A stretch of DNA of 64,000 bases, taken from Gammaproteobacteria bacterium (GTDB lineage: Bacteria; Pseudomonadota; Gammaproteobacteria; Steroidobacterales; GCA-2729495). Position numbers and translations under genes: made by a program. This document shows, piece by piece, positions 1-64,000 of this stretch; positions within the stretch are counted from its first letter, which is position 1, and each line of letters starts with the position of its first letter. The notes below the pieces were generated by a model that was not told the DNA's origin, made no database searches, and saw only the letters and a program-made list of their open reading frames with translations. The stretch covers positions 11,395 to 75,394 of the forward strand of contig JANQPY010000036.1 in assembly GCA_028285245.1 (NCBI GenBank), read 5' to 3'.

Positions 1-799
1 GATGATGCACGCAGACTTCTGCGGTGATGCGCTTCTCGCCCGCGGGACCGGTGTCGAACAATTCCATTTCGCCGGCGGTCGTAAGATGCAGTACATGCAG
101 CCTGGCATCATGCTTGCGCGCCAGACTCGTCGCCAGAACTGACGACTTCTTGCAGGCTTCAGCCGAACGGATCTTCGGATGCTCGGTCATCGGCACGTCA
201 TCACCAAACTGCTGTTTGGCCTGCGCCTCGTTGGCATAGATCATCGGTGAGTCTTCGCAGTGCGTGGCCACCAGCACCGGCGCATGCTCAAACAGCTTTT
301 CCAACGCCTCCGGATCATCAACCAGGAGGTTGCCGGTTGACGCCCCCATGAACGCTTTGATGCCGCAGCACTGATCCGGCGTAATTGCCTTGATGTCATC
401 GAGGTTTTCGTTGGTCGCGCCCAGATAGAACGCGTAGTTGGCGCGCGCCCGGCCCGCGGCACGCGCATATTTATCAGCGAGTGCCTCCCCATTAGTCGTG
501 GGAGGATTCACGTTCGGCATTTCCATGAAGCTCGTGATCCCGCCGGCCACGGCCGCTGCAGACTCGGTGGCCAGATCGCCCTTCTGAGTGAGACCTGGTT
601 CGCGAAAGTGCACCTGATCATCGATGAAGCCAGGCAGCAGATATGCGCCCGCGGCGTCCATGACCACCTCGTTACCCGTCGCGGTGAGACCGTCGGCGAT
701 CGCATCGATCCGCCCGCGCCGAATGCGCAAATCGGCCTCTTTGATGCGGCCCTCGTTTACGAGGCGTGCATTAGTGATGAGTAGGTTGTCAGTAGACAT
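1..799 (-). CDS. dihydroorotase-type cyclic amidohydrolase (3' end cut by window edge)
   Basis: My own translation of the minus strand from ATG at 799. It is absent from the ORF track because no stop lies inside the window. Sequence: MSTDNLLITNARLVNEGRIKEADLRIRRGRIDAIADGL...AYLLPGFIDDQVHFREPGLTQKGD...GITSFMEMPN. The 'D-x-(V)H-F-R-E-PG' block is the metal-binding signature of the dihydroorotase/allantoinase class. Confidence 0.75.
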   Translation of the reverse strand, partial: MSTDNLLITNARLVNEGRIKEADLRIRRGRIDAIADGLTATGNEVVMDAAGAYLLPGFIDDQVHFREPGLTQKGDLATESAAAVAGGITSFMEMPNVNPPTTNGEALADKYARAAGRARANYAFYLGATNENLDDIKAITPDQCCGIKAFMGASTGNLLVDDPEALEKLFEHAPVLVATHCEDSPMIYANEAQAKQQFGDDVPMTEHPKIRSAEACKKSSVLATSLARKHDARLHVLHLTTAGEMELFDTGPAGEKRITAEVCVHH

Positions 800-918
800 A
801 GAGAACTCGACTGGATCCGCGTGCAGCACCGCTTGGCCGACCGCCGCCAGTATACTGGATGGCTTGTTGAGCCCATTGTGCTGAAGCCGGCTTCGCCGGC
901 TTGATCGGAGTACCCCTG

Positions 919-3666
919 ATGCGGTTGAGGATTTTGCTGGCCCTTGTGTGTCTGTCGCTTATGAGCCTGCCCGCGGCGGCGGCGTTGGACGTGCCGTACA
1001 CACGTAAAGTGCTGGACAACGGTCTGACAGTGATTGTGCATGAAGACCCCAAGGCGCCAGTCGTCGCGGTCAATACCTGGTATCACGTGGGCTCCAAGAA
1101 CGAGTCGCCGGGACGCACCGGCTTCGCCCACCTGTTTGAACACCTGATGTTTCAGGGCTCGGAGAATTTCGACGGCGAGTATCTCAGCTATCTGCAGGAA
1201 CTGGGCGCAACCGACCTGAACGCCACCACCTGGTTCGATCGCACCATTTACTTTCAGACTGTGCCCAAGAACAGCCTCGATACGGTGCTCTGGCTGGAAT
1301 CAGACCGCATGGGACATTTCGCCGGCTCGATCAGCCAGGCCAAGCTCGACGAACAGCGCGGAGTGGTGCAAAACGAAAAACGGCAGGGCGAAAACCAGCC
1401 CTACGGGCGCGTGTTCGAGCAGGTGCTGCCGAAACTGTTCCCGGATGGCCACCCTTACGCCTGGGAAACGATCGGCTCAATGGAGGATCTCAACGCAGCC
1501 ACGCTGGATGACGTACGTGACTGGTTCAGCACCTGGTACGGGCCGGACAATGCGGTTATCGCGATTGCCGGCGATGTTGATACGGCTGAGGTCATTGCCA
1601 AAGTTGAGCGCTACTTTGGGGATATCCCGCCGGGCCCGGTACTAACGCGCCCGACGCGCTGGATTCCGACGCATGCCGAAGAACGCCGGCTGACGATGAC
1701 TGATCGCGTGCCCCAGACACGCGTGTATTTCTCCTGGACGGGCCCCGCCTGGGGCACCACCGACGCTCATCATCTGGCGCTGGCGGCCAACATCCTGGGC
1801 GGCGGCAAAAACTCGCGTCTCTATGAGCGGCTGGTCTACGACGAGGCCCTGGCAACCGAAGCAGCGCTGGCACCATTAGCGCTGGAGATTGCCGGCATTA
1901 CGTACCTGGTTGCCTCCGCTCAGCCGGGCGTTCCCATCGCTCAGGTTGAGGCTGCTGCCCGGGAGGAGCTTGAACGCTTCGTCAGGCGGGGCCCGACGCG
2001 ACGCGAACTGGAACGGGCCAAAGTTGAGTTTCGGGCGGCGTTTCTGCGCGGCATTGAGCGGGTGGGTGGCGGTTCAGGCAAGTCAGCCGTGCTGGCCCAG
2101 GGCCAGGTCTACGGTGGCGCGCCCGACAGCTATCAGAAGGAACTCGCTGACGTTGAGGCAGCCACAGCGGCTGATCTGCAGGCCGTGGCGACTCGCTGGC
2201 TGCAAGACAACCGCCCCTTCATTCTGACGGTCGAGCCTAAGGGCAGGCTGGCGGCAACCCAACCCGCTATCGACCGGAGTGCCGGACCGCCGCCCGCAGG
2301 ACCCATGCCCACTGTGAACTTCCCGGAGTTCACCCGGCATTCCCTGAAAAACGGACTAGAGGTGGTCATCGCCACGCAGGCGTCGATTCCGCTGGTCGAA
2401 ATTGCGTTGATCGTCGATGCCGGATTCGCCGCCGATCAGCACGCCCGTCCGGGCACATCCAGCCTGTCCTTAAGCATGCTGGACGAGGGCACGCAGAGCC
2501 GCAGTGCGCTTCAGATCAGCGAGGAACTCGCGCTTGTCGGCGCAAGGCTGTCAGCAGCGTCGGGCCTCGATACGTCGACCGTGCAACTCTCGGCGCTACG
2601 AGAAAACCTCAACGAGTCTTTGGAGCTCTTCGCCGATGTCGTGCTGTACCCCAGCTTTCCGGACGACGAGCTCAAGCGGCTACGCCGCGTCGGCCTGGCG
2701 CGCATTCAGCAGGAGAAGAATGAACCCGTTTCGCAGGCACTCAGGGTCATGCCAAGACTGCTGTACGGACAGGGCCATCCTTACGCCCAGCCACTCACCG
2801 GCTCCGGCACAGAGGCTGATCTCAACGCGCTGACTCGCGAAGACCTTGAGGCATTCCACGCGACCTGGTTCAAACCAAACCACGCGACACTGATTGCCGC
2901 TGGTGACATTACGCCTGACGAGCTGCTGCCTAAGCTTGAGAAGCTGTTTGCTGACTGGGAACCCGGCGAGACGCCGGCCAAACTGTTGGCGCAGGGCACC
3001 AAACCAACAGGCAGCACGCTATACGTGCTGGACCGACCAGATGCCGAGCAGTCGGTGATTTTCGCAGGGCAACTCGTGCCGCCAAAGAACAATCCCGATG
3101 AAGTCGCCATCGATGCACTCAACAACATATTCGGCGGACTCTCCTCGGGGCGCATCAACATGAACCTGCGCGAAGACAAGGGCTGGGCCTACGGCGCCTA
3201 CAGCTTCGTTCTCGATGCACGCGGCCGGCGCCCGTGGCTCGCATACTCATCGGTACAGACCGACAAGACGACCGAGTCGATTGCTGAGTTCAAGCGCGAA
3301 TTCGCAGAGATCGCCTCAACAAATGCACCGACTGCTGCGGAACTCGCTACTGCTGTGCGCAGCGATACGCTGTCACTCCCGGGGCGCTGGGAGACGCTGC
3401 GCAACGTCACCGGCGCGCTCGCTGAAACGGTGCGCTTCGGGCTGCCAGATGATCATTGGTCAAGCTACGCGGAGCGCGTCGCCAACGTAGCGCTCGATGA
3501 TGTCCGCAGAACCGGAGCGGAGCTGATTGATGCTGATGCAATCACCTGGGTTGTGATCGGCGACCGTGAAGCGATACTGCCCGGACTCAAATCGCTGGGT
3601 TTTGAACAGATTCGTGACCTGGATGCGGACGGTTTGCAGTCCGACAATACAGCGCTGCTGCGGTAG
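919..3666 (+). CDS. M16 (pitrilysin/insulinase) family zinc peptidase, fused four-half-domain form, exported
   Basis: HxxEH zinc motif 'HLFEHLMFQGS'. Signal peptide MRLRILLALVCLSLMSLPAAAA. The ~915-aa length is consistent with two M16 active/inactive pairs. ATG 919 is preceded by GGAG 8 nt upstream; the track start at 901 is TTG. Confidence 0.9.
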   Translation: MRLRILLALVCLSLMSLPAAAALDVPYTRKVLDNGLTVIVHEDPKAPVVAVNTWYHVGSKNESPGRTGFAHLFEHLMFQGSENFDGEYLSYLQELGATDLNATTWFDRTIYFQTVPKNSLDTVLWLESDRMGHFAGSISQAKLDEQRGVVQNEKRQGENQPYGRVFEQVLPKLFPDGHPYAWETIGSMEDLNAATLDDVRDWFSTWYGPDNAVIAIAGDVDTAEVIAKVERYFGDIPPGPVLTRPTRWIPTHAEERRLTMTDRVPQTRVYFSWTGPAWGTTDAHHLALAANILGGGKNSRLYERLVYDEALATEAALAPLALEIAGITYLVASAQPGVPIAQVEAAAREELERFVRRGPTRRELERAKVEFRAAFLRGIERVGGGSGKSAVLAQGQVYGGAPDSYQKELADVEAATAADLQAVATRWLQDNRPFILTVEPKGRLAATQPAIDRSAGPPPAGPMPTVNFPEFTRHSLKNGLEVVIATQASIPLVEIALIVDAGFAADQHARPGTSSLSLSMLDEGTQSRSALQISEELALVGARLSAASGLDTSTVQLSALRENLNESLELFADVVLYPSFPDDELKRLRRVGLARIQQEKNEPVSQALRVMPRLLYGQGHPYAQPLTGSGTEADLNALTREDLEAFHATWFKPNHATLIAAGDITPDELLPKLEKLFADWEPGETPAKLLAQGTKPTGSTLYVLDRPDAEQSVIFAGQLVPPKNNPDEVAIDALNNIFGGLSSGRINMNLREDKGWAYGAYSFVLDARGRRPWLAYSSVQTDKTTESIAEFKREFAEIASTNAPTAAELATAVRSDTLSLPGRWETLRNVTGALAETVRFGLPDDHWSSYAERVANVALDDVRRTGAELIDADAITWVVIGDREAILPGLKSLGFEQIRDLDADGLQSDNTALLR

Positions 3667-3682
3667 CGCGACGTGATGCGAC

Positions 3683-4993
3683 GTGATGCGACGTAGCGGC
3701 AAACGAAGTGATGGGCCCTTTTACGGCTGGGTGATTGCTGCAACCTGCTTTAGCATCTATTTCTTCACCAACGGTCTTGCCCTGTTCGTACCGCAGAATC
3801 TGTTTCCGCGTTATATGGAAACCTTTGGCGCGTCGCCAGGTGAGGTTAGCCGCACAACATTTCTCACCCTGGGCATTGCCGCGTTCATTGCCCCGCTGAT
3901 CGGCGCGATCGTTGATCGCATCGGCGTGGTGCGCGTCATTCGCACCGGCCTGATCGTGATGTCCATATGCCTTGCGTTCTACCCGTTCGCGCGCACGCTT
4001 AACGATTTGTATCTGTTGCACGCCGGGTTGGCGCTGGGACTGGTGCTATCGGGGCTCATGGCGAATGTCGTCCTGCTGTCGAACTGGTTTGTGCGCCGGA
4101 GGGGCGCGGTCGTTGGCATGCTGGCCGCCGGGTCAAGTCTGGCGGGCGGTATTCTGCCGCTGATGATCGCGCCGCTGGTAACCAACCCCGAGCTGGGCTG
4201 GCGTTACGGCTACGGCGCACTGGTCGTGGGATTCTGGCTGTTTGCTCTGCTGCCTGGACTGACACTTCTGCGCGAGCGACCGGCGGATATGGGCACACAC
4301 CCCGATGGGCAACCCATGGCGGCTGGTGGATCCGGGCCTGCGAAATCAAGTGAACACGCACTTAATGAGGGCGTTAATTTTTCCGTCGCCCTCAAGTCAC
4401 CGGCCCTTTACTTTCTAGCCCTCGGCTCTGCCTGCCTGTGGTACTCGATACAGGCCATGAATAGCCAGGTCACCATTTTCCTCGAGGAAGAGGGCGGCAT
4501 GGCGGCGGCTCGTGCCACGCTTATTTTCGCCCTTATTTTCTGGTGCAGTTTTCTGGGCAAATTCTCTTTCGGGTGGCTGAGCGACCGGCTTGCGAAACGC
4601 ACCGTGATGCAGATCACCAGCTCGATTCTGCTGGCCGGCTGCATGCTGTTGTTCGACTTTTCGGGCGGCGAGGTCTCGCTCACCACGACTCCGTGGAAAC
4701 TGTGGACCTTTGCGGTCGTATTCGGGCTGGGCTTCGGCGGCAGCTTCACCATGATTCAGCTTGTCGCTGTGGAGACATTTGGCAAGAAAGCACTCGGCAA
4801 GGTCCTCGGTATCATCACTTTCATTGATTCCCTGGGCGCTGCAGCCGGCACCATCATCAGCGGGCAGCTGCGCACAGAAACGGGCAGCTACCTGATTCCA
4901 TTCGCCATCATTACGGTCGTCGCGCTCATTGCGCTGGCGAATGTGCTGCTAATTCGGCCTGTTCGGCCCACGCCCGGAGCTGCGAAGGTTTAG
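3683..4993 (+). CDS. MFS transporter
   Basis: 436 aa with about 12 hydrophobic segments and an MFS-like loop 'VDRIGVVRVIR' after TM2. The start is GTG 3683 or ATG 3686. Confidence 0.8.
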   Translation: MMRRSGKRSDGPFYGWVIAATCFSIYFFTNGLALFVPQNLFPRYMETFGASPGEVSRTTFLTLGIAAFIAPLIGAIVDRIGVVRVIRTGLIVMSICLAFYPFARTLNDLYLLHAGLALGLVLSGLMANVVLLSNWFVRRRGAVVGMLAAGSSLAGGILPLMIAPLVTNPELGWRYGYGALVVGFWLFALLPGLTLLRERPADMGTHPDGQPMAAGGSGPAKSSEHALNEGVNFSVALKSPALYFLALGSACLWYSIQAMNSQVTIFLEEEGGMAAARATLIFALIFWCSFLGKFSFGWLSDRLAKRTVMQITSSILLAGCMLLFDFSGGEVSLTTTPWKLWTFAVVFGLGFGGSFTMIQLVAVETFGKKALGKVLGIITFIDSLGAAAGTIISGQLRTETGSYLIPFAIITVVALIALANVLLIRPVRPTPGAAKV

Positions 4994-5163
4994 CCAGGAG
5001 ACGGCCGCAGCGCCCGCGCCTCACGTCAGAGAAGCGGCGAAAATCGAACTTGCGTCAATCGGGCAGGTGTGGAAAATCTCGGTCCGCTTTCAGACTGCTG
5101 GCAACGTTAAACAGTAGATCCTTAGAGGCCGCGCTGCAGGGCACCAAGTGCACCGATCAGATA

Positions 5164-6099
5164 ATGATTAAAGCTGAGCATCTGACCAAGACGTACGGCC
5201 CGCTCACCGCAGTCGACGATTTGTCGTTCAAGGTTGAACCCGGTGAAGTGCTGGGTTTTCTCGGGCCCAACGGCGCGGGCAAAACGACAACGATGCGCAT
5301 GTTCGCCGGCTTCGTGCCGCCGACCTCCGGGCACGCCGAAATCTGCGGGTTTCGAGTCGATAACGATCCCATCGAGGCAAAGCGGCGGCTTGGCTACCTG
5401 CCGGAAGGCGCGCCCGCCTACGGGGAAATGACGCCGCGGGAGTTTCTGGAGTTCGTCGCTGCAGCCCGAGGCCTCAGGGGCAATGACAAACAGGAAAAGC
5501 TGAATCGCGTCATCACGCGGCTCAATCTCGGCCCCGTACTGGGGCAAAGCATCGAGACGTTATCAAAGGGCTTCAAGCGGCGCGTCGGTCTGGCGCAGGC
5601 CATCATCCATGATCCGCCGGTGCTGATTCTGGATGAGCCGACAGATGGCCTGGACCCGAACCAAAAGCACGAAGTGCGTGAACTCATCGCAGAAATGGCG
5701 TCCAACAAAATCATCGTCATTTCCACGCATATTCTTGAAGAGGTTGACGCCGTGTGTAACCGGGCGGTGATCGTGGCGAGCGGCAAGATCGTTGCAGATG
5801 AAACGCCCGGCTCGCTGATTCGCCAATCGCGTTATCACAATGCAGTCACGCTGAAATTCTCTAACCAGGACTCGCTCCAGGATGCAGGCAACACGCTGCG
5901 CGCTGTTCCCGCGATTGCCGATATCGAAATCGATGTCGACGCGGCGGCTATTACCGCGCTGCCTCGTGGCGAAGAGGCGCTGCTAGAGCCGATTGGCAAT
6001 CTGGTCCAGCAGCATAGCTGGCGTTTGCGCGAGCTAAAGCTGGAAAGCGGGCGGCTCGATGAAGTTTTTCGGCGCATCACCGCCGCAGGCACCGGGTAA
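5164..6099 (+). CDS. ABC transporter ATP-binding protein (GldA-like, ABC-2 type)
   Basis: Walker A GPNGAGKTT, signature LSKGFKRR, Walker B LILDEPTDGLD. I moved the start to ATG 5164 (MIKAEHLTKTYG), because the upstream extension looks non-coding. Confidence 0.9.
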   Translation: MIKAEHLTKTYGPLTAVDDLSFKVEPGEVLGFLGPNGAGKTTTMRMFAGFVPPTSGHAEICGFRVDNDPIEAKRRLGYLPEGAPAYGEMTPREFLEFVAAARGLRGNDKQEKLNRVITRLNLGPVLGQSIETLSKGFKRRVGLAQAIIHDPPVLILDEPTDGLDPNQKHEVRELIAEMASNKIIVISTHILEEVDAVCNRAVIVASGKIVADETPGSLIRQSRYHNAVTLKFSNQDSLQDAGNTLRAVPAIADIEIDVDAAAITALPRGEEALLEPIGNLVQQHSWRLRELKLESGRLDEVFRRITAAGTG

Positions 6100-6112
6100 C
6101 ACTGCACTCAAC

Positions 6113-6850
6113 ATGGACGTAATCAAGGTCATTGCGGCCCGGGAACTGCGCGGCTACTTTGCGACACCGGTTGCCTATGTGTTTCTGGTTATTTTTCTGG
6201 CGATGGCCGGATTTTTGACCTTCGGATTCGGTGGCTTCTACGCGCGCCGCCAGGCTGACCTGCAACCTTTTTTCGGCTTCCATGCCTGGCTGTACCTTTT
6301 TCTGGTTCCCGCGATTGCCATGCGGCTTTGGGCGGAGGAGCGCAAGTCCGGCAGCATAGAATTGCTGATGACTCTGCCGGTCACATTGTGGCAAGCCGTG
6401 CTGGGCAAGTTTCTGGCCGCCTGGGGCTTTACCGCGGTTGCCCTGGCACTCACTTTTCCGGTCTGGATTACGGTCAATTACCTGGGCAATCCGGATAACG
6501 GTGTCATTTTCGCCGCCTATCTTGGCAGCCTGCTGATGGCGGGCGGATTTCTGGCGATTGGCTCATGCATCTCGGCTGCGAACCGCAATCAGGTAGTCGC
6601 TTTCATCATTACCGTCGTGATCTGCTTTGGCTTCATGCTGCTCGGCTTTGAACCGGTGCTGGGCCTGCTCGCCGCAGCCGGATTGCCGCAGGGACTCATC
6701 GATGCAATCGCGGGCTTGAGTTTCCTCGCGCACTTCCAGGCGATCAGCAAGGGCGTTATTGACCTGCGCGACGTGCTGTATTTCTTGCTGGTGATTGCGA
6801 CCTGGCTCTACGCCACGACCATCGTGCTGGGCATGCGCAAGGCGGACTAG
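6113..6850 (+). CDS. ABC-2 type transporter permease (GldF-like)
   Basis: Multi-TM protein immediately downstream of the ATPase. ATG 6113 (MDVIKVIAARELRGYF). Confidence 0.8.
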   Translation: MDVIKVIAARELRGYFATPVAYVFLVIFLAMAGFLTFGFGGFYARRQADLQPFFGFHAWLYLFLVPAIAMRLWAEERKSGSIELLMTLPVTLWQAVLGKFLAAWGFTAVALALTFPVWITVNYLGNPDNGVIFAAYLGSLLMAGGFLAIGSCISAANRNQVVAFIITVVICFGFMLLGFEPVLGLLAAAGLPQGLIDAIAGLSFLAHFQAISKGVIDLRDVLYFLLVIATWLYATTIVLGMRKAD

Positions 6851-6851
6851 G

Positions 6852-8747
6852 ATGGGCGAGAGAATAACGTTGGGCCGCTTTGGCCTGGTCGCGCTGGCCG
6901 TGATGTTTGTCATCACAGTCACGCTCACCAACGGCATGATGCGGGGACTGCGGCTGGACCTGACAGAGAACCGGCTCTACACGCTGTCAGACGGCACCTA
7001 CCGCATTCTCGAGAACATTCCGGAACCCATCAATCTCTACTTCTATTACTCGGACCGTGCCACCGCCAACATTCCTGCACTGCGGGCCTACGCGGGCAGA
7101 GTAGAAGAAATGCTGCAGGAGTTTGCCCAGAATTCCGCCGGCAAACTGACCGTTAGGTTCGTAGATCCACTGCCGTTCTCAGAAGATGAAGATCGTGCGG
7201 CCGCTTTCGGGCTGCAGGAACTCGCACTGCCACAGGCGTCTGATCCGGTTTACTTCGGCATAGCCGGGACAAACAGTGTCGGTGACGAGGAGATCCTGCC
7301 GTTTCTGGAGCCGAGCAAGGAAGCCTTCCTCGAATACGACCTCGCCAAACTCATTCATACGCTCTCCGTAGTGGATCGCCCGGTGATTGGCCTGCTTTCA
7401 GGCCTGCAGATGACCGCCGGTTTCGACCCGGCGACTCAACAAATGACTCAGCCATGGGTCATCACTGATCAAATCAGTCAGCTGTTTGAGCTGCGCACGC
7501 TGGCCGCTGATGCGCAGACCATTGATGCAGACATTGACGTGCTGATGGTGGTGCATCCCAGCGACCTGTCTTCCGGCACGCTGTATGCGCTAGATCAGTT
7601 CATCCTGGCCGGAGGACGGGCGCTGCTGCTGGTTGATCCCTACGCGGAGGCGGACCGGCAGGCGCCGCCGGTGCCCGGCATGCCATCGGCAGGCGGCAGT
7701 TCCAGCCTCAATGCACTCATCAATGCATGGGGATTGAGCGTTGACCCTGAGAATGTAGTGGGCGATGACCGCTTGGCGCTGACTGTATCCGGCATGGGCA
7801 ATCAGCCGGTCCGGTATCTGCCCTTGCTGGGTCTGGACGCCACATCAATGAACCGCGAGGACGTGGTAACCGCCGGCGTCGACAACCTGAATCTGGGCTT
7901 CGCCGGGCATATTTCAGTGCAGGAAGATGCACCAGTAACCGTCACGCCCTTGCTGGAGTCCAGCGACCTGGCGGCTGAGATTCCGGCAGCCGGCCTGGGC
8001 ATGCTGCAGGACCCGGACACGTTGCGAGCCGGCTTCACGCCCACCGGCGAAACCTTCCTGCTGGCGGCCAGAGTGCAGGGTAACGTGCCGAGCGCTTTTC
8101 CGGCGGGTCCGCCCGCGCTGCCTGACAGCGATTTACAAATATCACCGGATACCGGCCACCTGGCTGAATCGGCCGAACCGATTAATGCAATTCTCGTGGC
8201 TGATACAGATCTGTTAACTGACCGGCTTTGGGTTCAGGTGCAGCCTTTCCTGGGACAGCGGTTGCTAACCGCTTTCGCGGGCAATGCCGACTTTATCAGT
8301 AACGCCCTTGACAACCTGTCAGGCAGTAACGACCTGATTAGCATTCGCGGCAGGGCAACGTATACGCGTCCATTCACGCGGGTACAGGAACTGCAGCGCG
8401 AGGCTGAGGCGCGGTTCCGCAACACCGAGCGCCAACTACAGGAAGAGCTTACCAACCTGGAAACGAAGCTTGCCGAACTGGAGACGGGCGCCAGCGACGA
8501 CAACCTGCTGCTGGTCAACCCGGCCCAACAAGCTGAACTCGAACGCTTCCAGGAAGAACGCCTGCGCATCCGGCGCGAGCTACGTCAGGTGCAACGGGAT
8601 CTGGATCAGGAGATCGAGGACCTGGGTACCCGGCTCACGGTCATCAACACGTTTCTTATACCGCTGATACTGACAGGTGCCGCCCTGGCCCTGGTCGTGA
8701 TCAGACGGCGCCGACGCGCCAGCGAATACGCGAGGCGCGCCGGGTGA
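6852..8747 (+). CDS. GldG-like ABC transporter auxiliary protein
   Basis: Starts 2 nt after the permease stop. It has an N-terminal TM segment, a large exported domain, a C-terminal coiled coil (ELQREAEARF...LETKLAELE), a TM segment and an RRRRR anchor, which is the usual GldG architecture. Confidence 0.7.
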   Translation: MGERITLGRFGLVALAVMFVITVTLTNGMMRGLRLDLTENRLYTLSDGTYRILENIPEPINLYFYYSDRATANIPALRAYAGRVEEMLQEFAQNSAGKLTVRFVDPLPFSEDEDRAAAFGLQELALPQASDPVYFGIAGTNSVGDEEILPFLEPSKEAFLEYDLAKLIHTLSVVDRPVIGLLSGLQMTAGFDPATQQMTQPWVITDQISQLFELRTLAADAQTIDADIDVLMVVHPSDLSSGTLYALDQFILAGGRALLLVDPYAEADRQAPPVPGMPSAGGSSSLNALINAWGLSVDPENVVGDDRLALTVSGMGNQPVRYLPLLGLDATSMNREDVVTAGVDNLNLGFAGHISVQEDAPVTVTPLLESSDLAAEIPAAGLGMLQDPDTLRAGFTPTGETFLLAARVQGNVPSAFPAGPPALPDSDLQISPDTGHLAESAEPINAILVADTDLLTDRLWVQVQPFLGQRLLTAFAGNADFISNALDNLSGSNDLISIRGRATYTRPFTRVQELQREAEARFRNTERQLQEELTNLETKLAELETGASDDNLLLVNPAQQAELERFQEERLRIRRELRQVQRDLDQEIEDLGTRLTVINTFLIPLILTGAALALVVIRRRRRASEYARRAG

Positions 8748-9745
8748 ACCTGCGCAGCCTGGTCATTGCGGCGGGCCTGCTCGCCTGCCTCGCGATTGCG
8801 AGCCTCCTGTTGGCGCCCAACGATTCCGCTAATTCGACAAGCGGTGAACTGTTTATGCCAGAGCTGGCCGCGCGCCTGAACGACGTTCGCCAGCTCAGCA
8901 TCACCGAAGCGGGCGGCAATACGACCGTCGTCATTCTGGGCGGCGATGCCGGCTGGCGTGTGTCCGAGGCAGATGGCTATCCGGCTGATGTAAGCAAGCT
9001 GCGCAGCAACCTGTCAGCGCTGGCGCAGGCTGAAGTTCAGGAGCAAAAAACAGCTCGCCCCGAACTCTACTCGCGGCTGGGCGTCGCCGACATCGGCAGC
9101 CCCGACGCCAGCGGCGTGCTGCTGCGCATCGACAATGAACTGGCCGTTATCGTCGGCGATACCGATGTCGCCGGCGGCAAGTCAGCTTATGTGCGCCGCC
9201 CCGAAGAGCAATCCAGCTATCAGATCTGCGCAGAGCTCTCCCTGGGTAGCGAGCCCAGGGACTGGCTGAACCGGCGCATTGTCGATATTCCAGCCAGTGA
9301 CATTCGGAGCGTTGCAATCACTCATCCTGATGGTGAAACGCTCAGGCTGTTCAAGCCATCGGCGGAGTCCGCGGAATTTGAGGTTGCAGGTATTCCGGAA
9401 GGCCGCGAGCTGACCTACGCGGGCGTCGGTAACTCGATCGGCGCGGCACTGTCGCGGCTTGATCTGGACAGCGTTGCCTCGGCAAGCGACGGCACCGCTC
9501 CGGATACCGCCGTGGTCACACGCTTTGAAACCTTCGCGGGGCTTACCGTTGTGGCGCGGAGCTGGCGCACAGGCGAAGATTTGCTGTTCACGTTTACTGC
9601 CACCGCCCCGGACGGCGCCGAGACAGACCTGCAAGATCAGGCAGACGCCATCAACGCTACGGCAAAAGGGTGGCAGTACGCCATCCCCGATTTCAAAGCC
9701 GATCAGTTCGTGAAACGCATAAGCGATCTGCTGGCTGCTACCTAG
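8744..9745 (+). CDS. DUF4340-like protein, fourth gene of the GldAFG-type operon
   Basis: GTGA start/stop overlap with the upstream gene, and an N-terminal TM/signal segment. The position after a gldG-like gene is typical for DUF4340. The family call rests on context only. Confidence 0.55.
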   Translation: MNLRSLVIAAGLLACLAIASLLLAPNDSANSTSGELFMPELAARLNDVRQLSITEAGGNTTVVILGGDAGWRVSEADGYPADVSKLRSNLSALAQAEVQEQKTARPELYSRLGVADIGSPDASGVLLRIDNELAVIVGDTDVAGGKSAYVRRPEEQSSYQICAELSLGSEPRDWLNRRIVDIPASDIRSVAITHPDGETLRLFKPSAESAEFEVAGIPEGRELTYAGVGNSIGAALSRLDLDSVASASDGTAPDTAVVTRFETFAGLTVVARSWRTGEDLLFTFTATAPDGAETDLQDQADAINATAKGWQYAIPDFKADQFVKRISDLLAAT

Positions 9746-9900
9746 GTGAGCGCTAGCGCCTCTCACGAGGCAGCGGTCAGCTCGGGTCGGGCTCCCTTCC
9801 AGAACACGATACCCTTTCCCTCAGAGCGCTAGTGCGCACCGGAGCCGCGCCCTCGTAACTACCTTGAGCGTCTCAAAAACGTTGCGGCTCGGCGGAGGCC

Positions 9901-10740
9901 TTACGTCGGCTTTCTGAACCTCAGCGTGAACCGATCACTCTCGCCAATCGCCAGATACTTCTCGCGATCAACGTCTTTCTTCCGCAAAGTTGGCGGCAGC
10001 GTCCAGACGCCCGTGTCGTAGTCCTTCGTATCCTTCGAGTTCGCATTGATCTCCGAGCTTGCATCCAGCTCGAAACCGGCTGCTTCAGCCAGCTGAATAG
10101 CAAAGGCCTGATTGACATAGCCTGACGCGGCGCGCGGATCCTGATCGATCTCCTCGTTGCCGCGGTGCTCAACCACACCCAGCACGCCACCGGGCTTCAA
10201 CGCCCGGTACGCCGCGGTAAACATCTCTCCGGTGTAACCGCGGGGCATCCAGTTGTGGATGTTGCGAAACGTCAGCACCATGTCCAGCGTGCCTTCGGGG
10301 CCCAGATCCCATGAATCCGGCGGCATCAGGACGGTCATTTTCGTATTGCCATAGAGTTCCGGATACTCAGCTAATTTGGTCTTGAACCGCTCTACTCCGC
10401 GGGCCACAAACTCCGTCTCCGAGTCCGGATCCCAATGGGCTGCGTAGTATTGTCCCGCGTCGTTGACATAGGGCGCGATCACTTCGGTGTACCAGCCACC
10501 GCCCGGCCAGATTTCCGCGACGTGCGAGTCTGGCTTCAGACCAAAGAACTCCAGTGTCGCAACCGGATTACGGTACTGATTGCGCGCCACGTTATCGTCG
10601 CTGCGGTGCACACCCTCAGCAAGCTCGGTCAGACGCGAATCGCCCGCTGCGGTCGGCTGTGCCGCATCTTCACCGCCGCAAGCGGCTAGCGTGCAGCATG
10701 CCAGCAACAGGGCGGGCAGCTGTGTAATCCTGGAACTCAT
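9901..10740 (-). CDS. exported (lipoprotein) class I SAM-dependent methyltransferase, COG4798-like
   Basis: Lipobox LLACCTLAACGG. Methyltransferase motif I-like 'VAEIWPGGGWYTEVIAPYV' and 'LKPGGVLGVVEH'. A GGAG lies 8 nt upstream of the ATG. Confidence 0.75.
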   Translation of the reverse strand: MSSRITQLPALLLACCTLAACGGEDAAQPTAAGDSRLTELAEGVHRSDDNVARNQYRNPVATLEFFGLKPDSHVAEIWPGGGWYTEVIAPYVNDAGQYYAAHWDPDSETEFVARGVERFKTKLAEYPELYGNTKMTVLMPPDSWDLGPEGTLDMVLTFRNIHNWMPRGYTGEMFTAAYRALKPGGVLGVVEHRGNEEIDQDPRAASGYVNQAFAIQLAEAAGFELDASSEINANSKDTKDYDTGVWTLPPTLRKKDVDREKYLAIGESDRFTLRFRKPT

Positions 10741-10778
10741 GCCGTGACTCCAAATCGCCTCTTCAGGGGCGCTTAAGT

Positions 10779-11534
10779 CTACGCGAAGTTCATGGCATTT
10801 ATGTGGCTCACTTTGTCGGGCTGAGGCAAACGAAAAAAGCGGCGCAGTTCGCGCAGCATGCTGCGGTCGGGCACACCCTCGGCATAGCGAGCCTCAAGGC
10901 TGCGGCAGTAGCTGGCACCAAGATCCCAGGCGGTCTTGTAACGCTCTCTTTCGGCAGAGCTCAGATCAGTACTAAAGACGGGATCGGCAAACAGCAGTTG
11001 CCAGAGGTTTACGCCGGCGCGAGATTCCGGCGACTGATGGATCAGCGTGCGTGCGCTGACATACTTATCCACCTCGGCCTGCATTTCGAGCTCAAGCTGG
11101 GTAACCCGACGCTCCCGCGCTGCGCTGAACACGACATAGTTGAAATGACTAATGCCTTCAACAACCTTACAGAAGTCGGCCAGGCAATCCGGGCTCAGGC
11201 TGTTAAGGGGATCAGCGACGTCGAGGCGGGACAGCACTTCGGGCTCCAGGTACAGGGCGATGGCGAGACCGTCATCGTCCTCCACGAGCAGAAGCTTTTC
11301 ATCGGCCGCCCGCGCGTCAGGCCCCTCCCAGGTCTTAACCAGATCAGCATCGGTTACGAGGTAGTCGCGCACATCCGCCGCCGGCTCGATACCGCAGAGC
11401 CGGCCGTGCAACTGTTGTAGCTCGCGCAGCACTGCTTCTAGTGCGAACCCACCGAGCCGCGCGCATCGCCCAGCGGGTAGATATCCATAGCCCGGAGCAA
11501 GCGTGCAGCCCGCGGGCTGCCTGTCTTCATCCAT
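10779..11534 (-). CDS. hypothetical protein (unknown family), second gene of a coupled pair
   Basis: The ORF has high third-position GC in this frame and acidic, helical composition. The start is ambiguous. ATG 11534 overlaps the upstream gene by 97 nt. GTG 11432 lies 5 nt after the upstream TAG and would give about 218 aa. I recognise no motif. Confidence 0.6.
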   Translation of the reverse strand: MDEDRQPAGCTLAPGYGYLPAGRCARLGGFALEAVLRELQQLHGRLCGIEPAADVRDYLVTDADLVKTWEGPDARAADEKLLLVEDDDGLAIALYLEPEVLSRLDVADPLNSLSPDCLADFCKVVEGISHFNYVVFSAARERRVTQLELEMQAEVDKYVSARTLIHQSPESRAGVNLWQLLFADPVFSTDLSSAERERYKTAWDLGASYCRSLEARYAEGVPDRSMLRELRRFFRLPQPDKVSHINAMNFA

Positions 11535-12076
11535 AGCTCGTAGGCACGCAGTGCATCAGTGTCACAAGTCCCGCGCGCCGACGACCGCATCTCCTGCAGC
11601 ACATCAACCACCAACACGAACTTGGCGGATAGTTCAGCGAATACCCCACCCAGGGCGCGGCCGCGAACGGTGCCACGCATGCTGCCCGCCAGCGAGTTGT
11701 AGGCGCCTCCGCCCATGTGCATGTAGTAGTCCACGTCCACCGCTGCGCGCTGCAGGCTGTCAGCGAAGAAGCCCGCAATAAACAGCGCAACATCACCGAT
11801 CCGCTGCAGCGCGAAGTGGCGTTCCTCGGCGGTAGGTGCCTCCGCGGCATCCGTCAGCATCAGTGCGAGGGGCTTCAGATGTAGGCCATCCGGCCCGGAC
11901 TCGTAGAACGCCTCCGAGCGGGCGAACAACGTCAGCAGGTTAACGACATAGTGGTGCGTTTGGTCGTCGAGCGACACACGGTTGCTGGCTGCAGCCGCAT
12001 CCAGGGAGTCCCGAAAAAACTCCTGTAGGTTGCTGACGTGCTGAAGCCCATCAGACTCCGATGTCCTGCTGTTCAT
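11438..12076 (-). CDS. hypothetical protein (unknown family), first gene of a coupled pair
   Basis: ATG 12076 (MNSRTSESDG...) has a GGAGG 4 nt upstream. The longer ATG 12100 start abuts a GC hairpin and has no SD. The protein is helical with no TM or signal sequence, and I recognise no motif. Confidence 0.6.
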   Translation of the reverse strand: MNSRTSESDGLQHVSNLQEFFRDSLDAAAASNRVSLDDQTHHYVVNLLTLFARSEAFYESGPDGLHLKPLALMLTDAAEAPTAEERHFALQRIGDVALFIAGFFADSLQRAAVDVDYYMHMGGGAYNSLAGSMRGTVRGRALGGVFAELSAKFVLVVDVLQEMRSSARGTCDTDALRAYELWMKTGSPRAARLLRAMDIYPLGDARGSVGSH

Positions 12077-12297
12077 GCCACCTCCCGAGTTGCCGTGCAT
12101 GCGGTACCCGGGGCCGGTCCAGGGCTATGGACAAGGCCCCGGTGACAAAGCTATGCGCTGGCGGCAACCCGACCAGGCTGCAGCAAGCACTAGTTAGTTA
12201 TATAGGTGCCAATGCGATACAAATGTGAGCATGGTCACGAAACCGGAGCTTCTGTAAAACCCGCCGCAAGACCTGCATCGGCGCAGCTCCAGTAACG

Positions 12298-13818
12298 CTA
12301 GACGGCCAAGGCAAGCTGCGGTTGCCAACCCAGCTCGCGCACGACCAGCTCGGCGTGATCCTGCCGCAGCCGGAAGCTCAGAAACTCGCCCGGACGTCTC
12401 AGCGCCACGCCGATGTCCAGCTGCAAGGTCGCGCCGGTAGCCACGGGGCCGCGCAAAAACCACGCGCTTTCGGCGCTCTGGCCACGCAGCGCCCCGTTGC
12501 GTCGCAGGCTTTCCAGGAATTCCACCAGTTGCTCACGTAAGCGCGCCAGCACATCTTCACTGCCCAGCCCGAACGTTGCCCAGCGGCTGCCACGGGTAAC
12601 ACCGGCCAGGATGAACGCGACAGTCCTGCGCAGATGCAACTCAGACCACTCCGGGGAAAGCCCTGCACGCTTTCCCAGGGTGACGAAACCAGTGACGCTG
12701 GCGCGGCCGCGCCGATCCCGAAACACGGGGTTCACCCCAAAACGGCGTAGCACGTCGCAATCCTCGGGCGCGAGTACAGGCTCGATCCGCTGGCTGGTCC
12801 GAAGCTCGAGAGACTCGGCGAACGGCTCCCAGACGGCGTGGTCCAGGTCGTGAGCAACCAGGCATCCCGCAATAGCGCCCAGCACACTCCCCTCCCTTGG
12901 CCTCGGGAAGTAAGTCAGGGCATTGGGACTATCCAGTCCATATGCCTGGTGGTCGCTGACGACGTCATGCACCGTCTGCCAGTGGGCCGGCGGGTCAACC
13001 AGTAACAGCGCGTGCCGCCGCCGGCAGTATTGTTCTGCGGCGAATAAGGCCACGGGGCCAATCCCCGCGTCTGCAGCCGGCGATACCAGACACAGCAAAT
13101 CAAGCCTTGCGACTTGCTCCAGCGCATGCAGTCCGGTGCCCTCGGCAGCCGATCCAATCAGATCGTAGTCCGATGGATGGGGAGTGCCGGTGCCTTCAGA
13201 CTCGGAATAGACGTAGCCGACTGCGGAGCCGACGCCGGCACGGACAGTGCGACTGGGACGCACGCTATCTGAATCCGCAGCGACCTTGACCAGGCTCGAC
13301 TGGAGCAATGCGTGCCCGACGTACTCGGGGTGTTCGGGATCGGCGAACACACCTCTATAGATTTCCTGTTCGACGACGAGTGGCCGCCGCGCCGAATCCA
13401 GACGCTGCACGATCAAATTGAATGCGTCAGTCTGGTCGGTGCCAAGGCCATCGTAGTCAACCGATGCGCGCAGGTACTCGAATTGCCCCGGGCACAACGC
13501 CTCAAGCGCGAGTGCACCGCCTCGACCCGGCAGCTCAAGCCGGTTGGCAGTCGAATCGCGGCAGATGCGCACCACAATCGCGACCGAGCCACCGCAGGCG
13601 AAGAACTGCTCGAGGTAGCCGGCCAGGCGGCTCGACTTGTCTGGCGTGCCAAAACGGCGCAGGTATTCAGCGACGCTACGCACTGCAACCGGAAGATTGG
13701 CGGGGCCCCGAGGCGCGGGCCCTATGAACGCTGCGATAGTTTCGCGATGAAGTGCGATGGGTGCGCCGGGCGGCGGCCCCTCCATGACAAAAATGCCGCT
13801 GTTACCCGGGTCGTCCAC
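12298..13818 (-). CDS. contractile-tail sheath family protein, divergent and orphan
   Basis: 506 aa with a GTG start. Sheath hallmark blocks occur in the canonical order: SGIFVMEG...AAFIGPAPRGP...VRSVAEYLRRFG; FFACGGSVAIVVRI; LLCLVSP; HALLLVDPP; ALTYFPR; GVNPVFRDRRGRASVTGFVTLG; LHLRRTVAFI...RWATFG...LREQLVEFLESLRRNGALRG...AWFLR. Confidence 0.7.
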   Translation of the reverse strand: MDDPGNSGIFVMEGPPPGAPIALHRETIAAFIGPAPRGPANLPVAVRSVAEYLRRFGTPDKSSRLAGYLEQFFACGGSVAIVVRICRDSTANRLELPGRGGALALEALCPGQFEYLRASVDYDGLGTDQTDAFNLIVQRLDSARRPLVVEQEIYRGVFADPEHPEYVGHALLQSSLVKVAADSDSVRPSRTVRAGVGSAVGYVYSESEGTGTPHPSDYDLIGSAAEGTGLHALEQVARLDLLCLVSPAADAGIGPVALFAAEQYCRRRHALLLVDPPAHWQTVHDVVSDHQAYGLDSPNALTYFPRPREGSVLGAIAGCLVAHDLDHAVWEPFAESLELRTSQRIEPVLAPEDCDVLRRFGVNPVFRDRRGRASVTGFVTLGKRAGLSPEWSELHLRRTVAFILAGVTRGSRWATFGLGSEDVLARLREQLVEFLESLRRNGALRGQSAESAWFLRGPVATGATLQLDIGVALRRPGEFLSFRLRQDHAELVVRELGWQPQLALAV

Positions 13819-13896
13819 GCCGTGTTCCGAGCCGACTCATCTCGCCCGTGTGATTACGCCTCAACTAGCGCTGAGCAACCGGAGTTGACGCGCGAG

Positions 13897-14565
13897 TTAT
13901 TGGAAGAGACCCACGCCCCGAAAACTATAGCGTGCGCCAATGAACCACTGCGTGTTCTCATCATTGGTCTCAACGCCAACCTGGGCCTTCAGATTTGGCA
14001 CAAACTCGTAGAGCAGGCGGGCGCCAAGCTGCAGCTCACCGTCCGCGCCATCGAATTCCTCGTAGCCAAATTCGCCAATAAACTCGAAGGCCGTGGAGTT
14101 GATGATGCGAATACCTGAAGTGATCGCGAAGCCGTCGACGTCACTGCCTGTGTCCGGATCGGCGTTCAAAAACTCAAGCTGCAGAAACCCGCTGAAGCGA
14201 TCGCTGTAAAGGCGGTTCGGCTCGCCCGGCGTCAGCGGCGTGTGCACGCCAATACCGATGCCAAACTCATCGACGTCCGGAAAATTTACGACGCCGAATC
14301 CGGTATTAACCGAATCGAACTGATTGGTTTCGAGCCTGGCCAGGGCATGGAAATACTTGCCCAGCTCAATAGAGCCCTCGAGCTTCACTCCGTCGGCATC
14401 GACGTCGCCGCCTGGAATTTCAAACTCGGTTTCCTGATACGCGATCTCAGCGTACGTATAGGAAATCGGCGACGGTCTGGCCTGCACAGCCGACAAAGGC
14501 TGTAAGGCGAAAATAATGATAACTGCACTCAGCGCCGCGACGCGGCTGATATTCATGCTGGGCAT
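13897..14565 (-). CDS. small outer-membrane beta-barrel protein
   Basis: ATG 14565 with GGGAGG 9 nt upstream. Signal peptide MPSMNISRVAALSAVIIIFALQPLSAVQA. Alternating hydrophobic beta-strand pattern with an aromatic-rich C-terminal strand (FIGARYSF). Confidence 0.7.
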   Translation of the reverse strand: MPSMNISRVAALSAVIIIFALQPLSAVQARPSPISYTYAEIAYQETEFEIPGGDVDADGVKLEGSIELGKYFHALARLETNQFDSVNTGFGVVNFPDVDEFGIGIGVHTPLTPGEPNRLYSDRFSGFLQLEFLNADPDTGSDVDGFAITSGIRIINSTAFEFIGEFGYEEFDGADGELQLGARLLYEFVPNLKAQVGVETNDENTQWFIGARYSFRGVGLFQ

Positions 14566-14783
14566 GTCTGCGGTCCTCCCTAATGACACCCGCGGCGGCC
14601 TGCGCCCACCCGTGCAAACGCGCTGCACGCACTGCGGCCGGCAAACCCCGTGAGCCCAATAACCCTCGCTCCCAACGTTGCGCACCGGAAGCGCTGATAA
14701 ATCTGGCACATAGGCCCGATCAAATCAACTAACTACAAAGGTATTTGGCGCAAATGCCTGCGGCTGATAGGTATTTTGAGTGG

Positions 14784-15932
14784 CTAGAGCTCGGCTGGCC
14801 CATCGTCGGCGTCGGCGGCATCGACAAGGACCTCATGGACGATGACGTTATCCACGCGCCTCGCCTGGCCGATCGCCGCCCGGGCGGGCGCGCCTCCAGC
14901 CAGCACGGACAGCGGGACGCCGAGCTGCGCTTCGGCAATATTTGTCAGCTGGCCGGCCCGCAGCCGGGCGCGGGGATTGGGGCTATCGACAAGCCTGGCC
15001 CGCGCGCGCGTGTCCAGGCCGCCCAACCAGTCGCGCTCATCTTCTTCCAGGGGTGGATGTGCTTCGAGCACCAGATCATCGCCTTGCCAGCCCAGCAGGT
15101 AAGGCTGATTGACGATGCGAACTGGCGTACCGACAGGCACGTCTTCAAACAGCATTTCGATGTCTTCGGGGTACAGGCGCACACAACCGTGACTGACGCG
15201 CATGCCAACGCCACCTGGCTTGTTGGTGCCGTGTATCAGGTAGCCCGGTATACCCAGTCCGAGCACCCTATTACCCAGGGGATTGTCCGGTCCTGGCGGA
15301 ACCTGTGGCGGCAGCGGATCACCAGCCTCCGCATGCTCCTTGCGGATTGATGCGGGCACAAACCAAACCGGATCTCGCGCCTTGGAGACGACCTCGGTTT
15401 CGCCCGTCGGCGTTTCCCAGCCAGTCCGGCCAATGCCGATCGGGTAGGTCTCGACGTATGCCGTTTCGTCGCCCGCTGCCGGCGGATAGTAGAACAGCCG
15501 CTTGGCAGCAATGTTGAGCACGATGCCTTCGCGCGGCGCCGACGGCAGCACAAAGCGAGTTGGCAACACCACTGCCGTGCCCGCTCCGGGGAGCCAGGGA
15601 TCCACGGACGGATTCGCCGATTTCAGCTCATCGAAGCCAACGTCATAAGTCCGGGCGATTTCGACGAACGTATCGTCTGCCGTCGCGTAAACCACCTGCA
15701 GCTCGCCGACGACGTCGTCGCCCGGCGCAATCGCAAAGCGATTCGCTACCAAGGGCTCAGTACCACTGCGCTTGGCGGCGGTATTCCTTGGAAGTGACGA
15801 CTGAAAGCCTTCGGGAGGTTCAAATATTGCGTCGACAACACCGCAGCCGTTAGCCAGGCAGGCCAGGGCCACTGTTGCGGCAAGCTTCGCGGAATGCCGC
15901 AACATCCGGCGGTGCGCGACTAGCGGCTGCAC
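14784..15932 (-). CDS. L,D-transpeptidase (YkuD domain) with LysM-like N-terminal domain, lipoprotein
   Basis: Catalytic motif 'SHGCVRLYPEDIE' and lipobox LANGCG. The start is GTG 15932 or ATG 15905. Confidence 0.85.
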   Translation of the reverse strand: MQPLVAHRRMLRHSAKLAATVALACLANGCGVVDAIFEPPEGFQSSLPRNTAAKRSGTEPLVANRFAIAPGDDVVGELQVVYATADDTFVEIARTYDVGFDELKSANPSVDPWLPGAGTAVVLPTRFVLPSAPREGIVLNIAAKRLFYYPPAAGDETAYVETYPIGIGRTGWETPTGETEVVSKARDPVWFVPASIRKEHAEAGDPLPPQVPPGPDNPLGNRVLGLGIPGYLIHGTNKPGGVGMRVSHGCVRLYPEDIEMLFEDVPVGTPVRIVNQPYLLGWQGDDLVLEAHPPLEEDERDWLGGLDTRARARLVDSPNPRARLRAGQLTNIAEAQLGVPLSVLAGGAPARAAIGQARRVDNVIVHEVLVDAADADDGPAEL

Positions 15933-16708
15933 TGCGGGTTCTTGCCTGCCGCCCGGGCCAGGTTGTATCTCTCCAAGGCCGGTGGCAACGCCGCAATCAA
16001 GTCACCAATACGTGTGCTCGATGAAGGATGCGTCGACAAGAACTCCGGCGGTGCGGCTTCGCTTTCCCGCTCCATGTTTTTCCAGAGCTGAATACTGGCG
16101 CGGGGATCGAAGCCGGCATCGGCCATAAAAATCAGTCCGTCGATATCCGCCTCGCTCTCCTGGGACCTGCCGTACGGCAGGCTGAGGCCGATCTGCGCGC
16201 CCATGGCCAGCAAATCCGTGGTGCCCGCCGGGCCACCCAAGACCGCGGCGACAGCAGCGACGCTGCCACGGGTCGTCAACTCCCGGTTAACACGCTTGAC
16301 GGAGTGCTGCTCGGTGACATGAGCAATTTCATGGCCGATCACTGCAGCCAATTGATCAGTCGTCTCGGCGGCCCGCTGAATACCGGTAAACACACCTATC
16401 TTGCCGCCCGGCATGGCGAAAGCGTTGATCTGCTCAGACTCAAATATCTCAATCTGCCAATCCTTGCTCGCGTATGGCTCATCGAGCTCGGCGATGATGG
16501 CTTTGGAGATACAGTTCACATAGCGGCGCACCGAACCGTCGGTCGAGATCGGCGTGGTGTTGCGGAGCTTTTCGAACTCGGCCGCAGACTGCGATGCCAG
16601 CTCTGCCTCAGATACCAGCGGCAACGAGCAGCCGCCGGCCATGGCCGCAGCCAGCAGGATCGCAAGCAGCCTGATCAATCCCAGCGGCATCTGATCTTCT
16701 CGCTCCAT
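15920..16708 (-). CDS. M48 family zinc metalloprotease lipoprotein (LoiP/YggG-like)
   Basis: HExxH motif 'GHEIAHVTEQH' and lipobox MAGGCS. I prefer ATG 16708 or 16690, which avoid overlap with sohB. Confidence 0.85.
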   Translation of the reverse strand: MEREDQMPLGLIRLLAILLAAAMAGGCSLPLVSEAELASQSAAEFEKLRNTTPISTDGSVRRYVNCISKAIIAELDEPYASKDWQIEIFESEQINAFAMPGGKIGVFTGIQRAAETTDQLAAVIGHEIAHVTEQHSVKRVNRELTTRGSVAAVAAVLGGPAGTTDLLAMGAQIGLSLPYGRSQESEADIDGLIFMADAGFDPRASIQLWKNMERESEAAPPEFLSTHPSSSTRIGDLIAALPPALERYNLARAAGKNPQCSR

Positions 16709-16760
16709 TGCTTCCGAATCGATTATAAGCCTTGCCCGGCGGCGCCGAAGTGATACGCGG

Positions 16761-17762
16761 CTAGGGCGATTGACTGCCACTGCGAAACAGCCGATCGGCG
16801 GCGGTCTCCATTATGGACAGCAGTTTTTCCTGAAGGTTTTGCTTGCCACGCCAGCTCAGCTCGTAAACGTCACCGTCACTGGCAGCCTGCAGCAAGTAAT
16901 CGTCACTGGAACCCAGCTCATCGATCAGACCAAGCTCCAGGGCCCGCGTACCGTACCAGTGCTCCCCGGTCGCCACCCGATCAAGATCAAGGCCGGGACG
17001 CTGCTCAGCCACCAGGTCCTTAAACAAGTGATGCACATCCTCAAGCTCATCGCGAAGCTTATTGCGGTCTTCCTCGGTGTTTTCGCCGAACATGGTCAGC
17101 GTGCGTTTGTACTGACCCGCTGTGACCTGCTCGAACTCGACGCCGCGTTCACGCAGCGCTTTGTTGAAATTGGGTAGCTGAGCAATTACGCCTATCGATC
17201 CGATTACGGCAAATGGCGCAGCAATAATGCGATCAGCAATACAGGCCATCAGATAACCGCCGCTGGCGGCAACGCGATCAACGATGATCGTTAGCGGGAT
17301 CCTGCGCGTTTTCAGCCGCAGTAACTGTGAGGCGGCCAGACCGTGTTCATGCACTGCACCGCCAGGATTCTCGAGTCGCAGAACCACCTCATCGGATTCG
17401 CGTGCCGTGGCGACGATGGCGTTGATCTCTTCTCTGAGCTGCACCACCGCGCTCGCGCGAATATCGCCTTTGAAGTTGAGCACGAAGTAGCGTTTACGTT
17501 CCTCGCCAGCTTTCGCGGTCGCTTTCGCGGACTTCTTGTCTTCTTTCGCAAGCTTCTTAAACGCGTTCTTATCGAGCATGGCCTGCTGCAGCGACCGGGC
17601 TGTCTGGCGCAGGCGATCGTTCAGCTTCGTGACCTTAAGACCCTCCGCGTCGCCGCCACGTCTCGACATGCCAGCGATCATCACCAGACCGATACCTAAC
17701 GCGACCAGTAAGGTAAGCGTCTTTGCCAAAAACATGCCGTACTCGGCCAGGAATGCAGTCAT
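16761..17762 (-). CDS. sohB: S49 family inner-membrane peptidase SohB
   Basis: The N-terminus MTAFLAEYGMFLAKTLTLLV parallels E. coli SohB (MELLSEYGLFLAK...). The C-terminal half is a ClpP/SppA-like S49 domain. Confidence 0.85.
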   Translation of the reverse strand: MTAFLAEYGMFLAKTLTLLVALGIGLVMIAGMSRRGGDAEGLKVTKLNDRLRQTARSLQQAMLDKNAFKKLAKEDKKSAKATAKAGEERKRYFVLNFKGDIRASAVVQLREEINAIVATARESDEVVLRLENPGGAVHEHGLAASQLLRLKTRRIPLTIIVDRVAASGGYLMACIADRIIAAPFAVIGSIGVIAQLPNFNKALRERGVEFEQVTAGQYKRTLTMFGENTEEDRNKLRDELEDVHHLFKDLVAEQRPGLDLDRVATGEHWYGTRALELGLIDELGSSDDYLLQAASDGDVYELSWRGKQNLQEKLLSIMETAADRLFRSGSQSP

Positions 17763-17832
17763 AGAAGATGAATCAATTGAGAAGAAAAAGGTCGTGGAGT
17801 CTTAGGATTTGGTCGCCCACAGAACTTAGCCA

Positions 17833-18825
17833 CTAGAGCTTAACGCCCGCGTTATTCCTGTTTAGCGCCTGCTCGGCACGATAGCTGGAGCGCACCAGCG
17901 GGCCTGCCACAACTTCCGCAAAGCCGCGATCCAATCCCCATTCGCGATAGCGCGCAAACTCGTCAGGGCGGACAAAGCGCGCAACCGGTAAGTGATTTGC
18001 GGTGGGCCGCAGATACTGGCCCAGGGTCAAGAGGTCGACGTCGCGATCCCGAAGATCGTCCATGGCCCGGGCGATTTCGTCATCTTCTTCACCAAGCCCC
18101 AGCATCAGACTGCTCTTGGTCAGCACTCCGTCGCTGTTGGACTTAGCGACAGCCAGCACGTCGAGTGACTGCGCGTATCCGGCGCGCGGATCGCGCACCT
18201 CGCTTTGCAGGCGCTCAACCGTTTCCAGGTTGTGGGCAAACACGTCAAGCGGCGACGAAACGACCCGCCGGACGGCGGACTCGTTCCCCTGAAAATCCGG
18301 TGTCAATGCCTCCACGGCGGTATCGGGGTTGCGCTGCTTGATCGCCCGGATACACGCGGCGTAGTGCGCGGCGCCACCATCATCAATGTCGTCTCGGTCA
18401 ACCGAAGTCAGCACGATGTAGCGTAGCCCCATCAACTCGACCGAGCGGGCCGCATTCTCGGGCTCCTCTGCATCAAGCCAGCCGGCCGGATTACCGGTAT
18501 CGACGGCACAGAAACGGCAGGCGCGAGTGCAAACACTGCCCATCAACATGATCGTGGCGGTGCCCGCGTTCCAGCATTCGCCAATGTTTGGGCAAATCGA
18601 CTCTTCACAAACCGTGCTCAGCCGATGTTTCCGCACATTCGCCTGCACGGCGGAGAATCCCTTGCCGGATGGCAACCGGGCACGCAGCCAATCGGGCTTG
18701 CGCTCGATGGGGACTTCAGACCAGCCGCGAGCGCGGCTAACGCCGTTCTTAACGGCGCGAAAGCCCACGTCGGTCTGGTACTTCTCGCCGCTGCGGGTGA
18801 TGGGAATGCCTTTGAACTGTGTCAC
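17833..18825 (-). CDS. lipA: lipoyl synthase
   Basis: Both cluster motifs are present: [13 protein letters not shown] (auxiliary 4Fe-4S) and [10 protein letters not shown] (radical SAM CxxxCxxC). Confidence 0.95.
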
Positions 18826-18912
18826 GTGAACTTACGAGTACTGCCGGAAACGGTATTCTCGCATGCCCGCTTGAGGCTGGAAAACCACGCTCTGAACCGG
18901 GCGTTCAGGCGG

Positions 18913-18941
18913 CAAAAAAAAGCCCGGCGCTAAGGCCGGGC
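18913..18941 (-). terminator. rho-independent terminator
   Basis: On the minus strand, a GCCCGGC/GCCGGGC 7-bp stem (18922-18928 / 18935-18941) is followed by an 8-U run (18914-18921). It lies downstream of the small ORF ending at 19019. Confidence 0.8.
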
Positions 18942-19018
18942 AATACAGGGGGAAGACTTTTCTACCCGCCCTGTGGCGGGCATTCAACATCTGCAATCGG
19001 TATCAATAAGCAGTCGAC

Positions 19019-19216
19019 CTAATGAAGTCGTGACCAGTTCAGCAACTCAACAGCGTCAACTTCCATCTCAAAATTCTTGGCTAACAGTTCTTCGATCTCA
19101 GTGGGATCAAGAATCTGTTCTGCCGGCGAATTAACTTCTACAACCCCGCTATACTCGTCAGCGAAATCTTGCTCTTCCGAGCGCAACAGAAATCGGGTGT
19201 AGTATTTCGCGCGCAT
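19019..19216 (-). CDS. small acidic hypothetical protein (65 aa)
   Basis: ATG 19216 (MRAKYYTRFLLRSEEQDF...). The longer form would overlap the divergent ompA-family gene. A strong terminator directly downstream supports transcription, but there is no clear SD. Confidence 0.45.
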   Translation of the reverse strand: MRAKYYTRFLLRSEEQDFADEYSGVVEVNSPAEQILDPTEIEELLAKNFEMEVDAVELLNWSRLH

Positions 19217-19288
19217 GGCCAAAAGGTACGGGCATAACGCTGCCGATACTGTGAGACACCGCACAGATTCAAGACCGGATACGACTGA

Positions 19289-20746
19289 ATGAATTGGGGA
19301 ATTTGCATCACGGTGAGCCATGCACGGTGGGTCCTCTGCGCGGCATTACTGCTCGCTGCGTCGGCCGCCACAGGTCAGGATTTTGCCCGGCAGCTCGCCG
19401 ACGCACAGGCCCTGTTGAGCAAAGCGAACGCAGACAATGCCGACCTGCTTGCACCGGAGACTTTTAGCCGAGGCACAGACGCACTGCGCAAGGCCGAGGC
19501 AAGGTTTGCAGCTGGGCGGGCTGACGCGCGGCTGACCCGCGAGCTCGCAGAAGCATCGGCGGCACTGTCATCAGCCATCGACCTGGCCGGGCGGGCACAG
19601 CGCGAGCTGGCCGCGGCTATTGGTGCGCGCGCTGATGCAATTGCGGCAGGTGCCCCGGCTCAAGACTCTGATGCCTTTGCCGATGCCGAAGAGCGTCTTG
19701 TTAATGCGGCAGCCGCGCTGGAGGCCGGCAACCTCGATAAGGCAAACGCGCGTGCTGACGATGCCGAGCGACGGTTGCGCGAAGTGGAGCTGCAGGCCAT
19801 CCGCAATATGTTGTTTGGTTCGGCACGCCAGGCGATTGAGGACGCGGACGAGCAGCGCACTGACCGCTTTGCACCCAGAACGCTAGCCAGAGCGCGGCAG
19901 CTACTGGCCGAGGCGGAGCGTCTGCTGCAAGCAGATCGCTATGCCGTCGAAGAGCCCACGCGCCTGGCAAACCTGGCGACATACGAGGCCCGGCATGCCA
20001 GGTTCATCCGCGGCCTGGCTGAAGATGTAAGAAAAGGCCAAAAGTCATTCGAAGACATCGTACTGGCGTGGGAAGAACACTGGACCCTGCTCGCCGAAGC
20101 GGCCAACGTCCCGGCGGATTTCTCAACCGGGTATGCGGAGCTGGCCGCCGCCATTGACCAGGAACTACGGCGCGTGCCGGGCCTGGAGTTCAACGTCGCA
20201 GAACTAACCAAGCGAGTGAATGGTCTGGAAGAAGAAATTCGCGAGCTGGATGACCGCCTCGGCAGCACGTCGGCTGAAAGGTCTGCGCTCATGCGCGAAC
20301 TGCAGGCAAGGGCACGAACCCGGGAACAGTTCGCGACGGTGAATGCGCTGTTCACATCCAAAGAGGCGGACGTACTCAGAGACGGAGACAACGTTATATT
20401 GCGCCTGGTCGGATTACGATTTGCCAGCGGATCGGATCAGCTCAATGCCGGCAGCGACGCACTACTGCAAAAACTGCGCGATGCCTTCAACGTCTTTCCG
20501 CGGCTTGAGGTGGTCGTTGAGGGACATACTGACTCTTCCGGCAGCGCCAGCAGAAACCAGGCGCTATCCCAACGGCGCGCGCAGGCTGTCGCGGACTATT
20601 GTGTCGAGCAACTAGGCCTGCCGGCATTTCGCGTAAAGGCCGTGGGCTACGGCGACACCCGGCCCATCGCCCCAAATCGCACGGCGGAGGGCCGCGCCAA
20701 GAATCGCCGCATTGACTTGCTGCTTAAACCGCGCCTGGTCAACTAA
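19289..20746 (+). CDS. OmpA-family peptidoglycan-binding protein with long N-terminal coiled-coil region
   Basis: C-terminal OmpA-like domain: GHTDSSGSASRNQALSQRRAQAVADY...GYGDTRPIAPNRTAEGRAKNRRIDL. Signal peptide ...VLCAALLLAASAATGQ. The start may instead be GTG 19313. Confidence 0.85.
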   Translation: MNWGICITVSHARWVLCAALLLAASAATGQDFARQLADAQALLSKANADNADLLAPETFSRGTDALRKAEARFAAGRADARLTRELAEASAALSSAIDLAGRAQRELAAAIGARADAIAAGAPAQDSDAFADAEERLVNAAAALEAGNLDKANARADDAERRLREVELQAIRNMLFGSARQAIEDADEQRTDRFAPRTLARARQLLAEAERLLQADRYAVEEPTRLANLATYEARHARFIRGLAEDVRKGQKSFEDIVLAWEEHWTLLAEAANVPADFSTGYAELAAAIDQELRRVPGLEFNVAELTKRVNGLEEEIRELDDRLGSTSAERSALMRELQARARTREQFATVNALFTSKEADVLRDGDNVILRLVGLRFASGSDQLNAGSDALLQKLRDAFNVFPRLEVVVEGHTDSSGSASRNQALSQRRAQAVADYCVEQLGLPAFRVKAVGYGDTRPIAPNRTAEGRAKNRRIDLLLKPRLVN

Positions 20747-20776
20747 CTGACCAAGTCCGGGCGTTGCGCCAGGGAG

Positions 20777-21679
20777 CTAAGACTCCTTCCACCAATCAGC
20801 GACGCACCGTGCGGTGACCGGATTGATCATGTAGCCATAGCACTTGTGCACGTTGAGGCCGTCAGGTCCGCGGAAGTAGTTGAACAGATCGGTGCGATCA
20901 ACAATCTCATCGACCAGTCCCGCGTCAAGCATCGGCCTGAACTTGTCGGCCAGGTGCGGCACCACAGCCGAAAGCTCGCCAACAGCAGTCAGGTTAGTCC
21001 AGTGCCGAATCGTGTGGGGATATCGACCGTCCCCTGTCTCGTCAGCGCCCAGCAGACGGTGACTCATGAAGTTGAGGCCCAGCGGGCTACCTAGCGACAG
21101 TAAATCCACCTTATCGATGGGGTCCGGCTCCCGGCTCAACTGCCACAGCGTGTCAAAGGCCACCACTGAGCCAAGGCTGTGAGCAACGATGAGCAGGCGG
21201 CCGTTGTCCTGCAGGGCCTGTCTGATTGCACCCGCCACTAAGGCGCGAATTTCATCCGCAACGCCCGCACTGTTCGTCAAGTAGCGAAGGCTGTCCTTAA
21301 GAGTGTCCTTTACCTCCGCGCTCGCAATCCAGTCAGCGAGCGATGGAAACAGATCGCACAGTGCATAAGCTGCGCGAGCAGCACGCCGGCGCCAGTGGCT
21401 GGCTTCATCCATGTCGACCTGGTGTGGACCCGGAGCAGCCAGCAATCGCTCCAGTCCCGGCTGGTCAGGCCCGGGATCGCTGGGCTGCGGATAAAAGATG
21501 TGCGGCCACGGCGCCAGTCGAAATGCCTCGGCCTGAGCAGCAAACTCCCGGGCGACTGCCGGATCACATCGGTCTAAGGCCGTCTGCAAGCACTTCCGCA
21601 GATTGGTGCGATGAATGTCGGCCGGTGGCTTGGGCTTCATGCCAGGCACATAGAGGATCACCTTGCCGCTCGCGCTCAT
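20777..21679 (-). CDS. alpha/beta-hydrolase-like protein (lipase-type GxSxG)
   Basis: Nucleophile-elbow motif 'VAHSLGSVV'. There is no signal peptide and the family is otherwise unassigned. Confidence 0.6.
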   Translation of the reverse strand: MSASGKVILYVPGMKPKPPADIHRTNLRKCLQTALDRCDPAVAREFAAQAEAFRLAPWPHIFYPQPSDPGPDQPGLERLLAAPGPHQVDMDEASHWRRRAARAAYALCDLFPSLADWIASAEVKDTLKDSLRYLTNSAGVADEIRALVAGAIRQALQDNGRLLIVAHSLGSVVAFDTLWQLSREPDPIDKVDLLSLGSPLGLNFMSHRLLGADETGDGRYPHTIRHWTNLTAVGELSAVVPHLADKFRPMLDAGLVDEIVDRTDLFNYFRGPDGLNVHKCYGYMINPVTARCVADWWKES

Positions 21680-21740
21680 GACTGCATGATAATCTGAGTT
21701 TTCACCGTCGCATTAATGCCTGTAAGGGAGCCCTGCAAAC

Positions 21741-22160
21741 GTGAAGTACCTGCATACCATGGTGAGGGTCAGCAATCTGGAAGACTCCCTGGACTTTTAC
21801 TGCAACAAGCTCGGCTTGGTCGAACTACAAAGAGCGGATAACGACGCCGGCCGCTATACGTTGGTCTTCTTGTGCGCCCCGGGAGACGAGTCGGCTTGCA
21901 TAGAACTGACCTACAACTGGGACCCTGAGGCCTATGGCGAAGGCAGGAACTTCGGGCATGTTGCTTACCGAGTGGACGATATATACGCGCTGTGCCAGCG
22001 GCTGATGGACCACGGCGTAACGATTAACCGGCCGCCCAGAGATGGCTACATGGCTTTCGTCAGGTCACCCGACAACATTTCCATCGAGCTGCTGCAAGCC
22101 GGTGGCGCCCTGCCGAAGCGAGAGCCCTGGGCCTCGATGCCAAACGTGGGCAAGTGGTAG
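21741..22160 (+). CDS. gloA: lactoylglutathione lyase (glyoxalase I)
   Basis: (M)KYLHTMVRVSNLEDSLDFYCNKLGL...ELTYNW...GHVAY...SIELLQ, a typical GloA. GTG start with AAGGGAG upstream. Confidence 0.9.
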   Translation: MKYLHTMVRVSNLEDSLDFYCNKLGLVELQRADNDAGRYTLVFLCAPGDESACIELTYNWDPEAYGEGRNFGHVAYRVDDIYALCQRLMDHGVTINRPPRDGYMAFVRSPDNISIELLQAGGALPKREPWASMPNVGKW

Positions 22161-22170
22161 CGGGTCTGGA

Positions 22171-23433
22171 CTAACCGACCGCCGCTCGTCGCGAAGCCAC
22201 CCGGAAACGGCCGGTTTGCATAGTAGCGTTGATCGATTCTTTCACGACGACTTTATTACGGCCATCTTCCTTGGCCTGATAGAGCGCCTCATCGGCGAGC
22301 TGAATCACACCATTCATGCTGCGCTCGGCCTCGGGCACGCTTATCGATACGCCGACGCTGACCGTGAGATAGGGATGCGTTGACGACTGGCGGTGGGGAA
22401 TTTTTAGTTCCTGAACCGTACGCCGGATATGCCCCGGAATCTCTCGGCCGTACTCGTTCGCCGGTCCATATAGCAGCAACGCAAACTCTTCGCCGCCGAA
22501 TCGCGCCGCGATATCCAGCGGGCGCTGCGCTGCCAGACCGATAACTTCAGCGACCCGCTTCAGCGCGTCGTCGCCGGCCTGATGGCCATAGTGATCGTTA
22601 TAGTCTTTGAAGTGATCGATATCGACCAAAAGCAGCGTCAGCTGCGTCTGCTCCCGGCGCGACTGGCGCCAAAGGCGATCAAGCTGCCGGTCGAAGCTGC
22701 GGCGATTGTTGAGTCCCGTCAGGCCGTCCTGGTCCGCCAGCTCACCCAGAACCCGGGACTCAAGAAAGGATTTCCTTGAGGCTCGCTCCAGCTGGTAGCA
22801 GCAAACGATACCTGTGGCGTTGACCAGCGCCAGCATCGCCAGCTCGAAGAACGCCTCCGCGGGCGTGAAGTCCCAATAGAAGGTGCCCCAGACGTAGGTT
22901 GCAGAAGTCGCCAACGCTGCAAACGCCGCATGCCGTAACGGCAGTCCAAGCATCAGCCAGACCGCGAACAGCCACGCAACGCACGCCGCAAAGTAGTAGT
23001 GCATGCCTAGAAGCGCGGCTCGAGTCACGATGGAGGTGATCATCAAGCCGAGCAGAAGCGCGCTTGACGTAAGCAAGAACTCAAATAGCCGGTGACGACC
23101 GGGCAGATAAGAGGTGTACAGAGTGGCCGCCAGGCAAGGCAGCATGATGAACAGCTCGAAAGCCACCATGATTTTCGAGAAACCGGGCTCGGTTAGCCGC
23201 GCGCCGATGAGGATCAGGATGGTGGCCGCAGCCGTAACCATAACCAGGCGTGCGCGGAAGGCGTTGCTTTTGGCGTAGCTCGCGCGGAACTCATCTTCGA
23301 CAAACGCCGAGAACCGCAGCCCGCGAAACCCGCGCTGCCGCTCATCCGCAAACGGCGAATTCAGCTTGTATCCCAAACTCTTCAAATGCGGGCCGTCCCT
23401 AAAAAGTCCCGCGATGTGCGGACCTCTCCTCAC
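22171..23433 (-). CDS. membrane-anchored diguanylate cyclase (GGDEF)
   Basis: About 6 N-terminal TM segments followed by a GGDEF domain with 'RFGGEEFALLL' and 'DIDHFKDYND'. Confidence 0.9.
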   Translation of the reverse strand: MRRGPHIAGLFRDGPHLKSLGYKLNSPFADERQRGFRGLRFSAFVEDEFRASYAKSNAFRARLVMVTAAATILILIGARLTEPGFSKIMVAFELFIMLPCLAATLYTSYLPGRHRLFEFLLTSSALLLGLMITSIVTRAALLGMHYYFAACVAWLFAVWLMLGLPLRHAAFAALATSATYVWGTFYWDFTPAEAFFELAMLALVNATGIVCCYQLERASRKSFLESRVLGELADQDGLTGLNNRRSFDRQLDRLWRQSRREQTQLTLLLVDIDHFKDYNDHYGHQAGDDALKRVAEVIGLAAQRPLDIAARFGGEEFALLLYGPANEYGREIPGHIRRTVQELKIPHRQSSTHPYLTVSVGVSISVPEAERSMNGVIQLADEALYQAKEDGRNKVVVKESINATMQTGRFRVASRRAAVG

Positions 23434-23584
23434 CCGCCACCCTAGATGGTGCGACGCAGCGCAACAACCGCCCCGGTCACAGAATCCGATCCCGGCGAGC
23501 CCACAACAAGCGTGATCAGCACACGCGTCAGTTATGCTCGCGTCCGTATGTTGGACCCCTTAGCCACCAGCCCTGCGACCTAGC

Positions 23585-24187
23585 ATGCCGCCCGGATCAC
23601 CGTGGCTGGAGCGAGTCGTTCAGATTGCAGCCCCGGCCGCCATCGCGGCACTGGGGGTCCTGCTAGTGACAGCGGCTGCCCCGCCAGAACGTAATTCAGG
23701 AAGCGCGCCCGATAGCGGGCTTGCGGCACCGCAACTACCCCCTTGTGCGGACGAGACCGACGGCTTACTGACCGGCCAGCTCTATGGCGCGATCGAGGTC
23801 AAGCTTCAGGCGCCTGATCCGAAGCTCCGCTGCGCGGCGACGCTGCGGCCAGAAGGTGGTGGCATGCGACTGTTCTTCGCGCCGGGTGGCGAGGAGCTGC
23901 TGCTGGTCATCGGCGTGGCGGCGACCCCGTCCACCGCGCTTAGTCAGGAACTGGCCGCGAACGTCACCATCGTCGATGAGCGGCGCGGTCAGTTCTTCAG
24001 CTCTGGCGAGAGCGAACGATGCTGGACCCGGTTTCACCGTGTCGAGCCTGGCGCGGGTGACCACGGCACGTGGCAAATCGGCGGGACGCTTTTTTGTTCC
24101 GGCGCACTACCCGCGCTGAACGGCGACGGATCGGTGACGCCCGGCGAACTTGAGTTCCTGGCCCGACTGGTAACGGAAGACAATTGA
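23585..24187 (+). CDS. hypothetical exported/membrane-anchored protein
   Basis: N-terminal hydrophobic segment IAAPAAIAALGVLLVTAAA. I recognise no motif. Confidence 0.5.
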   Translation: MPPGSPWLERVVQIAAPAAIAALGVLLVTAAAPPERNSGSAPDSGLAAPQLPPCADETDGLLTGQLYGAIEVKLQAPDPKLRCAATLRPEGGGMRLFFAPGGEELLLVIGVAATPSTALSQELAANVTIVDERRGQFFSSGESERCWTRFHRVEPGAGDHGTWQIGGTLFCSGALPALNGDGSVTPGELEFLARLVTEDN

Positions 24188-24684
24188 AACTAAAGCCCGT
24201 GCATCTTTGCGTGGTCTGGGGTTTCCTGGCCCTGCCCTCGCTGTGGTGGTTTCAGCCCGCACAATCCTCGACGGAGCTCAATGAGTTTGAGAGCGGCTCC
24301 GTGATCCTGGAGAACAACCGCGATCAGTGTCTGCATGTCGCGGTGTGGTTCGCCGATCTGCCGGCCCAGCAGGCGCAGGGGCTGATGTTTGTGAGGCAAC
24401 TTGGCGAATTTGAGGGGATGCTGTTCCGCTATCGAGCGCCGCGGATCATCACGATGTGGATGAAGAACACTTATATATCGCTGGACATGATCTTTATCAG
24501 CGACGACGACTACGTCATCCGTGTAGCACGCCGGACCACACCGCTTTCGGAAGCGCAGATAAGCAGCCGCTTGCCGGCCACCGCCGTGCTGGAAGTCGCC
24601 GCGGGATTTGCGGAACGATGGGGGATTGCCAGAGGCGCCCGGCTACTGCTAACTGAACCCGCTGTGCCACAGGCCGAGGGCTGA
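24184..24684 (+). CDS. DUF192 domain protein, exported
   Basis: Core 'ITMWMKNTYISLDMIFI' and '...AVLEVAAG' are typical of DUF192. It has a signal peptide, and its TTG start overlaps the upstream stop. Confidence 0.7.
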   Translation: MKLKPVHLCVVWGFLALPSLWWFQPAQSSTELNEFESGSVILENNRDQCLHVAVWFADLPAQQAQGLMFVRQLGEFEGMLFRYRAPRIITMWMKNTYISLDMIFISDDDYVIRVARRTTPLSEAQISSRLPATAVLEVAAGFAERWGIARGARLLLTEPAVPQAEG

Positions 24685-24748
24685 AAAAGTCTCAGGCGAG
24701 GCTGAGAGTCTTTGCGGTTGTTTGTGGCCCGCTCGCTTTGGTGGCTAC

Positions 24749-25135
24749 TCAGGCATCATCCACCGGGGCAGGCTGCGAGCGGCACTTCACTACGTAGCGC
24801 AAGTCGTGCCGGGCAGCGTTCAATTCGTCGTAGCGGAACGGCCGACGCTCGGCGACTGCATAGCCCGACGGGCACAGCTGCCTGGACTCAACCCACGTCT
24901 GCAGCCATTCCAGGCGCCGGGCCTCAGCCGCAGAATCATCGTCAGGCATCTCGGGCGAGAGCATCACATCGAAATAGAAGCTGTCGGATGCGTCGAAGGG
25001 CACGGTCAACCGGCTCATGCGATGGCGATCAAAGTCCTCTGACTCGTAGATTCCGGCGCAGCCAGTTAACAGCAGCGCCGCGAGTGACATCTGGCACAGC
25101 CGCAAGAAGTAACTAAGGCATACGCTTTGGTTCAT
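24749..25135 (-). CDS. hypothetical lipoprotein
   Basis: Lipobox ALLLTGCAG, with GGGAG 9 nt upstream of the ATG. Confidence 0.6.
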   Translation of the reverse strand: MNQSVCLSYFLRLCQMSLAALLLTGCAGIYESEDFDRHRMSRLTVPFDASDSFYFDVMLSPEMPDDDSAAEARRLEWLQTWVESRQLCPSGYAVAERRPFRYDELNAARHDLRYVVKCRSQPAPVDDA

Positions 25136-25325
25136 TAGCGATCACTCCCGCCGGGTCAGCAAGAAATTAGCCGGCGCGCCTGGCGCACACGCGGGTTGGC
25201 TACCCTACCCAATGCGCCTCGCGAGTATCACTCTGCAGCCGCCGATGCCGCAAGGGTTGGGTGTCGCCCTTTTCCTCAATCCATCAGCGGTGAGCTATTG
25301 GCAACGAGCCTGTTAGAATCGCGCC

Positions 25326-26081
25326 ATGCATAACGAGCCAACCATTGCCGTCTTCATCGACTTTGAGAATCTGGCCCTGGGCGTCAAAGAGATGAAGCGC
25401 ACAAAATTCAAGCTCGATCTCGTCATGAAGCGGCTCCTCGAAAAAGGCCGCATCGTGTACCGGCGTGCTTACTGCGACTGGAGTCAGTACAGCGAGTTCG
25501 TGCAGGAGTTTCATCAGCTGGGCGTCGAGATGGTGGACATTCCACGGTCACGCGCTAGTGGAAAGAACAGCGCAGACATTCGTATGGTGGTGGACGCAAT
25601 AGACCTCTGTTACGCCAAAGGCCATATCGACGTGTTCGCGTTGCTGACCGGCGACAGCGACTTCTCTCCCCTCGTGTCTAAACTCAAGGAAAACGACAAG
25701 CGGGTGCTCGGTTGTGGTGTCAGGAACTCGACCTCCAAGATACTGGCAGCGAGCTGCGATGAGTTTGTCTATTACGACGATTTAATCGAGGTCTCGCGTA
25801 AGCGCAGTACCCGACGCAAGAAGAGCAAGTCGAAGAGCGGCAAACAGCAGGAGGCGCTCGATCAGCTGCTTGAGACCGTAGAGGCGCTGGAGCAGGATTA
25901 CGACCCGATTTGGGGGTCCATGATCAAGCAAACCGTCAAGCGCGTGTACCCCGGGTTCAGTGAGGGCTATTACGGCTATTCCAGCTTTTCTGATCTGCTG
26001 GAGGATGCACAAAGCCAGGGCCTGGTTAAGCTTGAGTTCGATGAATCTCGCGGCAACTACAAGGTTGCTCCCGCGCGCTAA
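25326..26081 (+). CDS. NYN (LabA-like) domain protein with C-terminal OST-HTH/LOTUS domain
   Basis: NYN blocks 'IAVFIDFENL' and 'LLTGDSDFSPLVSKLKENDKRVLGCG'. After a basic linker (RKRSTRRKKSKSKSGKQ), the C-terminal 'WGSMIKQTVKRVYPGFSEGYYGYSSFSDLLEDAQSQGLVKLEFDE' matches the OST-HTH pattern. Confidence 0.8.
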   Translation: MHNEPTIAVFIDFENLALGVKEMKRTKFKLDLVMKRLLEKGRIVYRRAYCDWSQYSEFVQEFHQLGVEMVDIPRSRASGKNSADIRMVVDAIDLCYAKGHIDVFALLTGDSDFSPLVSKLKENDKRVLGCGVRNSTSKILAASCDEFVYYDDLIEVSRKRSTRRKKSKSKSGKQQEALDQLLETVEALEQDYDPIWGSMIKQTVKRVYPGFSEGYYGYSSFSDLLEDAQSQGLVKLEFDESRGNYKVAPAR

Positions 26082-26114
26082 GACGCTGGCCGCGCTCAAT
26101 TTGCACCTGGCACG

Positions 26115-26756
26115 TTGAGCGTGTCGGCCAGCGTCGGCCATCCGGAAAAAATATCTGTGGCAAAAACTGGTCTGGCAGCAGGTTTCATCGTAAGCGCGCT
26201 GTGTCCGCTGCTTGCTTCCGGCGTTGAAATACACGAGATCGGCGTAAACAAGCGAGACGGCCAGTACCTTATCGCCGCGACTAGCACGCTTCAGGCCCCA
26301 CTTGAGTTCGTCTACGAGATTTTAAGTGACTATGAGAACTTCCATCGGCTCACGGGTGGGATTGCGGACACTCGCGTACTAGAGAACGCCGATGAGATGA
26401 TCAGCTACACGCTGATTGATAGCTGTGTTCTGTTCTTCTGCCGAAAGTTTGAGCGGGTTGAACGTGTCTACTTGAGGCCGCCGCACGAAATACACACGTC
26501 AGTCATACCTGAACGCAGTGACTTTGAAGTGTATGAGTCGACCTGGTCGCTGAGCGAGCGCGACGGCAGCACCAGCATCACCTTCACGGCCACGATGGAC
26601 CCGGCATTCTGGATTCCGCCACTCATTGATACGTGGGCGATTCGTCGAAAACTCGCCTACACGGCGGAGCAGGTAGGCGGCCGCGTGGAGTTTCTGTTCG
26701 CCAACGGCTACGAGCTTTCAGATCTGCCGGACCGGCGCACTGATCGCCAACGCTAG
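26115..26756 (+). CDS. SRPBCC (START/polyketide cyclase-like) family protein, probably exported
   Basis: About 210 aa with an N-terminal hydrophobic segment and a SRPBCC-like 'YEILSDYENFHRL' block. The TTG start is uncertain. Confidence 0.55.
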   Translation: MSVSASVGHPEKISVAKTGLAAGFIVSALCPLLASGVEIHEIGVNKRDGQYLIAATSTLQAPLEFVYEILSDYENFHRLTGGIADTRVLENADEMISYTLIDSCVLFFCRKFERVERVYLRPPHEIHTSVIPERSDFEVYESTWSLSERDGSTSITFTATMDPAFWIPPLIDTWAIRRKLAYTAEQVGGRVEFLFANGYELSDLPDRRTDRQR

Positions 26757-26959
26757 CGCGTTGTACCTGGCTTAAGTTCCGTGTAGTCCGGCCGCGCTTT
26801 CGCCCACTCTTTGTCGCTGCGCTCCGAGCGAACGATCACCACGGTTTCTCCGCCGGCGACTCGCGCTTCACCGCCGTTTTTCTCACTGTGTTCGCCTGAC
26901 CATGCCGGCCCGGCTACCAGCCCGACCGCAAATAAAACTACCGAGATGTTCTTGAGCAC
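26753..26959 (-). CDS. small exported hypothetical protein (68 aa)
   Basis: GTG 26959 with AGGGA 7 nt upstream, and a signal-like N-terminus (V)LKNISVVLFAVGLVAGPAWSG. The 150-aa track ORF overlaps the VOC gene promoter and start, so I shortened it. Confidence 0.35.
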   Translation of the reverse strand: MLKNISVVLFAVGLVAGPAWSGEHSEKNGGEARVAGGETVVIVRSERSDKEWAKARPDYTELKPGTTR

Positions 26960-27064
26960 TGTGTCGTCCCTTGTTCCGAGGAGAATCAATCTTGTTCGCC
27001 TGTGCCCGATCTTCGCACGGGCCGAACGTTCGGTATAGTCAGGCTCGCGCGAGAGAGGAAATGC

Positions 27065-27562
27065 ATGACCACAACCCGAATCAGTCCGATGGTGCGCACG
27101 GCGCTGTTTGTCGCGGACCTCGACAAGTCCAGGCATCTCTATCAAAACGTGTTGGGTCTTGCTGAAGAATGGTTTTCTGGCGAGTTGACGGACGGCAATG
27201 CGCATGAATTGCTCGGCATGCCGGCCGGCTCAGTGACGCGCGCGTCTATCCTGAAGGCGCCAGGTCCCGCCTGGGGCATGGTTGGGCTGTTCGAAGTCAG
27301 CAGCCCGCGGCCGCCTCCCCTGATCCGCAAACCAGACTCCATTAATGCCGGTGAGACCTGTTTAGTTTTTTACTGCGCCAAGCTTGACCCTGTCGTGGAG
27401 AGTCTCGACGCTGAGGGACTCAGGATACTTTGCAGGCCCCTCCGGCTGCGGATAGGCGAACAGACCAAACAAAGGGAAATGTGCTTTCGCGATCACGACG
27501 GCGTGCTGATCAATCTGATTGAGTGGGATCCGGATGAGCCGAGGCGTCCGGAACAGTCGTGA
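27065..27562 (+). CDS. VOC (glyoxalase/bleomycin-resistance/dioxygenase) family protein
   Basis: ATG 27065 with GAGAGGA upstream. The VOC-type N-terminus is 'VRTALFVADLDKSRHLYQNVLGL'. Confidence 0.7.
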   Translation: MTTTRISPMVRTALFVADLDKSRHLYQNVLGLAEEWFSGELTDGNAHELLGMPAGSVTRASILKAPGPAWGMVGLFEVSSPRPPPLIRKPDSINAGETCLVFYCAKLDPVVESLDAEGLRILCRPLRLRIGEQTKQREMCFRDHDGVLINLIEWDPDEPRRPEQS

Positions 27563-28137
27563 CGAACGCACTACAACTCCCGCGACGGTGCCGCGAATCA
27601 GAACAGCGGCGAAAGACTTTATTCATCACCAGCCTGCTCGGTCTCGCCGCGCTGTCGCTTACCGGCTGCGCTGATGCGCCGACAGCTTCGGGTGCTGCTG
27701 ATCACGGCAGCGTCGATTCACCCAAAGCCGGCTACGTATATGCGAGCGTTGAACACGTGTTCGACGGCGATAGCTTCTCTGCCCGAGCCGCCGACGGCAA
27801 GCCCCTAGAGGTACGCGCCGCGGAGATTGACGCACCTGAAAAAGGGGAGCCGTATGCCAACAGGGCCCGGCAGCGCGCCCGCCAGCTGCTGAACGGCAAA
27901 CAAGCAGCTATCCGTCAGTTTGACGTGGACCGGTATGGCCGCATCGTCGGGCGCGTGTTTGTTGACGGCACCGACTTGAGCGCAACACTGGTAAGCGAGG
28001 GACTGGCGGGCGTGCACCGCCGCTACGCTGAAGATCAACGCCTCTACGCGCTTGAAGCCGAGGCCCGGGAAGCACGCCGCGGCTTCTGGAGCACCGACTA
28101 CCGCCCGCGCGGCGTCCTGGCGAAACAAAGGGACTAG
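27559..28137 (+). CDS. thermonuclease (staphylococcal nuclease-like) lipoprotein
   Basis: Lipobox LSLTGCAD. SNase blocks 'VFDGDSF', 'RAAEIDAPEKGEPY', 'DRYGRIVGRVFVDGTDLSATLVSEGLA'. GTG start overlaps the upstream stop. Confidence 0.85.
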   Translation: MTNALQLPRRCRESEQRRKTLFITSLLGLAALSLTGCADAPTASGAADHGSVDSPKAGYVYASVEHVFDGDSFSARAADGKPLEVRAAEIDAPEKGEPYANRARQRARQLLNGKQAAIRQFDVDRYGRIVGRVFVDGTDLSATLVSEGLAGVHRRYAEDQRLYALEAEAREARRGFWSTDYRPRGVLAKQRD

Positions 28138-28276
28138 CGCCTGATCACGACAAAGGGGGAGCGCGCGGATTGGCGAAGGCTGGAAAAGAAATAGAGCGCA
28201 GCGGGCCATCGGAAGCAAGGCATAGATGGGCTGCGACTTTGCAAGCAACCCGGTTTTCGATAGAACCGCGCTGAGC

Positions 28277-29062
28277 TTACTCCGCCGGCCGCACCGCGTA
28301 GTCACCCCGCGGGCCCGTGCCTTTGCGCAAGTAGTACTCGAATACCCCGTCCCGATCGCCGGCCAGGAACGGCACCATGTAGAGCACTGCCATGCCCTCG
28401 AGATATCGCGCGTGACGGAGCGGCCCGAGATCGGCTGTTTCAAAGCCCAGCTCACGCACCAACGCCATTACTCGCCGCTTGGCCGCATCGTCGTCACCAA
28501 CGACTGGCACGGTAACCGGGCCTCCGGCCAGCAAGGGGTCGGCCATGATGTGCGCACCGATCGCGTTAAAGGCTTTCACGACACGCGCTCCGGGCGCCCA
28601 CTCCTGCACTAGCTCTGCCGACGAAGCATTGACGGCCATCTCCATTTGACCGCCGGGGCCCATGCGCAGTGGATTAGTGACATCAATAATCAACTTGCCC
28701 GCAAGATCCGGGACGCCCGCGAGCAGCACTTCCGTGGCATGCCAGGGAATCGCCAGCACAATGATTTCGGCAGCATCTGCCGCCTCCGGCACTGACGTTG
28801 CTCGACTTGCATCACCCGATCGCGCAACCAGCGCCTGGACAACATCGCGATCCGGCTCGCGCGAACCATAGACTACTGTGTGTCCCAGTTCAGCGAACCT
28901 CGGACCCAGGGCGCTGCCCACCCGTCCCGTCCCGAACACCGCCACAGTCTCAAGACCATTCACTGCGGGAGAGTTTTCCGCAACTGCACTGGGCGGGAGC
29001 AGCAGGCCGATCAGCAGAGCGGCCGGCGCTAACCGTCTCACGGTTTCAAGACACGGCCTCAC
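28277..29062 (-). CDS. NADP-binding Rossmann oxidoreductase (NADPH-dependent F420-reductase-like fold) with signal-like N-terminus
   Basis: Dinucleotide fold '[29 protein letters not shown]', preceded by '[20 protein letters not shown]'. Confidence 0.7.
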
Positions 29063-29875
29063 TTAGCCGTTGGCAACCTGACGAACCAAACCATCGGCAG
29101 AACGGTCCAGCTGGAGACCCGCAAAGTCGAACAGTTTGGTATCCGCAAGCTGGCTCGGCGCAATGTTCTGCATCGCCCTTAGGATGGCGTCAATACGACC
29201 AGGGGTCGCCTGCTCCCAGGCCTGCAGCATGGCTTTCACCTGCTGACGCTGAAGGTTTGGCTGAGAACCGCAGAGATTGCATGGGATGATCGGGAATGCG
29301 CGTAGTTCCGCATAGCGGGCCAGGTCCCGTTCGGCACAGTAAGCCAGCGGCCGAATGACCACATTGCGTCCGTCGTCCGCCCTCAGCTTGGGCGGCATAG
29401 CTGCAAGCCGGGAACCAAAAAACATGTTAAGAAAAAGCGTCTCAACGATGTCATCTCGGTGGTGGCCGAGTGCGATCTTGGTTGCAGAAATCTTCTCGGC
29501 GAAACCGTAGAGCGTCCCGCGCCGAAGCCGCGAGCACAGACTGCAGGTCGTGCGGCCTTCTGGAATCTTCTCACGGACAATTGAATACGTGTCTTTCTCG
29601 ACAACGTGATACTCGATACCCAGAGTGTCCAGATACTCAGGCAAGACGTGACCCGGAAAACCCGGCTGTTTCTGGTCCATGTTGACGGCAACAATGTCGA
29701 AATCGACTGGCGCGCGTTGCCTTAGCAGCAGCAAAACATCGAGCAAGGCATAGGAATCCTTACCGCCCGACAGGCACACCATAATCCGGTCGCCGGCCTC
29801 TATCATGCGATAGTCTTCGATCGCCTTGCCCACGCTCCGGCACAACCGTCGCTGCAGTTTGTCGAGATTTGCCAT
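29063..29875 (-). CDS. ttcA: tRNA 2-thiocytidine(32) synthetase
   Basis: PP-loop 'VCLSGGKDS'. The N-terminus '[31 protein letters not shown]' parallels E. coli TtcA. I prefer ATG 29875. Confidence 0.9.
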
Positions 29876-29928
29876 GGTTACTGTTGGTGCGCCGCGGTCG
29901 AGGTAGCCAGGGAGTCGCTGGACCAAAC

Positions 29929-30414
29929 TCAGTTACGTTGCGGACTGATCAGATGGTCAAGCGACAGCTTGCCAGGGCCGTAGACCAGAACAGGCAGCAG
30001 CATTGCTGCCCAGGGGAGATGAAAATTCGCCCAGGCGTCGGGAATGGTCAACTGAATTACCAGGGTCATGGCCAGCAGGCCCAGCGCCGCGAAGCGCGTA
30101 CCCAGACCCAGGACCAGAAGAATGGGCAGGGCCGTCTCCCCCAAACCAGAAAGCAGCGCCATAAGATCGGGTGCCGGATAGGCAAACTCGCTGCCGAACA
30201 GATGCAGCTTGAACTCATTCGCGAACAGGTACTTGGCACCAGGCGATACTTCGAAGAAGCCGCTGAACTTTGTAAGCCCGGACTTCCAAAACGGCAGCGC
30301 TACTGTCACACGCAGGAGCAGCTGCACCAGCGAGGCGGGTATCTTGTTGGCCAGGCCCGCAAACCAGCTGAGTGGATTGCTTCTGATCAAGATCTGCTTG
30401 GTCGTGTCATTCAT
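29929..30414 (-). CDS. DoxX family membrane protein (fourth gene of the bufferin-type cluster)
   Basis: Four TM segments and the DoxX-like block '[19 protein letters not shown]'. ATG 30414 has AAGGA 8 nt upstream. Confidence 0.8.
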
Positions 30415-30425
30415 TGTGAAGGTCC

Positions 30426-31196
30426 TTAACTTTCCTGCAGACGCCAACCGGTCACTGCGGCACTCTCAAGCAGGCCCTGCAGATTAATAGCCAAATCAAA
30501 ATGCGGATGTGACTCGCGGGCCAGAGCCGTCGCCGCGCCAAGCGTATCCGCAGCCTGCAAGGATCGCAAAAATACCAGCCCACCCGGGGGCAGCCGGTGA
30601 ACTTTTACTGCGTCCGCTGGACGCATCACCAGCGCGTCTTCGCCTTCGTCCTGAAGCTCGAGCAACTCGGTTCGCTCGCCGTCCGAATGCGCCTCCCACA
30701 GAGTGATGATGGGCCACTGTGAGTCCACCAGTTCCAAGGACGGATGCAAATCGAAGCTCAAACGCGGCACGTCGGCTTCTGCACAGTCCAACAGGCTATC
30801 CGGTTGCAGGCTTGCAGCATCTGCCGCGTGATAGGCGCGCCGGCGAGCCAGCTCCAGCCTGGCCACATCGGGCAGGTAAGGCAGGGAGTTCGCGGGCTCG
30901 AACGCGTGAATAAACTCTGGGAACTCCTGACCGTAATGCAGCAGCACAGGCGACTCGGGCAGGTGACTCTTAACAAAGACTCGGGCCATGGCAGCAAAGA
31001 ATTCCTCACCAACCAGCTGCTGTACCACGGGGAAACTCTGCGCCAGCGCCTCTATCAGGCTAACGTGGATGTTGTTGCGGTACACGTTGAAACGCTGCCC
31101 GGCCGTGACCGCGCCTGCATCAACTACCTCAGACGGCGGTGGCAACGATGCCTCGAACAGCGCCGTGCTGAATCGTTGCTGTAGCTCAGTGCGCAT
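30426..31196 (-). CDS. bufC: DUF2063 protein, MNIO partner (BufC-like)
   Basis: The DUF2063 N-terminal block 'QRFNVYRNNIHVSLIEAL'. ATG 31196 overlaps the bufB stop by 11 nt. Confidence 0.8.
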   Translation of the reverse strand: MRTELQQRFSTALFEASLPPPSEVVDAGAVTAGQRFNVYRNNIHVSLIEALAQSFPVVQQLVGEEFFAAMARVFVKSHLPESPVLLHYGQEFPEFIHAFEPANSLPYLPDVARLELARRRAYHAADAASLQPDSLLDCAEADVPRLSFDLHPSLELVDSQWPIITLWEAHSDGERTELLELQDEGEDALVMRPADAVKVHRLPPGGLVFLRSLQAADTLGAATALARESHPHFDLAINLQGLLESAAVTGWRLQES

Positions 31197-32088
31197 GGTT
31201 CGCCAGACAGGAGGACTCCTGCCTCCCAAGTGCAGCAGCCGCGGTCATCACCTCGCCCGCCAGTATGGACCAGGCAGGTAGCTCGTTGTCCCACTCCACC
31301 AGGACCGGGACTGCGCCGATCTGGTCTAAAGCAACGTCCAACAACTGCCATACGTCGTTTGCAACCAGACGATCATGACTGTCAATCAACAGATCAGCAC
31401 CGCCGGCATCAGCAGCGTGGCCGGCAACGTGTATCTCGCCCACCAGCTCGGCCGGAAATTGCTTGATGTAGTCCACCGCGTCAAAACCATGATTGTGTGC
31501 CGACACGAAGACGTTGTTGACGTCGAGCAACAGGCCACAGCCAGTCTTCGCAGAGACTTCGCGAAGAAAATCGATCTCTGAGAAACGGCTGGTGTCGAAG
31601 CGCAAATAAGTGGCCGGATTTTCCAGCAGCAGACTTCGCGCGAGATGCTCCTGCGCCAGCTCGACATGTTCGACGACACGTGCAAGTGCTGCATCATCGT
31701 AGGGCAACGGCAACAGGTCGTTCAGATACTTTCCGTCGTGCGCAGTCCAGGCCAGGTGCTCGGAAAACAATTCGGGCTGATAACGATCGATGAGCTTCCG
31801 CAGCCGCGTAAGATGATCACGGTCCAGGGGACCTTCACCACCAAGCGAGAGGCCTACCCCATGCAGCGACAGCGGGTAAGCCTCCCGCAGCGCTTCGAGA
31901 CAGGCGTGGGGCGGCCCACCGTCGCCCATGAAGTTTTCCGGATGCACTTCGAACCAGCACAGATCCGGATAGGCTTGTTCGTTTACTTCCGCGAGCGCGT
32001 CGCGGTAGTGAGGATTGCGCAGACCCGCACCGGCGCCCGCAAGCGCCGGTGCAGTCCTCGGGGCCGCTGGATTCGCGTGAGGCGTCAT
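31186..32088 (-). CDS. bufB: DUF692 multinuclear non-heme iron oxidative (MNIO) enzyme (BufB/MbnB family)
   Basis: DUF692 blocks are all present: GAGLRNPHY, WFEVHPENF, LHGVGLSLGG, FSEHLAW, LLENPATY, LLLDVNNVFVSAHNHG, EIHVAGH. Confidence 0.9.
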   Translation of the reverse strand: MTPHANPAAPRTAPALAGAGAGLRNPHYRDALAEVNEQAYPDLCWFEVHPENFMGDGGPPHACLEALREAYPLSLHGVGLSLGGEGPLDRDHLTRLRKLIDRYQPELFSEHLAWTAHDGKYLNDLLPLPYDDAALARVVEHVELAQEHLARSLLLENPATYLRFDTSRFSEIDFLREVSAKTGCGLLLDVNNVFVSAHNHGFDAVDYIKQFPAELVGEIHVAGHAADAGGADLLIDSHDRLVANDVWQLLDVALDQIGAVPVLVEWDNELPAWSILAGEVMTAAAALGRQESSCLANHAH

Positions 32089-32131
32089 GTCAACGCACGC
32101 TCACCAACAGCCGGGTCAACAGGCGCCCGGA

Positions 32132-32440
32132 TTAGGGCAGATCGCGATCCAGCGCGGTCAGGCTCCCCTTGCGGTCGCCGGGCAACTCGATCGATTCGCA
32201 GGTCCCTTTCGGAACGAGCTTCCAGGCATTGCCCTGATAGTCGACGACGGAGCTGCCAGAACAGGTTGTTCCGGGACCCGCGGCACAATCATTCTTGCCT
32301 GCCTCAGAGACGCCGAAGCACTTTTCCATCTCGCTTGAGTGGCCGCCCGCCACTGCATTGTTGGCGGTCAGCGAAACTGCTCCAACAGCCAGCGTCAGCG
32401 CGCCGGCGAGCCCGGCAGTCTGCTTGTAGATCGTCTTCAT
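32132..32440 (-). CDS. bufA: DUF2282 bufferin-type RiPP precursor (Sec signal plus 4-Cys core)
   Basis: Signal peptide [32 protein letters not shown]. Core '[26 protein letters not shown]...[12 protein letters not shown]' has the four conserved Cys of DUF2282 in the usual spacing. Confidence 0.85.
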
Positions 32441-32562
32441 CAGATTGATTCCTCTAGCATTTATTAATGACGCCGCAATGCGGCCCCTCTCCTGTGAGCG
32501 ATACCCCGGCGAATAGTTCCCCAGGTACCGGACACAACGTCAGCCCTGCGGCCACCCGCAGG

Positions 32563-34749
32563 CTACCGCATAACGCGCACGGCGGTGGACTTAAACGCTG
32601 GCGTCTTGCTACGTGGATCCACGGTGGTGCCCGTAAGCACGTTGGCTTCAGGGAAGTACGCCATCAGATTGCCACGGGGCAAATCGAACGGGTGCACACG
32701 GACAGCGTCCATCTGGCCATGCGCCGAACGTAGCTTCACCCGGTCGCCCTCAGCCAGACCGAGCTCTGCCATATCCCGCGTGTTCATCATCACCGACCAT
32801 CGGTCGGTCGTACCGCGGTACGCATCGTCATACTCATACACGATCGTATTGAACTGCCCTTCACTGCGCGCCGTGGTGAGCGTGAATTCGCTGGCCTGCT
32901 CAGCCGGTGTGGCAACAACCCGAAACATGGCTTTGCCGGAAGGCGTATTGACTTCAGGCGTGTGCAGCAGGCGGCCGCGCACATGAAACTCGCGCCGCGC
33001 CACATCAATGTCTGCGAGTTCCTCCATCCCGGGCACGGTGCGAGCGATGGCCTGGCGAACCTTGCGATGACTGCCAAACTCACCAAAGTTCACTCGCGAG
33101 TCACTGACAATCCTTCCGCCGAGATCACTCAGAATATCGACCTCGGGCCGCACGCCATCCAGCCGATCAATACCGCCATCGCTGAGACGGACGAAATTGA
33201 ACATCGACTCCTGCGTTGTAGGCTGCCGCTCCTCGTCTCGCGCAGTTACCGGCAGAACCAGACATTCACCGGCATCGATGCCGTGCACATGTCCGGTGTT
33301 CAAGGTGGTTGTCAGGAACACCTTGAAACCGATGCGGTCCAGGGCGGCTGCGGTCCAGGCCGCATTGGGATTGGCGCCGTAGAGATTGCCCCCCATCATC
33401 AGTGCCACATCGATCTCGCCCCTGGCCGCGGCCTGCATGCAGGCCATCGTGTCCTTGCCAGCACCCTGAGGCAGTGAAACGCCCAGTTCGCTCTCAAGAC
33501 GGTGGAACACCTCTTCGGGCAGCACCGGCTTCACGCCGATGGTGCCGATGCCCTGGACGTTGCTGTGGCCACGCAGCGGCAACAGCCCCGCCCCGGGCCG
33601 GCCCAACATTCCGCGCAGGAGGGCCAGCGCGGTCAGCGCCTCGATGTTTTGCACACCATGCAGGTGATGCGTCAGCCCCATGCCCCAGGCGAATACCGCG
33701 TTTTTGGCGCGCGCATAGCAGGCGGCCGCGCGTTCGATATCTGCGCGGGACACGCCGCTGTGTTGCTCAATAGCCGGCCAGTCCTGACTTTTAATGTCGG
33801 CCAGGTAGTCAGTGAACCCCTCGGTGAAGCGGCCAATGAACGCATCGTCTGCGGCGTTGCTCTCGATTATTGCTTTGGCCAGTCCTTTAAACAGTGCGAT
33901 GTCGCCGCCGATACGTGGCTGGAGATACTCGCTGGCGATCCAGCTACCACCGGTGAGCATGGACTTGGCGCTGCGGGGCACGGCGAAGCGCACCAGTCCA
34001 GGCTCTTTGGCCGGATTAATAACCACGACCTGCCCGCCGCGGTCGCGACAAGCCTTGAGCTTGTGCATGAAACGCGGATGGTTCGATGCGGGATTGGCAC
34101 CCACCACGAAGATCAGGTCGCAACGATCAAGATCTGCGAGCTCTACCGTCGCCGTACCGGTGCCGATGGTAGCCCCGAGCGCAACGCTCGTGGCCTGATG
34201 GCAATAGTAGGAACAGTTGTTGACGTTGTTGGTCCCATACAGACGAGCCAGAAGCTGCAGAACGAAACCCGCCTCGTTAGATGAGCGTCCGGACGAATAG
34301 AAAAATGACCTGTCCGGTGATGTTTCTCGAAACCGCTGACCGGCGAGATCCATGGCCGCGCCCCACCCGATGCGTCGATAGCGTGGATCGCCGGCTGCCT
34401 TGTACAGTGGAAAGTTCAGGCGGCCCAGGTGCTCGAGCTGGTGGCCGTTGAGTTCCCTCAGCTCAGCCACCGGATGCTGGAAGATGGCTTCAGGAATCGG
34501 CGGCTGAATATCTGTGGACTGTGCCTGAACACTCTTGTTGCAGATGGCCGGAAACTCGCCCAGCTCATTCGTCATGCCACCGCGCTGTCCGCCCATCCCC
34601 AGCCCGCAGGCCTTGCAGGTGTTCTTCGTCTTGAGCGCGGTCGCGGTGTTTTTCAGGCCAATACGCTGCGCAGTCCTCAGCGTATAGAGGACCTTGCTGG
34701 CCCCGCCGCCAATGCGCGGGCGCGTGTGCTCGCTGGCAGGCTTGGTCAT
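32563..34749 (-). CDS. FdhF/YdeP family molybdopterin oxidoreductase
   Basis: N-terminal Cys cluster 'CKACGLGMGGQRGGMTNE...AICNKSVQA', and length typical of the YdeP subgroup. The start is ATG 34749 or the longer 34827. Confidence 0.85.
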   Translation of the reverse strand: MTKPASEHTRPRIGGGASKVLYTLRTAQRIGLKNTATALKTKNTCKACGLGMGGQRGGMTNELGEFPAICNKSVQAQSTDIQPPIPEAIFQHPVAELRELNGHQLEHLGRLNFPLYKAAGDPRYRRIGWGAAMDLAGQRFRETSPDRSFFYSSGRSSNEAGFVLQLLARLYGTNNVNNCSYYCHQATSVALGATIGTGTATVELADLDRCDLIFVVGANPASNHPRFMHKLKACRDRGGQVVVINPAKEPGLVRFAVPRSAKSMLTGGSWIASEYLQPRIGGDIALFKGLAKAIIESNAADDAFIGRFTEGFTDYLADIKSQDWPAIEQHSGVSRADIERAAACYARAKNAVFAWGMGLTHHLHGVQNIEALTALALLRGMLGRPGAGLLPLRGHSNVQGIGTIGVKPVLPEEVFHRLESELGVSLPQGAGKDTMACMQAAARGEIDVALMMGGNLYGANPNAAWTAAALDRIGFKVFLTTTLNTGHVHGIDAGECLVLPVTARDEERQPTTQESMFNFVRLSDGGIDRLDGVRPEVDILSDLGGRIVSDSRVNFGEFGSHRKVRQAIARTVPGMEELADIDVARREFHVRGRLLHTPEVNTPSGKAMFRVVATPAEQASEFTLTTARSEGQFNTIVYEYDDAYRGTTDRWSVMMNTRDMAELGLAEGDRVKLRSAHGQMDAVRVHPFDLPRGNLMAYFPEANVLTGTTVDPRSKTPAFKSTAVRVMR

Positions 34750-34934
34750 GGACTTACCGGACGATGCGTGACGCTCACTACTGGCGCTAAGCTCACAGCC
34801 GCTTTGCGCTCGATGGTAGGGTGGCACAAACCCAGCGGCAACCAGATCTGGCGGCCCTTCAAATCACCCGCCAAAACAGGGTTAAATCGCGGTTCAGGCA
34901 CACGGTTCCCAGCTCATATCCGGAGATAGTTCTC

Positions 34935-35531
34935 ATGCGTCAGTCATTTCTCGTACTACTCGTTTCCGCCACCTGTTTTTTCGCTGGCCCGGTTATGGCC
35001 GGTGGCCACAGCGGAAGCGCTCAGGGAGCCGCGGAGGGCGCTATGGGCGGTGGCGCCATGGCGAACCCGTTCAATCCCCAGCAGATGCCGGACATTGTGG
35101 CGCTCAAGGCCAAAGACGTGGAAAACATGATTGGCTCGGTCAAAGAACTTAAAGCGATTGGTATTGACTCGGAAATCGATGAAGACGCCGACATGAACAG
35201 CTGGGGTCAACAGCTCGCGCAAAACAACAGGGCCATGAATGTGCTTGACGACTACGGGTTCAACATCGAGAGCTTCCAGGAAGTTGCCTACAGCATCGCG
35301 ATGGCAATGGGCGCGGCCGAAATGAAAAAAAGCGGGGTTGGCTCGGCCGATCAGATGCAGCAACAGAAGCAGATGATGGAACAGCTAAAGGGGCAGATGA
35401 ACGCACAGCAGTTCGCGCAGATGCAGCAGCAGCTGGCTGCCGCAAACCAGATGATGGAGCAGATAAAAGACCAGCCGCCCGGCAACATCGCGCTCGTCGA
35501 ACAGTACCGGTCGCAGCTGGAAGCTCTCTGA
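34935..35531 (+). CDS. exported Met/Gln-rich hypothetical protein
   Basis: ATG 34935 with GGAGA 8 nt upstream and signal peptide MRQSFLVLLVSATCFFAGPVMAGG. The C-terminal region is 'MQQQKQMMEQLKGQMNAQQFAQMQQQLAAANQMMEQIKDQ'. Confidence 0.65.
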   Translation: MRQSFLVLLVSATCFFAGPVMAGGHSGSAQGAAEGAMGGGAMANPFNPQQMPDIVALKAKDVENMIGSVKELKAIGIDSEIDEDADMNSWGQQLAQNNRAMNVLDDYGFNIESFQEVAYSIAMAMGAAEMKKSGVGSADQMQQQKQMMEQLKGQMNAQQFAQMQQQLAAANQMMEQIKDQPPGNIALVEQYRSQLEAL

Positions 35532-35591
35532 GCCGATCTACATTTAGGCAGCGGGCAGGCTGAGATGTTATCGCCAGCGTAGCGAGGACCC

Positions 35592-36347
35592 ATGTTTGAG
35601 CTGGCTGGAGTCACCAAGCGCTATGGCGACGTGCTTGCGCTGGATGCGGTTGATCTTGAAATCGAATCAGGCACAACCTGCGTCCTCATTGGCCCATCCG
35701 GCTGCGGTAAATCGACGCTGCTGCGTACGCTGATCGGGCTGGTCCAGCCTGATCAGGGCCGCGTCAACATTGACAGTGAACGGGCAACGGCCAAACGCTG
35801 GCCGGAACTACGGCAGCGCATTGGCTATGTGGTGCAGGATGGCGGCCTGTTTCCGCACCTGACGGCCCGTGACAACGTCACGCTGATGGCCCGGCAGCTA
35901 GGGTGGACGGAAGCGCGGATAGCGGAGCGGACCTCTGCGCAGTGCGCGCTGACCAGCTTTCCGACGGATGCCCTCACGCGTTATCCCGGCGAGCTGTCCG
36001 GTGGCCAGAATCAAAGGGTCGCACTCATGCGCGCGCTGTTTCTGGATCCTCAGGTCTTGTTGCTTGATGAGCCCCTGGGCGCGCTTGATCCAATGATTCG
36101 CCACGGCCTTCAGGTCGATCTGAAGAGCATCTTTGACAAGCTGCACAAAACAGTCGTCATGGTGACTCACGACCTTGCCGAGGCCGCCTACTTCGCTGAT
36201 CAGATCATCCTGTTGCGCGACGGCCAGGTCGTGCAAAGTGGCAGCGCGGAAAGTCTCATGCAGCGCCCCGCGGAACCTTTTGTCACCCGCTTCGTCCAGG
36301 CACAACGGGCTCAGTGGGCAGCGCCCGATGCGCAACGCTCTCCCTGA
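35592..36347 (+). CDS. ABC transporter ATP-binding protein (OpuB/OsmV-like, no CBS domains), no cognate permease adjacent
   Basis: Walker A GPSGCGKST, signature LSGGQNQRV, Walker B LLLDEPLGALD, H-loop VTHD. Confidence 0.85.
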   Translation: MFELAGVTKRYGDVLALDAVDLEIESGTTCVLIGPSGCGKSTLLRTLIGLVQPDQGRVNIDSERATAKRWPELRQRIGYVVQDGGLFPHLTARDNVTLMARQLGWTEARIAERTSAQCALTSFPTDALTRYPGELSGGQNQRVALMRALFLDPQVLLLDEPLGALDPMIRHGLQVDLKSIFDKLHKTVVMVTHDLAEAAYFADQIILLRDGQVVQSGSAESLMQRPAEPFVTRFVQAQRAQWAAPDAQRSP

Positions 36348-37129
36348 TGGAACCGGCAGATCTTGTCCGCTTAAGCCAGGATGACACGCATGTAGTCCAC
36401 CGATCACAGCGCGAACCCGGGTTTGCAGTACGCGAAGCGCAGGGCGTGCGCTGGCTGACGAGTGCAGACGGCACGCTGCAGTCCGCGATGCGCATTGACG
36501 CGCCGGCCGACCCCGCCCTCCCCAATCATCTACTCATGCTGGCCGCCTTGCTGCTGTGTCCACAGCCGGAGCGCAGTCTTGAACTCGGCAGTGGGGTTGG
36601 CGCTATCGAGCGCTTTCTGGCCGACCGGTTTGCGGACACAACCCGCACCTGCGTGGACAGTTGTGCTGAGCTCACCCAGATCGGGCGAGAGTTCTTCGGC
36701 ATGCCCAGCGACTGGCAACCGGTGCAGATACGCGCCGCGGACTACCTGAAGCAATCTGATCAGCGCTACTCGCTGATCTTTGCAGATCTTTTTGACGGCG
36801 CCGCGCATTCGGACTGCGTTGCCGACGAGGCGTTCTACGCAGACTGCGCAGACCATCTGGAAGATGAGGGCGCAGTGGCGATTAACCTCTCGCCGGAGTC
36901 AGAATCGGACCTGCTTGCGCTGCTGCTGCAGATGCGAAAGCATCTGCCGTGGGTGTCGCTTGCAGCCGTGCCTGAACACGGCAATATTGTGGCGGTTGCC
37001 ACCAAGTCCGAACCGCCGGATGACGGTACGCTGCGACAACGAGCGAAGTATCTCGGCGAAAGCTGGCGACTAGATTTGGCCGGCGCCCTGCAGCGGCTGG
37101 AGCGCCTGCCCCCGCCAGCGGCCCAATAA
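36347..37129 (+). CDS. spermidine-synthase-like class I methyltransferase-fold protein
   Basis: ATG 36347 overlaps the upstream TGA (TGATG). SAM motif I 'SLELGSGVGAIERFL' and 'SLIFADLFDG'. Confidence 0.6.
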   Translation: MEPADLVRLSQDDTHVVHRSQREPGFAVREAQGVRWLTSADGTLQSAMRIDAPADPALPNHLLMLAALLLCPQPERSLELGSGVGAIERFLADRFADTTRTCVDSCAELTQIGREFFGMPSDWQPVQIRAADYLKQSDQRYSLIFADLFDGAAHSDCVADEAFYADCADHLEDEGAVAINLSPESESDLLALLLQMRKHLPWVSLAAVPEHGNIVAVATKSEPPDDGTLRQRAKYLGESWRLDLAGALQRLERLPPPAAQ

Positions 37130-37193
37130 AGTGCGGATATCCGGGCAGCCGAAACGACTCATCGGCACTACCGGAAACAGGAAACAACGTCAC

Positions 37194-38390
37194 ATGATCG
37201 ACAGCATTCGAGATTTCTTACGGTTGGAGACCGCCGCAGGCGTCGTGCTGTTTATTGCCGCTGCCCTGGCCATGGTCGCTGCCAACACCCCGGTCAGCGG
37301 CTACTACAGCGTACTCATCGATATGCCGGTAGAAATCCGCATAGGCGAGTTCGCCATCGCCAAGCCGCTGCTGCTGTGGGTGAACGATGGGCTGATGGCG
37401 ATCTTTTTCTTCCTGATTGGTCTTGAGCTGAAGCGGGAAATCTACAGCGGACAGCTATCTTCATTCGACAAGGCCATCTTGCCCGGGCTAGGTGCGATCG
37501 GCGGCATGCTTGTGCCGAGCCTCATCTTCGCGTTCGTTAACTGGGGTGATGCTGCAAACATGCGCGGGTGGGCGATTCCGGCCGCCACGGATATCGCTTT
37601 CGCGCTCGCAATTCTTAATCTGCTGGGCGACCGCGTGCCGTCGTCGCTGAAGATCTTTCTCATGACGGTGGCTATTTTTGACGACATTGGCGCCATCCTC
37701 ATCATCGCCCTGTTCTACGCCGGCAACCTCTCTGTGCCGGCCATGCTGTCAGCGCTGGCGTGTCTGGTGGCCCTGTTCGCACTCAATCGCAGGGGCGTCG
37801 TGGAAAAGGCGCCCTACATCATCATCGGCATTGTGATGTGGGTGTCGGTGCTCAAATCGGGCGTGCACGCCACGCTCGCCGGCGTCGCTCTGGCTATGTT
37901 CATACCGGTACGCGATCCGGCAAAGGAACCATCGCCGCTGCATGATCTGGAGCATGATCTGCACACAGCGGTCGCCTTCATCATTCTGCCGGTGTTTGCT
38001 TTCTGCAACGCGGGCATTCCGTTCACTGCTGAGGCACTGGAATCGGTAACCCATCCTGTAACTATTGGCATCATGGCCGGACTGGTGATCGGTAAACCCG
38101 TCGGGGTCCTTTTACTTTGCTGGCTGGGGACGCTAACCGGCCTGGCCAAGCTGCCGCCCGGCATGACCTGGTCCCAGCTCATCGGCATCGGCTTCGTTTG
38201 CGGTATCGGCTTCACCATGAGCCTGTTCATTGGTTCACTGGCTTACCCGGATGCGGACTTCGGCGTCATCCTCGACGAACGGGTTGGCGTGCTGGCCGGC
38301 TCGCTGGTAGCCGGCGCGCTGGGTTATATGGTGCTGCGCCTGGCGCTGCCGGCGCCGAAAAGGGCCGCGGCGGCGGAGTCACCTGCCTAG
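37194..38390 (+). CDS. nhaA: Na+/H+ antiporter NhaA
   Basis: NhaA blocks 'LLLWVNDGLMAIFFFLIGLELKRE' and 'WAIPAATDIAFALAIL...FLMTVAIFDDIGAI' (the DD pair). ATG 37194 has AGGAAA upstream. Confidence 0.93.
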   Translation: MIDSIRDFLRLETAAGVVLFIAAALAMVAANTPVSGYYSVLIDMPVEIRIGEFAIAKPLLLWVNDGLMAIFFFLIGLELKREIYSGQLSSFDKAILPGLGAIGGMLVPSLIFAFVNWGDAANMRGWAIPAATDIAFALAILNLLGDRVPSSLKIFLMTVAIFDDIGAILIIALFYAGNLSVPAMLSALACLVALFALNRRGVVEKAPYIIIGIVMWVSVLKSGVHATLAGVALAMFIPVRDPAKEPSPLHDLEHDLHTAVAFIILPVFAFCNAGIPFTAEALESVTHPVTIGIMAGLVIGKPVGVLLLCWLGTLTGLAKLPPGMTWSQLIGIGFVCGIGFTMSLFIGSLAYPDADFGVILDERVGVLAGSLVAGALGYMVLRLALPAPKRAAAAESPA

Positions 38391-38444
38391 ACCATGATGG
38401 CAGGCATGCGCCGGCCTGCCAGCCTGGCAATAAGCTGAAATGCG

Positions 38445-39086
38445 ATGAGCTTCGAGCCAGCCAGCACGGACTTGTTCGCGCGCAACCAAGCAGAGCGTTT
38501 GCCGCTGCATGGCGCTGAGATCAACTACTGGCCAAACCTGGAATGGCCGTTGCCGCAGGCGGCGGCGTTCGCCAGGCTGCGAGACGAGATTGCGTGGCAG
38601 CAGCAGTCGATTCAGCTCTTTGGCCAGTTCAGGCCTCAGCCGCGCCTCACTGCCTGGCATGGCGACGCGGGCACCACTTATACCTATTCCGGACTCACGC
38701 TGGAGCCTGTGCCATGGACGCCGCTCCTGACGGAAATCCGGCGCCGTGTCGAGGCGGTCTCGGGGCACGACTTCAATAGTGTGTTGCTGAACTTCTACCG
38801 CGACGGCCAGGACAGCATGGGCCTGCACAGCGACGATGAGGCTGAACTGGGTCCTAAGCCGTGCATTGCTTCGGTCAGCCTGGGCGCGCCGCGCCACCTG
38901 ATCTTCAAGCACCGGCGGAAGAAAACGCCACGGGTCAGGATCGAACTCGCGCCCGGGAGTCTGCTGCTAATGGCCGGCGATACCCAACGGAACTGGCGTC
39001 ATGGTATTCCCAAGACGCAACGCGACTGCGGGCCGCGGATCAACCTGACTTTTCGCCAGATCCTGCACTCCCAGCAACGCGGCTGA
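38445..39086 (+). CDS. alkB: AlkB-family Fe(II)/2-oxoglutarate dioxygenase
   Basis: 'LLNFYRDGQDSMGLHSDDE' (HxD), '...NWRHGIPK' and 'RINLTFRQI' match the AlkB core. Confidence 0.8.
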   Translation: MSFEPASTDLFARNQAERLPLHGAEINYWPNLEWPLPQAAAFARLRDEIAWQQQSIQLFGQFRPQPRLTAWHGDAGTTYTYSGLTLEPVPWTPLLTEIRRRVEAVSGHDFNSVLLNFYRDGQDSMGLHSDDEAELGPKPCIASVSLGAPRHLIFKHRRKKTPRVRIELAPGSLLLMAGDTQRNWRHGIPKTQRDCGPRINLTFRQILHSQQRG

Positions 39087-39314
39087 GACGGCGCCACACT
39101 GTGTTGCGGAGCGGAGCCGGGCAGCCAATCGGCTGCCGCCAGACCGGCCGCGCGACTGAACGAACCTCCTATTTTCATTTAATAAACAGTGGTTTAGTGG
39201 TTTGTCATAACGAGGGGCGGCTGCTATGCTCTGCGCAGTCGGCCGTGGTGCCGGCGCAACGTCCGGCTGCTTCTGGCAGCCTGAATCGACCATGGGCTAC
39301 CGGGGGGTAAAGCC

Positions 39315-41834
39315 ATGTCTGCGACCAACCTGAACGCGCTTGCGATCGCAAAGCGCGGAATTCTCATTTGTACTGCACTCACAGCGGGCAGCGGCGCGGC
39401 CCTGGCTGCGATGATGGATGACATCGTCTCGATCGGCACCCGATCGGACGATCGCGTTGTCGCCGAATCCACGGTGCCAGTCGATGTGCTGAACGACGAA
39501 GCCATGACGAGCACGGGCGAAACGGAGGTCGGCCGCATTCTGCAGCGACTCGCGCCGTCCTTTAATTTTTCCAGTTCGACGATCAGCGACGGCACCGACG
39601 CTTTGCGGCCGGCCACGCTGCGTGGTCTGGGGCCTGATCAGACGCTGGTTCTGGTCAACGGCAAGCGCCGGCACGGCAGCGCCCTGATTCATGTCAACAC
39701 CTCGGTGGGCCGGGGCACCGCCGGTACCGATTTGAATGCGATCCCGGCGAGCGCGATAAAGCGCATTGAGGTGCTGCGCGACGGCGCGGCTGCGCAGTAT
39801 GGGTCCGACGCTATCGCCGGCGTGATTAATCTGGTGCTGAAAGACGACGATGGCGGCGGCCGCATTTCGGGATCGTATGGTGGCTATACCGAAGGCGACG
39901 GCGAAACCTACCTCGTGAACTTCAACAAGGGCTTCACAATCGGGGACGGCTACCTGAACCTCAATGCCGAGTACCGCAACCGCGGGCGCACCAATCGCGC
40001 GGGCTTAAGCGGACAGTGTCAGTTCGTCTGCACACCTGGTCCACTGGGCCAGGTGTCAACAGATCCCCGCGAGGCAATCTTCGACCGGCAAAACTTCCGC
40101 ATAGGCGACGCGGACTCCGATCAGGTGGCGCTGACGCTGAATCTGGGCATCCCGTTTGGCGACAACATGGAGTTCTACGGTTTCGCCACCTACTCTGACC
40201 GCGAGAACACATCGGGTGGCTTCTATCGGCGCGCTAATCAGGCCAACCTGAATCCTTCGGAACTCTTTGATGGCACCGTGCTGTTCGGCGGTGATGCCTT
40301 CTATCCCAATGGCACGCTACCGAAGATCAACACCGACATTAATGACTTGTCGTTCAATGCCGGTCTGCGCGGTGAAGCCTACGGCTGGGACTGGGACCTG
40401 GGCGTCGGCTGGGCGGAGAACGATTTCGGCTTCTTTATTACGGACTCGCTCAACGCTTCGCTCGTCTCCGCGGTCGGCTCCAGTCCAACGTCGGCCGATT
40501 CGGGCAGCCTGGTCCTCGGCCTGGTCACGGTGGATCTCGACCTCGTCCGGGACACGTCCTGGGGCAACCTGGCCTTCGGCATAGGCCTGCGCGAAGACAG
40601 CTATGAGATCAACGCCGGCGAGCTGGTCTCGTACGCGGACTTCGACACCATTAACGGCGTCAACCTGGGAATCAATAACGCCAGCGGCGGCATCCAGGTA
40701 TTTCCGGGCTTCAGCCCGGACAATGCCGTGGATGAAGATCGCGACGCGATCTCGGTGTATATCGACGCAGAGTACGACCAGTGGGACGGTGTGCTGATCG
40801 GTGGCGCAGTGCGGTTCGAGGACTACAGCGACTTCGGCAGCACGTTCAACGCCAAGATTACCGGCGCGTTCGACGTCAACGATGAGTTCCGTGTGCGTGG
40901 TGCCTTAAGCTCAGGCTTCCGGGCCCCGTCGTTACAGCAGCAGTTCTTCAACAACACCAGCACGCAGTTCAACGCTGGCGTTGCGGAGCAAACAGGCACC
41001 TTTCGGAACGACTCTGAGGTGGCCAAGGCCATCGGCATTCCAAAGCTGGAAGAGGAAACCTCAATCAACTTCAGCGCCGGCGTGGTCATTCAGCCCACCG
41101 ACAGCACATCTATCACGATCGACTACTACCGCATTGATATCGAGGACCGAATCGTAATAAGCGGAGAAATTGAATCGGGATTACCGGGAGCAGCCGCTCT
41201 GGATGCTGCTTTAGCGGCAGCGGGCGCTGACACAGCGCAGTTTTTCCTGAACGGCGTTGATACCGAGACTCAGGGCGTAGATATCGTAGTCAGTCACGAT
41301 CGGCCGTTCGCTGGTGGTGATCTAAATATCACGCTGGCAGCGAACATTACTGAAACCGAAATTGACAGTGTGAGGGCCCCGGACGCTCTGTCATCGATCC
41401 CTGGCATCCAGGATGTAATATTTACGTCGCAGGATCGATCGATTATCGAAGAATGGCAGCCGGAAGACCGCGTCAACCTGACCGGCAACTTCGTCAAGAA
41501 CGACTGGACGTTTACGCTGGGCGTAAATCGATATGGCGAATACACAGTCGAGGAGAGCAACGGCGACAGACAAACCTTCGACGCCAAGTACCTGGTCGAT
41601 ACCCAGTTCTCCTACGATTTTGGTAACGGCCTGGTGCTGCGCGCCGGCGGCAACAACATCTTTGATGAAACCCCGGACGAAAACATGATCGGTCAAACCC
41701 GGACGGGTACGATTGTCGACGGTGCAGACAATGTCATCGTCTCCAGCCCGGGTGTGTTTGTGTTCAACCGCCGGTCGGCACCGTTCGGTTTTAATGGCGC
41801 TTACTGGTACGTCGGGGGCGACTTTAGCTTCTGA
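39315..41834 (+). CDS. TonB-dependent receptor
   Basis: Signal peptide. Plug blocks 'LRGLGPDQTLVLVNGKRR' and 'IKRIEVLRDGAAAQYGSDAIAGVINLVLK'. An ~600-aa barrel ends in ...GGDFSF. Confidence 0.93.
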   Translation: MSATNLNALAIAKRGILICTALTAGSGAALAAMMDDIVSIGTRSDDRVVAESTVPVDVLNDEAMTSTGETEVGRILQRLAPSFNFSSSTISDGTDALRPATLRGLGPDQTLVLVNGKRRHGSALIHVNTSVGRGTAGTDLNAIPASAIKRIEVLRDGAAAQYGSDAIAGVINLVLKDDDGGGRISGSYGGYTEGDGETYLVNFNKGFTIGDGYLNLNAEYRNRGRTNRAGLSGQCQFVCTPGPLGQVSTDPREAIFDRQNFRIGDADSDQVALTLNLGIPFGDNMEFYGFATYSDRENTSGGFYRRANQANLNPSELFDGTVLFGGDAFYPNGTLPKINTDINDLSFNAGLRGEAYGWDWDLGVGWAENDFGFFITDSLNASLVSAVGSSPTSADSGSLVLGLVTVDLDLVRDTSWGNLAFGIGLREDSYEINAGELVSYADFDTINGVNLGINNASGGIQVFPGFSPDNAVDEDRDAISVYIDAEYDQWDGVLIGGAVRFEDYSDFGSTFNAKITGAFDVNDEFRVRGALSSGFRAPSLQQQFFNNTSTQFNAGVAEQTGTFRNDSEVAKAIGIPKLEEETSINFSAGVVIQPTDSTSITIDYYRIDIEDRIVISGEIESGLPGAAALDAALAAAGADTAQFFLNGVDTETQGVDIVVSHDRPFAGGDLNITLAANITETEIDSVRAPDALSSIPGIQDVIFTSQDRSIIEEWQPEDRVNLTGNFVKNDWTFTLGVNRYGEYTVEESNGDRQTFDAKYLVDTQFSYDFGNGLVLRAGGNNIFDETPDENMIGQTRTGTIVDGADNVIVSSPGVFVFNRRSAPFGFNGAYWYVGGDFSF

Positions 41835-41848
41835 CTCTGACCGGCAAA

Positions 41849-41883
41849 GCCCCTGCTGCTCGTAAGCGGCAGGGGCTTTTTTT
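41849..41883 (+). terminator. rho-independent terminator
   Basis: GCCCCTGC / GCAGGGGC stem (41849-41856 / 41869-41876) followed by 7 T (41877-41883), 15 nt after the receptor stop. Confidence 0.85.
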
Positions 41884-41916
41884 GTGGGCACTCGACAGGC
41901 CGGCGGTGTCCGTACC

Positions 41917-42912
41917 TCAAGGACTCAACGCCTGAACCGCCACCACCACGCTGGCATCACCTTCCTTCAGGGCGGTATCCAATATCTGGCGGCCCACGGC
42001 GTTGGGATGCTCATAGAGCAGCTCAGCCGCGCGCCGCTGTACCGCGGAGTCGCGATCACGGAACAGGGTTTGCGCAAGTGCTGAGATGGAGGCTTCCGGC
42101 GCCAGGTCGTGCAGTACATCCAGCGCCCGCAGGCGCAGGCCAGCATCTTTATCCTCAAGCGCGTTGGTGACGCGCGTATAGGCTTTCACGCCGCCCACGT
42201 TCGCCAAGGCCTCAAGCGCCGCCGATCGCACAGTCAGCGATGGATCCCGGGTGAGCAATTCGCCCATGCGCTCTACAGCATCAGCTTCGGGCAGGGCGTA
42301 GAGCTGTTCGATAGCAGCGGCCCGCACAGCAGCATTCGGATCGCCAAGCTCGGCGACGCGATCAGCAGAGCGCCCCGATTGGGCAAGCAATCCGGCGCTG
42401 CCACCAGAGACACCCTCCGGTTCCCCGAACAACCAGACAGCGTTCACCGTCCCTCGTTGTTCGTCGCGGCCGGAACTCATACCGACAATGGTTGAGCGTG
42501 CGCCCGCAAGCTGGCGGATTGCGTCATCTACCGGCACAGCATCAAGCGTTAGGGTCACTGTATCCGCGACAACCCCCAGCACGACCACCTCGAAGCCAGC
42601 CTGCTCGCCGAGGCGTTCCAGCACGTCCACTAAGGGTTCATCGATCGCTTCGAGAGACACCCGATACTGATCGAGGGTGAGCTGACGCAGCGCCGCGTCG
42701 GCACTCGGGACCGTCAGGGCAAGCAGCACGAACCAACCGGCAACCGCGATCTGAATGGTTGACGGGCCGGTTGACCAGCGCGTACGCGAGCACAAGGTGC
42801 ATGACTTGGGACTCATCCAGTCACAGTAGCAGGCGTGGCGCCCGTCGTGCATCTGCTGTGGCACACTACAAGCCATCGCAGCATTCCCACGAGCCGGCGA
42901 GCATTGCAGCAT
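41917..42912 (-). CDS. HEAT-repeat protein with N-terminal membrane anchor and STN-like domain
   Basis: C-terminal PBS-lyase/HEAT-type repeats (...DPNAAVRAAAIEQL...DPSLTVRSAALEAL...DKDAGLRLRALDVL...DRDSAVQRRAAELL). The N-terminal part 'VSLEAIDEPLVDVLERLGEQAGFEVVV...LDAVPVDDAIRQLAG' resembles a secretin/TonB short N-terminal domain. The start is uncertain; ATG near 42813 is likely. Confidence 0.6.
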   Translation of the reverse strand: MLQCSPARGNAAMACSVPQQMHDGRHACYCDWMSPKSCTLCSRTRWSTGPSTIQIAVAGWFVLLALTVPSADAALRQLTLDQYRVSLEAIDEPLVDVLERLGEQAGFEVVVLGVVADTVTLTLDAVPVDDAIRQLAGARSTIVGMSSGRDEQRGTVNAVWLFGEPEGVSGGSAGLLAQSGRSADRVAELGDPNAAVRAAAIEQLYALPEADAVERMGELLTRDPSLTVRSAALEALANVGGVKAYTRVTNALEDKDAGLRLRALDVLHDLAPEASISALAQTLFRDRDSAVQRRAAELLYEHPNAVGRQILDTALKEGDASVVVAVQALSP

Positions 42913-43846
42913 GGATCAGATCAGGACAGCCGTCGTCGGCGTTGGCCACATGGGCCGCTGGCACGCCGATAAGTTCGCCGCGCTAAAAAACTCCCATCTG
43001 GTCGCCCTCGCCGATCAGGATGGCGATCGCTGCCGCCAGTTGGCCAGCGAGTTTGGCGTGGATGCGCTTAATGATTACCGCGATCTGATCGGCCAGGTGG
43101 ATGCCGTGAGCATTGCGACGCCCACCGCCTCCCATTTTGATATCGCCCATGCGCTGCTGGACAGCGGCATTCACGTGCTGATCGAAAAACCCATGACCAG
43201 CACAGTGGAACAGGCGCGCGAGCTGGTGGAACTGGCCAGCGGTAAGAACGTGGTACTCCAGGTTGGTCATCTGGAGCGCTTTAACCCAGCCATCGCCGGC
43301 CTGACGAAGCAGGTAGACAACCCACAGTTCATCGAATCGCATCGCATCTCACCGTATAAGCCTCGCAGTCTGGATGTCAGTGTCGTGCTCGATCTGATGA
43401 TTCACGACATTGATTTGATTCACAGCCTGGTGCGTTCGCCGATGGCCCAGGTGGAGGCGACCGGCAAAGAGATCATCACCGACAACTTTGACATCGCCAA
43501 CGCGCGTATTCGATTTGAGAACGGCTGCGTCGCCAATGTCACCAGCAGCCGTATCAGCTTCAAGACCGAGCATAAGCTAAGGATCTTTCAGTCGAACGCC
43601 TACTTTTCGATCGATTTATTTAATAAGAAAGCCACCAGTTACCACAAGAAAAGCGAAGGCCCCATCCGTAGCCCAATGGACATCAAGATTTCTAAATCGT
43701 CCGCGAAGAAAAGCGATGCGCTGCTGGTGCAGAGCGAAGCCTTTCTCGCGTCGGTCGCGGGTGGGCCGCCGCCGGTGGTCAACGGGCGCATTGGCATGGA
43801 AGCGCTGGAAACGGCACTCGCTATTACCGAGGCCATTCGACACTGA
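42911..43846 (+). CDS. Gfo/Idh/MocA family NAD-dependent oxidoreductase
   Basis: N-terminal Rossmann 'IRTAVVGVGHMGRWHADKF', plus 'HVLIEKPM' and 'VLQVGHLERFNP', which are typical of the family. Confidence 0.85.
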   Translation: MDQIRTAVVGVGHMGRWHADKFAALKNSHLVALADQDGDRCRQLASEFGVDALNDYRDLIGQVDAVSIATPTASHFDIAHALLDSGIHVLIEKPMTSTVEQARELVELASGKNVVLQVGHLERFNPAIAGLTKQVDNPQFIESHRISPYKPRSLDVSVVLDLMIHDIDLIHSLVRSPMAQVEATGKEIITDNFDIANARIRFENGCVANVTSSRISFKTEHKLRIFQSNAYFSIDLFNKKATSYHKKSEGPIRSPMDIKISKSSAKKSDALLVQSEAFLASVAGGPPPVVNGRIGMEALETALAITEAIRH

Positions 43847-43909
43847 TTCAAGCCGAGCGCAAGTCGAACCACCGCCCGTCGCTGGCGTCTGACTGCCTAA
43901 CCGCCCGAA

Positions 43910-44689
43910 CTATTCATCACCGCGCTCGCGCGTGAATCCGTAAACGCCAAACTTCGAGCGATTGGCAATCGCGGCTTTGAGCAGCCCCAGCTCTTCTGTC
44001 TCCGGCAAGGCGTCTAGCGACATGTCCCCCTTGCGCATTTGCCGGAAGGCTTTCTGCAGCGTCTGATAGCGTTCACCGGCAATGCCGTTGCGGCGCAGGC
44101 CGATGCTGTTGAGACGCACGTGGCGAACCGGATCGCCCCCGGCCAGCATGAAAGGCAATACATCTTTTCTCAACGGCGTCATCCCTGCCACCATGCTGTA
44201 TGCGCCCACCCGGAGAAACTGATGGCAGCCGGTGAGCCCGCCGATCACAGCGTGATGACCAATCTCAATATGCCCGGCAAGCAGCACGGTGTTAGTCAAT
44301 ATGACATGGTCGCCAATCTGACAGTCATGAGCGACATGCGAACTGGCCATTAGGAAACAGCGATTACCCACCCGCGTTGGCTGGCTCGCATCGATACTGC
44401 GATTGACCGTGACGAATTCGCGCAGCACATTGCCATCGCCGATTTCGACCCAGGTCTCACTGCCATCATGGCCGAGATACTGAGGGGCACCGCCGATTAC
44501 GGCATGGGCATCGATGCGGTTGTCCGCGCCGATGCGGGAAAACTCGCGAATCACCGCATGCGGACCAATCACTGTGCCCTCGCCGATGTGCACATTGCCC
44601 TCAATCACCGCATAGGGCCCCACCTGCACGCGCGGAGCAAGGTGCGCGTCGGCCGACACAGCGGCGGTTGCGTGAATGTTGTTGTTCAT
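43910..44689 (-). CDS. lpxA: acyl-ACP--UDP-N-acetylglucosamine O-acyltransferase
   Basis: Left-handed beta-helix hexapeptide repeats plus the LpxA blocks 'SHVAHDCQIGDHVILTN..LAGH', 'GGLTGCHQFLRVGAYSMV' and 'LNSIGLRRNG'. It aligns with E. coli LpxA. Confidence 0.88.
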   Translation of the reverse strand: MNNNIHATAAVSADAHLAPRVQVGPYAVIEGNVHIGEGTVIGPHAVIREFSRIGADNRIDAHAVIGGAPQYLGHDGSETWVEIGDGNVLREFVTVNRSIDASQPTRVGNRCFLMASSHVAHDCQIGDHVILTNTVLLAGHIEIGHHAVIGGLTGCHQFLRVGAYSMVAGMTPLRKDVLPFMLAGGDPVRHVRLNSIGLRRNGIAGERYQTLQKAFRQMRKGDMSLDALPETEELGLLKAAIANRSKFGVYGFTRERGDE

Positions 44690-44835
44690 AGTCAGTTCAG
44701 CAGGCGGGCGGCACGATGGGCACGCGAATGAATCATAGAGCTTCGGTAAGCCTCATCCCAGCAGGCGCCTATGGATACCTTCCATCAAACAGCGCGGCAA
44801 TTGCGAGCCACAATGTCTGCGGCTAGGCTGCGCCG

Positions 44836-45798
44836 ATGCGCCTGATCTGTCGAGCCGCTACCGTCCTCGCGGTGTTTGCGCTGCCGGTGCTTGCCGAGCC
44901 AAATGCAGCGGATCCGCCTGATCCGTTCCTGATCCTGAGCGGCGGCGTCGATCGGGATGAGGATGGCGGCACGCTGCTCGCCGCGGGCATCGCCTACCTG
45001 CCGGATGACGCGCTGTTCCTGTCGGCAGATCTGGGCCGCGCCGATACGCAGACCGATCTAAGCGATCTCGAATCAGACTTCGCTGCTGTGGCCCTGGACT
45101 ACTCGGCGGGCCCGGTGGGTTTTGGCCTGTCTGGCGGCTGGAACTCCAGCGAAGATACCGTTGAGCGCTATCAGTACGGCGGCTCAGTTCACCTGACCAG
45201 CGGTGGGTTTAAGCTGGAGCTATCCGGCGAACAGTGGTTGAGTGACCTCGATTCGGTGCGCTTTGATGATCTTCCAGCGCCGTTCGATCGCGTCGCGCTG
45301 GCCTGTGATATCGACAACACCGTGCTCGGCCTGGGCGGCAGCTACTCGGGTCAGACGTTCGGACTCTATGGCCGCTGGCGCGATTACCGGTATGCCGATG
45401 CAGACTGCGACCTGTCCCTGCCGAACGGGACCATCATTTCGCTCAATGGCATTGATCCGGCGGTGCTGACAGACGAAACGCGTCAACGTCTGCGACGGCT
45501 GGGGGAAATCCAGCGGCGCTCCGGGCGGCTGCAACAGCAGGTGGCGGATGCGGCGTTTCTCGACCAGTCGATTGCAGCCGGCGTGTACTGGCAGCCGGCC
45601 GATGTCACGTATCAGGTCGACTACTTCCGCTCGGAGGAGGCATTCGGCGAGCTTGAGATTGACTCGTTCACCGGCAGCGTCACCTTTCCCGCCGGAAACA
45701 CGCTGGACCTCGAGCTGCGGGCCGGTATTAGCACCGGCAATGGCATCGACGACGTGACTTTCATCGGCGCGACACTCTACTGGTATCTGCCGCTGTAA
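44836..45798 (+). CDS. hypothetical exported protein (possible beta-barrel)
   Basis: Signal peptide MRLICRAATVLAVFALPVLAEP, D/G-rich alternating pattern and an aromatic C-terminus. I recognise no family. Confidence 0.5.
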   Translation: MRLICRAATVLAVFALPVLAEPNAADPPDPFLILSGGVDRDEDGGTLLAAGIAYLPDDALFLSADLGRADTQTDLSDLESDFAAVALDYSAGPVGFGLSGGWNSSEDTVERYQYGGSVHLTSGGFKLELSGEQWLSDLDSVRFDDLPAPFDRVALACDIDNTVLGLGGSYSGQTFGLYGRWRDYRYADADCDLSLPNGTIISLNGIDPAVLTDETRQRLRRLGEIQRRSGRLQQQVADAAFLDQSIAAGVYWQPADVTYQVDYFRSEEAFGELEIDSFTGSVTFPAGNTLDLELRAGISTGNGIDDVTFIGATLYWYLPL

Positions 45799-45799
45799 G

Positions 45800-45836
45800 A
45801 AAAAACCCGGCCTGCCGATGAGATCAGCAGACCGGG
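45800..45836 (-). terminator. rho-independent terminator
   Basis: On the minus strand, a CCCGGTCTGC/GCAGGCCGGG stem (9 of 10 bp; 45806-45815 / 45827-45836) is followed by 6 U (45800-45805). It lies 40 nt after the DUF4382 gene stop, and a second 7-bp hairpin sits at 45846-45863. Confidence 0.75.
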
Positions 45837-45875
45837 ACGGGGGGATCGCGCGTCACCGCGCGAGGGGTAGGGGTC

Positions 45876-47732
45876 TTATTCGCCGGTTTGAATGTGCACG
45901 CCGATCACCGTGGCGGTAACCGTGTTGGCCGCGGTGTCGTAGGCGCCCCGGGCATGCAAACTGCGCGCCACTGTCGAACCGTCCAGCAATCCGTTCAGCG
46001 TGCCAACGAAGCGTTCGAAGTCACGGAATACCTGTACACGCCGGTCCTGAAGGATGGCGAAGCGGCGGCGGCCGTCATCATTACCGACAATCGTCGGTGA
46101 GGCCGGCAGATCCATTAAATCCAGCACCACATCACCAATGCGAATAAAGTGGCGCTCACCGAGATCCGAATTGTCGAGGTCAATGACCAGACCAGTGGGA
46201 TCGGCCATCAGGAACGGCGCGGTAGTGCCGGTCTCGCCCCAGCCGACGCCCAGCCTGGCCCGCGCAACAGCCACATCGATCACCGACCGGCCTTCGAAGT
46301 CAGGCGGCGCCAGACCGAACGGCGAAACAAAGCCGCGCACACTGACAGGCGTGTCCGGCAGCACAGAATCCATGCCAAGTGCACCGGTGCTGACTTCGTA
46401 GTCGAGCGGATCGGCATCCACGGTGCTGTCAGTGCCGGTCCCGGCAAAATCGAACAGAGATACTCTGCGCCTGTCCACAGCCAGAAGCTCCATGTTGAGC
46501 TGCCCGGGGACAACGCTGTTGGCTGAGCCGGACAAACGTGTGTAGCGCAGCCTTACGCGGCCGTCGGTCGCGTCCATGGTGAGTCCCGGCAGGGCGGGAT
46601 CCGAAGTTAGCTCACCGAGCACAGCAACACGCTGGCCCACGGAGATCGCGGCAATGCCCTGATCAACGCCAGGCTCGCCAGGCTTTCGAACAAACGTGTC
46701 AGCGCCTAGCTGAATCTCGACGTCGTCATTGAAGATCACACTGCCGCTTCTCGGTACCACTGTCGCACCCCGCACCGTGAGCACGTCTCCAGAACGTGCG
46801 ATGACGTTGCCGAACACAGCGTCATAGCGTTCACCGCCAACACTGTCGCCGGCCAGGACCTGGCTGGCCGTAAACTCGCGGTTCGCGACATCGAGCGTAC
46901 CGAGTGCAACAGTAGGTGTGCCGGCGCCCAGACGGTCCAGGGCTTCGAGCCCGTCGGTACCCATGAAGCTGTCGCCGTTGATATCGAACTCGGTTTCGTT
47001 CTCGATCTGCACGCGCACGCGGCCGAAATCACCGAGGCGCCGATACCACGGCCTGAGCCGGACGGTGTACTGCGATTCATCGACATCAACCGCGACCAAC
47101 GGACCGCGGACACGCAGATCCTTCTCATCGACCGGCTCAAGATCCGCCACGAGGAAAGGTGCAGCGATCACGGTCGCCGGTGCGGTGGACGTATCCACGC
47201 GATGCGATGCCTCCAGATCGAAATCAATGGTTAACAGCGCCGGCCGGCCAGGTGCGACGACCAGCGGGCGATTGTCTTCAAGCTGTATATCCAGGGTGTA
47301 GGTTGTCAGCGGACTGCCGACATCATCCGTCACGATCACCGGTTCGGCCATGTTGCTCACTTCCACCTGCACATCTGCATTGGTGTAGTCGAGTGTGATG
47401 GCTCCAGCAACATAGGCGCCATTGGGCACCTGTGCCGCCGTAAACAGCTCGGTCAGATTCACGTACTGGGCAAAATCAATCCGCGCTGCATTCGGCAGCG
47501 TCTCGACCACGGTTCCGTTGGCCTTGGTCAACGTGATTGATTGGACATCGACGGCGTAAGTGATGAAGTCGCCCTCGGCATCGGTCAGCGCGACGAGAAC
47601 CTCTCCGGTCCCGGCGGCCGTTTCGGTCGTAGCATCAGGGCCCGAGCTGCCACCGCAGCCCGCCAGTAGCGCGGTCAACGCCATCAGGGTCATCAGCCAA
47701 ACAAACTTTGCTGTCCGCAATAAGTCGAGCAT
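45876..47732 (-). CDS. large lipoprotein with N-terminal DUF4382-like domain
   Basis: Lipobox ALLAGCGGSS. 'VLVALTDAEGDFITYAVDVQSITL' resembles the DUF4382 'LTDAP...v.v.i..i.l' start. The remainder is beta-rich. Confidence 0.65.
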   Translation of the reverse strand: MLDLLRTAKFVWLMTLMALTALLAGCGGSSGPDATTETAAGTGEVLVALTDAEGDFITYAVDVQSITLTKANGTVVETLPNAARIDFAQYVNLTELFTAAQVPNGAYVAGAITLDYTNADVQVEVSNMAEPVIVTDDVGSPLTTYTLDIQLEDNRPLVVAPGRPALLTIDFDLEASHRVDTSTAPATVIAAPFLVADLEPVDEKDLRVRGPLVAVDVDESQYTVRLRPWYRRLGDFGRVRVQIENETEFDINGDSFMGTDGLEALDRLGAGTPTVALGTLDVANREFTASQVLAGDSVGGERYDAVFGNVIARSGDVLTVRGATVVPRSGSVIFNDDVEIQLGADTFVRKPGEPGVDQGIAAISVGQRVAVLGELTSDPALPGLTMDATDGRVRLRYTRLSGSANSVVPGQLNMELLAVDRRRVSLFDFAGTGTDSTVDADPLDYEVSTGALGMDSVLPDTPVSVRGFVSPFGLAPPDFEGRSVIDVAVARARLGVGWGETGTTAPFLMADPTGLVIDLDNSDLGERHFIRIGDVVLDLMDLPASPTIVGNDDGRRRFAILQDRRVQVFRDFERFVGTLNGLLDGSTVARSLHARGAYDTAANTVTATVIGVHIQTGE

Positions 47733-47919
47733 GGGTCTTCTCCCTCGGTAGTCAGACAGGAGAACGCGGCTCTGCGATGGCGGTTGACTGCTGGGATGAA
47801 TCTTTTTCGGCGCCGGGCCGGCTTGTGTGCGTTCCTGCAGGCGGAGGCCGGCCCGGCAGAGCGCCAGCGGGACGAGTGGATCAGGCTGTCGCTGCCTGAT
47901 TAGAATTATGTTAAGTGAT

Positions 47920-47949
47920 TTGAATTGTTCCAGATAGCAAAGCTATATT
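47920..47949 (+). promoter_or_regulatory. sigma70-like promoter for the 1008-aa gene
   Basis: TTGAAT (47920-47925), an 18-nt spacer, then TATATT (47944-47949), inside an AT-rich divergent intergenic region. The palindrome TGTTC-A-GAACA at 47951-47961 follows immediately and may be an operator. Confidence 0.5.
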
Positions 47950-48011
47950 CTGTTCAGAACAAAAAACTCGCCAACAACTAAACGCCGCTTCAACGTCCTG
48001 GGGGGGATCCG

Positions 48012-51000
48012 ATGCGTCATCTATATCAGCGACTCCGAGTCGCCGTTCTGGCCTGCTCATTTGCTAGCACATTCCTGTTCAGCGCGGGGCTATCCGCCGC
48101 CGTAACCACGATTGATATCACCGGCAACTTGTCGGATGGCGATAACAACTGCACGCAAATTACGCTGGCGTTTACAACCCGTGATTGCAGCTACGGGAAC
48201 ACCCGGCGTGCTCAAACGGGAGCGTTTAGTAGTCCCTGGCAGGGCTTTAGCAGCGGCAGCGGGTTCTACACGCCCGGATCAACGGGCGATGACATCGCCT
48301 ATACGCCTGGGCCAGGTGATGCCGCGAACGGCCGAATCGCTCCAGGCATCACCGGCACGATCAGCATTGATGACAATGACACCCCAGGGAACGCCGACGA
48401 CGACATCGTAAACGGCAACTTCGTTATCGGGGCGGCCGTGCGCAACACGCCGACGGGGCAAACCGATCGAATCACCGAAGCCTGGTCAAGTTACGACCAC
48501 ACGATGGCGCCCACGCCCGTAAACGCGGCGGTCGATCTTGGTGCTGGCACGACGCGGTACATCATCGCCGCTGATGGCGTGATCCCGGCGGATATTTGCT
48601 CTGCCGGAGACCCCGGTGACTGCTTCCCTACCGATGCAGTACTAGAGGCTAACGGTCCGGTGGGGTTTTGGCCTTCGGATTCACCGTCATCAAATGTGCC
48701 TTCCAGTGCGAGCCCATCGGACGGTGTCGGCATTGCCCGATCAACATTCTTTGCTTCGGGTCAGACGAATCCGCAACCTGGACCGCCTTTCCCAGCCGGT
48801 CCCGCTTTTGGCGCGGCCTCGACGACTGCGGTGATGAATGACTATGTCTGCACCGATAACGGGCTTAGCAACGACTGCAACGACAACGTGCTGATCTGGA
48901 ACAACCCGGCTTTTGCTCCGATTGGCCAATCCGAAGACCCAGGCTGGGACAATCTGATTCTGGTCATCGATGTAGATGCCGCCGGCGATGTCGTTGCTGC
49001 CCAAGGCTGGTGGACTCAGGAGTACTTCATCAACTTCAGCGTCAATGATGGCTCTACCGCTAATTCCTGGTCCGCAGGCACATTGAGCTTTACGGGTGAA
49101 TGCGCCAGCAACTGCCCGGGTGGTGGCACAGCGAACGACGATGAAGCAACAACCTCGTTCAACACCACCGTCTCCATCGACATCCTCGATAACGACGATG
49201 ACTTTACGGACCCGGTCAGCGTTTTTGTGCTGGTGGGTCCATCCGCTGGCGGAACCACGCAGGTCTTGGGCTCGCCCGGTCCTGCCGCTGGCGTCAGCAT
49301 TCTATATACACCCGTAGCCGGTCAGACGCCGTACGTTGACACGTTTACCTACCAGGTATCCGACGGCTTCGGAACGGATACCGCCACCGTGACAGTAGAC
49401 ATCGTCGGCGACGCACCGGTCATCCGCACGATCAACATTGGCGGCAACCTCGCTGATTCGGACAATGGCTGCTGGCAACTGACGCTTGCATTCACCAGTC
49501 GAGACTGCAGCTACGGCAATACGCGCCGCGCGCAAACCGGCGCGTTCCGGCCGGAGTGGCAGGGCTTTGGTGGCGGCAGCGGCTTCTACACGCCGGGCTC
49601 GACGGGCGACGATGTTTTCTATCGGCCTCAGCCGGGGGATGTAGCTCAGGGCCGCATCGCCCCAGCGATTACCGGCCTCATCAATATCAATGACAACGGT
49701 ACGCCGGGTGACGCCCTTGACGACCTCATTGAGGGTGAAATCGTCATTGGTGCCGCGGTGCGCAATGCGGCAACCGGACAAACTGACAGGGTGACGGAAA
49801 GCTGGTCCAGCTACGTGCACACGCTGGCGCCGACCGCAGTCAACGACGCCGTGGATCTCGGCGGTGGCACCACGCGATACATCATCGCCGCCAATGGTGA
49901 ACTGCCGGCGGAAATCTGCTCGGCGAACGATCCCAGCGATTGCTTCCCCTCGGATGCAGCTCTGGAACCTGTCTTCTCCCTCGATGGATTTTGGCCCTCA
50001 AGCTCCCCGTCGTCGAACGTAGGACCGGCCGTGACCCCGTCAGATGGCGTCGGCATTGCGCGCTCGCGCTTCTTTGCTTCCGGTCAGGGCCTGATCCCAG
50101 GGCCACCGTTCCCATCAGGGCCCGCGTTCGGCGCCGCCCGCACAACGGCGGTGATGAACGACTACGTGTGCACCGATACGGGTGCCAGCGATGACTGCAA
50201 CGACAGCGTGCTGGTCTGGAACAATCCGGCGAGCGCCCCGGTCGGCCAGTCGGAAGATCCGGGCTGGGACAATCTGATCCTGTGGCTGGACGTTAGTGCC
50301 GATGGCGACATCGTTGACGCCGGCGGCTGGTGGACGCAGGAGTGGTTCATAAACTTCAGCGTTAATGATGGCCAGACCGACAATAGCTGGTCTGCAGGCA
50401 CCCTGGCTTTTACTGGCACCTGCAGCAACTGCCAGACCGTCAGTGCAGAAGATGACAACGCCACGACGGCAGAGAACGTGGCGGTAGACATCGACATCCT
50501 GGCGAATGATCTTGGCTTAATTGATCCGGTATCCGTTCAGATCACGGCTGCGCCGTCGATTGGAACGGCCCAGGTCAACAACTCGCCCGGTCCTGCTGAC
50601 GGCATCAGCATTACCTACACGCCGAGTCCGGATACCACCGGTATCGATACGCTGGAGTATCAGGCTACCGATGCCAATGGTGAATCGGATACTGCGACGG
50701 TAACGATCACGGTTGAGGCTGCCATCGACTCCGACAGTGACGGCATCGCTGATGACTTCGACAACTGCATCAACGTGCCCAATGGCCCATTGATTCCGGA
50801 CGCCGGCGGCAACATACAACTGGATGCGGATGGTGACCTGATCGGTAACGCCTGTGATGCCGATTTTGACAACGACGGTGAGGTGAGCATCATCGATGCT
50901 ATTGCGCTGTTCTTCACCCTGGGGTCCGACAACGCCTTTTCTGATCTGAACGGCAACGGCGTCGTCGATCTGCCGGACTACATCATCATGATCCTGCAGT

Positions 51001-51038
51001 TCGGTGGCCCACCAGGACCGTCGGGGCTCATAGACTAA
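48012..51038 (+). CDS. large secreted repeat protein: 2 x 440-aa module (novel Cys-containing domain plus cadherin/Ig-like domain), TSP3 repeats, dockerin-like C-terminus
   Basis: GGGGGGAT SD and a signal peptide ending ...SAGLSAA. An internal duplication is described in the repeat features below. 'DSDSDGIADDFDNC...DADGDLIGNACDADFDNDG' is a thrombospondin type-3 Ca-binding repeat. 'DLNGNGVVDLPDY' is dockerin/EF-hand-like. Confidence 0.85.
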   Translation: MRHLYQRLRVAVLACSFASTFLFSAGLSAAVTTIDITGNLSDGDNNCTQITLAFTTRDCSYGNTRRAQTGAFSSPWQGFSSGSGFYTPGSTGDDIAYTPGPGDAANGRIAPGITGTISIDDNDTPGNADDDIVNGNFVIGAAVRNTPTGQTDRITEAWSSYDHTMAPTPVNAAVDLGAGTTRYIIAADGVIPADICSAGDPGDCFPTDAVLEANGPVGFWPSDSPSSNVPSSASPSDGVGIARSTFFASGQTNPQPGPPFPAGPAFGAASTTAVMNDYVCTDNGLSNDCNDNVLIWNNPAFAPIGQSEDPGWDNLILVIDVDAAGDVVAAQGWWTQEYFINFSVNDGSTANSWSAGTLSFTGECASNCPGGGTANDDEATTSFNTTVSIDILDNDDDFTDPVSVFVLVGPSAGGTTQVLGSPGPAAGVSILYTPVAGQTPYVDTFTYQVSDGFGTDTATVTVDIVGDAPVIRTINIGGNLADSDNGCWQLTLAFTSRDCSYGNTRRAQTGAFRPEWQGFGGGSGFYTPGSTGDDVFYRPQPGDVAQGRIAPAITGLININDNGTPGDALDDLIEGEIVIGAAVRNAATGQTDRVTESWSSYVHTLAPTAVNDAVDLGGGTTRYIIAANGELPAEICSANDPSDCFPSDAALEPVFSLDGFWPSSSPSSNVGPAVTPSDGVGIARSRFFASGQGLIPGPPFPSGPAFGAARTTAVMNDYVCTDTGASDDCNDSVLVWNNPASAPVGQSEDPGWDNLILWLDVSADGDIVDAGGWWTQEWFINFSVNDGQTDNSWSAGTLAFTGTCSNCQTVSAEDDNATTAENVAVDIDILANDLGLIDPVSVQITAAPSIGTAQVNNSPGPADGISITYTPSPDTTGIDTLEYQATDANGESDTATVTITVEAAIDSDSDGIADDFDNCINVPNGPLIPDAGGNIQLDADGDLIGNACDADFDNDGEVSIIDAIALFFTLGSDNAFSDLNGNGVVDLPDYIIMILQFGGPPGPSGLID
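48102..49421 (+). repeat. intragenic repeat unit 1 (aa 31-470)
   Basis: It aligns almost without gaps to aa 471-903 at a 440-aa offset. Examples: IDITGNLSDGDNNC/INIGGNLADSDNGC, RDCSYGNTRRAQTGAF, GFYTPGSTGDD, TTAVMNDYVCTD, SEDPGWDNLIL, WWTQE.FINFSVNDG, NSWSAGTL.FTG. Confidence 0.9.
49422..50720 (+). repeat. intragenic repeat unit 2 (aa 471-903)
   Basis: Partner of unit 1. The DNA is clearly diverged, with many synonymous and non-synonymous differences, so this is an old duplication and not an assembly artefact. Confidence 0.9.
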
Positions 51039-51051
51039 GGCGCTGACCTGC

Positions 51052-51096
51052 CTGCCCGCGCCGCATTGAAGCGGCGCGGGCAGCCCCCTTTCTTCT
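51052..51096 (+). terminator. rho-independent terminator
   Basis: A 13-bp perfect stem CTGCCCGCGCCGC / GCGGCGCGGGCAG (51052-51064 / 51071-51083) with a 6-nt loop, followed by CCCCCTTTCTTCT. Confidence 0.8.
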
Positions 51097-51114
51097 GACC
51101 TAGAATGTCCGCCC

Positions 51115-51990
51115 ATGAAGCGGAGACAATTTCTTACCCAGGCCGCAGCCGCTGCGGCGCTCGGTCTCGCGGCTCTGCAACCCGCGCGGACACAACCATC
51201 CACTCTGATCGACCTCACGCTTGATGATGCAGATCTGCTCGATCTGTTTATCAAGATGCGTTACAGCCTCGACAACAGAATCACGATCGGCTGGGTTGAT
51301 GCGGTCAACTACGGTTTCGTGGAGGGCGAAACCTTCCCACTCTACCGGCTGCTGGCTGCTACCTGGCGAAAGACATGGCAGCCGGAGCCCGGCCGTTACC
51401 GAACGCGACAGATCGAGGTGGCGTTCTTCCTGGATATTGAAACGGGCGAACGGCTGGAAACGCTGCGCATGCCACTGACCAACCAAGTCGTTGAAGTGCC
51501 ACTCTACCGGGCGGGACCTTCAGAAGACGATGTGGAGGTGCGCTTTAGCAAGGAACGGCGCTTTGAGATGAAGGATGAGACCCGGGATGGCGACTCGTTT
51601 TTTACGGGTGGCAGTTCGATCTCCGAGGGTTTCATCAGTCAGCCGCAGCGCGCCGGCGACGATTTCTTTTTGCGCCAGGACATCGACACCCGGGTGTTCA
51701 GTGCGCCCGGCTCTCCACCATCGTTTTTCTACCGCGAATGGACGGTGACGCGTGCGAGCTGGGCAGCGCTGCAGCAGGAAGATCTGGCGCTGGTGCCCTG
51801 CGAGGTCAGCTATACCGCCACGGCGGCCTGGCGACCCTGGATGCAGATGCAAGGGCAACCGGGACACACGATCCAGAACGGATTTGGCGGACGCGTTGTC
51901 ACCGCGGACAGGCTGCCGGCCGACCTGCAGCAACTCACGGCAGAGCTGCAACCCGATCTCATCGACGATCCACAGGCCGCGCTCGGCTGA
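51115..51990 (+). CDS. Tat-signal exported protein, DUF1838-like
   Basis: Twin-arginine leader MKRRQFLTQAAAAAALGLAAL. The size and the block '...DLFIKMRYSLDNRITIGWVDAVNYGFVEGE' resemble DUF1838 as I recall it, but the family call is tentative. Confidence 0.55.
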   Translation: MKRRQFLTQAAAAAALGLAALQPARTQPSTLIDLTLDDADLLDLFIKMRYSLDNRITIGWVDAVNYGFVEGETFPLYRLLAATWRKTWQPEPGRYRTRQIEVAFFLDIETGERLETLRMPLTNQVVEVPLYRAGPSEDDVEVRFSKERRFEMKDETRDGDSFFTGGSSISEGFISQPQRAGDDFFLRQDIDTRVFSAPGSPPSFFYREWTVTRASWAALQQEDLALVPCEVSYTATAAWRPWMQMQGQPGHTIQNGFGGRVVTADRLPADLQQLTAELQPDLIDDPQAALG

Positions 51991-52242
51991 CCACAGCTAC
52001 GCATGCCGTCCGTGAAGGCCACTTTACATAAGTGCTCTGCCCGGTCGATTGACCGCCACCGAAACCAGCCATCAATGGCTTACGTGCCAAACACTTATGC
52101 GCTGTGAGCGTGACTTGCAGACACCCAATAATGGGTATAGGTTGGATTTTCAGCGGCCCTCGATAAGACCAATCGACGCGCTGCTGCAAGAACCAATAAG
52201 TGGGAATTAAGGACGAGCCACGTCCACCGGGGGGTAACAGTT

Positions 52243-53256
52243 ATGCATGAGCGTATAGCTCTGAACGGGCGCAGCCGCGCACGAACCACTACTTATCACT
52301 CACGCAGCTCTGCGCGGCTTCGCTACCTCATGGCGTTGGGCGCACTGGTTGCCGTTCTGCTGACGCTGTTCGCGGGGCGCGCGCAGGCAATCAGCTTCAC
52401 TCAGCTCGTCGCATTCGGCGACAGCCTGTCTGACACCGGCAACGTTTCTGCCAATACCGGGGGACTCCTGCCACTGCCTCCTTACACTCCTGGTAGATTT
52501 ACGAACGGTCCGGTCTGGATAGAGACCTTTGCCAGCAATCTTGGATTAAGCGCTGTAGCTTCAAACACAGGTGGCACAAATTACGCGCATGGGGGCGCCG
52601 TAACCGGTGCACCGCTATCCAGCTCGTTTCCTTCTCTAAGTCTGACGGATCAGATGAGTCAGTACCTGACTGACACAGGTGGGTTTGCTGATCCCAATGC
52701 GCTGTATGTCATTTGGGGCGGCGGCAACGACGTGCGTGATGGCGACGTTACCGGGTCAGCCGCCAACATTGCCGCAATGGTGACTAATCTTGCGGGGGCG
52801 GGCGCTAGTAACTTTCTGGTAGCGAATCTGCCCGATGTCGGGCTAACACCGGAAGCACAAGGCTTTGGACCGGTAGCCGCGGCTGGCGCGACGTTTCTTT
52901 CCACGACCCACAATGCCAATCTGGCGGCCGAGATGGCAACGTTGCGAGGTTCTCTTGGCGTATCAATTTTTGAGCTGGATGTGTTTGGCTTCCTTAATGA
53001 TGTGATTGCAAACAACTCTTTCGGCATCACAAACACGACCGATGCATGCTATGACGGTGTCACAGGCACTGGTGGAGCGGGAACTGTCTGCAGTGACCCA
53101 GATTCACACCTGTTCTGGGATGGCATTCACCCCACCGCCGCTGCGCATGCCGCGCTGGGTAATTTCGCGAGCACCGTCGTGCCGGTGCCCGCCGCCGTGT
53201 GGTTATTTGGCTCGGCACTGGGTCTCCTGGGCTGGGTACGCCGCAAGGCAGCCTGA
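52243..53256 (+). CDS. SGNH/GDSL lipase-esterase with PEP-CTERM-like C-terminal sorting tail
   Basis: Block I 'AFGDSLSDTGN', block III 'IWGGGNDV', block V 'LFWDGIHPT'. The C-terminus is 'VPVPAAVWLFGSALGLLGWVRRKAA'. The start is ATG 52243 or 52330. Confidence 0.88.
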   Translation: MHERIALNGRSRARTTTYHSRSSARLRYLMALGALVAVLLTLFAGRAQAISFTQLVAFGDSLSDTGNVSANTGGLLPLPPYTPGRFTNGPVWIETFASNLGLSAVASNTGGTNYAHGGAVTGAPLSSSFPSLSLTDQMSQYLTDTGGFADPNALYVIWGGGNDVRDGDVTGSAANIAAMVTNLAGAGASNFLVANLPDVGLTPEAQGFGPVAAAGATFLSTTHNANLAAEMATLRGSLGVSIFELDVFGFLNDVIANNSFGITNTTDACYDGVTGTGGAGTVCSDPDSHLFWDGIHPTAAAHAALGNFASTVVPVPAAVWLFGSALGLLGWVRRKAA

Positions 53257-53276
53257 GGTCTCAACACGAAAGAACG

Positions 53277-53306
53277 AAAAAGCCCGCCGTATGGCGGGCT
53301 TTTTTT
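53277..53306. terminator. bidirectional rho-independent terminator
   Basis: GCCCGCC / GGCGGGC stem (53282-53288 / 53293-53299) flanked by AAAAA (53277-53281) and 7 T (53300-53306). It lies between convergent genes ending at 53256 (+) and 53353 (-). Confidence 0.85.
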
Positions 53307-53352
53307 GTACAGGCCTGGATGGCTGCAGACGCGCCAGCGGCGCTCGGCGTTG

Positions 53353-53922
53353 TTAGTTGGCTGTGTAAGGAAACTCTGCGAACACGAGCGTTAGTGCCTC
53401 ATTCAGCACCGCTTCAAGATTCGTTTTGTCTTCTTCTCTGACGCGGTCCGAAATGCTCGCTTCCCAGACCAGCTGCTTGCGTTGTGCGTCAACCACATCA
53501 ATGGTCAGCATGCCTTCGGTGAATTGGGTCACACGTGTTTCGTAGCCACCCCAGGCGTCATAACGACCCCGCCGGTAGCCATAGTAGACACCAGCGGTGG
53601 GTGTTTGCGTTGTCCTGATCTTGTCTTTTGTATTCGCAAAGAAATTCAGCTGCAGGTCGGGATCTTCGGCTTGACGATAGCCGCGTGCATCCATTTCGCG
53701 ACTCGCCGCCACGGTCAGGTATTGGCTAAGCAGCGAACTGTATTCGGCCCGGTCAGTGCCCAAAGGCTGAGCAAAGCCATAGGTCTTGAACTGGCTGAAG
53801 TCCGCCGTTGGATTCTCGTTGACAACGATGTTTGGACCTGTGGCACAACCAGCCAGCAGCAGGCAGCTGCAAATCAAGGCTGCTGCCAACGAACGCGTGG
53901 TGACGACGACTGAACGATCCAT
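53353..53922 (-). CDS. DUF4136 lipoprotein
   Basis: Lipobox LLLAGCAT followed by 'NENPTADFSQFKTYGF', which is the characteristic DUF4136 start. Confidence 0.7.
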   Translation of the reverse strand: MDRSVVVTTRSLAAALICSCLLLAGCATGPNIVVNENPTADFSQFKTYGFAQPLGTDRAEYSSLLSQYLTVAASREMDARGYRQAEDPDLQLNFFANTKDKIRTTQTPTAGVYYGYRRGRYDAWGGYETRVTQFTEGMLTIDVVDAQRKQLVWEASISDRVREEDKTNLEAVLNEALTLVFAEFPYTAN

Positions 53923-54106
53923 AACTCCGCTCCTATTTTGGGGCCTGTCGGGTGTTTGCGATTGAGCGCCAATCCGTCTGACGCGTCAGACATAGCCGCC
54001 AACAAACAGTACAAAAAGACGTTACTTGATACTGCATGGATGACTTGCCAGCGAATTGTATCCTTGCCAAATCCAGCAATGCAGAATCGCGGGCACCCAA
54101 CCGCGA

Positions 54107-55693
54107 CTATTCCGCCAGTTCTGCTCCGGACACACCGGCGCGAATGCTGCGCAGATCTCGCAGCGCACTTGCGATGGCGTTATCCACTGCAAACCGCCTG
54201 GAACTCTCTGCGTCCAGCCGGCTGTTCAAGGTTCGGGTGACGCGCCGGGTTTGCCCGGCCTGATCGATGTACTCGAACAGCACAGACTTTACTGTGACCG
54301 GGAGCGGCGTCGGATTTTGAATCTCCGCCAGCAGGCGCCCGCTGTTGTCCGTGCCGACGCGCGCCTTCAGATACTTGGATGGTTTGTCCTTAAGCTCCAG
54401 CCGCATGAGGGAGACGGCTGCTGCGCGCCCGTCCGGAGAATTGGAGCTCGCAGCCGCGGCAAAGAGCTGCATTGCCTCGCCGCGCTGACCTGCCGCAAGG
54501 CGCAGCTCGCCAAGCGCGTTCATGGCCGGTGCCGTCGGCAGGCGATCAATGCTTGCCTGTAAATCCTCGACGGCTTCGCCGGTACGGCCCAGCGCCTTGT
54601 GCGCAATGCCGCGGCGCATGTGTGCGTAGAAATAGCCGGGATTGCGATCGATAGCCCGGGAGTAGTTAATCGTTGCATCTGACCAGCGCTGCTGCGCTGA
54701 ACGGATATCGCCCCGCAGATTGTGGAACAGCGCCTCGTCAGGTTCCTGACGCAGGGCTTGCTGCGCTTCATTTAGGGCGATATCGAGCTTGCCTTCAGCC
54801 AATGCTCGGCGACCGCGGTCATGCGCGTCGTACGCTGATTGGCTGGCACGAATCCTCGCTGTCGCCTGTTGGTAACGGTCGCGAAAATACTCCCCGGTAC
54901 TCGGTAACTCAGCTGCCTTGGCCTGATTGTTCCGAACGCGTTCGGCCGAAGGCGGGTGGCTCGCAAACAAGCCATCGAGCCAGCCCGACTGCCGGTTACC
55001 GGACAGCCGCAGAAACGTTTCCTGCAGCTGCACCGCTGCCTCGGGGTTGTAGCCGGCGCGGCTCATGTACTCCATGCCGTAACTGTCGGACTCACGTTCC
55101 GCGTCCCGGCCATATTTCGTGTTGACAAGCTGCGCGCCTATGCCCGCGCCAGTCATCAGTAGTGATCCGTAATCACTGGCGTTTGCCGCCACAGAGGTTG
55201 CAACCATCGCACCCTGCAGCAGCATGCCGCGCTGCATGGACTGAGCCCCGTGCCGAGCGGCCGCGTGCACGATTTCGTGACCGAGTACCGCTGCAAGCTC
55301 GGCTTCGCTGCCCAGTTCCACCAGCAAACCACGATGAATCGCGATCTTGCCGCCGGGCAGGGCCCATGCATTGGGCGTGGAATCATTGATGACCGCGAAC
55401 TCGTAAGGCAGATCGCGATCGCTGACTGCCGCGAGACGGTTGCCGACCCCGGCCACGTATTCCGTAAGCTCTGCGTCAACTACATAGTCGCCGCCGCCCA
55501 TCTGGCGCATCGGTTCGTACTGCTGCTGGCCGATCTGTATTTCTTCAGCAGTGCTGACGAACGCCAACTCATTCTTACCGGTGACAGGGTTCACCGCACA
55601 GCCGCCCAGCACCCAGGCGGCCAGCATGAGTGTTGCCAGCTGCATGGCCCCGCGGCCCGGAATCACGGTCTGGTTTCGCGTATTCGCCTTCAT
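54107..55693 (-). CDS. M48 zinc metalloprotease with TPR domain (BepA-like), lipoprotein, extra C-terminal beta-rich domain
   Basis: HExxH 'GHEIVHAAARH' and lipobox VLGGCAV. TPR-like repeats follow (ALAEGKLDIALNEAQQALRQEP..., YSRAIDRNPGYFYAHMRRGIAHKALGR...). About 100 further aa are unassigned. Confidence 0.85.
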   Translation of the reverse strand: MKANTRNQTVIPGRGAMQLATLMLAAWVLGGCAVNPVTGKNELAFVSTAEEIQIGQQQYEPMRQMGGGDYVVDAELTEYVAGVGNRLAAVSDRDLPYEFAVINDSTPNAWALPGGKIAIHRGLLVELGSEAELAAVLGHEIVHAAARHGAQSMQRGMLLQGAMVATSVAANASDYGSLLMTGAGIGAQLVNTKYGRDAERESDSYGMEYMSRAGYNPEAAVQLQETFLRLSGNRQSGWLDGLFASHPPSAERVRNNQAKAAELPSTGEYFRDRYQQATARIRASQSAYDAHDRGRRALAEGKLDIALNEAQQALRQEPDEALFHNLRGDIRSAQQRWSDATINYSRAIDRNPGYFYAHMRRGIAHKALGRTGEAVEDLQASIDRLPTAPAMNALGELRLAAGQRGEAMQLFAAAASSNSPDGRAAAVSLMRLELKDKPSKYLKARVGTDNSGRLLAEIQNPTPLPVTVKSVLFEYIDQAGQTRRVTRTLNSRLDAESSRRFAVDNAIASALRDLRSIRAGVSGAELAE

Positions 55694-56149
55694 TCAGTCG
55701 TCTATCGGTTGCGGGTCGATGGTGGGCGCAAAACGGCCTGTAGCGACCCGCCAGACCTGCACGAAAAACACGCCGACCATGGCGGCCTGCCCGATGACCA
55801 GCAGCGCCAGGTGGTAGTCGGCTAGAGACTCGCCAAGCACGGTAGCACGACACCACCAGGCCAGGCCGAACCACAGCGCCGGTGGCATGAAAGAGCACAG
55901 GCCAGCGGCGCCTGCCAACAAGGCGGAAGTCACGATGCCCGCGGCAATGAACAAAGCGGATGGCGATCCGCCCGACGGCTCCATGCCGATCAGAACGGGC
56001 AAATACACCGCGCCGAACATCACCAGAATTGCCGGCAAAGCCGGCCGGGGCCGCAGATGAGCCGCCACAGCCTCCCCCATCGTCTCCGGCAGCCGGCCCG
56101 CGGGAGCCTTCTGCTGGCGTGGGGCTGGTTTCGACAGATTGCTTTGCAT
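55694..56149 (-). CDS. hypothetical integral membrane protein
   Basis: Four hydrophobic segments. The stop codon abuts the ATG of the M48/TPR gene (TGA-ATG), which indicates an operon. Confidence 0.55.
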   Translation of the reverse strand: MQSNLSKPAPRQQKAPAGRLPETMGEAVAAHLRPRPALPAILVMFGAVYLPVLIGMEPSGGSPSALFIAAGIVTSALLAGAAGLCSFMPPALWFGLAWWCRATVLGESLADYHLALLVIGQAAMVGVFFVQVWRVATGRFAPTIDPQPIDD

Positions 56150-56336
56150 GGCGACTTATTCTATCGCCCGCCGCCCTGGAAACCAGCCGGGAGTCGCCCC
56201 CGGGTATGCTGTTTTTGTTTTAACAATCAATGGCATGAATCTGTACCGCCCGTATAGACTGACTAATTTATACACTCTTGTCTATTTTTAGTCATTTGTG
56301 TATCTTTTCGACAATCACGTTCAATCACTCACGCAC

Positions 56337-56960
56337 ATGCCCTCTACCGTAACCACGCCCGCCGAAACCGCCAGCCCCCGTATCCGGCGCCGCCAGGCCC
56401 GCACCCGGGAGGCCATTCTCTCCGCTGCGACGGCACGCTTTGCCGAGAAGAGTGTTGCTCAGGTCAGCGTTGAGGAGATCATCGAGGCGGCTGATGTCTC
56501 CCGGGGTACGTTTTACAAGCTGTTTCAGCACAAGGAAGCCGTGCTGTCGGCGATCCTGCGCCCACTCATTGAAGCTCAGGGCGAGAAGCTCTCCAGGATC
56601 GACGGGCACGACCCATGGGCAATCATTAACGAGATTCTGAACGTCTATATCGAAATTTGGCGAGACGCGCCGGCCGCGTTCTCTCTGGTGCAACGTGAGG
56701 CAGCGCAGTACTTCCACTTGCTGGAGACGGCTCACGGACCCGTGGTCACCCACATGCGGCGATTGTTTCGCCAGATTGAGCCCTCCGGCTTGCTGCGCGC
56801 CGGTAGCGCTGAAGACTCTGTGGTTTTGATGGCCAGATCAGCCGTTGTAATTCTGCGTGTGTTTGCAGACAAACCAGACTGGGAAGAGCGTTTCATCAGC
56901 TCCATGCATGGCCTGCTGCTGAATGAAACTCAGCCCGACAACGGGAAAGACCTGACATGA
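56337..56960 (+). CDS. TetR/AcrR family transcriptional regulator
   Basis: N-terminal HTH '[46 protein letters not shown]'. I prefer ATG 56337. Confidence 0.88.
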
Positions 56961-57289
56961 CGTATTTGGTGACAGAAGCCTGTATTCGCTGCAAACATCA
57001 GGACTGCGTGCAGGTATGTCCCGTGGATTGCTTTCACGAGGGCCGCAACATGCTGGTCATTGATCCGGAAGAATGCATCGACTGTGGTCTGTGTCTACCC
57101 GAATGCGGCCCGAAAGCCATCATCGAGGACGATGACGATGCCAGCGGCCGCTGGCTCGCACTCAACACCGAGTATTCCCAAGTTTGGCCAGTGATCACCG
57201 ACAAGGGCGATGTGCCCGCAGACGCGGACGATTACGAGGGCATTCCAGATAAGTTCGACAAGTTTTTCGATCCGGCGCCGGCGCGCTAA
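56957..57289 (+). CDS. fdxA: 7Fe ferredoxin (Azotobacter FdxA type)
   Basis: '[18 protein letters not shown]' and '[13 protein letters not shown]' cluster motifs plus 'VWPVIT', matching FdI-type ferredoxins. ATGA overlap with tetR. Confidence 0.9.
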
Positions 57290-57357
57290 GCACTGCGAAC
57301 CGACGACATGAATCAACCGACAAGCAACAAGAAAAACAAACGCTGAGGCAACACGTT

Positions 57358-58308
57358 ATGGGCACCGCTACAGGAATTAGCGCCGCGAAATCCAGGCTCT
57401 GGAAACCGCCGGTGGTAGGCATCGCCACCTTTGTGCTGATGTTTATCGCCATCGCGCTGGCACACACGCTGATGGTCTGGATCGAGCATTCGCTTGGGCG
57501 CGACCTCACACTCAAGGTATCCCCGCTCATCGGCTTCAGCGGTATTGTGATGCTCTGGTACGGCATCAAATCGAAGAACGAGAACTTTCAGACCTGGATC
57601 GGGTTCTTCGCCGGCATCATTGTGTGGATGGCGTGGGTTGAGTTCTTCTACATGTGGTACGGCCGCATGAACTGGGGCATGTTGCCACGTATGGATGGCG
57701 CCGACGGGCTTAGCGTCAGCGGCACGTGGCCGGAGTACATGATCATGGGCTCCACAGTGGGCATCCTGATGATGATGCTGTGCTTCTACACGTTCGATAA
57801 AGACACCCGTTGCAATATGTTCGTCTGGTTCCAGAAGCATCTGGGATTGCGTGAAGGTCTTGGGCCGAGCACTAAAACGGCAAGAGACCGCAACTACGCC
57901 ATCATCACCTTCATGGAAGTGTTCTTCGTCACCTGGTTCTGCTACTCATGGAATTTGTTGTGTTTCGACCCCGGTCTGGTTGGGTCGGACACCGCCTTTA
58001 AGGCGGTCAACCTGGCCTCCATTTTCGTTGCCACAATCTGGAGCGGATTCTGCTTCACACGGCTAATCCGCTATAAGCGCACGTCGACCGCGCTGCGCTA
58101 CGCAATTCCGGTAGGCAACATCTTCTGGGTGAATGTCGAGGTGATGAGTAAGTTCGGCCTGCTCACCGAAATCTGGGTGGATCCATGGACATACACCACG
58201 GAAATGGCGGTCGTGTTCGCCGCCTTTGTCGGCCTGATCTTTGCGCTGTGGATGGCGCCCAAGAAAGAGGCTGAGGTCGGCAACTGGAAGAATCAGGGAG
58301 CAGGTTGA
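57358..58308 (+). CDS. Trp-rich polytopic membrane protein, unknown family
   Basis: About 8 hydrophobic segments. My hand count gives about 18 Trp in 316 aa. I recognise no motif. Confidence 0.6.
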   Translation: MGTATGISAAKSRLWKPPVVGIATFVLMFIAIALAHTLMVWIEHSLGRDLTLKVSPLIGFSGIVMLWYGIKSKNENFQTWIGFFAGIIVWMAWVEFFYMWYGRMNWGMLPRMDGADGLSVSGTWPEYMIMGSTVGILMMMLCFYTFDKDTRCNMFVWFQKHLGLREGLGPSTKTARDRNYAIITFMEVFFVTWFCYSWNLLCFDPGLVGSDTAFKAVNLASIFVATIWSGFCFTRLIRYKRTSTALRYAIPVGNIFWVNVEVMSKFGLLTEIWVDPWTYTTEMAVVFAAFVGLIFALWMAPKKEAEVGNWKNQGAG

Positions 58309-58706
58309 TGAGCAGGCAACTGAAGATGCGCATCCGTGCCCTGCTGACAACGCTGTTCATAGGCTTTGCGATGAGCGGCACCGTCTCTGCGGACGGGCTG
58401 AAACTGCCGGCCGGCATGGGTGGCGTTCCGGACATCGGCGCGATTCCCTGCAATGTGTTCACGGAGATGCTGGTGATCGGGCCGCTAGGCACGCGCCACT
58501 CGTTGCTCACCTGGGCCAACGGCTACTACTACGGCACCACCGGCAAGACCATTGATGAGCTCCTGGCGATGGCTGCATCAGCCGGCCAGCAGTGGGACTT
58601 CTATCGACTCACAGATCATCTGGCAGCGTTCTGCGAGAAGAATCCGGACGCCATCACCCGCGCGGCAGCAATGGATCTTGCCAACGAGCTGGCCTCGGGG
58701 GGGTAA
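58305..58706 (+). CDS. small exported two-Cys protein (HdeA-like pattern, tentative)
   Basis: ATGA overlap with the upstream gene and signal peptide MRIRALLTTLFIGFAMSGTVSA. '...PCNVF...W.NGYYYG...AAFCEKNPDA' resembles the HdeA/HdeB Cys...Cys layout. The family call is weak. Confidence 0.5.
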   Translation: MMSRQLKMRIRALLTTLFIGFAMSGTVSADGLKLPAGMGGVPDIGAIPCNVFTEMLVIGPLGTRHSLLTWANGYYYGTTGKTIDELLAMAASAGQQWDFYRLTDHLAAFCEKNPDAITRAAAMDLANELASGG

Positions 58707-58824
58707 GCCCGTTGCCGCGGCAACTGCACGCGGGCCGCGCACCGCAGAATCTGCGCTCAGCCATGGTGGCCGTGTACACGGTTCCCCGGCCAGGCAGGTG
58801 TGATTCGCAGTCAGCCGGGTTCGC

Positions 58825-61800
58825 TCAGCGAGGCGCCGCGACCCGATCCAGGGTTGCATAGAGTACCGGCACCACCAGCATAGTCAGCAGGGTGGCAAAG
58901 CCGAGCCCGAACGCAATCGTTACTGCCATTGACACAAAGAACGCATCCGGGAACAGCGGCGCCATGCCAAGTATCGTTGTCGCCGCTGCCATTGCCACCG
59001 GACGCAAACGGCTGACGGCTGAATCGAGGATGGCAACATACTTTTCCTTGCCAGCCCCGATCTCAACATCGATCTGATCGATCAACACGATCGCATTCTT
59101 GATCAGCATGCCGCTGAGACTTAAGAACCCAAGCGTTGACATGAATCCGAACGGCTGTCCGGTCACCAGCAGTCCGAACGTCACGCCAATCAGCGCCAGT
59201 GGCACCACCAGCCAGATGATCAGCGTCTGTTTCAGTGCGTTAAACAAGGCCACTGTGATCAGGATCATCAGCAGCAAAAATACTGGAATACTGCCAGCAA
59301 GCGATTCTCTGGCATCCGCGCTGCTCTTGTACTCTCCCCACCACTCGAGGCTATAGCCCTCCGGCAGCTCTATCGCTTCAACCTTTGGCCGAATCTTGTT
59401 GAACAATGGATTGGCTTCCCCAACGCGAGGATCTGCCAGCGCAGTTATCGTGCGCTTGCGATTGATGCGCCAGATGATCTCGTCCTCAAACTGCGTCTCA
59501 AATCCGCTGACGACCTGGCGCAGTGGAATCATTCTCTGCGCAGCGGGACTCCAGATCTGCATGTTGCGAATGCTGTTCAGATCAAGCCGCTGAGAGTCTG
59601 GTGCACGCAAGATGATCGGCAGCAGCTCATCACCCTCGCGAAATACTCCCACGCGCGCACCTTCAAAGCCCTCCAGCAGCGCCGCGGCAACGTCGCGACT
59701 GGTGATTCCGTTCAGGGTCGCCTGCTCCTCCGCCAGCACGGGCCGAATTAGCTTGACCCGTTCGCGCCAGTCCGTGCGTACGCCAAAGGCATTCGGTTCC
59801 GTGTGCATGGCGGCCTCAGCCTGGGAAGCCAGACTGCGCAACACGTTGAGCTCCGGCCCCATAAACTTGGCTTGAATCTTGCCCGGCTCGCCGGGTCCAA
59901 GCATGAACTTACGAGCCTGCGGAATGCTCCCGGGATAGGCGGCCTCAAGATACAACTGGATCTCTGCCATCAGTGGCTCAACCGAACTGTAGTCATCTAC
60001 ATCGACCAGAAATTGGGCGTAGGCAGGGTTCTGTTTCTCTGCTGCATAGGTCAGCAGAAACCTCAGCGCACCAGCGCCGACCACGGTGGATACATGGGTG
60101 ACCCCGTCGAGACCCAGCAAATACTTCTCGATCTCCGCGGCATCAGCCGTGGTCTGATCAATGTGCGTTCCTTGCGGCAGCCAGTAGTCCACCATGAACT
60201 GAGGGCGCGTAGAGTTAGGAAAAAAGCTCTGCTCGACCTTGCCGAACCCGAACAGGGAGAGCGCAAACACACCGATGACAAAGGCCAGAGTCAGCCATCG
60301 TGCACGGATGCAGATTGCCAGAGCACCGCGAAAGCGTCCGTAGAAGCCGCCAGCATAGGGATCCAAGTCCCCCTGCGCGTCGGCTTTGAGAAACATGACG
60401 CCGAGCAGTGGGGTGATGGTTACCGCCGTGACCCAGCTCAGCAACAACGAGATCATGATCACGGTGAACAGGGAGCGGGTAAACTCACCCGTACTATCCG
60501 CAGACGTACCGATTGCCGCAAAGGCCAGCACTGCAATCACGGTCGCACCTAATAGCGGCCATGCGGTTTGTGAAACCACTTCGAGGGCCGCCTTGCGCCT
60601 GTCGACACCCTGCTGAAGCTTGATGAGCATGCCATCAACGACCACGATGGCGTTGTCCACCAGCATACCGAGCGCAATGATGAGCGCACCCAGAGAGATA
60701 CGCTCAAGCGTGACGCCCACCAGGTCCATCAGAATAAAGCTGCCGGATATAGTGAGGAACAAGACAAAGCCGATGAGCAACCCGCTGCGCAGTCCCATAA
60801 AAAACAGCAGCACGACAACAACAATGGCGACGGCCTGGATCAGACTGTTGACGAAACCACTGATTGCGACCGTGACTGCTTCGGACTGCAGCGACACGAC
60901 GCCAAATTCAATGCCCAGGGGAATATCAGGCACGAGCTCAAGCATGCGCGCCTCGATTGCCTCGCCCATCTCCACGACGTTGCCACCGGATGCTGTGGAG
61001 ATACCGATACCGATCGCCGGGTTGCCATCGTAGCGTAGCCGGGTGGAAGGCGGCTCCAGGTAGCCACGCCGGACGTCGGCGACATCACGCAGATAGATTT
61101 GTGCGCCCCCCGGCTCGCCGGACAATAGCAACGAACCGAAGTCCTCAACCGAATCAAACACGCCGGTCGGCGACAACGTTATGAATTCGCTACCCACCTT
61201 CACCTGCCCGGCATCGCTGACGATGTTTTTCTGCTGCAGACGATCGACAATCAAGGCCGGTGGAATGCCGAGCTGCGACATGCGTTCAGGGTTGAGCTCG
61301 ACATAAATGACCTCGGGCTGCAGGCCAAAGATCTCGATCTTGGCAACGTCCTTGACCAGCAAGAGCTCACGCCGAATGAGCTTCACGAAATCCCAGATCT
61401 CCGCCGTTGTGTACTCGTCTCCGTAAACGGCCAGAAAAACGCCATAGACATCACCAAAGTCATCGTTGACAACCGCGGGTCCTGCGCCTGGCGGCAGATT
61501 GCCCTGGGCATCATTGACCTTGCGCCGCAGCTCATCCCAGACCTGCGGCAAGGTCTCCTTGTCGTAGCTGTCCTGGATGGTGGCCGTAACGATTGACAGC
61601 CCGCGCGAGGATCGCGACTTGATCTGATCGAGCTGACCAAGCTTTTGCACCGCGATCTCTATCTCGTCAGTCACTTCCTCCTCAACCTGGGCCGCGGATG
61701 CGCCCGGATATGCCGTGACGACGAGCGCGTCCTTGATGGTGAACTCGGGGTCCTCCAAACGGCCCATGTTGTTGAACGACACCAGCCCACCGAGAATGAG

Positions 61801-61860
61801 CACGGCAGTCAGCACCAGTGTGGTGACCCGGTTGTCCAGACAGAATTCAGTGAGCTTCAT
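58825..61860 (-). CDS. RND efflux transporter, inner-membrane permease (AcrB/HAE1-like)
   Basis: 1011 aa with the N-terminus 'MKLTEFCLDNRVTTLVLTAVLILGG' and 12 TM segments in a 1+5/1+5 layout around two large periplasmic loops. Confidence 0.93.
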   Translation of the reverse strand: MKLTEFCLDNRVTTLVLTAVLILGGLVSFNNMGRLEDPEFTIKDALVVTAYPGASAAQVEEEVTDEIEIAVQKLGQLDQIKSRSSRGLSIVTATIQDSYDKETLPQVWDELRRKVNDAQGNLPPGAGPAVVNDDFGDVYGVFLAVYGDEYTTAEIWDFVKLIRRELLLVKDVAKIEIFGLQPEVIYVELNPERMSQLGIPPALIVDRLQQKNIVSDAGQVKVGSEFITLSPTGVFDSVEDFGSLLLSGEPGGAQIYLRDVADVRRGYLEPPSTRLRYDGNPAIGIGISTASGGNVVEMGEAIEARMLELVPDIPLGIEFGVVSLQSEAVTVAISGFVNSLIQAVAIVVVVLLFFMGLRSGLLIGFVLFLTISGSFILMDLVGVTLERISLGALIIALGMLVDNAIVVVDGMLIKLQQGVDRRKAALEVVSQTAWPLLGATVIAVLAFAAIGTSADSTGEFTRSLFTVIMISLLLSWVTAVTITPLLGVMFLKADAQGDLDPYAGGFYGRFRGALAICIRARWLTLAFVIGVFALSLFGFGKVEQSFFPNSTRPQFMVDYWLPQGTHIDQTTADAAEIEKYLLGLDGVTHVSTVVGAGALRFLLTYAAEKQNPAYAQFLVDVDDYSSVEPLMAEIQLYLEAAYPGSIPQARKFMLGPGEPGKIQAKFMGPELNVLRSLASQAEAAMHTEPNAFGVRTDWRERVKLIRPVLAEEQATLNGITSRDVAAALLEGFEGARVGVFREGDELLPIILRAPDSQRLDLNSIRNMQIWSPAAQRMIPLRQVVSGFETQFEDEIIWRINRKRTITALADPRVGEANPLFNKIRPKVEAIELPEGYSLEWWGEYKSSADARESLAGSIPVFLLLMILITVALFNALKQTLIIWLVVPLALIGVTFGLLVTGQPFGFMSTLGFLSLSGMLIKNAIVLIDQIDVEIGAGKEKYVAILDSAVSRLRPVAMAAATTILGMAPLFPDAFFVSMAVTIAFGLGFATLLTMLVVPVLYATLDRVAAPR

Positions 61861-61884
61861 GATCTGCGCCTGGCATGCGCCGAG

Positions 61885-62991
61885 CTAGTCAAGCTCGCGC
61901 ACCTGCATGCCTGGGCGGAGATTGTGCACACCGGAGGTAGCGATCCTGGTGCCCGGAGCCAGGCCGCTGCGAATACTGATGTCTGCGCCGGTGAGCTCCC
62001 CGACCTCGACCGGAGTTTGCGCAACGGTCATGTCGTCCCCGCGGATCGTCCACACGTAAGCGTTGCCATCGGCATCGGCCGCCACAGCCTGAGCAGGTAT
62101 CGTTGAAGGCGCTCCGCTGCCCAACTCCTGAATGGCACGCATCAACACCTTGCCTGTCATGCCTGGCGTCACGTTGACATCGTCCGGCGCATCAAAACCC
62201 AGTGTGACGTTATACGTGCGGGTCACCGGATCGGCCGTTGTCTCATAGGACTTCACGTAAGCACCAAACGCATCGGCCATGGTTGCCGGAATCTCGACCT
62301 TGGGCTCGAGACGCTCGGTGAACTGATCCTTAGTCAGGTCGGTTCTCGCCAGGGCTACATCCTGCTCGGGTATGGCAATACTCATCTCGAGAGAGGAAAC
62401 ATCCTGCACAACCAGCACCGCTTGTTTTGCCTGAATATTGGCAAAATCCCGGACCAGTTTTTGTGCCACGACACCGGCAAAAGGCGCTCGCAACTCGGTG
62501 TCATCAAACTGCTTGCGCGCCGCCCGCAGCGAAGCAAGACTCACCTCAAGGTTGCGCCGGGCCAGATCAAGATCCTGGCGGGTCACTGCATCGTCGTTAT
62601 AGGCCTGCTCGTAACGCGCGAAGTCCGCCTGCGCAGCGTTCTTGTCGGCAATCGCTTTGTCGAGCTGGGCCTGAAAATTTCGCGGGTCCAGCCGGGCCAG
62701 CAAATCACCTTCCTGTATTTCATCGCCTTCCTGAACCAGAAACGCTTCAATCCGCCCGGACACCTCGAAGGCCATATCCGAACGCTGCGCTGCCTCTACA
62801 GTGCCCGGATATTCCCGGGTCTGGTCTTCGCTCATCGACCCGAAAGTAAATATTTTGACCGGCCGAGCGACGGGCTCGGCAGGTGGTGCTGGCTCCTCGC
62901 CGCAAGCCGCGACCAGTGCTCCGCACATCAGGATTAACAAGGGTTTCGAATTTCTGTTCACTGCTTCGTGGGCTCCGCAGTCGAATCCCAA
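61885..62991 (-). CDS. RND efflux periplasmic adaptor (membrane fusion protein), lipoprotein
   Basis: Lipobox GALVAACGEE. The lipoyl/hairpin/beta-barrel pattern is present, e.g. 'FEVSGRIEAFLVQEGDEIQEGDLLARLD'. Confidence 0.9.
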   Translation of the reverse strand: MGFDCGAHEAVNRNSKPLLILMCGALVAACGEEPAPPAEPVARPVKIFTFGSMSEDQTREYPGTVEAAQRSDMAFEVSGRIEAFLVQEGDEIQEGDLLARLDPRNFQAQLDKAIADKNAAQADFARYEQAYNDDAVTRQDLDLARRNLEVSLASLRAARKQFDDTELRAPFAGVVAQKLVRDFANIQAKQAVLVVQDVSSLEMSIAIPEQDVALARTDLTKDQFTERLEPKVEIPATMADAFGAYVKSYETTADPVTRTYNVTLGFDAPDDVNVTPGMTGKVLMRAIQELGSGAPSTIPAQAVAADADGNAYVWTIRGDDMTVAQTPVEVGELTGADISIRSGLAPGTRIATSGVHNLRPGMQVRELD

Positions 62992-64000
62992 CCACCGCCC
63001 AAAGACCGGTAGATGGATATGACATTCTGGGTTAACTCGCCCTGGCTTGCGGCGAGCAGGTCTTCCTGACCGAAAAGAGATCGCTCGCTGTCGAGCACAT
63101 TCTGAAAATCTGTTAGTCCGGACTTGTACAGAACCCGTACAAGCCGCACGGACTCCTGGGCAGCAGCGACAGAGCGCTGCAGGATCTCCTCCCGGCGCCG
63201 CTCCTGCACGTAACCGATCATCGAATCTTCAACGTCGCGCAATGCGTTGAGTATCGTTTGTTCGTAGGCCAGCACTGCCTGCTCGGTACGGGCATCCTCA
63301 ACGCGAATCGCGTTGCGCACGCGGCCGCCGTCAAACAGATTCCAGCTAAAGATCGGTCCCACTGACCAGGTCCTGTTGCCGCTCTCCAGAACCTGACCGC
63401 TAGTGGCCGCATACGCAAAGCTGCCGTTGACGAAAAAGTTTGGCAACAGCGCCACGGTCGCGATGCCCACTCGCGCGGTCTGAGCTGCGACCTGCCGCTC
63501 CGCGCGGCGAACGTCAGGTCTCGACCGAACCACATCAGCCGGAATACCAACAGAAAGCTGGCCGGGTGGAGCCGGAATCGGCGCAGGCACGGCGAGATCG
63601 GCATACAGACCTTGCGGCGGCTCGCCCAAGAGGATTGCCAAAGCGTTAATGGCCCGGTTAATCGAGGCTTCCAGACTAGGCAGAGCCGCCTCGGTCGTGG
63701 CCAGGTTCAACTCTGCCTGTCGCAGCTCAAAATCCCGAGCGAGCTCAGCGCGATTGCGCGCCTCAACCAGGCGCAATGTGTCGCGTTGGCGATCGACGTT
63801 TGCCCGCGCGAGCCGCAAGCGTTCCTGCAAGGTCCGCAGATTCACATAGACGCTGCCAACCTCTGCGTACAGCAGAACCTGCACATCGCGAAAGTCCTCG
63901 ATGGCTGCATCATAGTTCGCGCCCGCGGCCTCGACCGAGCGCCGCACCCGCCCCCACAGATCGAACTCCCAGGATGCGCCAACCCCAAGCCGACTTGCTG
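62958..64000 (-). CDS. RND efflux outer-membrane factor (NodT/TolC family), 5' end beyond window edge
   Basis: The frame stays open to position 64000. My translation upstream of the track start reads ...ASRLGVGASWEFDLWGRVRRSVEAAG, the canonical OMF 'SWE.DLWGR.RR' motif. The 34-nt overlap with the adaptor gene start is typical of these operons. Confidence 0.88.
   Translation of the reverse strand, partial: ASRLGVGASWEFDLWGRVRRSVEAAGANYDAAIEDFRDVQVLLYAEVGSVYVNLRTLQERLRLARANVDRQRDTLRLVEARNRAELARDFELRQAELNLATTEAALPSLEASINRAINALAILLGEPPQGLYADLAVPAPIPAPPGQLSVGIPADVVRSRPDVRRAERQVAAQTARVGIATVALLPNFFVNGSFAYAATSGQVLESGNRTWSVGPIFSWNLFDGGRVRNAIRVEDARTEQAVLAYEQTILNALRDVEDSMIGYVQERRREEILQRSVAAAQESVRLVRVLYKSGLTDFQNVLDSERSLFGQEDLLAASQGELTQNVISIYRSLGGGWDSTAEPTKQ

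Follow-up and report, generated by a model that had tools for sequence, protein, structure and literature searches.

The window, i.e. the whole 64-kb stretch of DNA analysed here, carries a gene for a 506-aa protein related to contractile-tail sheaths, together with the following genes on the same strand:

12298..13818, minus strand: stand-alone sheath-fold coding sequence (506 aa, GTG start, stop codon at 12298-12300)
13897..14709, minus strand: outer-membrane beta-barrel gene between ykuD and the sheath gene (weak OmpO/Ax21, 3e-9, and Porin_4 matches)
14784..15932, minus strand: ykuD L,D-transpeptidase gene (Pfam YkuD, 5e-21), the conserved co-oriented upstream neighbour, given for context only
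11438..12100, minus strand: gene for an all-alpha protein (ORF of 220 aa; 212 aa from M9 in the database entry), a frequent downstream neighbour
10779..11432, minus strand: gene for a second conserved downstream protein (~217 aa), translationally close to the 220-aa gene
9901..10740, minus strand: lipoprotein gene with weak class-I methyltransferase similarity (Pfam Methyltransf_25/12/11, E 0.04-0.18, sub-threshold)

An earlier note on this DNA had pointed to the beta-barrel gene 78 nt upstream of the sheath gene. The spacing is correct, but the gene is specific to the window, being found in 0 of 69 related loci, and its OmpO/Ax21 match lies far under the cut-off. It is an incidental insertion in this genome, and the conserved upstream partner is ykuD. 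Among the loci that carry a relative of this sheath gene (hereafter the orphan family), ykuD lies upstream on the same strand in 60 of 63, and the whole array lipA-S49-M48-ykuD-sheath is likewise co-oriented in 60/63.

On the downstream side, the gene for the 220-aa protein is present in 52 of 64 loci, with orthologues of 54-72% identity and 4558 relatives in the database. The protein gave no Pfam, NCBIfam, PADLOC, PHROG or PDB match, and its model is an all-alpha bundle of low confidence with no fold match. For the ~217-aa protein (47/62 loci), a longer 251-aa ORF overlaps the 220-aa gene, and the starts of its orthologues correspond to residue 34-35 of that ORF; the protein is unrelated to the 220-aa protein and had no PDB match. 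The methyltransferase-like lipoprotein gene (41/60 loci) directly follows the sheath gene in a subclade that has neither the 220-aa nor the 217-aa gene. Of the synteny proposed at first (outer-membrane protein, sheath, two unknowns, methyltransferase), the downstream array was recovered in ~80% of the loci, whereas the outer-membrane gene proved to be window-specific and the two unknowns are missing from the subclade. We considered the 220-aa and ~217-aa proteins as disguised tail parts or a tube and rejected this; neither gave a match in Pfam, PHROG, NCBIfam, PADLOC or the PDB profile search. It should be noted that the neighbour genes gave no coherent functional signal, and that the 220-/217-aa pair is dispensable in one subclade. 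Promoter and terminator scans around the sheath gene stayed at chance level, the hairpin after its stop codon does not stand out from shuffled sequence (z=-0.74), and the GC content is 0.63 at the gene versus 0.56-0.63 across the window.

Sheath homology and predicted fold

The 506-aa protein is 100% identical to database entry P0001. The PHROG family phrog_23 'tail sheath' matched its residues 7-446 (E=1.7e-17), and phmmer against the PDB returned 9ezm_A (3.2e-27), 8bky_A (5.8e-23, residues 7-486) and 8bl4 (2.7e-22). In Pfam, Phage_sheath_1C (PF17482) scored 21.8 bits, below its gathering cut-off of 26.9, and was matched at E<=0.01 by 20 of 37 relatives; Phage_sheath_1 (PF04984) matched neither the protein nor any of 37 family members, and no NCBIfam model matched the protein. 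The HMMER-type comparison with sheath families that had been proposed is significant for PHROG and the PDB, and sub-threshold for Pfam. Most family members are annotated as 'hypothetical protein', and some distant members of the clade as 'phage tail sheath family protein' (PGAP/JGI).

The sheath blocks quoted in the earlier note, in canonical order, were all found in the translation and align with solved CIS sheaths. In the N-terminal part, SGIFVMEG aligns with PGVYVEEV, AAFIGPAPRGP with AAFVGLAPTGP and FFACGGS..VVRI with FFNNGGS..VVRV; further on, HALLLVDPP corresponds to RVAIIDPP, ALTYFP to AALYYPW and LHLRRT..RWATF to LNIRRY..QWVVF. The canonical PGVY(V/I)EE and V-W-G-A-R are absent from the window protein, which has SGIFVME and VTGFVTLGK instead. 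The replacement of WGARTL by TGFVTL, as described earlier, essentially holds: in the consensus of the family, G-x-V-T-x-A-R, the W and G of V-W-G-A-R are gone. The 506-aa protein is confirmed as a genuine, very divergent contractile-sheath homologue, with a similarity well beyond chance. Its regions are the following:

13780..13800, minus strand: N-terminal arm strand S7-G-I-F-V-M-E13, aligned with PGVYVEE of 8bky
13555..13737, minus strand: residues 28-88, with AFIGPAPRGP ... FFxNGG ... VVRV, the most conserved block
13219..13554, minus strand: residues 89-200, an inserted beta-rich outer domain (beta strands in the model, invariant columns)
12889..13173, minus strand: residues 216-310, a middle domain with DYDLIGS, HALLLVDPP and ALTYFP (invariant columns)
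12367..12654, minus strand: residues 389-484, the canonical tube-facing core, which gave the sub-threshold Phage_sheath_1C match
12301..12360, minus strand: residues 487-506, a C-terminal tail with an E-L-G-W-Q-P motif, specific to the main family

Across 37 orphan-family sequences at 40-59% identity, 46 columns are invariant. They include F31, R37, G38, P39, F56, F73, A80 and R84 in residues 28-88, a block that also gave a weak match to Pfam Gp18_domIII_N; a cluster in residues 89-200 (L96, P110, G111, E114, R117, D121, F133, N134, R139, Q151 and E152); and D217, Y218, L220 and G222 in residues 216-310. DYDLIGS is clade-specific, and DY[DE]L[IV]G is a marker of the orphan clade. In the N-terminal arm, G8, I9, V11 and E13 are 78-92% conserved among 74 orthologues, and the reduced pattern G-I-x-V-x-E persists in most distant orphans. 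In the C-terminal tail, E495, W498 and Q499 are 82-89% conserved; the alignments with canonical sheaths and with distant orphans end at about residue 487.

The AlphaFold2 monomer model reached a pLDDT of 87.5 and a pTM of 0.87, with residues 1-12 predicted to be disordered (pLDDT<50). Foldseek returned 101 PDB matches at E<=1e-3, the best 50 of which are all sheath subunits (CIS, phage, PVC, AFP and pyocin). The best match was 9ezm_A, the contracted CIS sheath of Halogeometricum borinquense (E=3.8e-27, 525 columns, 23% identity). The structural comparison suggested in the note has therefore found the sheath 3D fold, with a top TM score of 0.70.

The alignments show the orphan family as a descendant of a contractile injection system sheath. 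Among tube-linked and solved proteins, the closest to it are CIS sheaths from Halogeometricum, Streptomyces, Acidobacteriota, Actinomycetota and Hydrocarboniphaga. The sheath of the T6SS-like CIS of H. borinquense (9ezm, PMC11566945) is the best match in both sequence and structure and shares the multi-domain architecture with an inserted outer domain. However, it is part of a complete firing machine, whereas no machine genes lie near that of the window protein, which has neither the PGVY nor the WGAR hallmark and possesses a family-specific C-terminal tail. The cytoplasmic CIS sheath of Streptomyces coelicolor (8bky, 8bl4, 9gtp, 9gts; PMC10020575) aligns over the full length with the motif blocks in order (Foldseek E ~1e-16 against the model). 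Unlike the window protein, it belongs to a full CIS locus with tube, baseplate and ATPase and keeps the canonical core motifs; a related Streptomyces locus (L083) gave a tube HMM match. The nearest tube-linked relatives, from Acidobacteriota, Actinomycetota and Hydrocarboniphaga (L075-L081, L083), are 28-30% identical and of the same length class, but have a gp19-type tube gene directly after the sheath gene and an AAA+ ATPase nearby.

Genomic solitude, descent and selection

The search for other machine genes covered the 64 kb of the window, out of a 101-kb contig, and up to 10 kb on either side of the gene in related genomes. That nothing else of a contractile machine lies in the 64 kb had been claimed from the letters alone, and was confirmed by Pfam, PHROG, tube-HMM and phmmer scans. 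Pfam found no tube, baseplate, spike, tape measure, DUF4255 or AAA+/ClpV gene among ~55 window ORFs, the window's ATPases being ABC transporters only, and PHROG found no other contractile-machine gene among 13 window ORFs. Searching the six reading frames of the window with a tube HMM gave no match. When all ORFs of eight genuine CIS loci were compared to the window by phmmer, the sheath ORF was the sole match. Moreover, the Pfam and PHROG scans detected no phage family or integrase in the window, an Rfam scan gave no match there, tRNA included, and no relative of the sheath protein was found among IMG/VR viral contigs. The ORF at 54107-55693, which matched 59 family loci, was considered as a second sheath and rejected; it is an M48-TPR peptidase paralogue of the array's M48 gene. 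At the 3' end of the window, two RND efflux partner genes (61885-63947) were recognised from reading alone.

In related genomes, the tube HMM matched 0 of 75 family loci versus 8 of 8 outgroup loci, and in all eight of the latter a gp19 tube gene directly follows the sheath gene (Pfam E ~1e-45). No tube was found in L084-L092 or L094, and five more main-family loci and six distant relatives are also solitary. Tube, baseplate, spike and ATPase genes were found near the sheath gene in none of 86 related contexts.

Intact orthologues within this lipA-S49-M48-ykuD-sheath array were found in at least 75 species-level genomes. The more distant relatives (30-40% identity) likewise occur alone, in a rearranged form of this neighbourhood, and adjoin orthologous ykuD and S49 genes; in one of them (L092), a 50%-identical ykuD orthologue lies directly upstream and a 48%-identical orthologue of the methyltransferase-like lipoprotein is found nearby. 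The housekeeping position of the sheath gene is fixed across ~32-59% sequence identity, and the divergence of the sheath follows that of its neighbour genes (Spearman 0.41-0.59). As judged from these gene-order and divergence comparisons, the family is shown to be inherited vertically, as a single chromosomal gene beside ykuD, M48, S49 and lipA in uncultured Gammaproteobacteria. The named carriers are all MAGs (Gammaproteobacteria, Chromatiales, Steroidobacteraceae and Pseudomonadota), and no isolate appeared among the names returned. Closed chromosomes are among the carriers (OZ244928.1, OZ244979.1, CP070671.1 and OY970328.1).

In a neighbour-joining tree rooted on tube-linked sheaths, 70 representatives fall into one clade (bootstrap 40/40) with every canonical sheath outside; midpoint rooting was uninformative, with the root falling inside the long-branched orphan group. 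The tree shows the orphan family as monophyletic, which indicates one origin. The loss of the hallmark motifs coincides with this clade, and in an exhaustive search almost all sequences at ranks 1-71 lacked both motifs, canonical sequences appearing only from rank 72. The ORF is intact and in a single frame in 69 of 69 non-truncated orthologues, and dN/dS ranges from 0.07 to 0.31 (median ~0.13, 22 independent pairs), i.e. strong purifying selection. Relaxed selection or frameshifts had been named as the marks of a decaying remnant; the gene is not one.

Shifted constraint and possible roles

Canonical sheaths have a conserved core made up of the N- and C-terminal part, which is in contact with the tube (PMC9230969). 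Among the tube-linked relatives, a small outgroup of 7 sequences with 7 pairs within the identity band, identity is 0.82 in the N-arm, 0.73-0.76 in the C-domain and 0.36-0.38 in the inserts, with 0.54 overall, whereas the orphan family shows 0.39, 0.37 and 0.46-0.56, respectively, with 0.43 overall. Expressed for the N-arm and C-terminal core together, the nearest tube-linked relatives are 73-82% identical among themselves and the orphan family 37-39%. The highest mean pairwise identity in the family (0.56) is reached in residues 28-88. Residues 89-200, the least conserved part of the tube-linked sheaths (0.36), stand at 0.46 in the family, and residues 216-310 at 0.50 versus 0.38; in contrast, residues 389-484, from which the canonical WGAR is gone, drop to 0.36 versus 0.76. 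These regional identities show an inverted constraint in the orphan family, with the tube-facing N/C-terminal core least conserved and the outer domains most conserved. Such a move of constraint off the tube-facing core is the pattern expected for a repurposed fold. The relaxed N-arm and C-terminal core speak against a tube partner, and equally weaken the case for a retained handshake.

We favour a single ancient exaptation, in which a sheath became a tube-less cytoplasmic protein, possibly still self-assembling, that would serve as a static scaffold and not as an injector; we put the probability of this reading at about 60%. The protein probably now serves a different role in the cell, and the suggestion of the earlier note that the fold was repurposed for a role other than injection is supported by homology, solitude, purifying selection and shifted constraint. 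Since the 506-aa protein has no signal peptide, we infer that it is cytoplasmic. It would neither wrap a tube nor fire any longer. Given that the whole sheath architecture and the N-arm strand G-I-x-V-x-E are kept, self-association is most likely retained, and by analogy the protein would most likely assemble into a ring or polysheath-like polymer that lacks a tube. The surface of the outer domains that has come under new constraint (E114, R117, D121, N134, R139, Q151, E152) may bind a putative cellular partner or ligand.

T4 gp18, FV3 gp053, RaK2 gp041 and TssB/TssC (HsiB1C1) belong to the same fold superfamily as the window protein. T4 gp18 alone assembles into polysheaths without a tube (PMC9230969), and self-assembly into stable tubules without a tube has been described for FV3 gp053 (PMC6357053), RaK2 gp041 (PMC8618960) and HsiB1C1 (PMC3597794). 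However, these tubules arise as by-products or in vitro, from proteins that naturally function in a tail, whereas the solitary state of the orphan family is natural and selected, and its assembly is proposed by analogy. A more far-reaching proposal is that the sheath protein has turned into a cellular polymer, i.e. a chromosomally fixed tube-less filament or tubule of Steroidobacterales-like Gammaproteobacteria that would represent a new cytoskeletal or scaffold class of phage-tail origin, possibly concerned with envelope maintenance via its ancient linkage to ykuD; we regard this as tentative and rather doubtful.

To our knowledge, contractile tails have been domesticated only as whole machines (T6SS, tailocins, eCIS and cytoplasmic CIS). 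A review of MGE recruitment mentions whole-machine tail domestications only (PMC8987985), and full-text literature searches turned up no account of a sheath family that occurs alone; this stand-alone sheath-fold family is so far undescribed. Here, a single structural part has apparently persisted alone over the long term, with purifying selection acting on it and its constraints redistributed. Should this be confirmed, the family would offer a clean natural experiment on the re-use of a mechanical protein and a candidate new self-assembling cellular polymer. It would also serve as a lineage marker for a large group of uncultured Gammaproteobacteria from sediment, soil and freshwater, and as a possible source of tube-free protein nanotubes.

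The exapted protein could also be non-polymerising, i.e. a soluble monomer or small oligomer in which the sheath fold serves only as a scaffold, carrying on its outer domains a surface for binding or catalysis. This would fit with the low conservation of the N-arm and C-terminal core, which build the inter-subunit mesh in real sheaths, with a C-terminal tail that varies between clade subgroups, and with the clustering of invariant charged and polar residues in the inserted domain. We consider it unlikely, as the complete three-part sheath architecture is kept, with high model confidence and a TM score of 0.70 to a contracted sheath subunit, the alternate-position pattern of the N-arm is preserved in most of the clade though disordered in the monomer model, and no known enzyme or ligand-binding family was matched.

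It is distinctly less probable that the protein is a still working CIS sheath, with tube, baseplate and spike encoded at another place in the genome. T6SS loci with satellite islands are known, the search covered the window and flanks of up to 10 kb in the carriers, and the fold and N-arm are retained. Against such a split locus stand the sheath-tube adjacency in 8/8 of the nearest tube-linked relatives and 0/75 family loci, the fixed housekeeping position across the whole range of divergence and the disappearance of canonical PGVY and WGAR throughout the clade. Moreover, the tube-facing core, the most constrained part of canonical sheaths, is relaxed here (cf. PMC9230969).

An anti-phage factor, i.e. 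a sheath mimic that senses invading myophages or poisons their tail assembly, appears very unlikely, even if a homologue of a phage structural protein is kept here by the host and phage parts are commonly domesticated for use in conflict (PMC8987985). PADLOC matched neither the sheath protein nor its two downstream neighbours (220 and 217 aa), its sole signal being a weak mad2 match on the methyltransferase-like gene. The gene lies outside any variable or defence island, in stable housekeeping synteny with vertical inheritance; its dN/dS shows no sign of an arms race, and the interfaces required for co-assembly with phage sheaths are the degenerate ones. Finally, a decaying remnant of a prophage tail or CIS locus, which would account for a solitary, very divergent gene under Pfam gathering thresholds, is refuted by the intact ORFs and low dN/dS, and further contradicted by the window's want of flanking phage genes, integrase or tRNA, by the confident structure model and by the 46 invariant columns.

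A divergent sheath among envelope genes

The open reading frame that the earlier note had taken for a contractile-tail sheath was recovered as placed:

12298-13818, minus strand: sheath-fold CDS, GTG start, 506 aa

All the motif blocks quoted for it are present in the translation, and in HMMER alignments each of them pairs with its canonical counterpart in solved CIS sheaths. PHROG family 23 ('tail sheath') matched residues 7-446 (E=1.7e-17), and phmmer against all PDB chains returned 9ezm (3.2e-27), 8bky (5.8e-23, full length, residues 7-486) and 8bl4 (2.7e-22), with Pvc2-4, Afp2-3 and the cyanobacterial and Algoriphagus sheaths scoring lower. The protein lies under the Pfam threshold (Phage_sheath_1C, 21.8 versus 26.9 bits; Gp18_domIII_N, 15.5), and NCBIfam and PADLOC searches with it gave no match. 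Its AlphaFold2 model, computed from 37 relatives, was confident (pLDDT 87.5, pTM 0.87). The 50 best Foldseek matches listed from the PDB were all sheath subunits, headed by the contracted sheath of the Halogeometricum borinquense CIS (E=3.8e-27, TM 0.70), followed by those of the Streptomyces coelicolor CIS, phages T4, P1, phi812 and A-1(L), PVC, AFP and R-pyocin. Given these matches in sequence and structure, the protein is a real but very divergent sheath, and the proposed homology withstood both the profile and the Foldseek checks.

A simple gene call gave ~60 ORFs in the window, ~55 of which were compared with Pfam, and 13 with PHROGs as well. They are housekeeping and envelope genes: M16 peptidase, MFS, an ABC-2/GldG-like transporter with DUF4340, YkuD, M48, S49, LipA, OmpA-like, GGDEF, NhaA, AlkB-like, TonB receptor, LpxA-like and RND pump, among others. 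The only ATPases among the scanned ORFs belong to ABC transporters. Moreover, an HMM for the tube, derived from genuine CIS loci, found no match in the six-frame ORFs with all filters off, and when all ORFs of eight genuine CIS loci were compared with the window by phmmer, the sheath ORF was the sole significant match. These scans agree with the earlier claim that the 64 kb hold no other part of a contractile machine. GC content is unremarkable, and an Rfam scan of the window, tRNAs included, gave no match.

Three further features of the window were recorded:

54107-55693, minus strand: 528-aa ORF, M48 peptidase with C-terminal TPR
30426-32440, minus strand: DUF2282 (102 aa), MbnB/TglH/ChrH-type RiPP-modifying enzyme (Pfam E=5e-100) and DUF2063
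48012-51038, plus strand: 1008-aa secreted-looking protein

The first appeared as a 'second sheath' in the synteny screen, matching many related loci, and was rejected as a paralogue of the M48 gene in the lipA-S49-M48-ykuD array. The second, which we take to be the gene set of bufferin-type copper-binding RiPPs, is unrelated to the sheath. The third carries an internal tandem duplication of ~480 aa, with the block ...NLSDGDNNC.QITLAFT.RDCSYGNTRRAQTGAF... present twice, and Big_9 and thrombospondin type-3 repeats at its C-terminus.

A solitary, vertically inherited gene under selection

A word-indexed search found 348 relatives of the sheath protein, the best 120 of which all had E<1e-100, 39-59% identity and lengths of 486-548 aa, and were nearly all unannotated. 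Scanning one genome per GTDB species gave 72 family loci, which with three found earlier make 75 (two are duplicates). All carriers are uncultured Gammaproteobacteria labelled Chromatiales or Chromatiaceae at NCBI, and four loci lie on closed chromosomes of ~3.5 Mb. No sheath relative was found in IMG/VR viral contigs.

Using tblastn, we mapped the window genes onto these loci. The neighbours concerned are:

19019-19321, minus strand: small ORF between lipA and the OmpA-like gene
13897-14709, minus strand: beta-barrel gene between ykuD and the sheath gene, weakly similar to OmpO/Ax21-like and Porin_4
12101-12297: 197-nt spacer from the sheath gene to the next gene
12195-12215: unusually A+T-rich stretch in this spacer, cctatataactaactag on the minus strand
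10779-12100, minus strand: 212/217-aa genes

Upstream, lipA, S49 (sohB-like), M48 and ykuD are co-oriented with the sheath gene in nearly all loci (ykuD in 60/63). The order OMP-sheath-unknown-unknown-methyltransferase, whose conservation the earlier note had proposed to test, holds downstream (212-aa gene in 52/64 loci, 218-aa gene in 47/62, methyltransferase-like lipoprotein in 41/60) but not for the OMP: the beta-barrel gene occurs in none of the 69 related loci with enough upstream DNA and is therefore a lineage-specific insertion, private to the window genome, into an otherwise fixed array. Variable inserts (rhomboid, glycine-zipper lipoprotein, GGACT) flank the sheath gene on both sides. 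As expected for co-inheritance, its divergence from the window copy tracks that of each neighbour (Spearman 0.41-0.59, p<0.005).

The 212/217-aa genes are tightly coupled and belong to families with thousands of metagenomic members; their products have no relative in Pfam, NCBIfam, PHROG, PADLOC or the PDB, and no recognisable fold. The 212-aa protein, at 54-72% identity, is more conserved than the sheath, and its model is a low-confidence helical bundle. One subclade (L054, L057, L058, L060, L064-L068, L073, L082) dispenses with the pair, the lipoprotein gene following the sheath directly. The A+T-rich stretch, in a genome of ~60% G+C, might be the pair's promoter; a promoter consensus scan did not flag it. 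The small ORF beside lipA is kept in 55/75 related loci (for instance L001:5482-5679, L002:4425-4622 and L003:5486-5683), where the gene call gives a 65-aa protein that has no family assignment.

The sheath gene is not a decaying remnant. Neither frameshifts nor relaxed selection, the signs of decay named in the earlier note, were seen: the ORF is complete and in a single frame in 69/69 loci not cut by a contig end, Nei-Gojobori dN/dS was 0.07-0.31 (median ~0.13) in 22 non-overlapping pairs at 70-97% identity, and 37 sequences that are 40-59% identical share 46 invariant columns.

When 1.84 billion representatives were searched exhaustively with phmmer, the sheath relatives formed a continuum, 201 of them at E<=1e-30. 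We examined the contexts of six that are only 31-40% identical to the window protein.

Gene order around six distant sheath relatives
P0257, P0269: EamA-sheath-(GGACT)-DUF4442-oxoprolinase-SSF
P0285: S49-HAD-..-GDT1-sheath
P0303: LemA-TPM-TPM-YkuD-sheath-abhydrolase-PlsB
P0306: SDR-ALDH-TPR-sheath-MGMT-like-DSBA
P0314: contig too short to judge; protein with canonical motifs

Of the six, five stand alone amid housekeeping genes. These contexts read as rearranged versions of one ancestral neighbourhood, since the ykuD, S49 and lipoprotein genes beside them are 48-54% identical to those of the window (sheath, ~32%). A small MGMT-type DNA_binding_1 gene also recurs 0-9 kb from the orphan sheath in several contexts that otherwise differ (L094:5157-5495, directly downstream of the sheath; L089:13882-14235; L090:16548-16892; L001:640-1134; L003:559-1083), probably as residual ancestral synteny.

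Among the 150 best representatives, ranks 1-71 almost all lack PGVY and WGAR, many carrying a clade-specific DY[DE]L[IV]G, and canonical PGVY+WGAR sequences begin at rank 72. Neighbour joining of 120 full-length sequences, with the tube-linked sheaths as root, places 70 representatives in one clade (bootstrap 40/40) that holds the window protein and the five context-verified distant orphans, with every canonical sequence outside. The orphan family thus has a single origin. The P0303 subgroup is large (its 120 best matches all have E<1e-98) and includes MAGs named Steroidobacteraceae, a group with cultured genera; no cultured isolate with the gene was identified among named carriers.

Annotation pipelines can see the homology, since PGAP or JGI give some distant members the name 'phage tail sheath family protein'. 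Our literature search found no paper describing solitary sheath genes, and the orphan, vertically inherited status of the family is not described. The sheath fold is already known; a stand-alone, domesticated and ancient sheath family is not known from the papers searched.

Lost tube hallmarks and redistributed constraint

The next tier in the genome scan (28-30% identity: Pyrinomonadaceae, Blastocatellia, an actinomycete MAG, Hydrocarboniphaga, Streptomyces) carries a gp19-type tube gene (PF06841, E ~1e-45) directly after the sheath, and one locus, L080, also an AAA+ ATPase. These closest relatives with a linked tube are CIS sheaths of the ordinary kind. The tube HMM matched 8/8 of their loci versus 0/75 family loci, which serves as the method's positive control and also gives the key contrast.

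In sheaths, the conserved core comprises the N- and C-terminal parts, which adjoin the tube and are held responsible for tube contact and assembly, and the additional domains, on the outside, vary (Evseev et al. 2022, PMC9230969). The tube-linked outgroup follows this pattern: pairwise identity is highest in the N-arm (0.82), then in the C-terminal domain (0.73-0.76), and falls to 0.36-0.38 in the inserted domains, against 0.54 overall. In the orphan family the values are 0.39, 0.36-0.37 and, for residues 28-88, 89-200 and 216-310, 0.46-0.56 (overall 0.43). Judged by identity against this small outgroup of 7 sequences, constraint appears inverted. The inserted domain holds a dense invariant run (P110, G111, E114, R117, D121, F133, N134, R139, Q151, E152). 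A reduced N-arm pattern, G-I-x-V-x-E, is 78-92% conserved in the main family and can be recognised in most of the distant orphans; residues 1-12 are disordered in the model. Only the main family has the C-terminal tail E-L-G-W-Q-P.

The sheath-fold protein is thus of single origin, vertically inherited, intact, selected and solitary in every context seen, its tube-era hallmarks lost and its constraint redistributed, all of which supports the earlier idea of a repurposed sheath.

Proposed role and neighbouring genes

We infer that the protein no longer works with a tube and, since no signal peptide is apparent at its N-terminus, that it is cytoplasmic. T4 gp18 self-polymerises into polysheaths (PMC9230969), and isolated FV3 gp053 (PMC6357053) and HsiB1C1 (PMC3597794) likewise polymerise on their own. 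Because isolated sheaths self-assemble and both the architecture and the N-arm strand pattern appear to survive in the orphan family, our preferred reading is a homo-oligomer or polysheath-like polymer, formed without a tube, that would present its conserved outer-domain surface to a cellular partner. The main mechanistic rival is that the protein acts as a non-polymerising adaptor. That it serves a sheath-less contractile machine encoded elsewhere in the carrier genome is improbable, given its fixed housekeeping position, its motif loss and its relaxed core.

Neighbouring genes give no firm functional clue. The ykuD linkage is ancient and may be plain synteny. A GGACT/AIG2-like (gamma-glutamylcyclotransferase-type) gene of ~180-195 aa follows the sheath in the window's nearest relatives; it stands directly after it in 10/75 loci of the family and in three more of the main family, two of them repeats of L004 (L004, L007-L009, L011-L013, L017, L023, L086-L088). 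The window lacks it and has the 197-nt spacer at that place. It also occurs (L090:6947-7486) in a distant orphan context that has an oxoprolinase (hydantoinase A/B) gene, and its recurrence could reflect either a recurrent functional link or ancestral adjacency.

Follow-up and report, generated by a model that had tools for sequence, protein, structure and literature searches.

Within the 64,000-nucleotide stretch of DNA analyzed here (the window), four consecutive genes on the minus strand raise the question of whether they form a working bufferin operon and, if so, what distinguishes it from those already described. Bufferins are the largest known family of peptides modified by multinuclear nonheme iron oxidative (MNIO) enzymes and represent a recently recognized, widespread means by which bacteria cope with copper. 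The original prediction, made from the sequence alone, was of a four-gene DUF2282-DUF692-DUF2063-DoxX cluster of bufferin type. All four open reading frames occupy the predicted positions on the minus strand, and the HMM search that had been proposed as a check matched each of them to its respective family (PF10048, PF05114, PF09836, and PF07681). With a probability of roughly 0.85, we consider these genes to make up an intact bufferin operon of the Buf1 type, bufABCD, with no part missing; it belongs to an uncultured gammaproteobacterium sampled in a coral metagenome.

Identity of the Cluster

The Buf1-type reading holds because the precursor, the MNIO enzyme, the DUF2063 partner, the DoxX protein, and the A-B-C-D gene order all fit; every defining feature of a Buf1 cluster (Leprevost et al. 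2024; Antoine et al. 2025) that sequence can address is present, in agreement with the bufferin-type interpretation first given. This gene order is the commonest among relatives, found in 105 of 240 loci (80 of the 240 being ttcA loci), and BufA has more than 7,900 homologs, some of them named “BufA1 family periplasmic bufferin-type metallophore.” Three DNA runs of one coral-metagenome study contain or accompany the locus, and no RNA run does. The cluster is of the canonical Buf1 type and adds one more member to a known family of thousands; it is ordinary save for a probable stress sigma factor promoter and a further copper-binding tip predicted on the BufA peptide. We infer its chemistry, metal binding, and regulation throughout.

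The BufA Precursor

The gene bufA (32132..32440, minus strand) encodes a 102-aa Buf1 (DUF2282) precursor that matches PF10048 with 86.4 bits (cut-off 22.4) over profile positions 1-50 of 53 and lies within the 80-120 residues of DUF2282-family Buf1 precursors. A ribosome-binding site, GAGGAA, is found 8 nt 5' of its ATG. The expected combination of a Sec signal peptide and a four-cysteine DUF2282 core is borne out by the family match, the leader, and the cysteines. Residues 1-31 (32440-32348) form the predicted Sec signal peptide, with lysines at positions 2 and 6 in the n-region, a hydrophobic core of 17 residues, and AVA occupying -3 to -1 ahead of G32; the cleavage site after Ala31 was read by rule and not by a trained signal-peptide predictor. 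The 71-residue core that follows (32347-32135) begins with GGH and has cysteines at core positions 10, 21, 29, and 50 (Cys41, Cys52, Cys60, and Cys81 of the precursor), giving a spacing of 11/8/21. All 12 columns that are invariant across 70 homologs are present in BufA, and all four cysteines are invariant in those 70.

In the AF2 model, strands span residues 38-42 and 73-77 and a short helix residues 81-83, placing Cys41 in the first strand and Cys81 at the helix. The N-terminus is modeled with low confidence: pLDDT falls under 50 at residues 1-3, 24-26, and 28-34, and block means over residues 1-30 are ∼50. The mass shift of about -4 or -8 Da first expected of the modified core does not agree with the published value for mature Buf1, which is -10 Da and corresponds to two four-electron oxidations plus one disulfide.

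The Modifying Enzyme, Its Partner, and the DoxX Protein

The 300-aa MNIO (DUF692) enzyme encoded by bufB (31186..32088, minus strand) scores 362.3 bits against the NCBIfam equivalog NF050167 MNIO_BufB (cut-off 310) and 334.5 bits against PF05114 MbnB_TglH_ChrH. Its closest solved structure is the DUF692 protein 3BWW (E = 6e-40), and MbnB and TglH also match. BufB retains H49, H76, H111, E156, D189, H220, D236, H238, and E265, each conserved in at least 97% of 156 sequences, which we take, from MbnB structures, to be iron ligands. The earlier statement that every conserved block of the enzyme is present is thus upheld by these near-invariant residues and by a score above the equivalog cut-off. 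BufB of the window sits on a long branch (0.63) with at most 62% identity to any relative, and its conserved residues are all retained. Horizontal transfer from the Alphaproteobacteria was considered, as the best BufB matches in a first scan were alphaproteobacterial (56-58%), and was rejected as unsupported because both the nearest BufB (62%) and the entire syntenic block lie in gammaproteobacterial metagenome-assembled genomes. Together with the window these form a BufB clade with 100/99 support, within a tree whose backbone is unresolved.

The partner gene bufC (30426..31196, minus strand) encodes a 256-aa DUF2063 protein with a C-terminal RRE-like domain. Its match to PF09836 (95.6 bits) covers residues 15-107 of a 267-aa TTG-started open reading frame, equivalent to about residues 4-96 of the 256-aa protein. 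The longer TTG-started frame runs from 31229. With the bufC ATG at 31196-31194 and the last base of the bufB stop at 31186, the predicted 11-nt overlap is confirmed; it is conserved in three relatives (L321, L323, and L324) and points to translational coupling of the two genes. The AF2 model of BufC (pLDDT 93.6, pTM 0.89) has a C-terminal alpha/beta domain, and its top Foldseek matches (E = 1e-7 to 4e-6) are 8hi7_A/8hci_A, a chain of the TglHI holoenzyme (1e-7 for 8hi7_A), and 3DEE (NGO1945; 4e-6). We read the TglHI chain as the partner TglI.

Directly 3' of bufC, bufD (29929..30414, minus strand) encodes a 161-aa DoxX-family membrane protein, as had been proposed: it matches PF07681 with 61.4 bits, has hydrophobic segments, and is 79% identical to its ortholog in L081. 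Against the HvfX family NF050144 it scores 59.8 bits, under the cut-off of 80. A DoxX gene is common in Buf1 clusters without being required of them. Its start is most likely the ATG at 30414, which has AAGGA 8 nt upstream and gives 161 aa, in preference to a 172-aa TTG open reading frame.

The long terminal branch of BufB and a BufC just 48% identical to its nearest relative could be taken to mean that the cluster is a remnant, decaying or silent, and yields no functional product. We regard this as very improbable, given that the four reading frames are intact and each has a ribosome-binding site, all invariant residues are retained, GC3 (0.65-0.73) matches that of neighboring genes, and the synteny, the 11-nt overlap, and the promoter motif described below are conserved across the clade.

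Gene Neighborhood

Downstream of the operon, 53 nt 3' of bufD, lies ttcA, encoding tRNA 2-thiocytidine synthetase (29063..29875, minus strand; NF007972, 469 bits). The gap between bufD and ttcA has no terminator-like structure, and ttcA may be cotranscribed with the buf genes. The bufD-ttcA order is kept in L081, L163, L321, L323, and L324, and bufABCD-ttcA is a conserved synteny in this uncultured gammaproteobacterial clade. Directly 5' of bufA is a gene for an FdhF/YdeP-family molybdopterin oxidoreductase (32563..34827, minus strand; probable ATG at 34749), which scores 660 bits against TIGR01701 (cut-off 582). It occupies the same position in L081 and L324. YdeP was considered as an obligate cluster member and rejected, being absent in L321 and L323. 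The cluster had been described as wedged between ttcA and a YdeP-type molybdoenzyme; both neighbors are as described, but the proximity of ttcA reflects clade synteny and is no oddity.

Divergent from the ydeP-like gene, an exported Met/Gln-rich protein of 198 aa is encoded at 34935..35531 (plus strand). It belongs to no Pfam family, and its mature part is 14% Gln and 9% Met. It may have a link to copper. A homolog search with this protein returned nothing but itself, and the ortholog in L081 (46% identical) is the sole relative in hand.

The original prediction also noted that the cluster has no adjacent metal sensor, ECF sigma/anti-sigma pair, or copper ATPase, and this stands: among the 20 neighboring proteins (∼10 kb on each side) there is no sigma factor, anti-sigma factor, metal sensor, or P-type ATPase. 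Among relatives, NrsF is found upstream in 29 of 130 and an ECF sigma factor in 21 of 130. The missing adjacent sigma factor and NrsF are therefore the commoner state and do not exclude membership of Buf1.

A Predicted Gly-Gly-His Start

Predicted mature BufA starts Gly-Gly-His, following AVA and beginning at G32. The same three residues open the predicted mature part of the Met/Gln-rich neighbor, which would begin GGHSGS at G23 following VMA; both cleavage positions were read by rule. Apart from those for BufA and the Met/Gln-rich protein, no real gene in the window encodes GGH following a segment that resembles a signal peptide, and the GGH start of BufA is nearly unique among ∼350 homologs. 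A metagenome scan with BufA, which served as a negative control, found no closer relatives and none with GGH or the sigma-E-type motif described below, and the L081 ortholog of the Met/Gln-rich protein is also without it.

A free N-terminus of the form NH2-X-X-His is an ATCUN motif, which binds Cu(II)/Ni(II) (PMC12509749). We tentatively suggest that mature BufA would begin NH2-Gly-Gly-His and could thereby add a second Cu(II)/Ni(II) site to the peptide. Cleavage one or two residues away from Ala31 would remove the motif, and since the closest relatives lack GGH, it is dispensable for the function of the family.

A Candidate Stress-Type Promoter

Upstream of bufA is a candidate ECF (sigma-E/AlgU-type) promoter (32493..32520, minus strand), consisting of GGAACTA (32520-32514), a 16-nt spacer, and TCACA (32497-32493), the -10 element ending 52 nt before the bufA ATG. 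It was scored against a -35 element of GGAACTT and a -10 element of TCAAA or TCTGA ∼16 nt apart, which it fits, and it matches the Escherichia coli sigma-E consensus GGAACTT-N16-TCAAA (PMC1312014). A motif of the form GGGAACTTTT-N12/13-GGTTCnnA lies upstream of bufA in L081, L321, L323, L324, L164, L166, and L222; with its variable positions written out and a 16-nt spacer it reads GGGAACTTTT...GGTTC(A/T/C)(C/G)A. The motif is present in five of five members of the BufB clade of the window (100/99 support), which share the ttcA synteny too, and in a second clade (L164, L166, and L222), making eight distinct loci over two clades. The copy in the window is the most degenerate of the eight, having GGAACTA instead of GGAACTT and no GGT before TC. 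In shuffled upstream regions the motif arises by chance at a rate of ∼3% per 200 nt. A SigF-type motif, TGTAAC-N15-19-CG(A/T), occurs in 37 other loci and is absent from the window. Two further sigma-E-like matches in the window (53080, plus strand; 29309, minus strand) fall within coding sequence and were dismissed as chance occurrences.

We judge it somewhat probable that GGAACTA-N16-TCACA is a working promoter read by some ECF sigma factor. That this factor is a sigma-E/AlgU ortholog is a more tentative suggestion: the GGAAC -35 element is common to many ECF groups, so the motif does not single out its cognate sigma factor. That same sharing also leaves room for a rather unlikely alternative, in which the GGAACT-N16-TCnnA motif is not a working promoter or is read by another ECF sigma factor, the genes are transcribed by read-through from ydeP or from an unrecognized promoter, and the recurrence of the motif reflects shared ancestry. 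The ydeP-like gene is on the same strand, and directly 3' of its stop codon is a GC-rich hairpin (32543..32563, minus strand; GCCTGCGG-GTGG-CCGCAGGGC) that has no U tract. The 130-nt intergenic region folds with -54.5 kcal/mol (z = -2.49), and the hairpin presumably acts as a terminator or stabilizer for the upstream ydeP-like gene. A scan of 28900-35700 for sigma-70 promoters and intrinsic terminators returned no promoter, hence nothing else is predicted to drive the operon there; terminator-like matches were at background level, with none at gene ends. Folds of the bufA-bufB and bufD-ttcA spacers are no better than those of shuffled sequences (z = 0.08 and 1.0), so there is no attenuator or terminator to report in either.

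The position of the motif bears on both readings. In L081 and L324 it coincides in part with the 3' end of ydeP, where its conservation within coding sequence could reflect some other constraint. Against this, the motif falls between genes in the window, L321, and L323, and is kept both with ydeP (the window, L081, and L324) and without it (L321, L323, L164, L166, and L222), in flanks that differ between loci and cannot be aligned. Within the clade of the window its start is also found at comparable distances from bufA (73-89 nt 5' of the ATG), both half-sites are matched at the 16-nt spacing preferred by sigma-E, and the strict pattern applied to the tree does not occur in ∼180 other Buf1 loci (a looser pattern occurs in 1 of 80 metagenome loci). 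These points argue for the motif as a promoter.

Predicted Mechanism and Role

By homology with the buf1 system of Caulobacter vibrioides, we predict that BufA is made as a 102-aa precursor on which BufB, an iron enzyme, and BufC would act in the cytoplasm, using O2 to form 5-thiooxazole rings from Cys52 and Cys60 (core Cys21 and Cys29). Sec would then export the peptide, signal peptidase would cleave it after Ala31, and a disulfide would form between Cys41 and Cys81. The folded 71-residue peptide would remain in the periplasm, sequestering copper at very high affinity and buffering the envelope against copper stress, with BufD as an accessory membrane protein dispensable for modification. In Caulobacter, Buf1 contains 5-thiooxazoles, binds copper at a 1:1 ratio, and gives protection against it, and BufB and BufC are required but the DoxX protein is not (PMC11626156); the thiooxazole assignment was later confirmed (bioRxiv 10.64898/2025.12.15.693703). 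Transcription would most likely start from the GGAACTA-N16-TCACA motif, in place of a SigF/NrsF-type TGTAAC promoter, and a sigma-E-type promoter would place the operon under a general envelope-stress sigma factor whose gene lies elsewhere.

Such control would also fit an improbable alternative, in which the chemistry is as described but the main role here is not copper detoxification and instead concerns broader envelope or oxidative stress or another metal, such as Ni(II). The promoter motif is of the sigma-E type and not the SigF type that goes with metal-responsive SigF/NrsF control, but metal stress can be among the cues to which envelope-stress sigma factors respond. No copper gene lies within 10 kb of the cluster, the ATCUN motif binds Ni(II) as well, and roles beyond copper have been proposed by others (PMC12452194). 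Conversely, all characterized members bind copper, Caulobacter Buf1 is copper-selective in a metal mixture (PMC11626156), and the metal-binding residues are fully conserved.

A broader scenario, which we consider doubtful, would combine these features. The operon of this clade would have been rewired from metal-responsive SigF/NrsF control to sigma-E/AlgU-type ECF control, perhaps with cotranscription of the Fe-S enzyme gene ttcA, and in the organism of the window BufA and the Met/Gln-rich protein would each have gained GGH. Together they would make up a two-protein copper buffer in the periplasm, with separate sites for Cu(II) (ATCUN) and Cu(I) (thiooxazole and Met).

Comparison with Known Systems

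The closest parallel is Caulobacter vibrioides buf1ABCD (CCNA_03363-03366; PMC11626156), which has the same four families in the same order. Caulobacter BufA1 has a Sec leader and core cysteines at positions 12, 23, 31, and 52, a spacing identical to that of BufA in the window, and the fold of Caulobacter Buf1, a two-stranded sheet and short helix with a disulfide between the first and fourth cysteines, is shared with our model (PMC11626156). As in Caulobacter, the MNIO enzyme of the window is a BufB equivalog by score and its DUF2063 partner has an RRE-like C-terminal domain. The two differ in that Caulobacter buf1 is copper-induced under adjacent SigF/NrsF control, whereas the window has no adjacent regulator and a sigma-E-type motif, and in that the core is 68 residues long in Caulobacter and 71 with a predicted GGH start in the window.

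The Sinorhizobium meliloti genes SMb20530-20527 (PMC6180224) likewise comprise four genes, including DUF692 and DUF2063 members, and, as proposed for the window, they are controlled by an ECF sigma factor, RpoE7, from a promoter that has been mapped. They differ in the sequence of that promoter, TGTAAC-N16-CGAAT, and in having rpoE7 and its anti-sigma gene adjacent. The gig operons of Cupriavidus metallidurans and Legionella pneumophila are orthologous (DUF2282/DUF692/DUF2063/DoxX) and induced by transition metals (PMC11626156), but belong to other lineages, have metal-responsive regulation, and lack the ttcA or YdeP neighborhood.

Also comparable are the Haemophilus influenzae oxazolin system (HvfA-HvfB-HvfC-HvfX), fontiphorin, and bulbicupramide, which share with the window the MNIO subfamily, a DUF2063 partner, and a DoxX protein. 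Peptides of the oxazolin type also have a Sec-exported precursor whose cysteines become 5-thiooxazoles and whose product binds copper, but that precursor is an EGKCG-repeat peptide, whereas the precursor in the window is of the DUF2282 family. BufB, BufC, and BufD of the window all score well under the HvfB, HvfC, and HvfX equivalog cut-offs (235.9 vs. 360, 50 vs. 142, and 59.8 vs. 80, respectively). In the methanobactin system (MbnA/MbnB/MbnC), an MNIO enzyme and its partner modify cysteines of a ribosomal peptide to yield a copper chelator, as proposed here. That system is nonetheless distant: the MNIO enzyme of the window scores 65 bits against the MbnB equivalog (cut-off 325), and methanobactin has oxazolone/thioamide chemistry, serves copper acquisition as a secreted product, and is made with a leader peptide that is not a Sec signal.

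Implications

One additional canonical cluster adds little to a family of this size, but its comparison with relatives gives three concrete, testable points. First, in a defined clade of marine and uncultured Gammaproteobacteria, buf1 appears to have a sigma-E-type promoter, whereas the promoter documented in Caulobacter and Sinorhizobium is of the SigF type, and the promoter type bears on which stresses call up bufferins. Second, the linkage between the operon and ttcA is stable in the clade. Third, the rare predicted ATCUN start makes this BufA a naturally occurring variant that could show whether bufferins are able to accommodate a second copper ion.

Cluster Organization and Family Assignment

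On the sequence evidence, the locus is a genuine, intact bufferin cluster of the Buf1 type and a member of a known, very large family. Four closely packed minus-strand genes span positions 29929-32440: bufA (32440-32132; 102 aa, with GAGGAA 8 nt 5' of the ATG) encodes the DUF2282 precursor, bufB (32088-31186; 300 aa, starting 43 nt past the end of bufA) the MNIO (DUF692) enzyme, bufC (31196-30426; 256 aa) its DUF2063 partner and bufD (30414-29929; 161 aa) a DoxX protein. The most plausible starts of the last two are the ATGs at 31196 and 30414, the latter with AAGGA 8 nt upstream. The third-position GC content of the buf genes (0.65-0.73) is like that of the remaining window. The bufC ATG lies 11 nt ahead of the final base of the bufB stop codon, in agreement with the overlap that had been described from the sequence alone. 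The same 11-nt overlap is kept in the window (31186-31196) and in the three members of its clade with listed gene calls that were compared, loci L321 (2723-2733), L323 (2791-2801) and L324 (5685-5695), which suggests that translation of the enzyme and its partner is coupled.

All four products score far over the Pfam gathering scores (DUF2282, 86 bits; MbnB_TglH_ChrH/MNIO, 334; DUF2063, 96; DoxX, 61). BufB scores 362 against the NCBIfam cut-off of 310 for the curated BufB equivalog, and falls well under the cut-offs of HvfB, ApyH, MbnB, and ChrH. When 156 BufB sequences are aligned, it keeps every column conserved at ≥97%, including nine His/Asp/Glu positions (H49, H76, H111, E156, D189, H220, D236, H238, and E265); its sole departure from the majority is T115, where most have Ser. 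Among solved structures, the closest to BufB is the DUF692 protein 3BWW, followed by TglH and MbnB. BufC had no match in the PDB by sequence; the fold modeled for it by AlphaFold (pLDDT 93.6) matches chain A in two entries of the TglHI holoenzyme, 8hi7 and 8hci, a chain that we read as the MNIO partner TglI, and also NGO1945/3DEE, the founding DUF2063 structure.

BufA carries all 12 columns that are invariant among 70 homologues. The cysteines of its core fall at positions 10, 21, 29, and 50, a spacing (11/8/21) equal to that of Cys12/23/31/52 in BufA1, the precursor of Caulobacter vibrioides. The modeled fold (strands 38-42 and 73-77, short helix 81-83) is the one verified by NMR for Caulobacter Buf1, and the unmodified core (GGHSS...RDLP) has a computed monoisotopic mass of 7269.38 Da. 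More than 7,900 BufA homologues were found at E ≤ 1e-10, some of them already named BufA1-family metallophores. The original prediction of a bufferin cluster is thus supported in both observation and interpretation, because family scores, conserved residues, cysteine spacing, and the BufC and BufA folds agree.

Synteny and Flanking Genes

The only sequencing run holding the window is a coral metagenome, and the top similarities of its TtcA are to uncultured Gammaproteobacteria (78% and 76%). The closest locus, L081 (MAG MO_074.B1), has the same block as the window: a divergent Met/Gln-rich protein, a YdeP-like oxidoreductase, bufABCD, and ttcA (identities: BufA 81%, BufD 79%, TtcA 78%, YdeP 68%, BufB 62%, BufC 48%). 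L321, L323, and L324, found through the closest BufA proteins, all have bufABCD followed by ttcA. In the BufB tree, the window and these four loci form one clade (support 100/99), so the ttcA-adjacent position is inherited synteny within it. The cluster had been described as wedged between ttcA and a YdeP-type molybdoenzyme; the ttcA side of that description stands as a feature of the clade, and the YdeP side does not extend to all members. L324 has the YdeP gene; L321 and L323 lack it, which rules it out as an obligate buf partner. Outside the clade, the sole other proximity of buf and ttcA was seen in L108 (a Pseudomonas sp. MAG), where a more distant bufABCD (3047-5478) lies ∼2.5 kb from ttcA (8001-8801) in the opposite orientation, probably a coincidence.

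A divergent ABC ATPase (35592-37129, plus strand) upstream of the buf block is found at the same site and in the same direction in L321, L323, and L324, adjoined in L324 by a permease/OpuAC fusion; it is therefore part of the conserved neighborhood and not of the buf cluster. Directly 3' of ttcA lies an F420/NADP-oxidoreductase-like protein (28277-29062, minus strand) with an apparent signal-peptide-like N-terminus; in L081, an epimerase gene intervenes between ttcA and the orthologue of this protein (65% identity). Elsewhere in the window, a plus-strand ORF (52243-53256) encodes an exported protein of 337 aa whose motifs resemble those of GDSL lipases (FGDSLSD close to the N-terminal end) and whose C-terminal end, VPVPAAVWLFGSALGLLGWVRRKAA, is similar to a PEP-CTERM sorting signal.

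Regulation

The 20 neighboring proteins include no sigma or anti-sigma factor, no two-component sensor, no regulator of the MerR/CueR type, and no copper ATPase, confirming that no regulator or copper gene adjoins the cluster. This is not unusual among Buf1 loci, since, of the 130 relatives whose upstream sequence was long enough, only 29 have an upstream NrsF and 21 an upstream ECF sigma factor; clusters without regulators are also listed in published surveys.

Upstream of bufA, the window contains the motif GGAACTA-N16-TCACA (32520-32493), the putative -10 element of which ends 52 nt before the ATG. Counterparts occur in L081 (GGGAACTTTCCCTAGGGACCGGGTTCTGA), L321 (GGGAACTTTTGCACACAGAACGGTTCACA), L323 (GGGAACTTTTGCACACAGAATGGTTCACA), and L324 (GGGGAACTTTTCGCCCGGTCAGGGTTCTCA), starting 73-89 nt 5' of the bufA ATG within the clade and located in the non-coding spacer (window, L321, L323) or overlapping the last ydeP codons (L081, L324). 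A second gammaproteobacterial clade (L164, L166, L222) has GGGAACTTTT...GTTC(C/G)GA. The motif matches the Pseudomonas AlgU consensus, GAACTT-N16/17-TCTGA. By sequence it also corresponds to the Escherichia coli sigma-E consensus (-35 GGAACTTTT, -10 (T/C)GGTCAAAA, preferred spacer 16 nt; PMC1312014). The strict pattern was found in none of roughly 180 other Buf1 loci and a looser one in 1 of 80 metagenome loci, against a background of ∼3% per 200 nt in shuffled upstream regions. Another pattern, TGTAAC-N15-19-CG(A/T), is present in 37 other loci; in the gammaproteobacterial examples inspected, the upstream gene is divergent and a second TGTAAC lies on the opposite strand. This motif, which the window lacks, has also been described for the RpoE7-controlled SMb20530-20527 operon of Sinorhizobium meliloti.

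A scan of the region found no sigma-70-like promoter. On our reading, a sigma-E/AlgU-like ECF sigma factor whose gene lies elsewhere may direct transcription of the buf operon in this clade. We consider it slightly more likely than not that the motif functions as a promoter recognized by an ECF sigma factor of some kind; that the factor is specifically a sigma-E/AlgU orthologue is a more tentative proposal, which we hold to be rather doubtful. A GC-rich hairpin is located 3' of the ydeP stop codon. The bufA-bufB and bufD-ttcA spacers showed no significant RNA structure, and therefore nothing in the latter speaks against read-through into ttcA.

Predicted N-Termini

Cleavage of BufA is predicted by rule after AVA (residues 29-31), leaving a mature NH2-Gly-Gly-His-Ser terminus; NH2-X-X-His defines the ATCUN motif for Cu(II)/Ni(II). 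Among the homologues inspected in three sets (147, 80, and 120 N-termini), His is nearly always at -2 of an AHA cleavage site and not at mature position 3, the only other X-X-His candidate being P0100 (ANA↓DSH). The closest relatives begin AHA↓ADMEKC or similar. Within the window, GGH follows a signal-peptide-like segment in only two real genes, bufA and the gene for the divergent, exported Met/Gln-rich protein (34935-35531, plus strand; mature part 14% Gln and 9% Met). The latter has a predicted mature start of GGHSGS in the window only; its orthologue at the same position in L081 (46% identical) is without GGH. It belongs to no Pfam family, and a search of 5.8 billion proteins returned no homologue but itself. 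These observations suggest that two periplasmic proteins gained Cu(II)-binding tips specifically in this lineage, a reading that falls short of proof because the whole argument rests on a rule-predicted cleavage site.

In two gammaproteobacterial MAGs, the BufA1 homologues (L166, ∼3966-4268; L222, ∼3932-4234) are probably lipoprotein-anchored Buf1 bufferins, because a lipobox (ALALAGC) and a ∼25-residue Asp/Gly/Ser/Gln-rich linker precede the DUF2282 core. A survey paper gives lipoprotein signal peptides only for Buf2.

Proposed Mechanism and Significance

By homology with the characterized Caulobacter system (PMC11626156), from which every step follows, we predict that BufB and BufC would oxidize the two central cysteines of BufA to 5-thiooxazoles, as assigned in that system and since confirmed by isotope labeling. 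The peptide would be exported by the Sec system, its leader then cut off, and a disulfide formed between CysI and CysIV. Folded in the periplasm, it would bind one copper ion via two N and two S ligands (reported Caulobacter KD, ∼6 × 10^-15 M for Cu(II) and ∼7 × 10^-20 M for Cu(I); PMC11626156), shielding the cell during copper stress. DoxX is dispensable in Caulobacter for both modification and protection (PMC11626156).

The cluster itself adds one member to a known, very large bufferin family. Its added value lies in the putative clade-specific sigma-E-type promoter motif, the conserved link to ttcA, and the uncommon predicted GGH start, all of which are directly testable.
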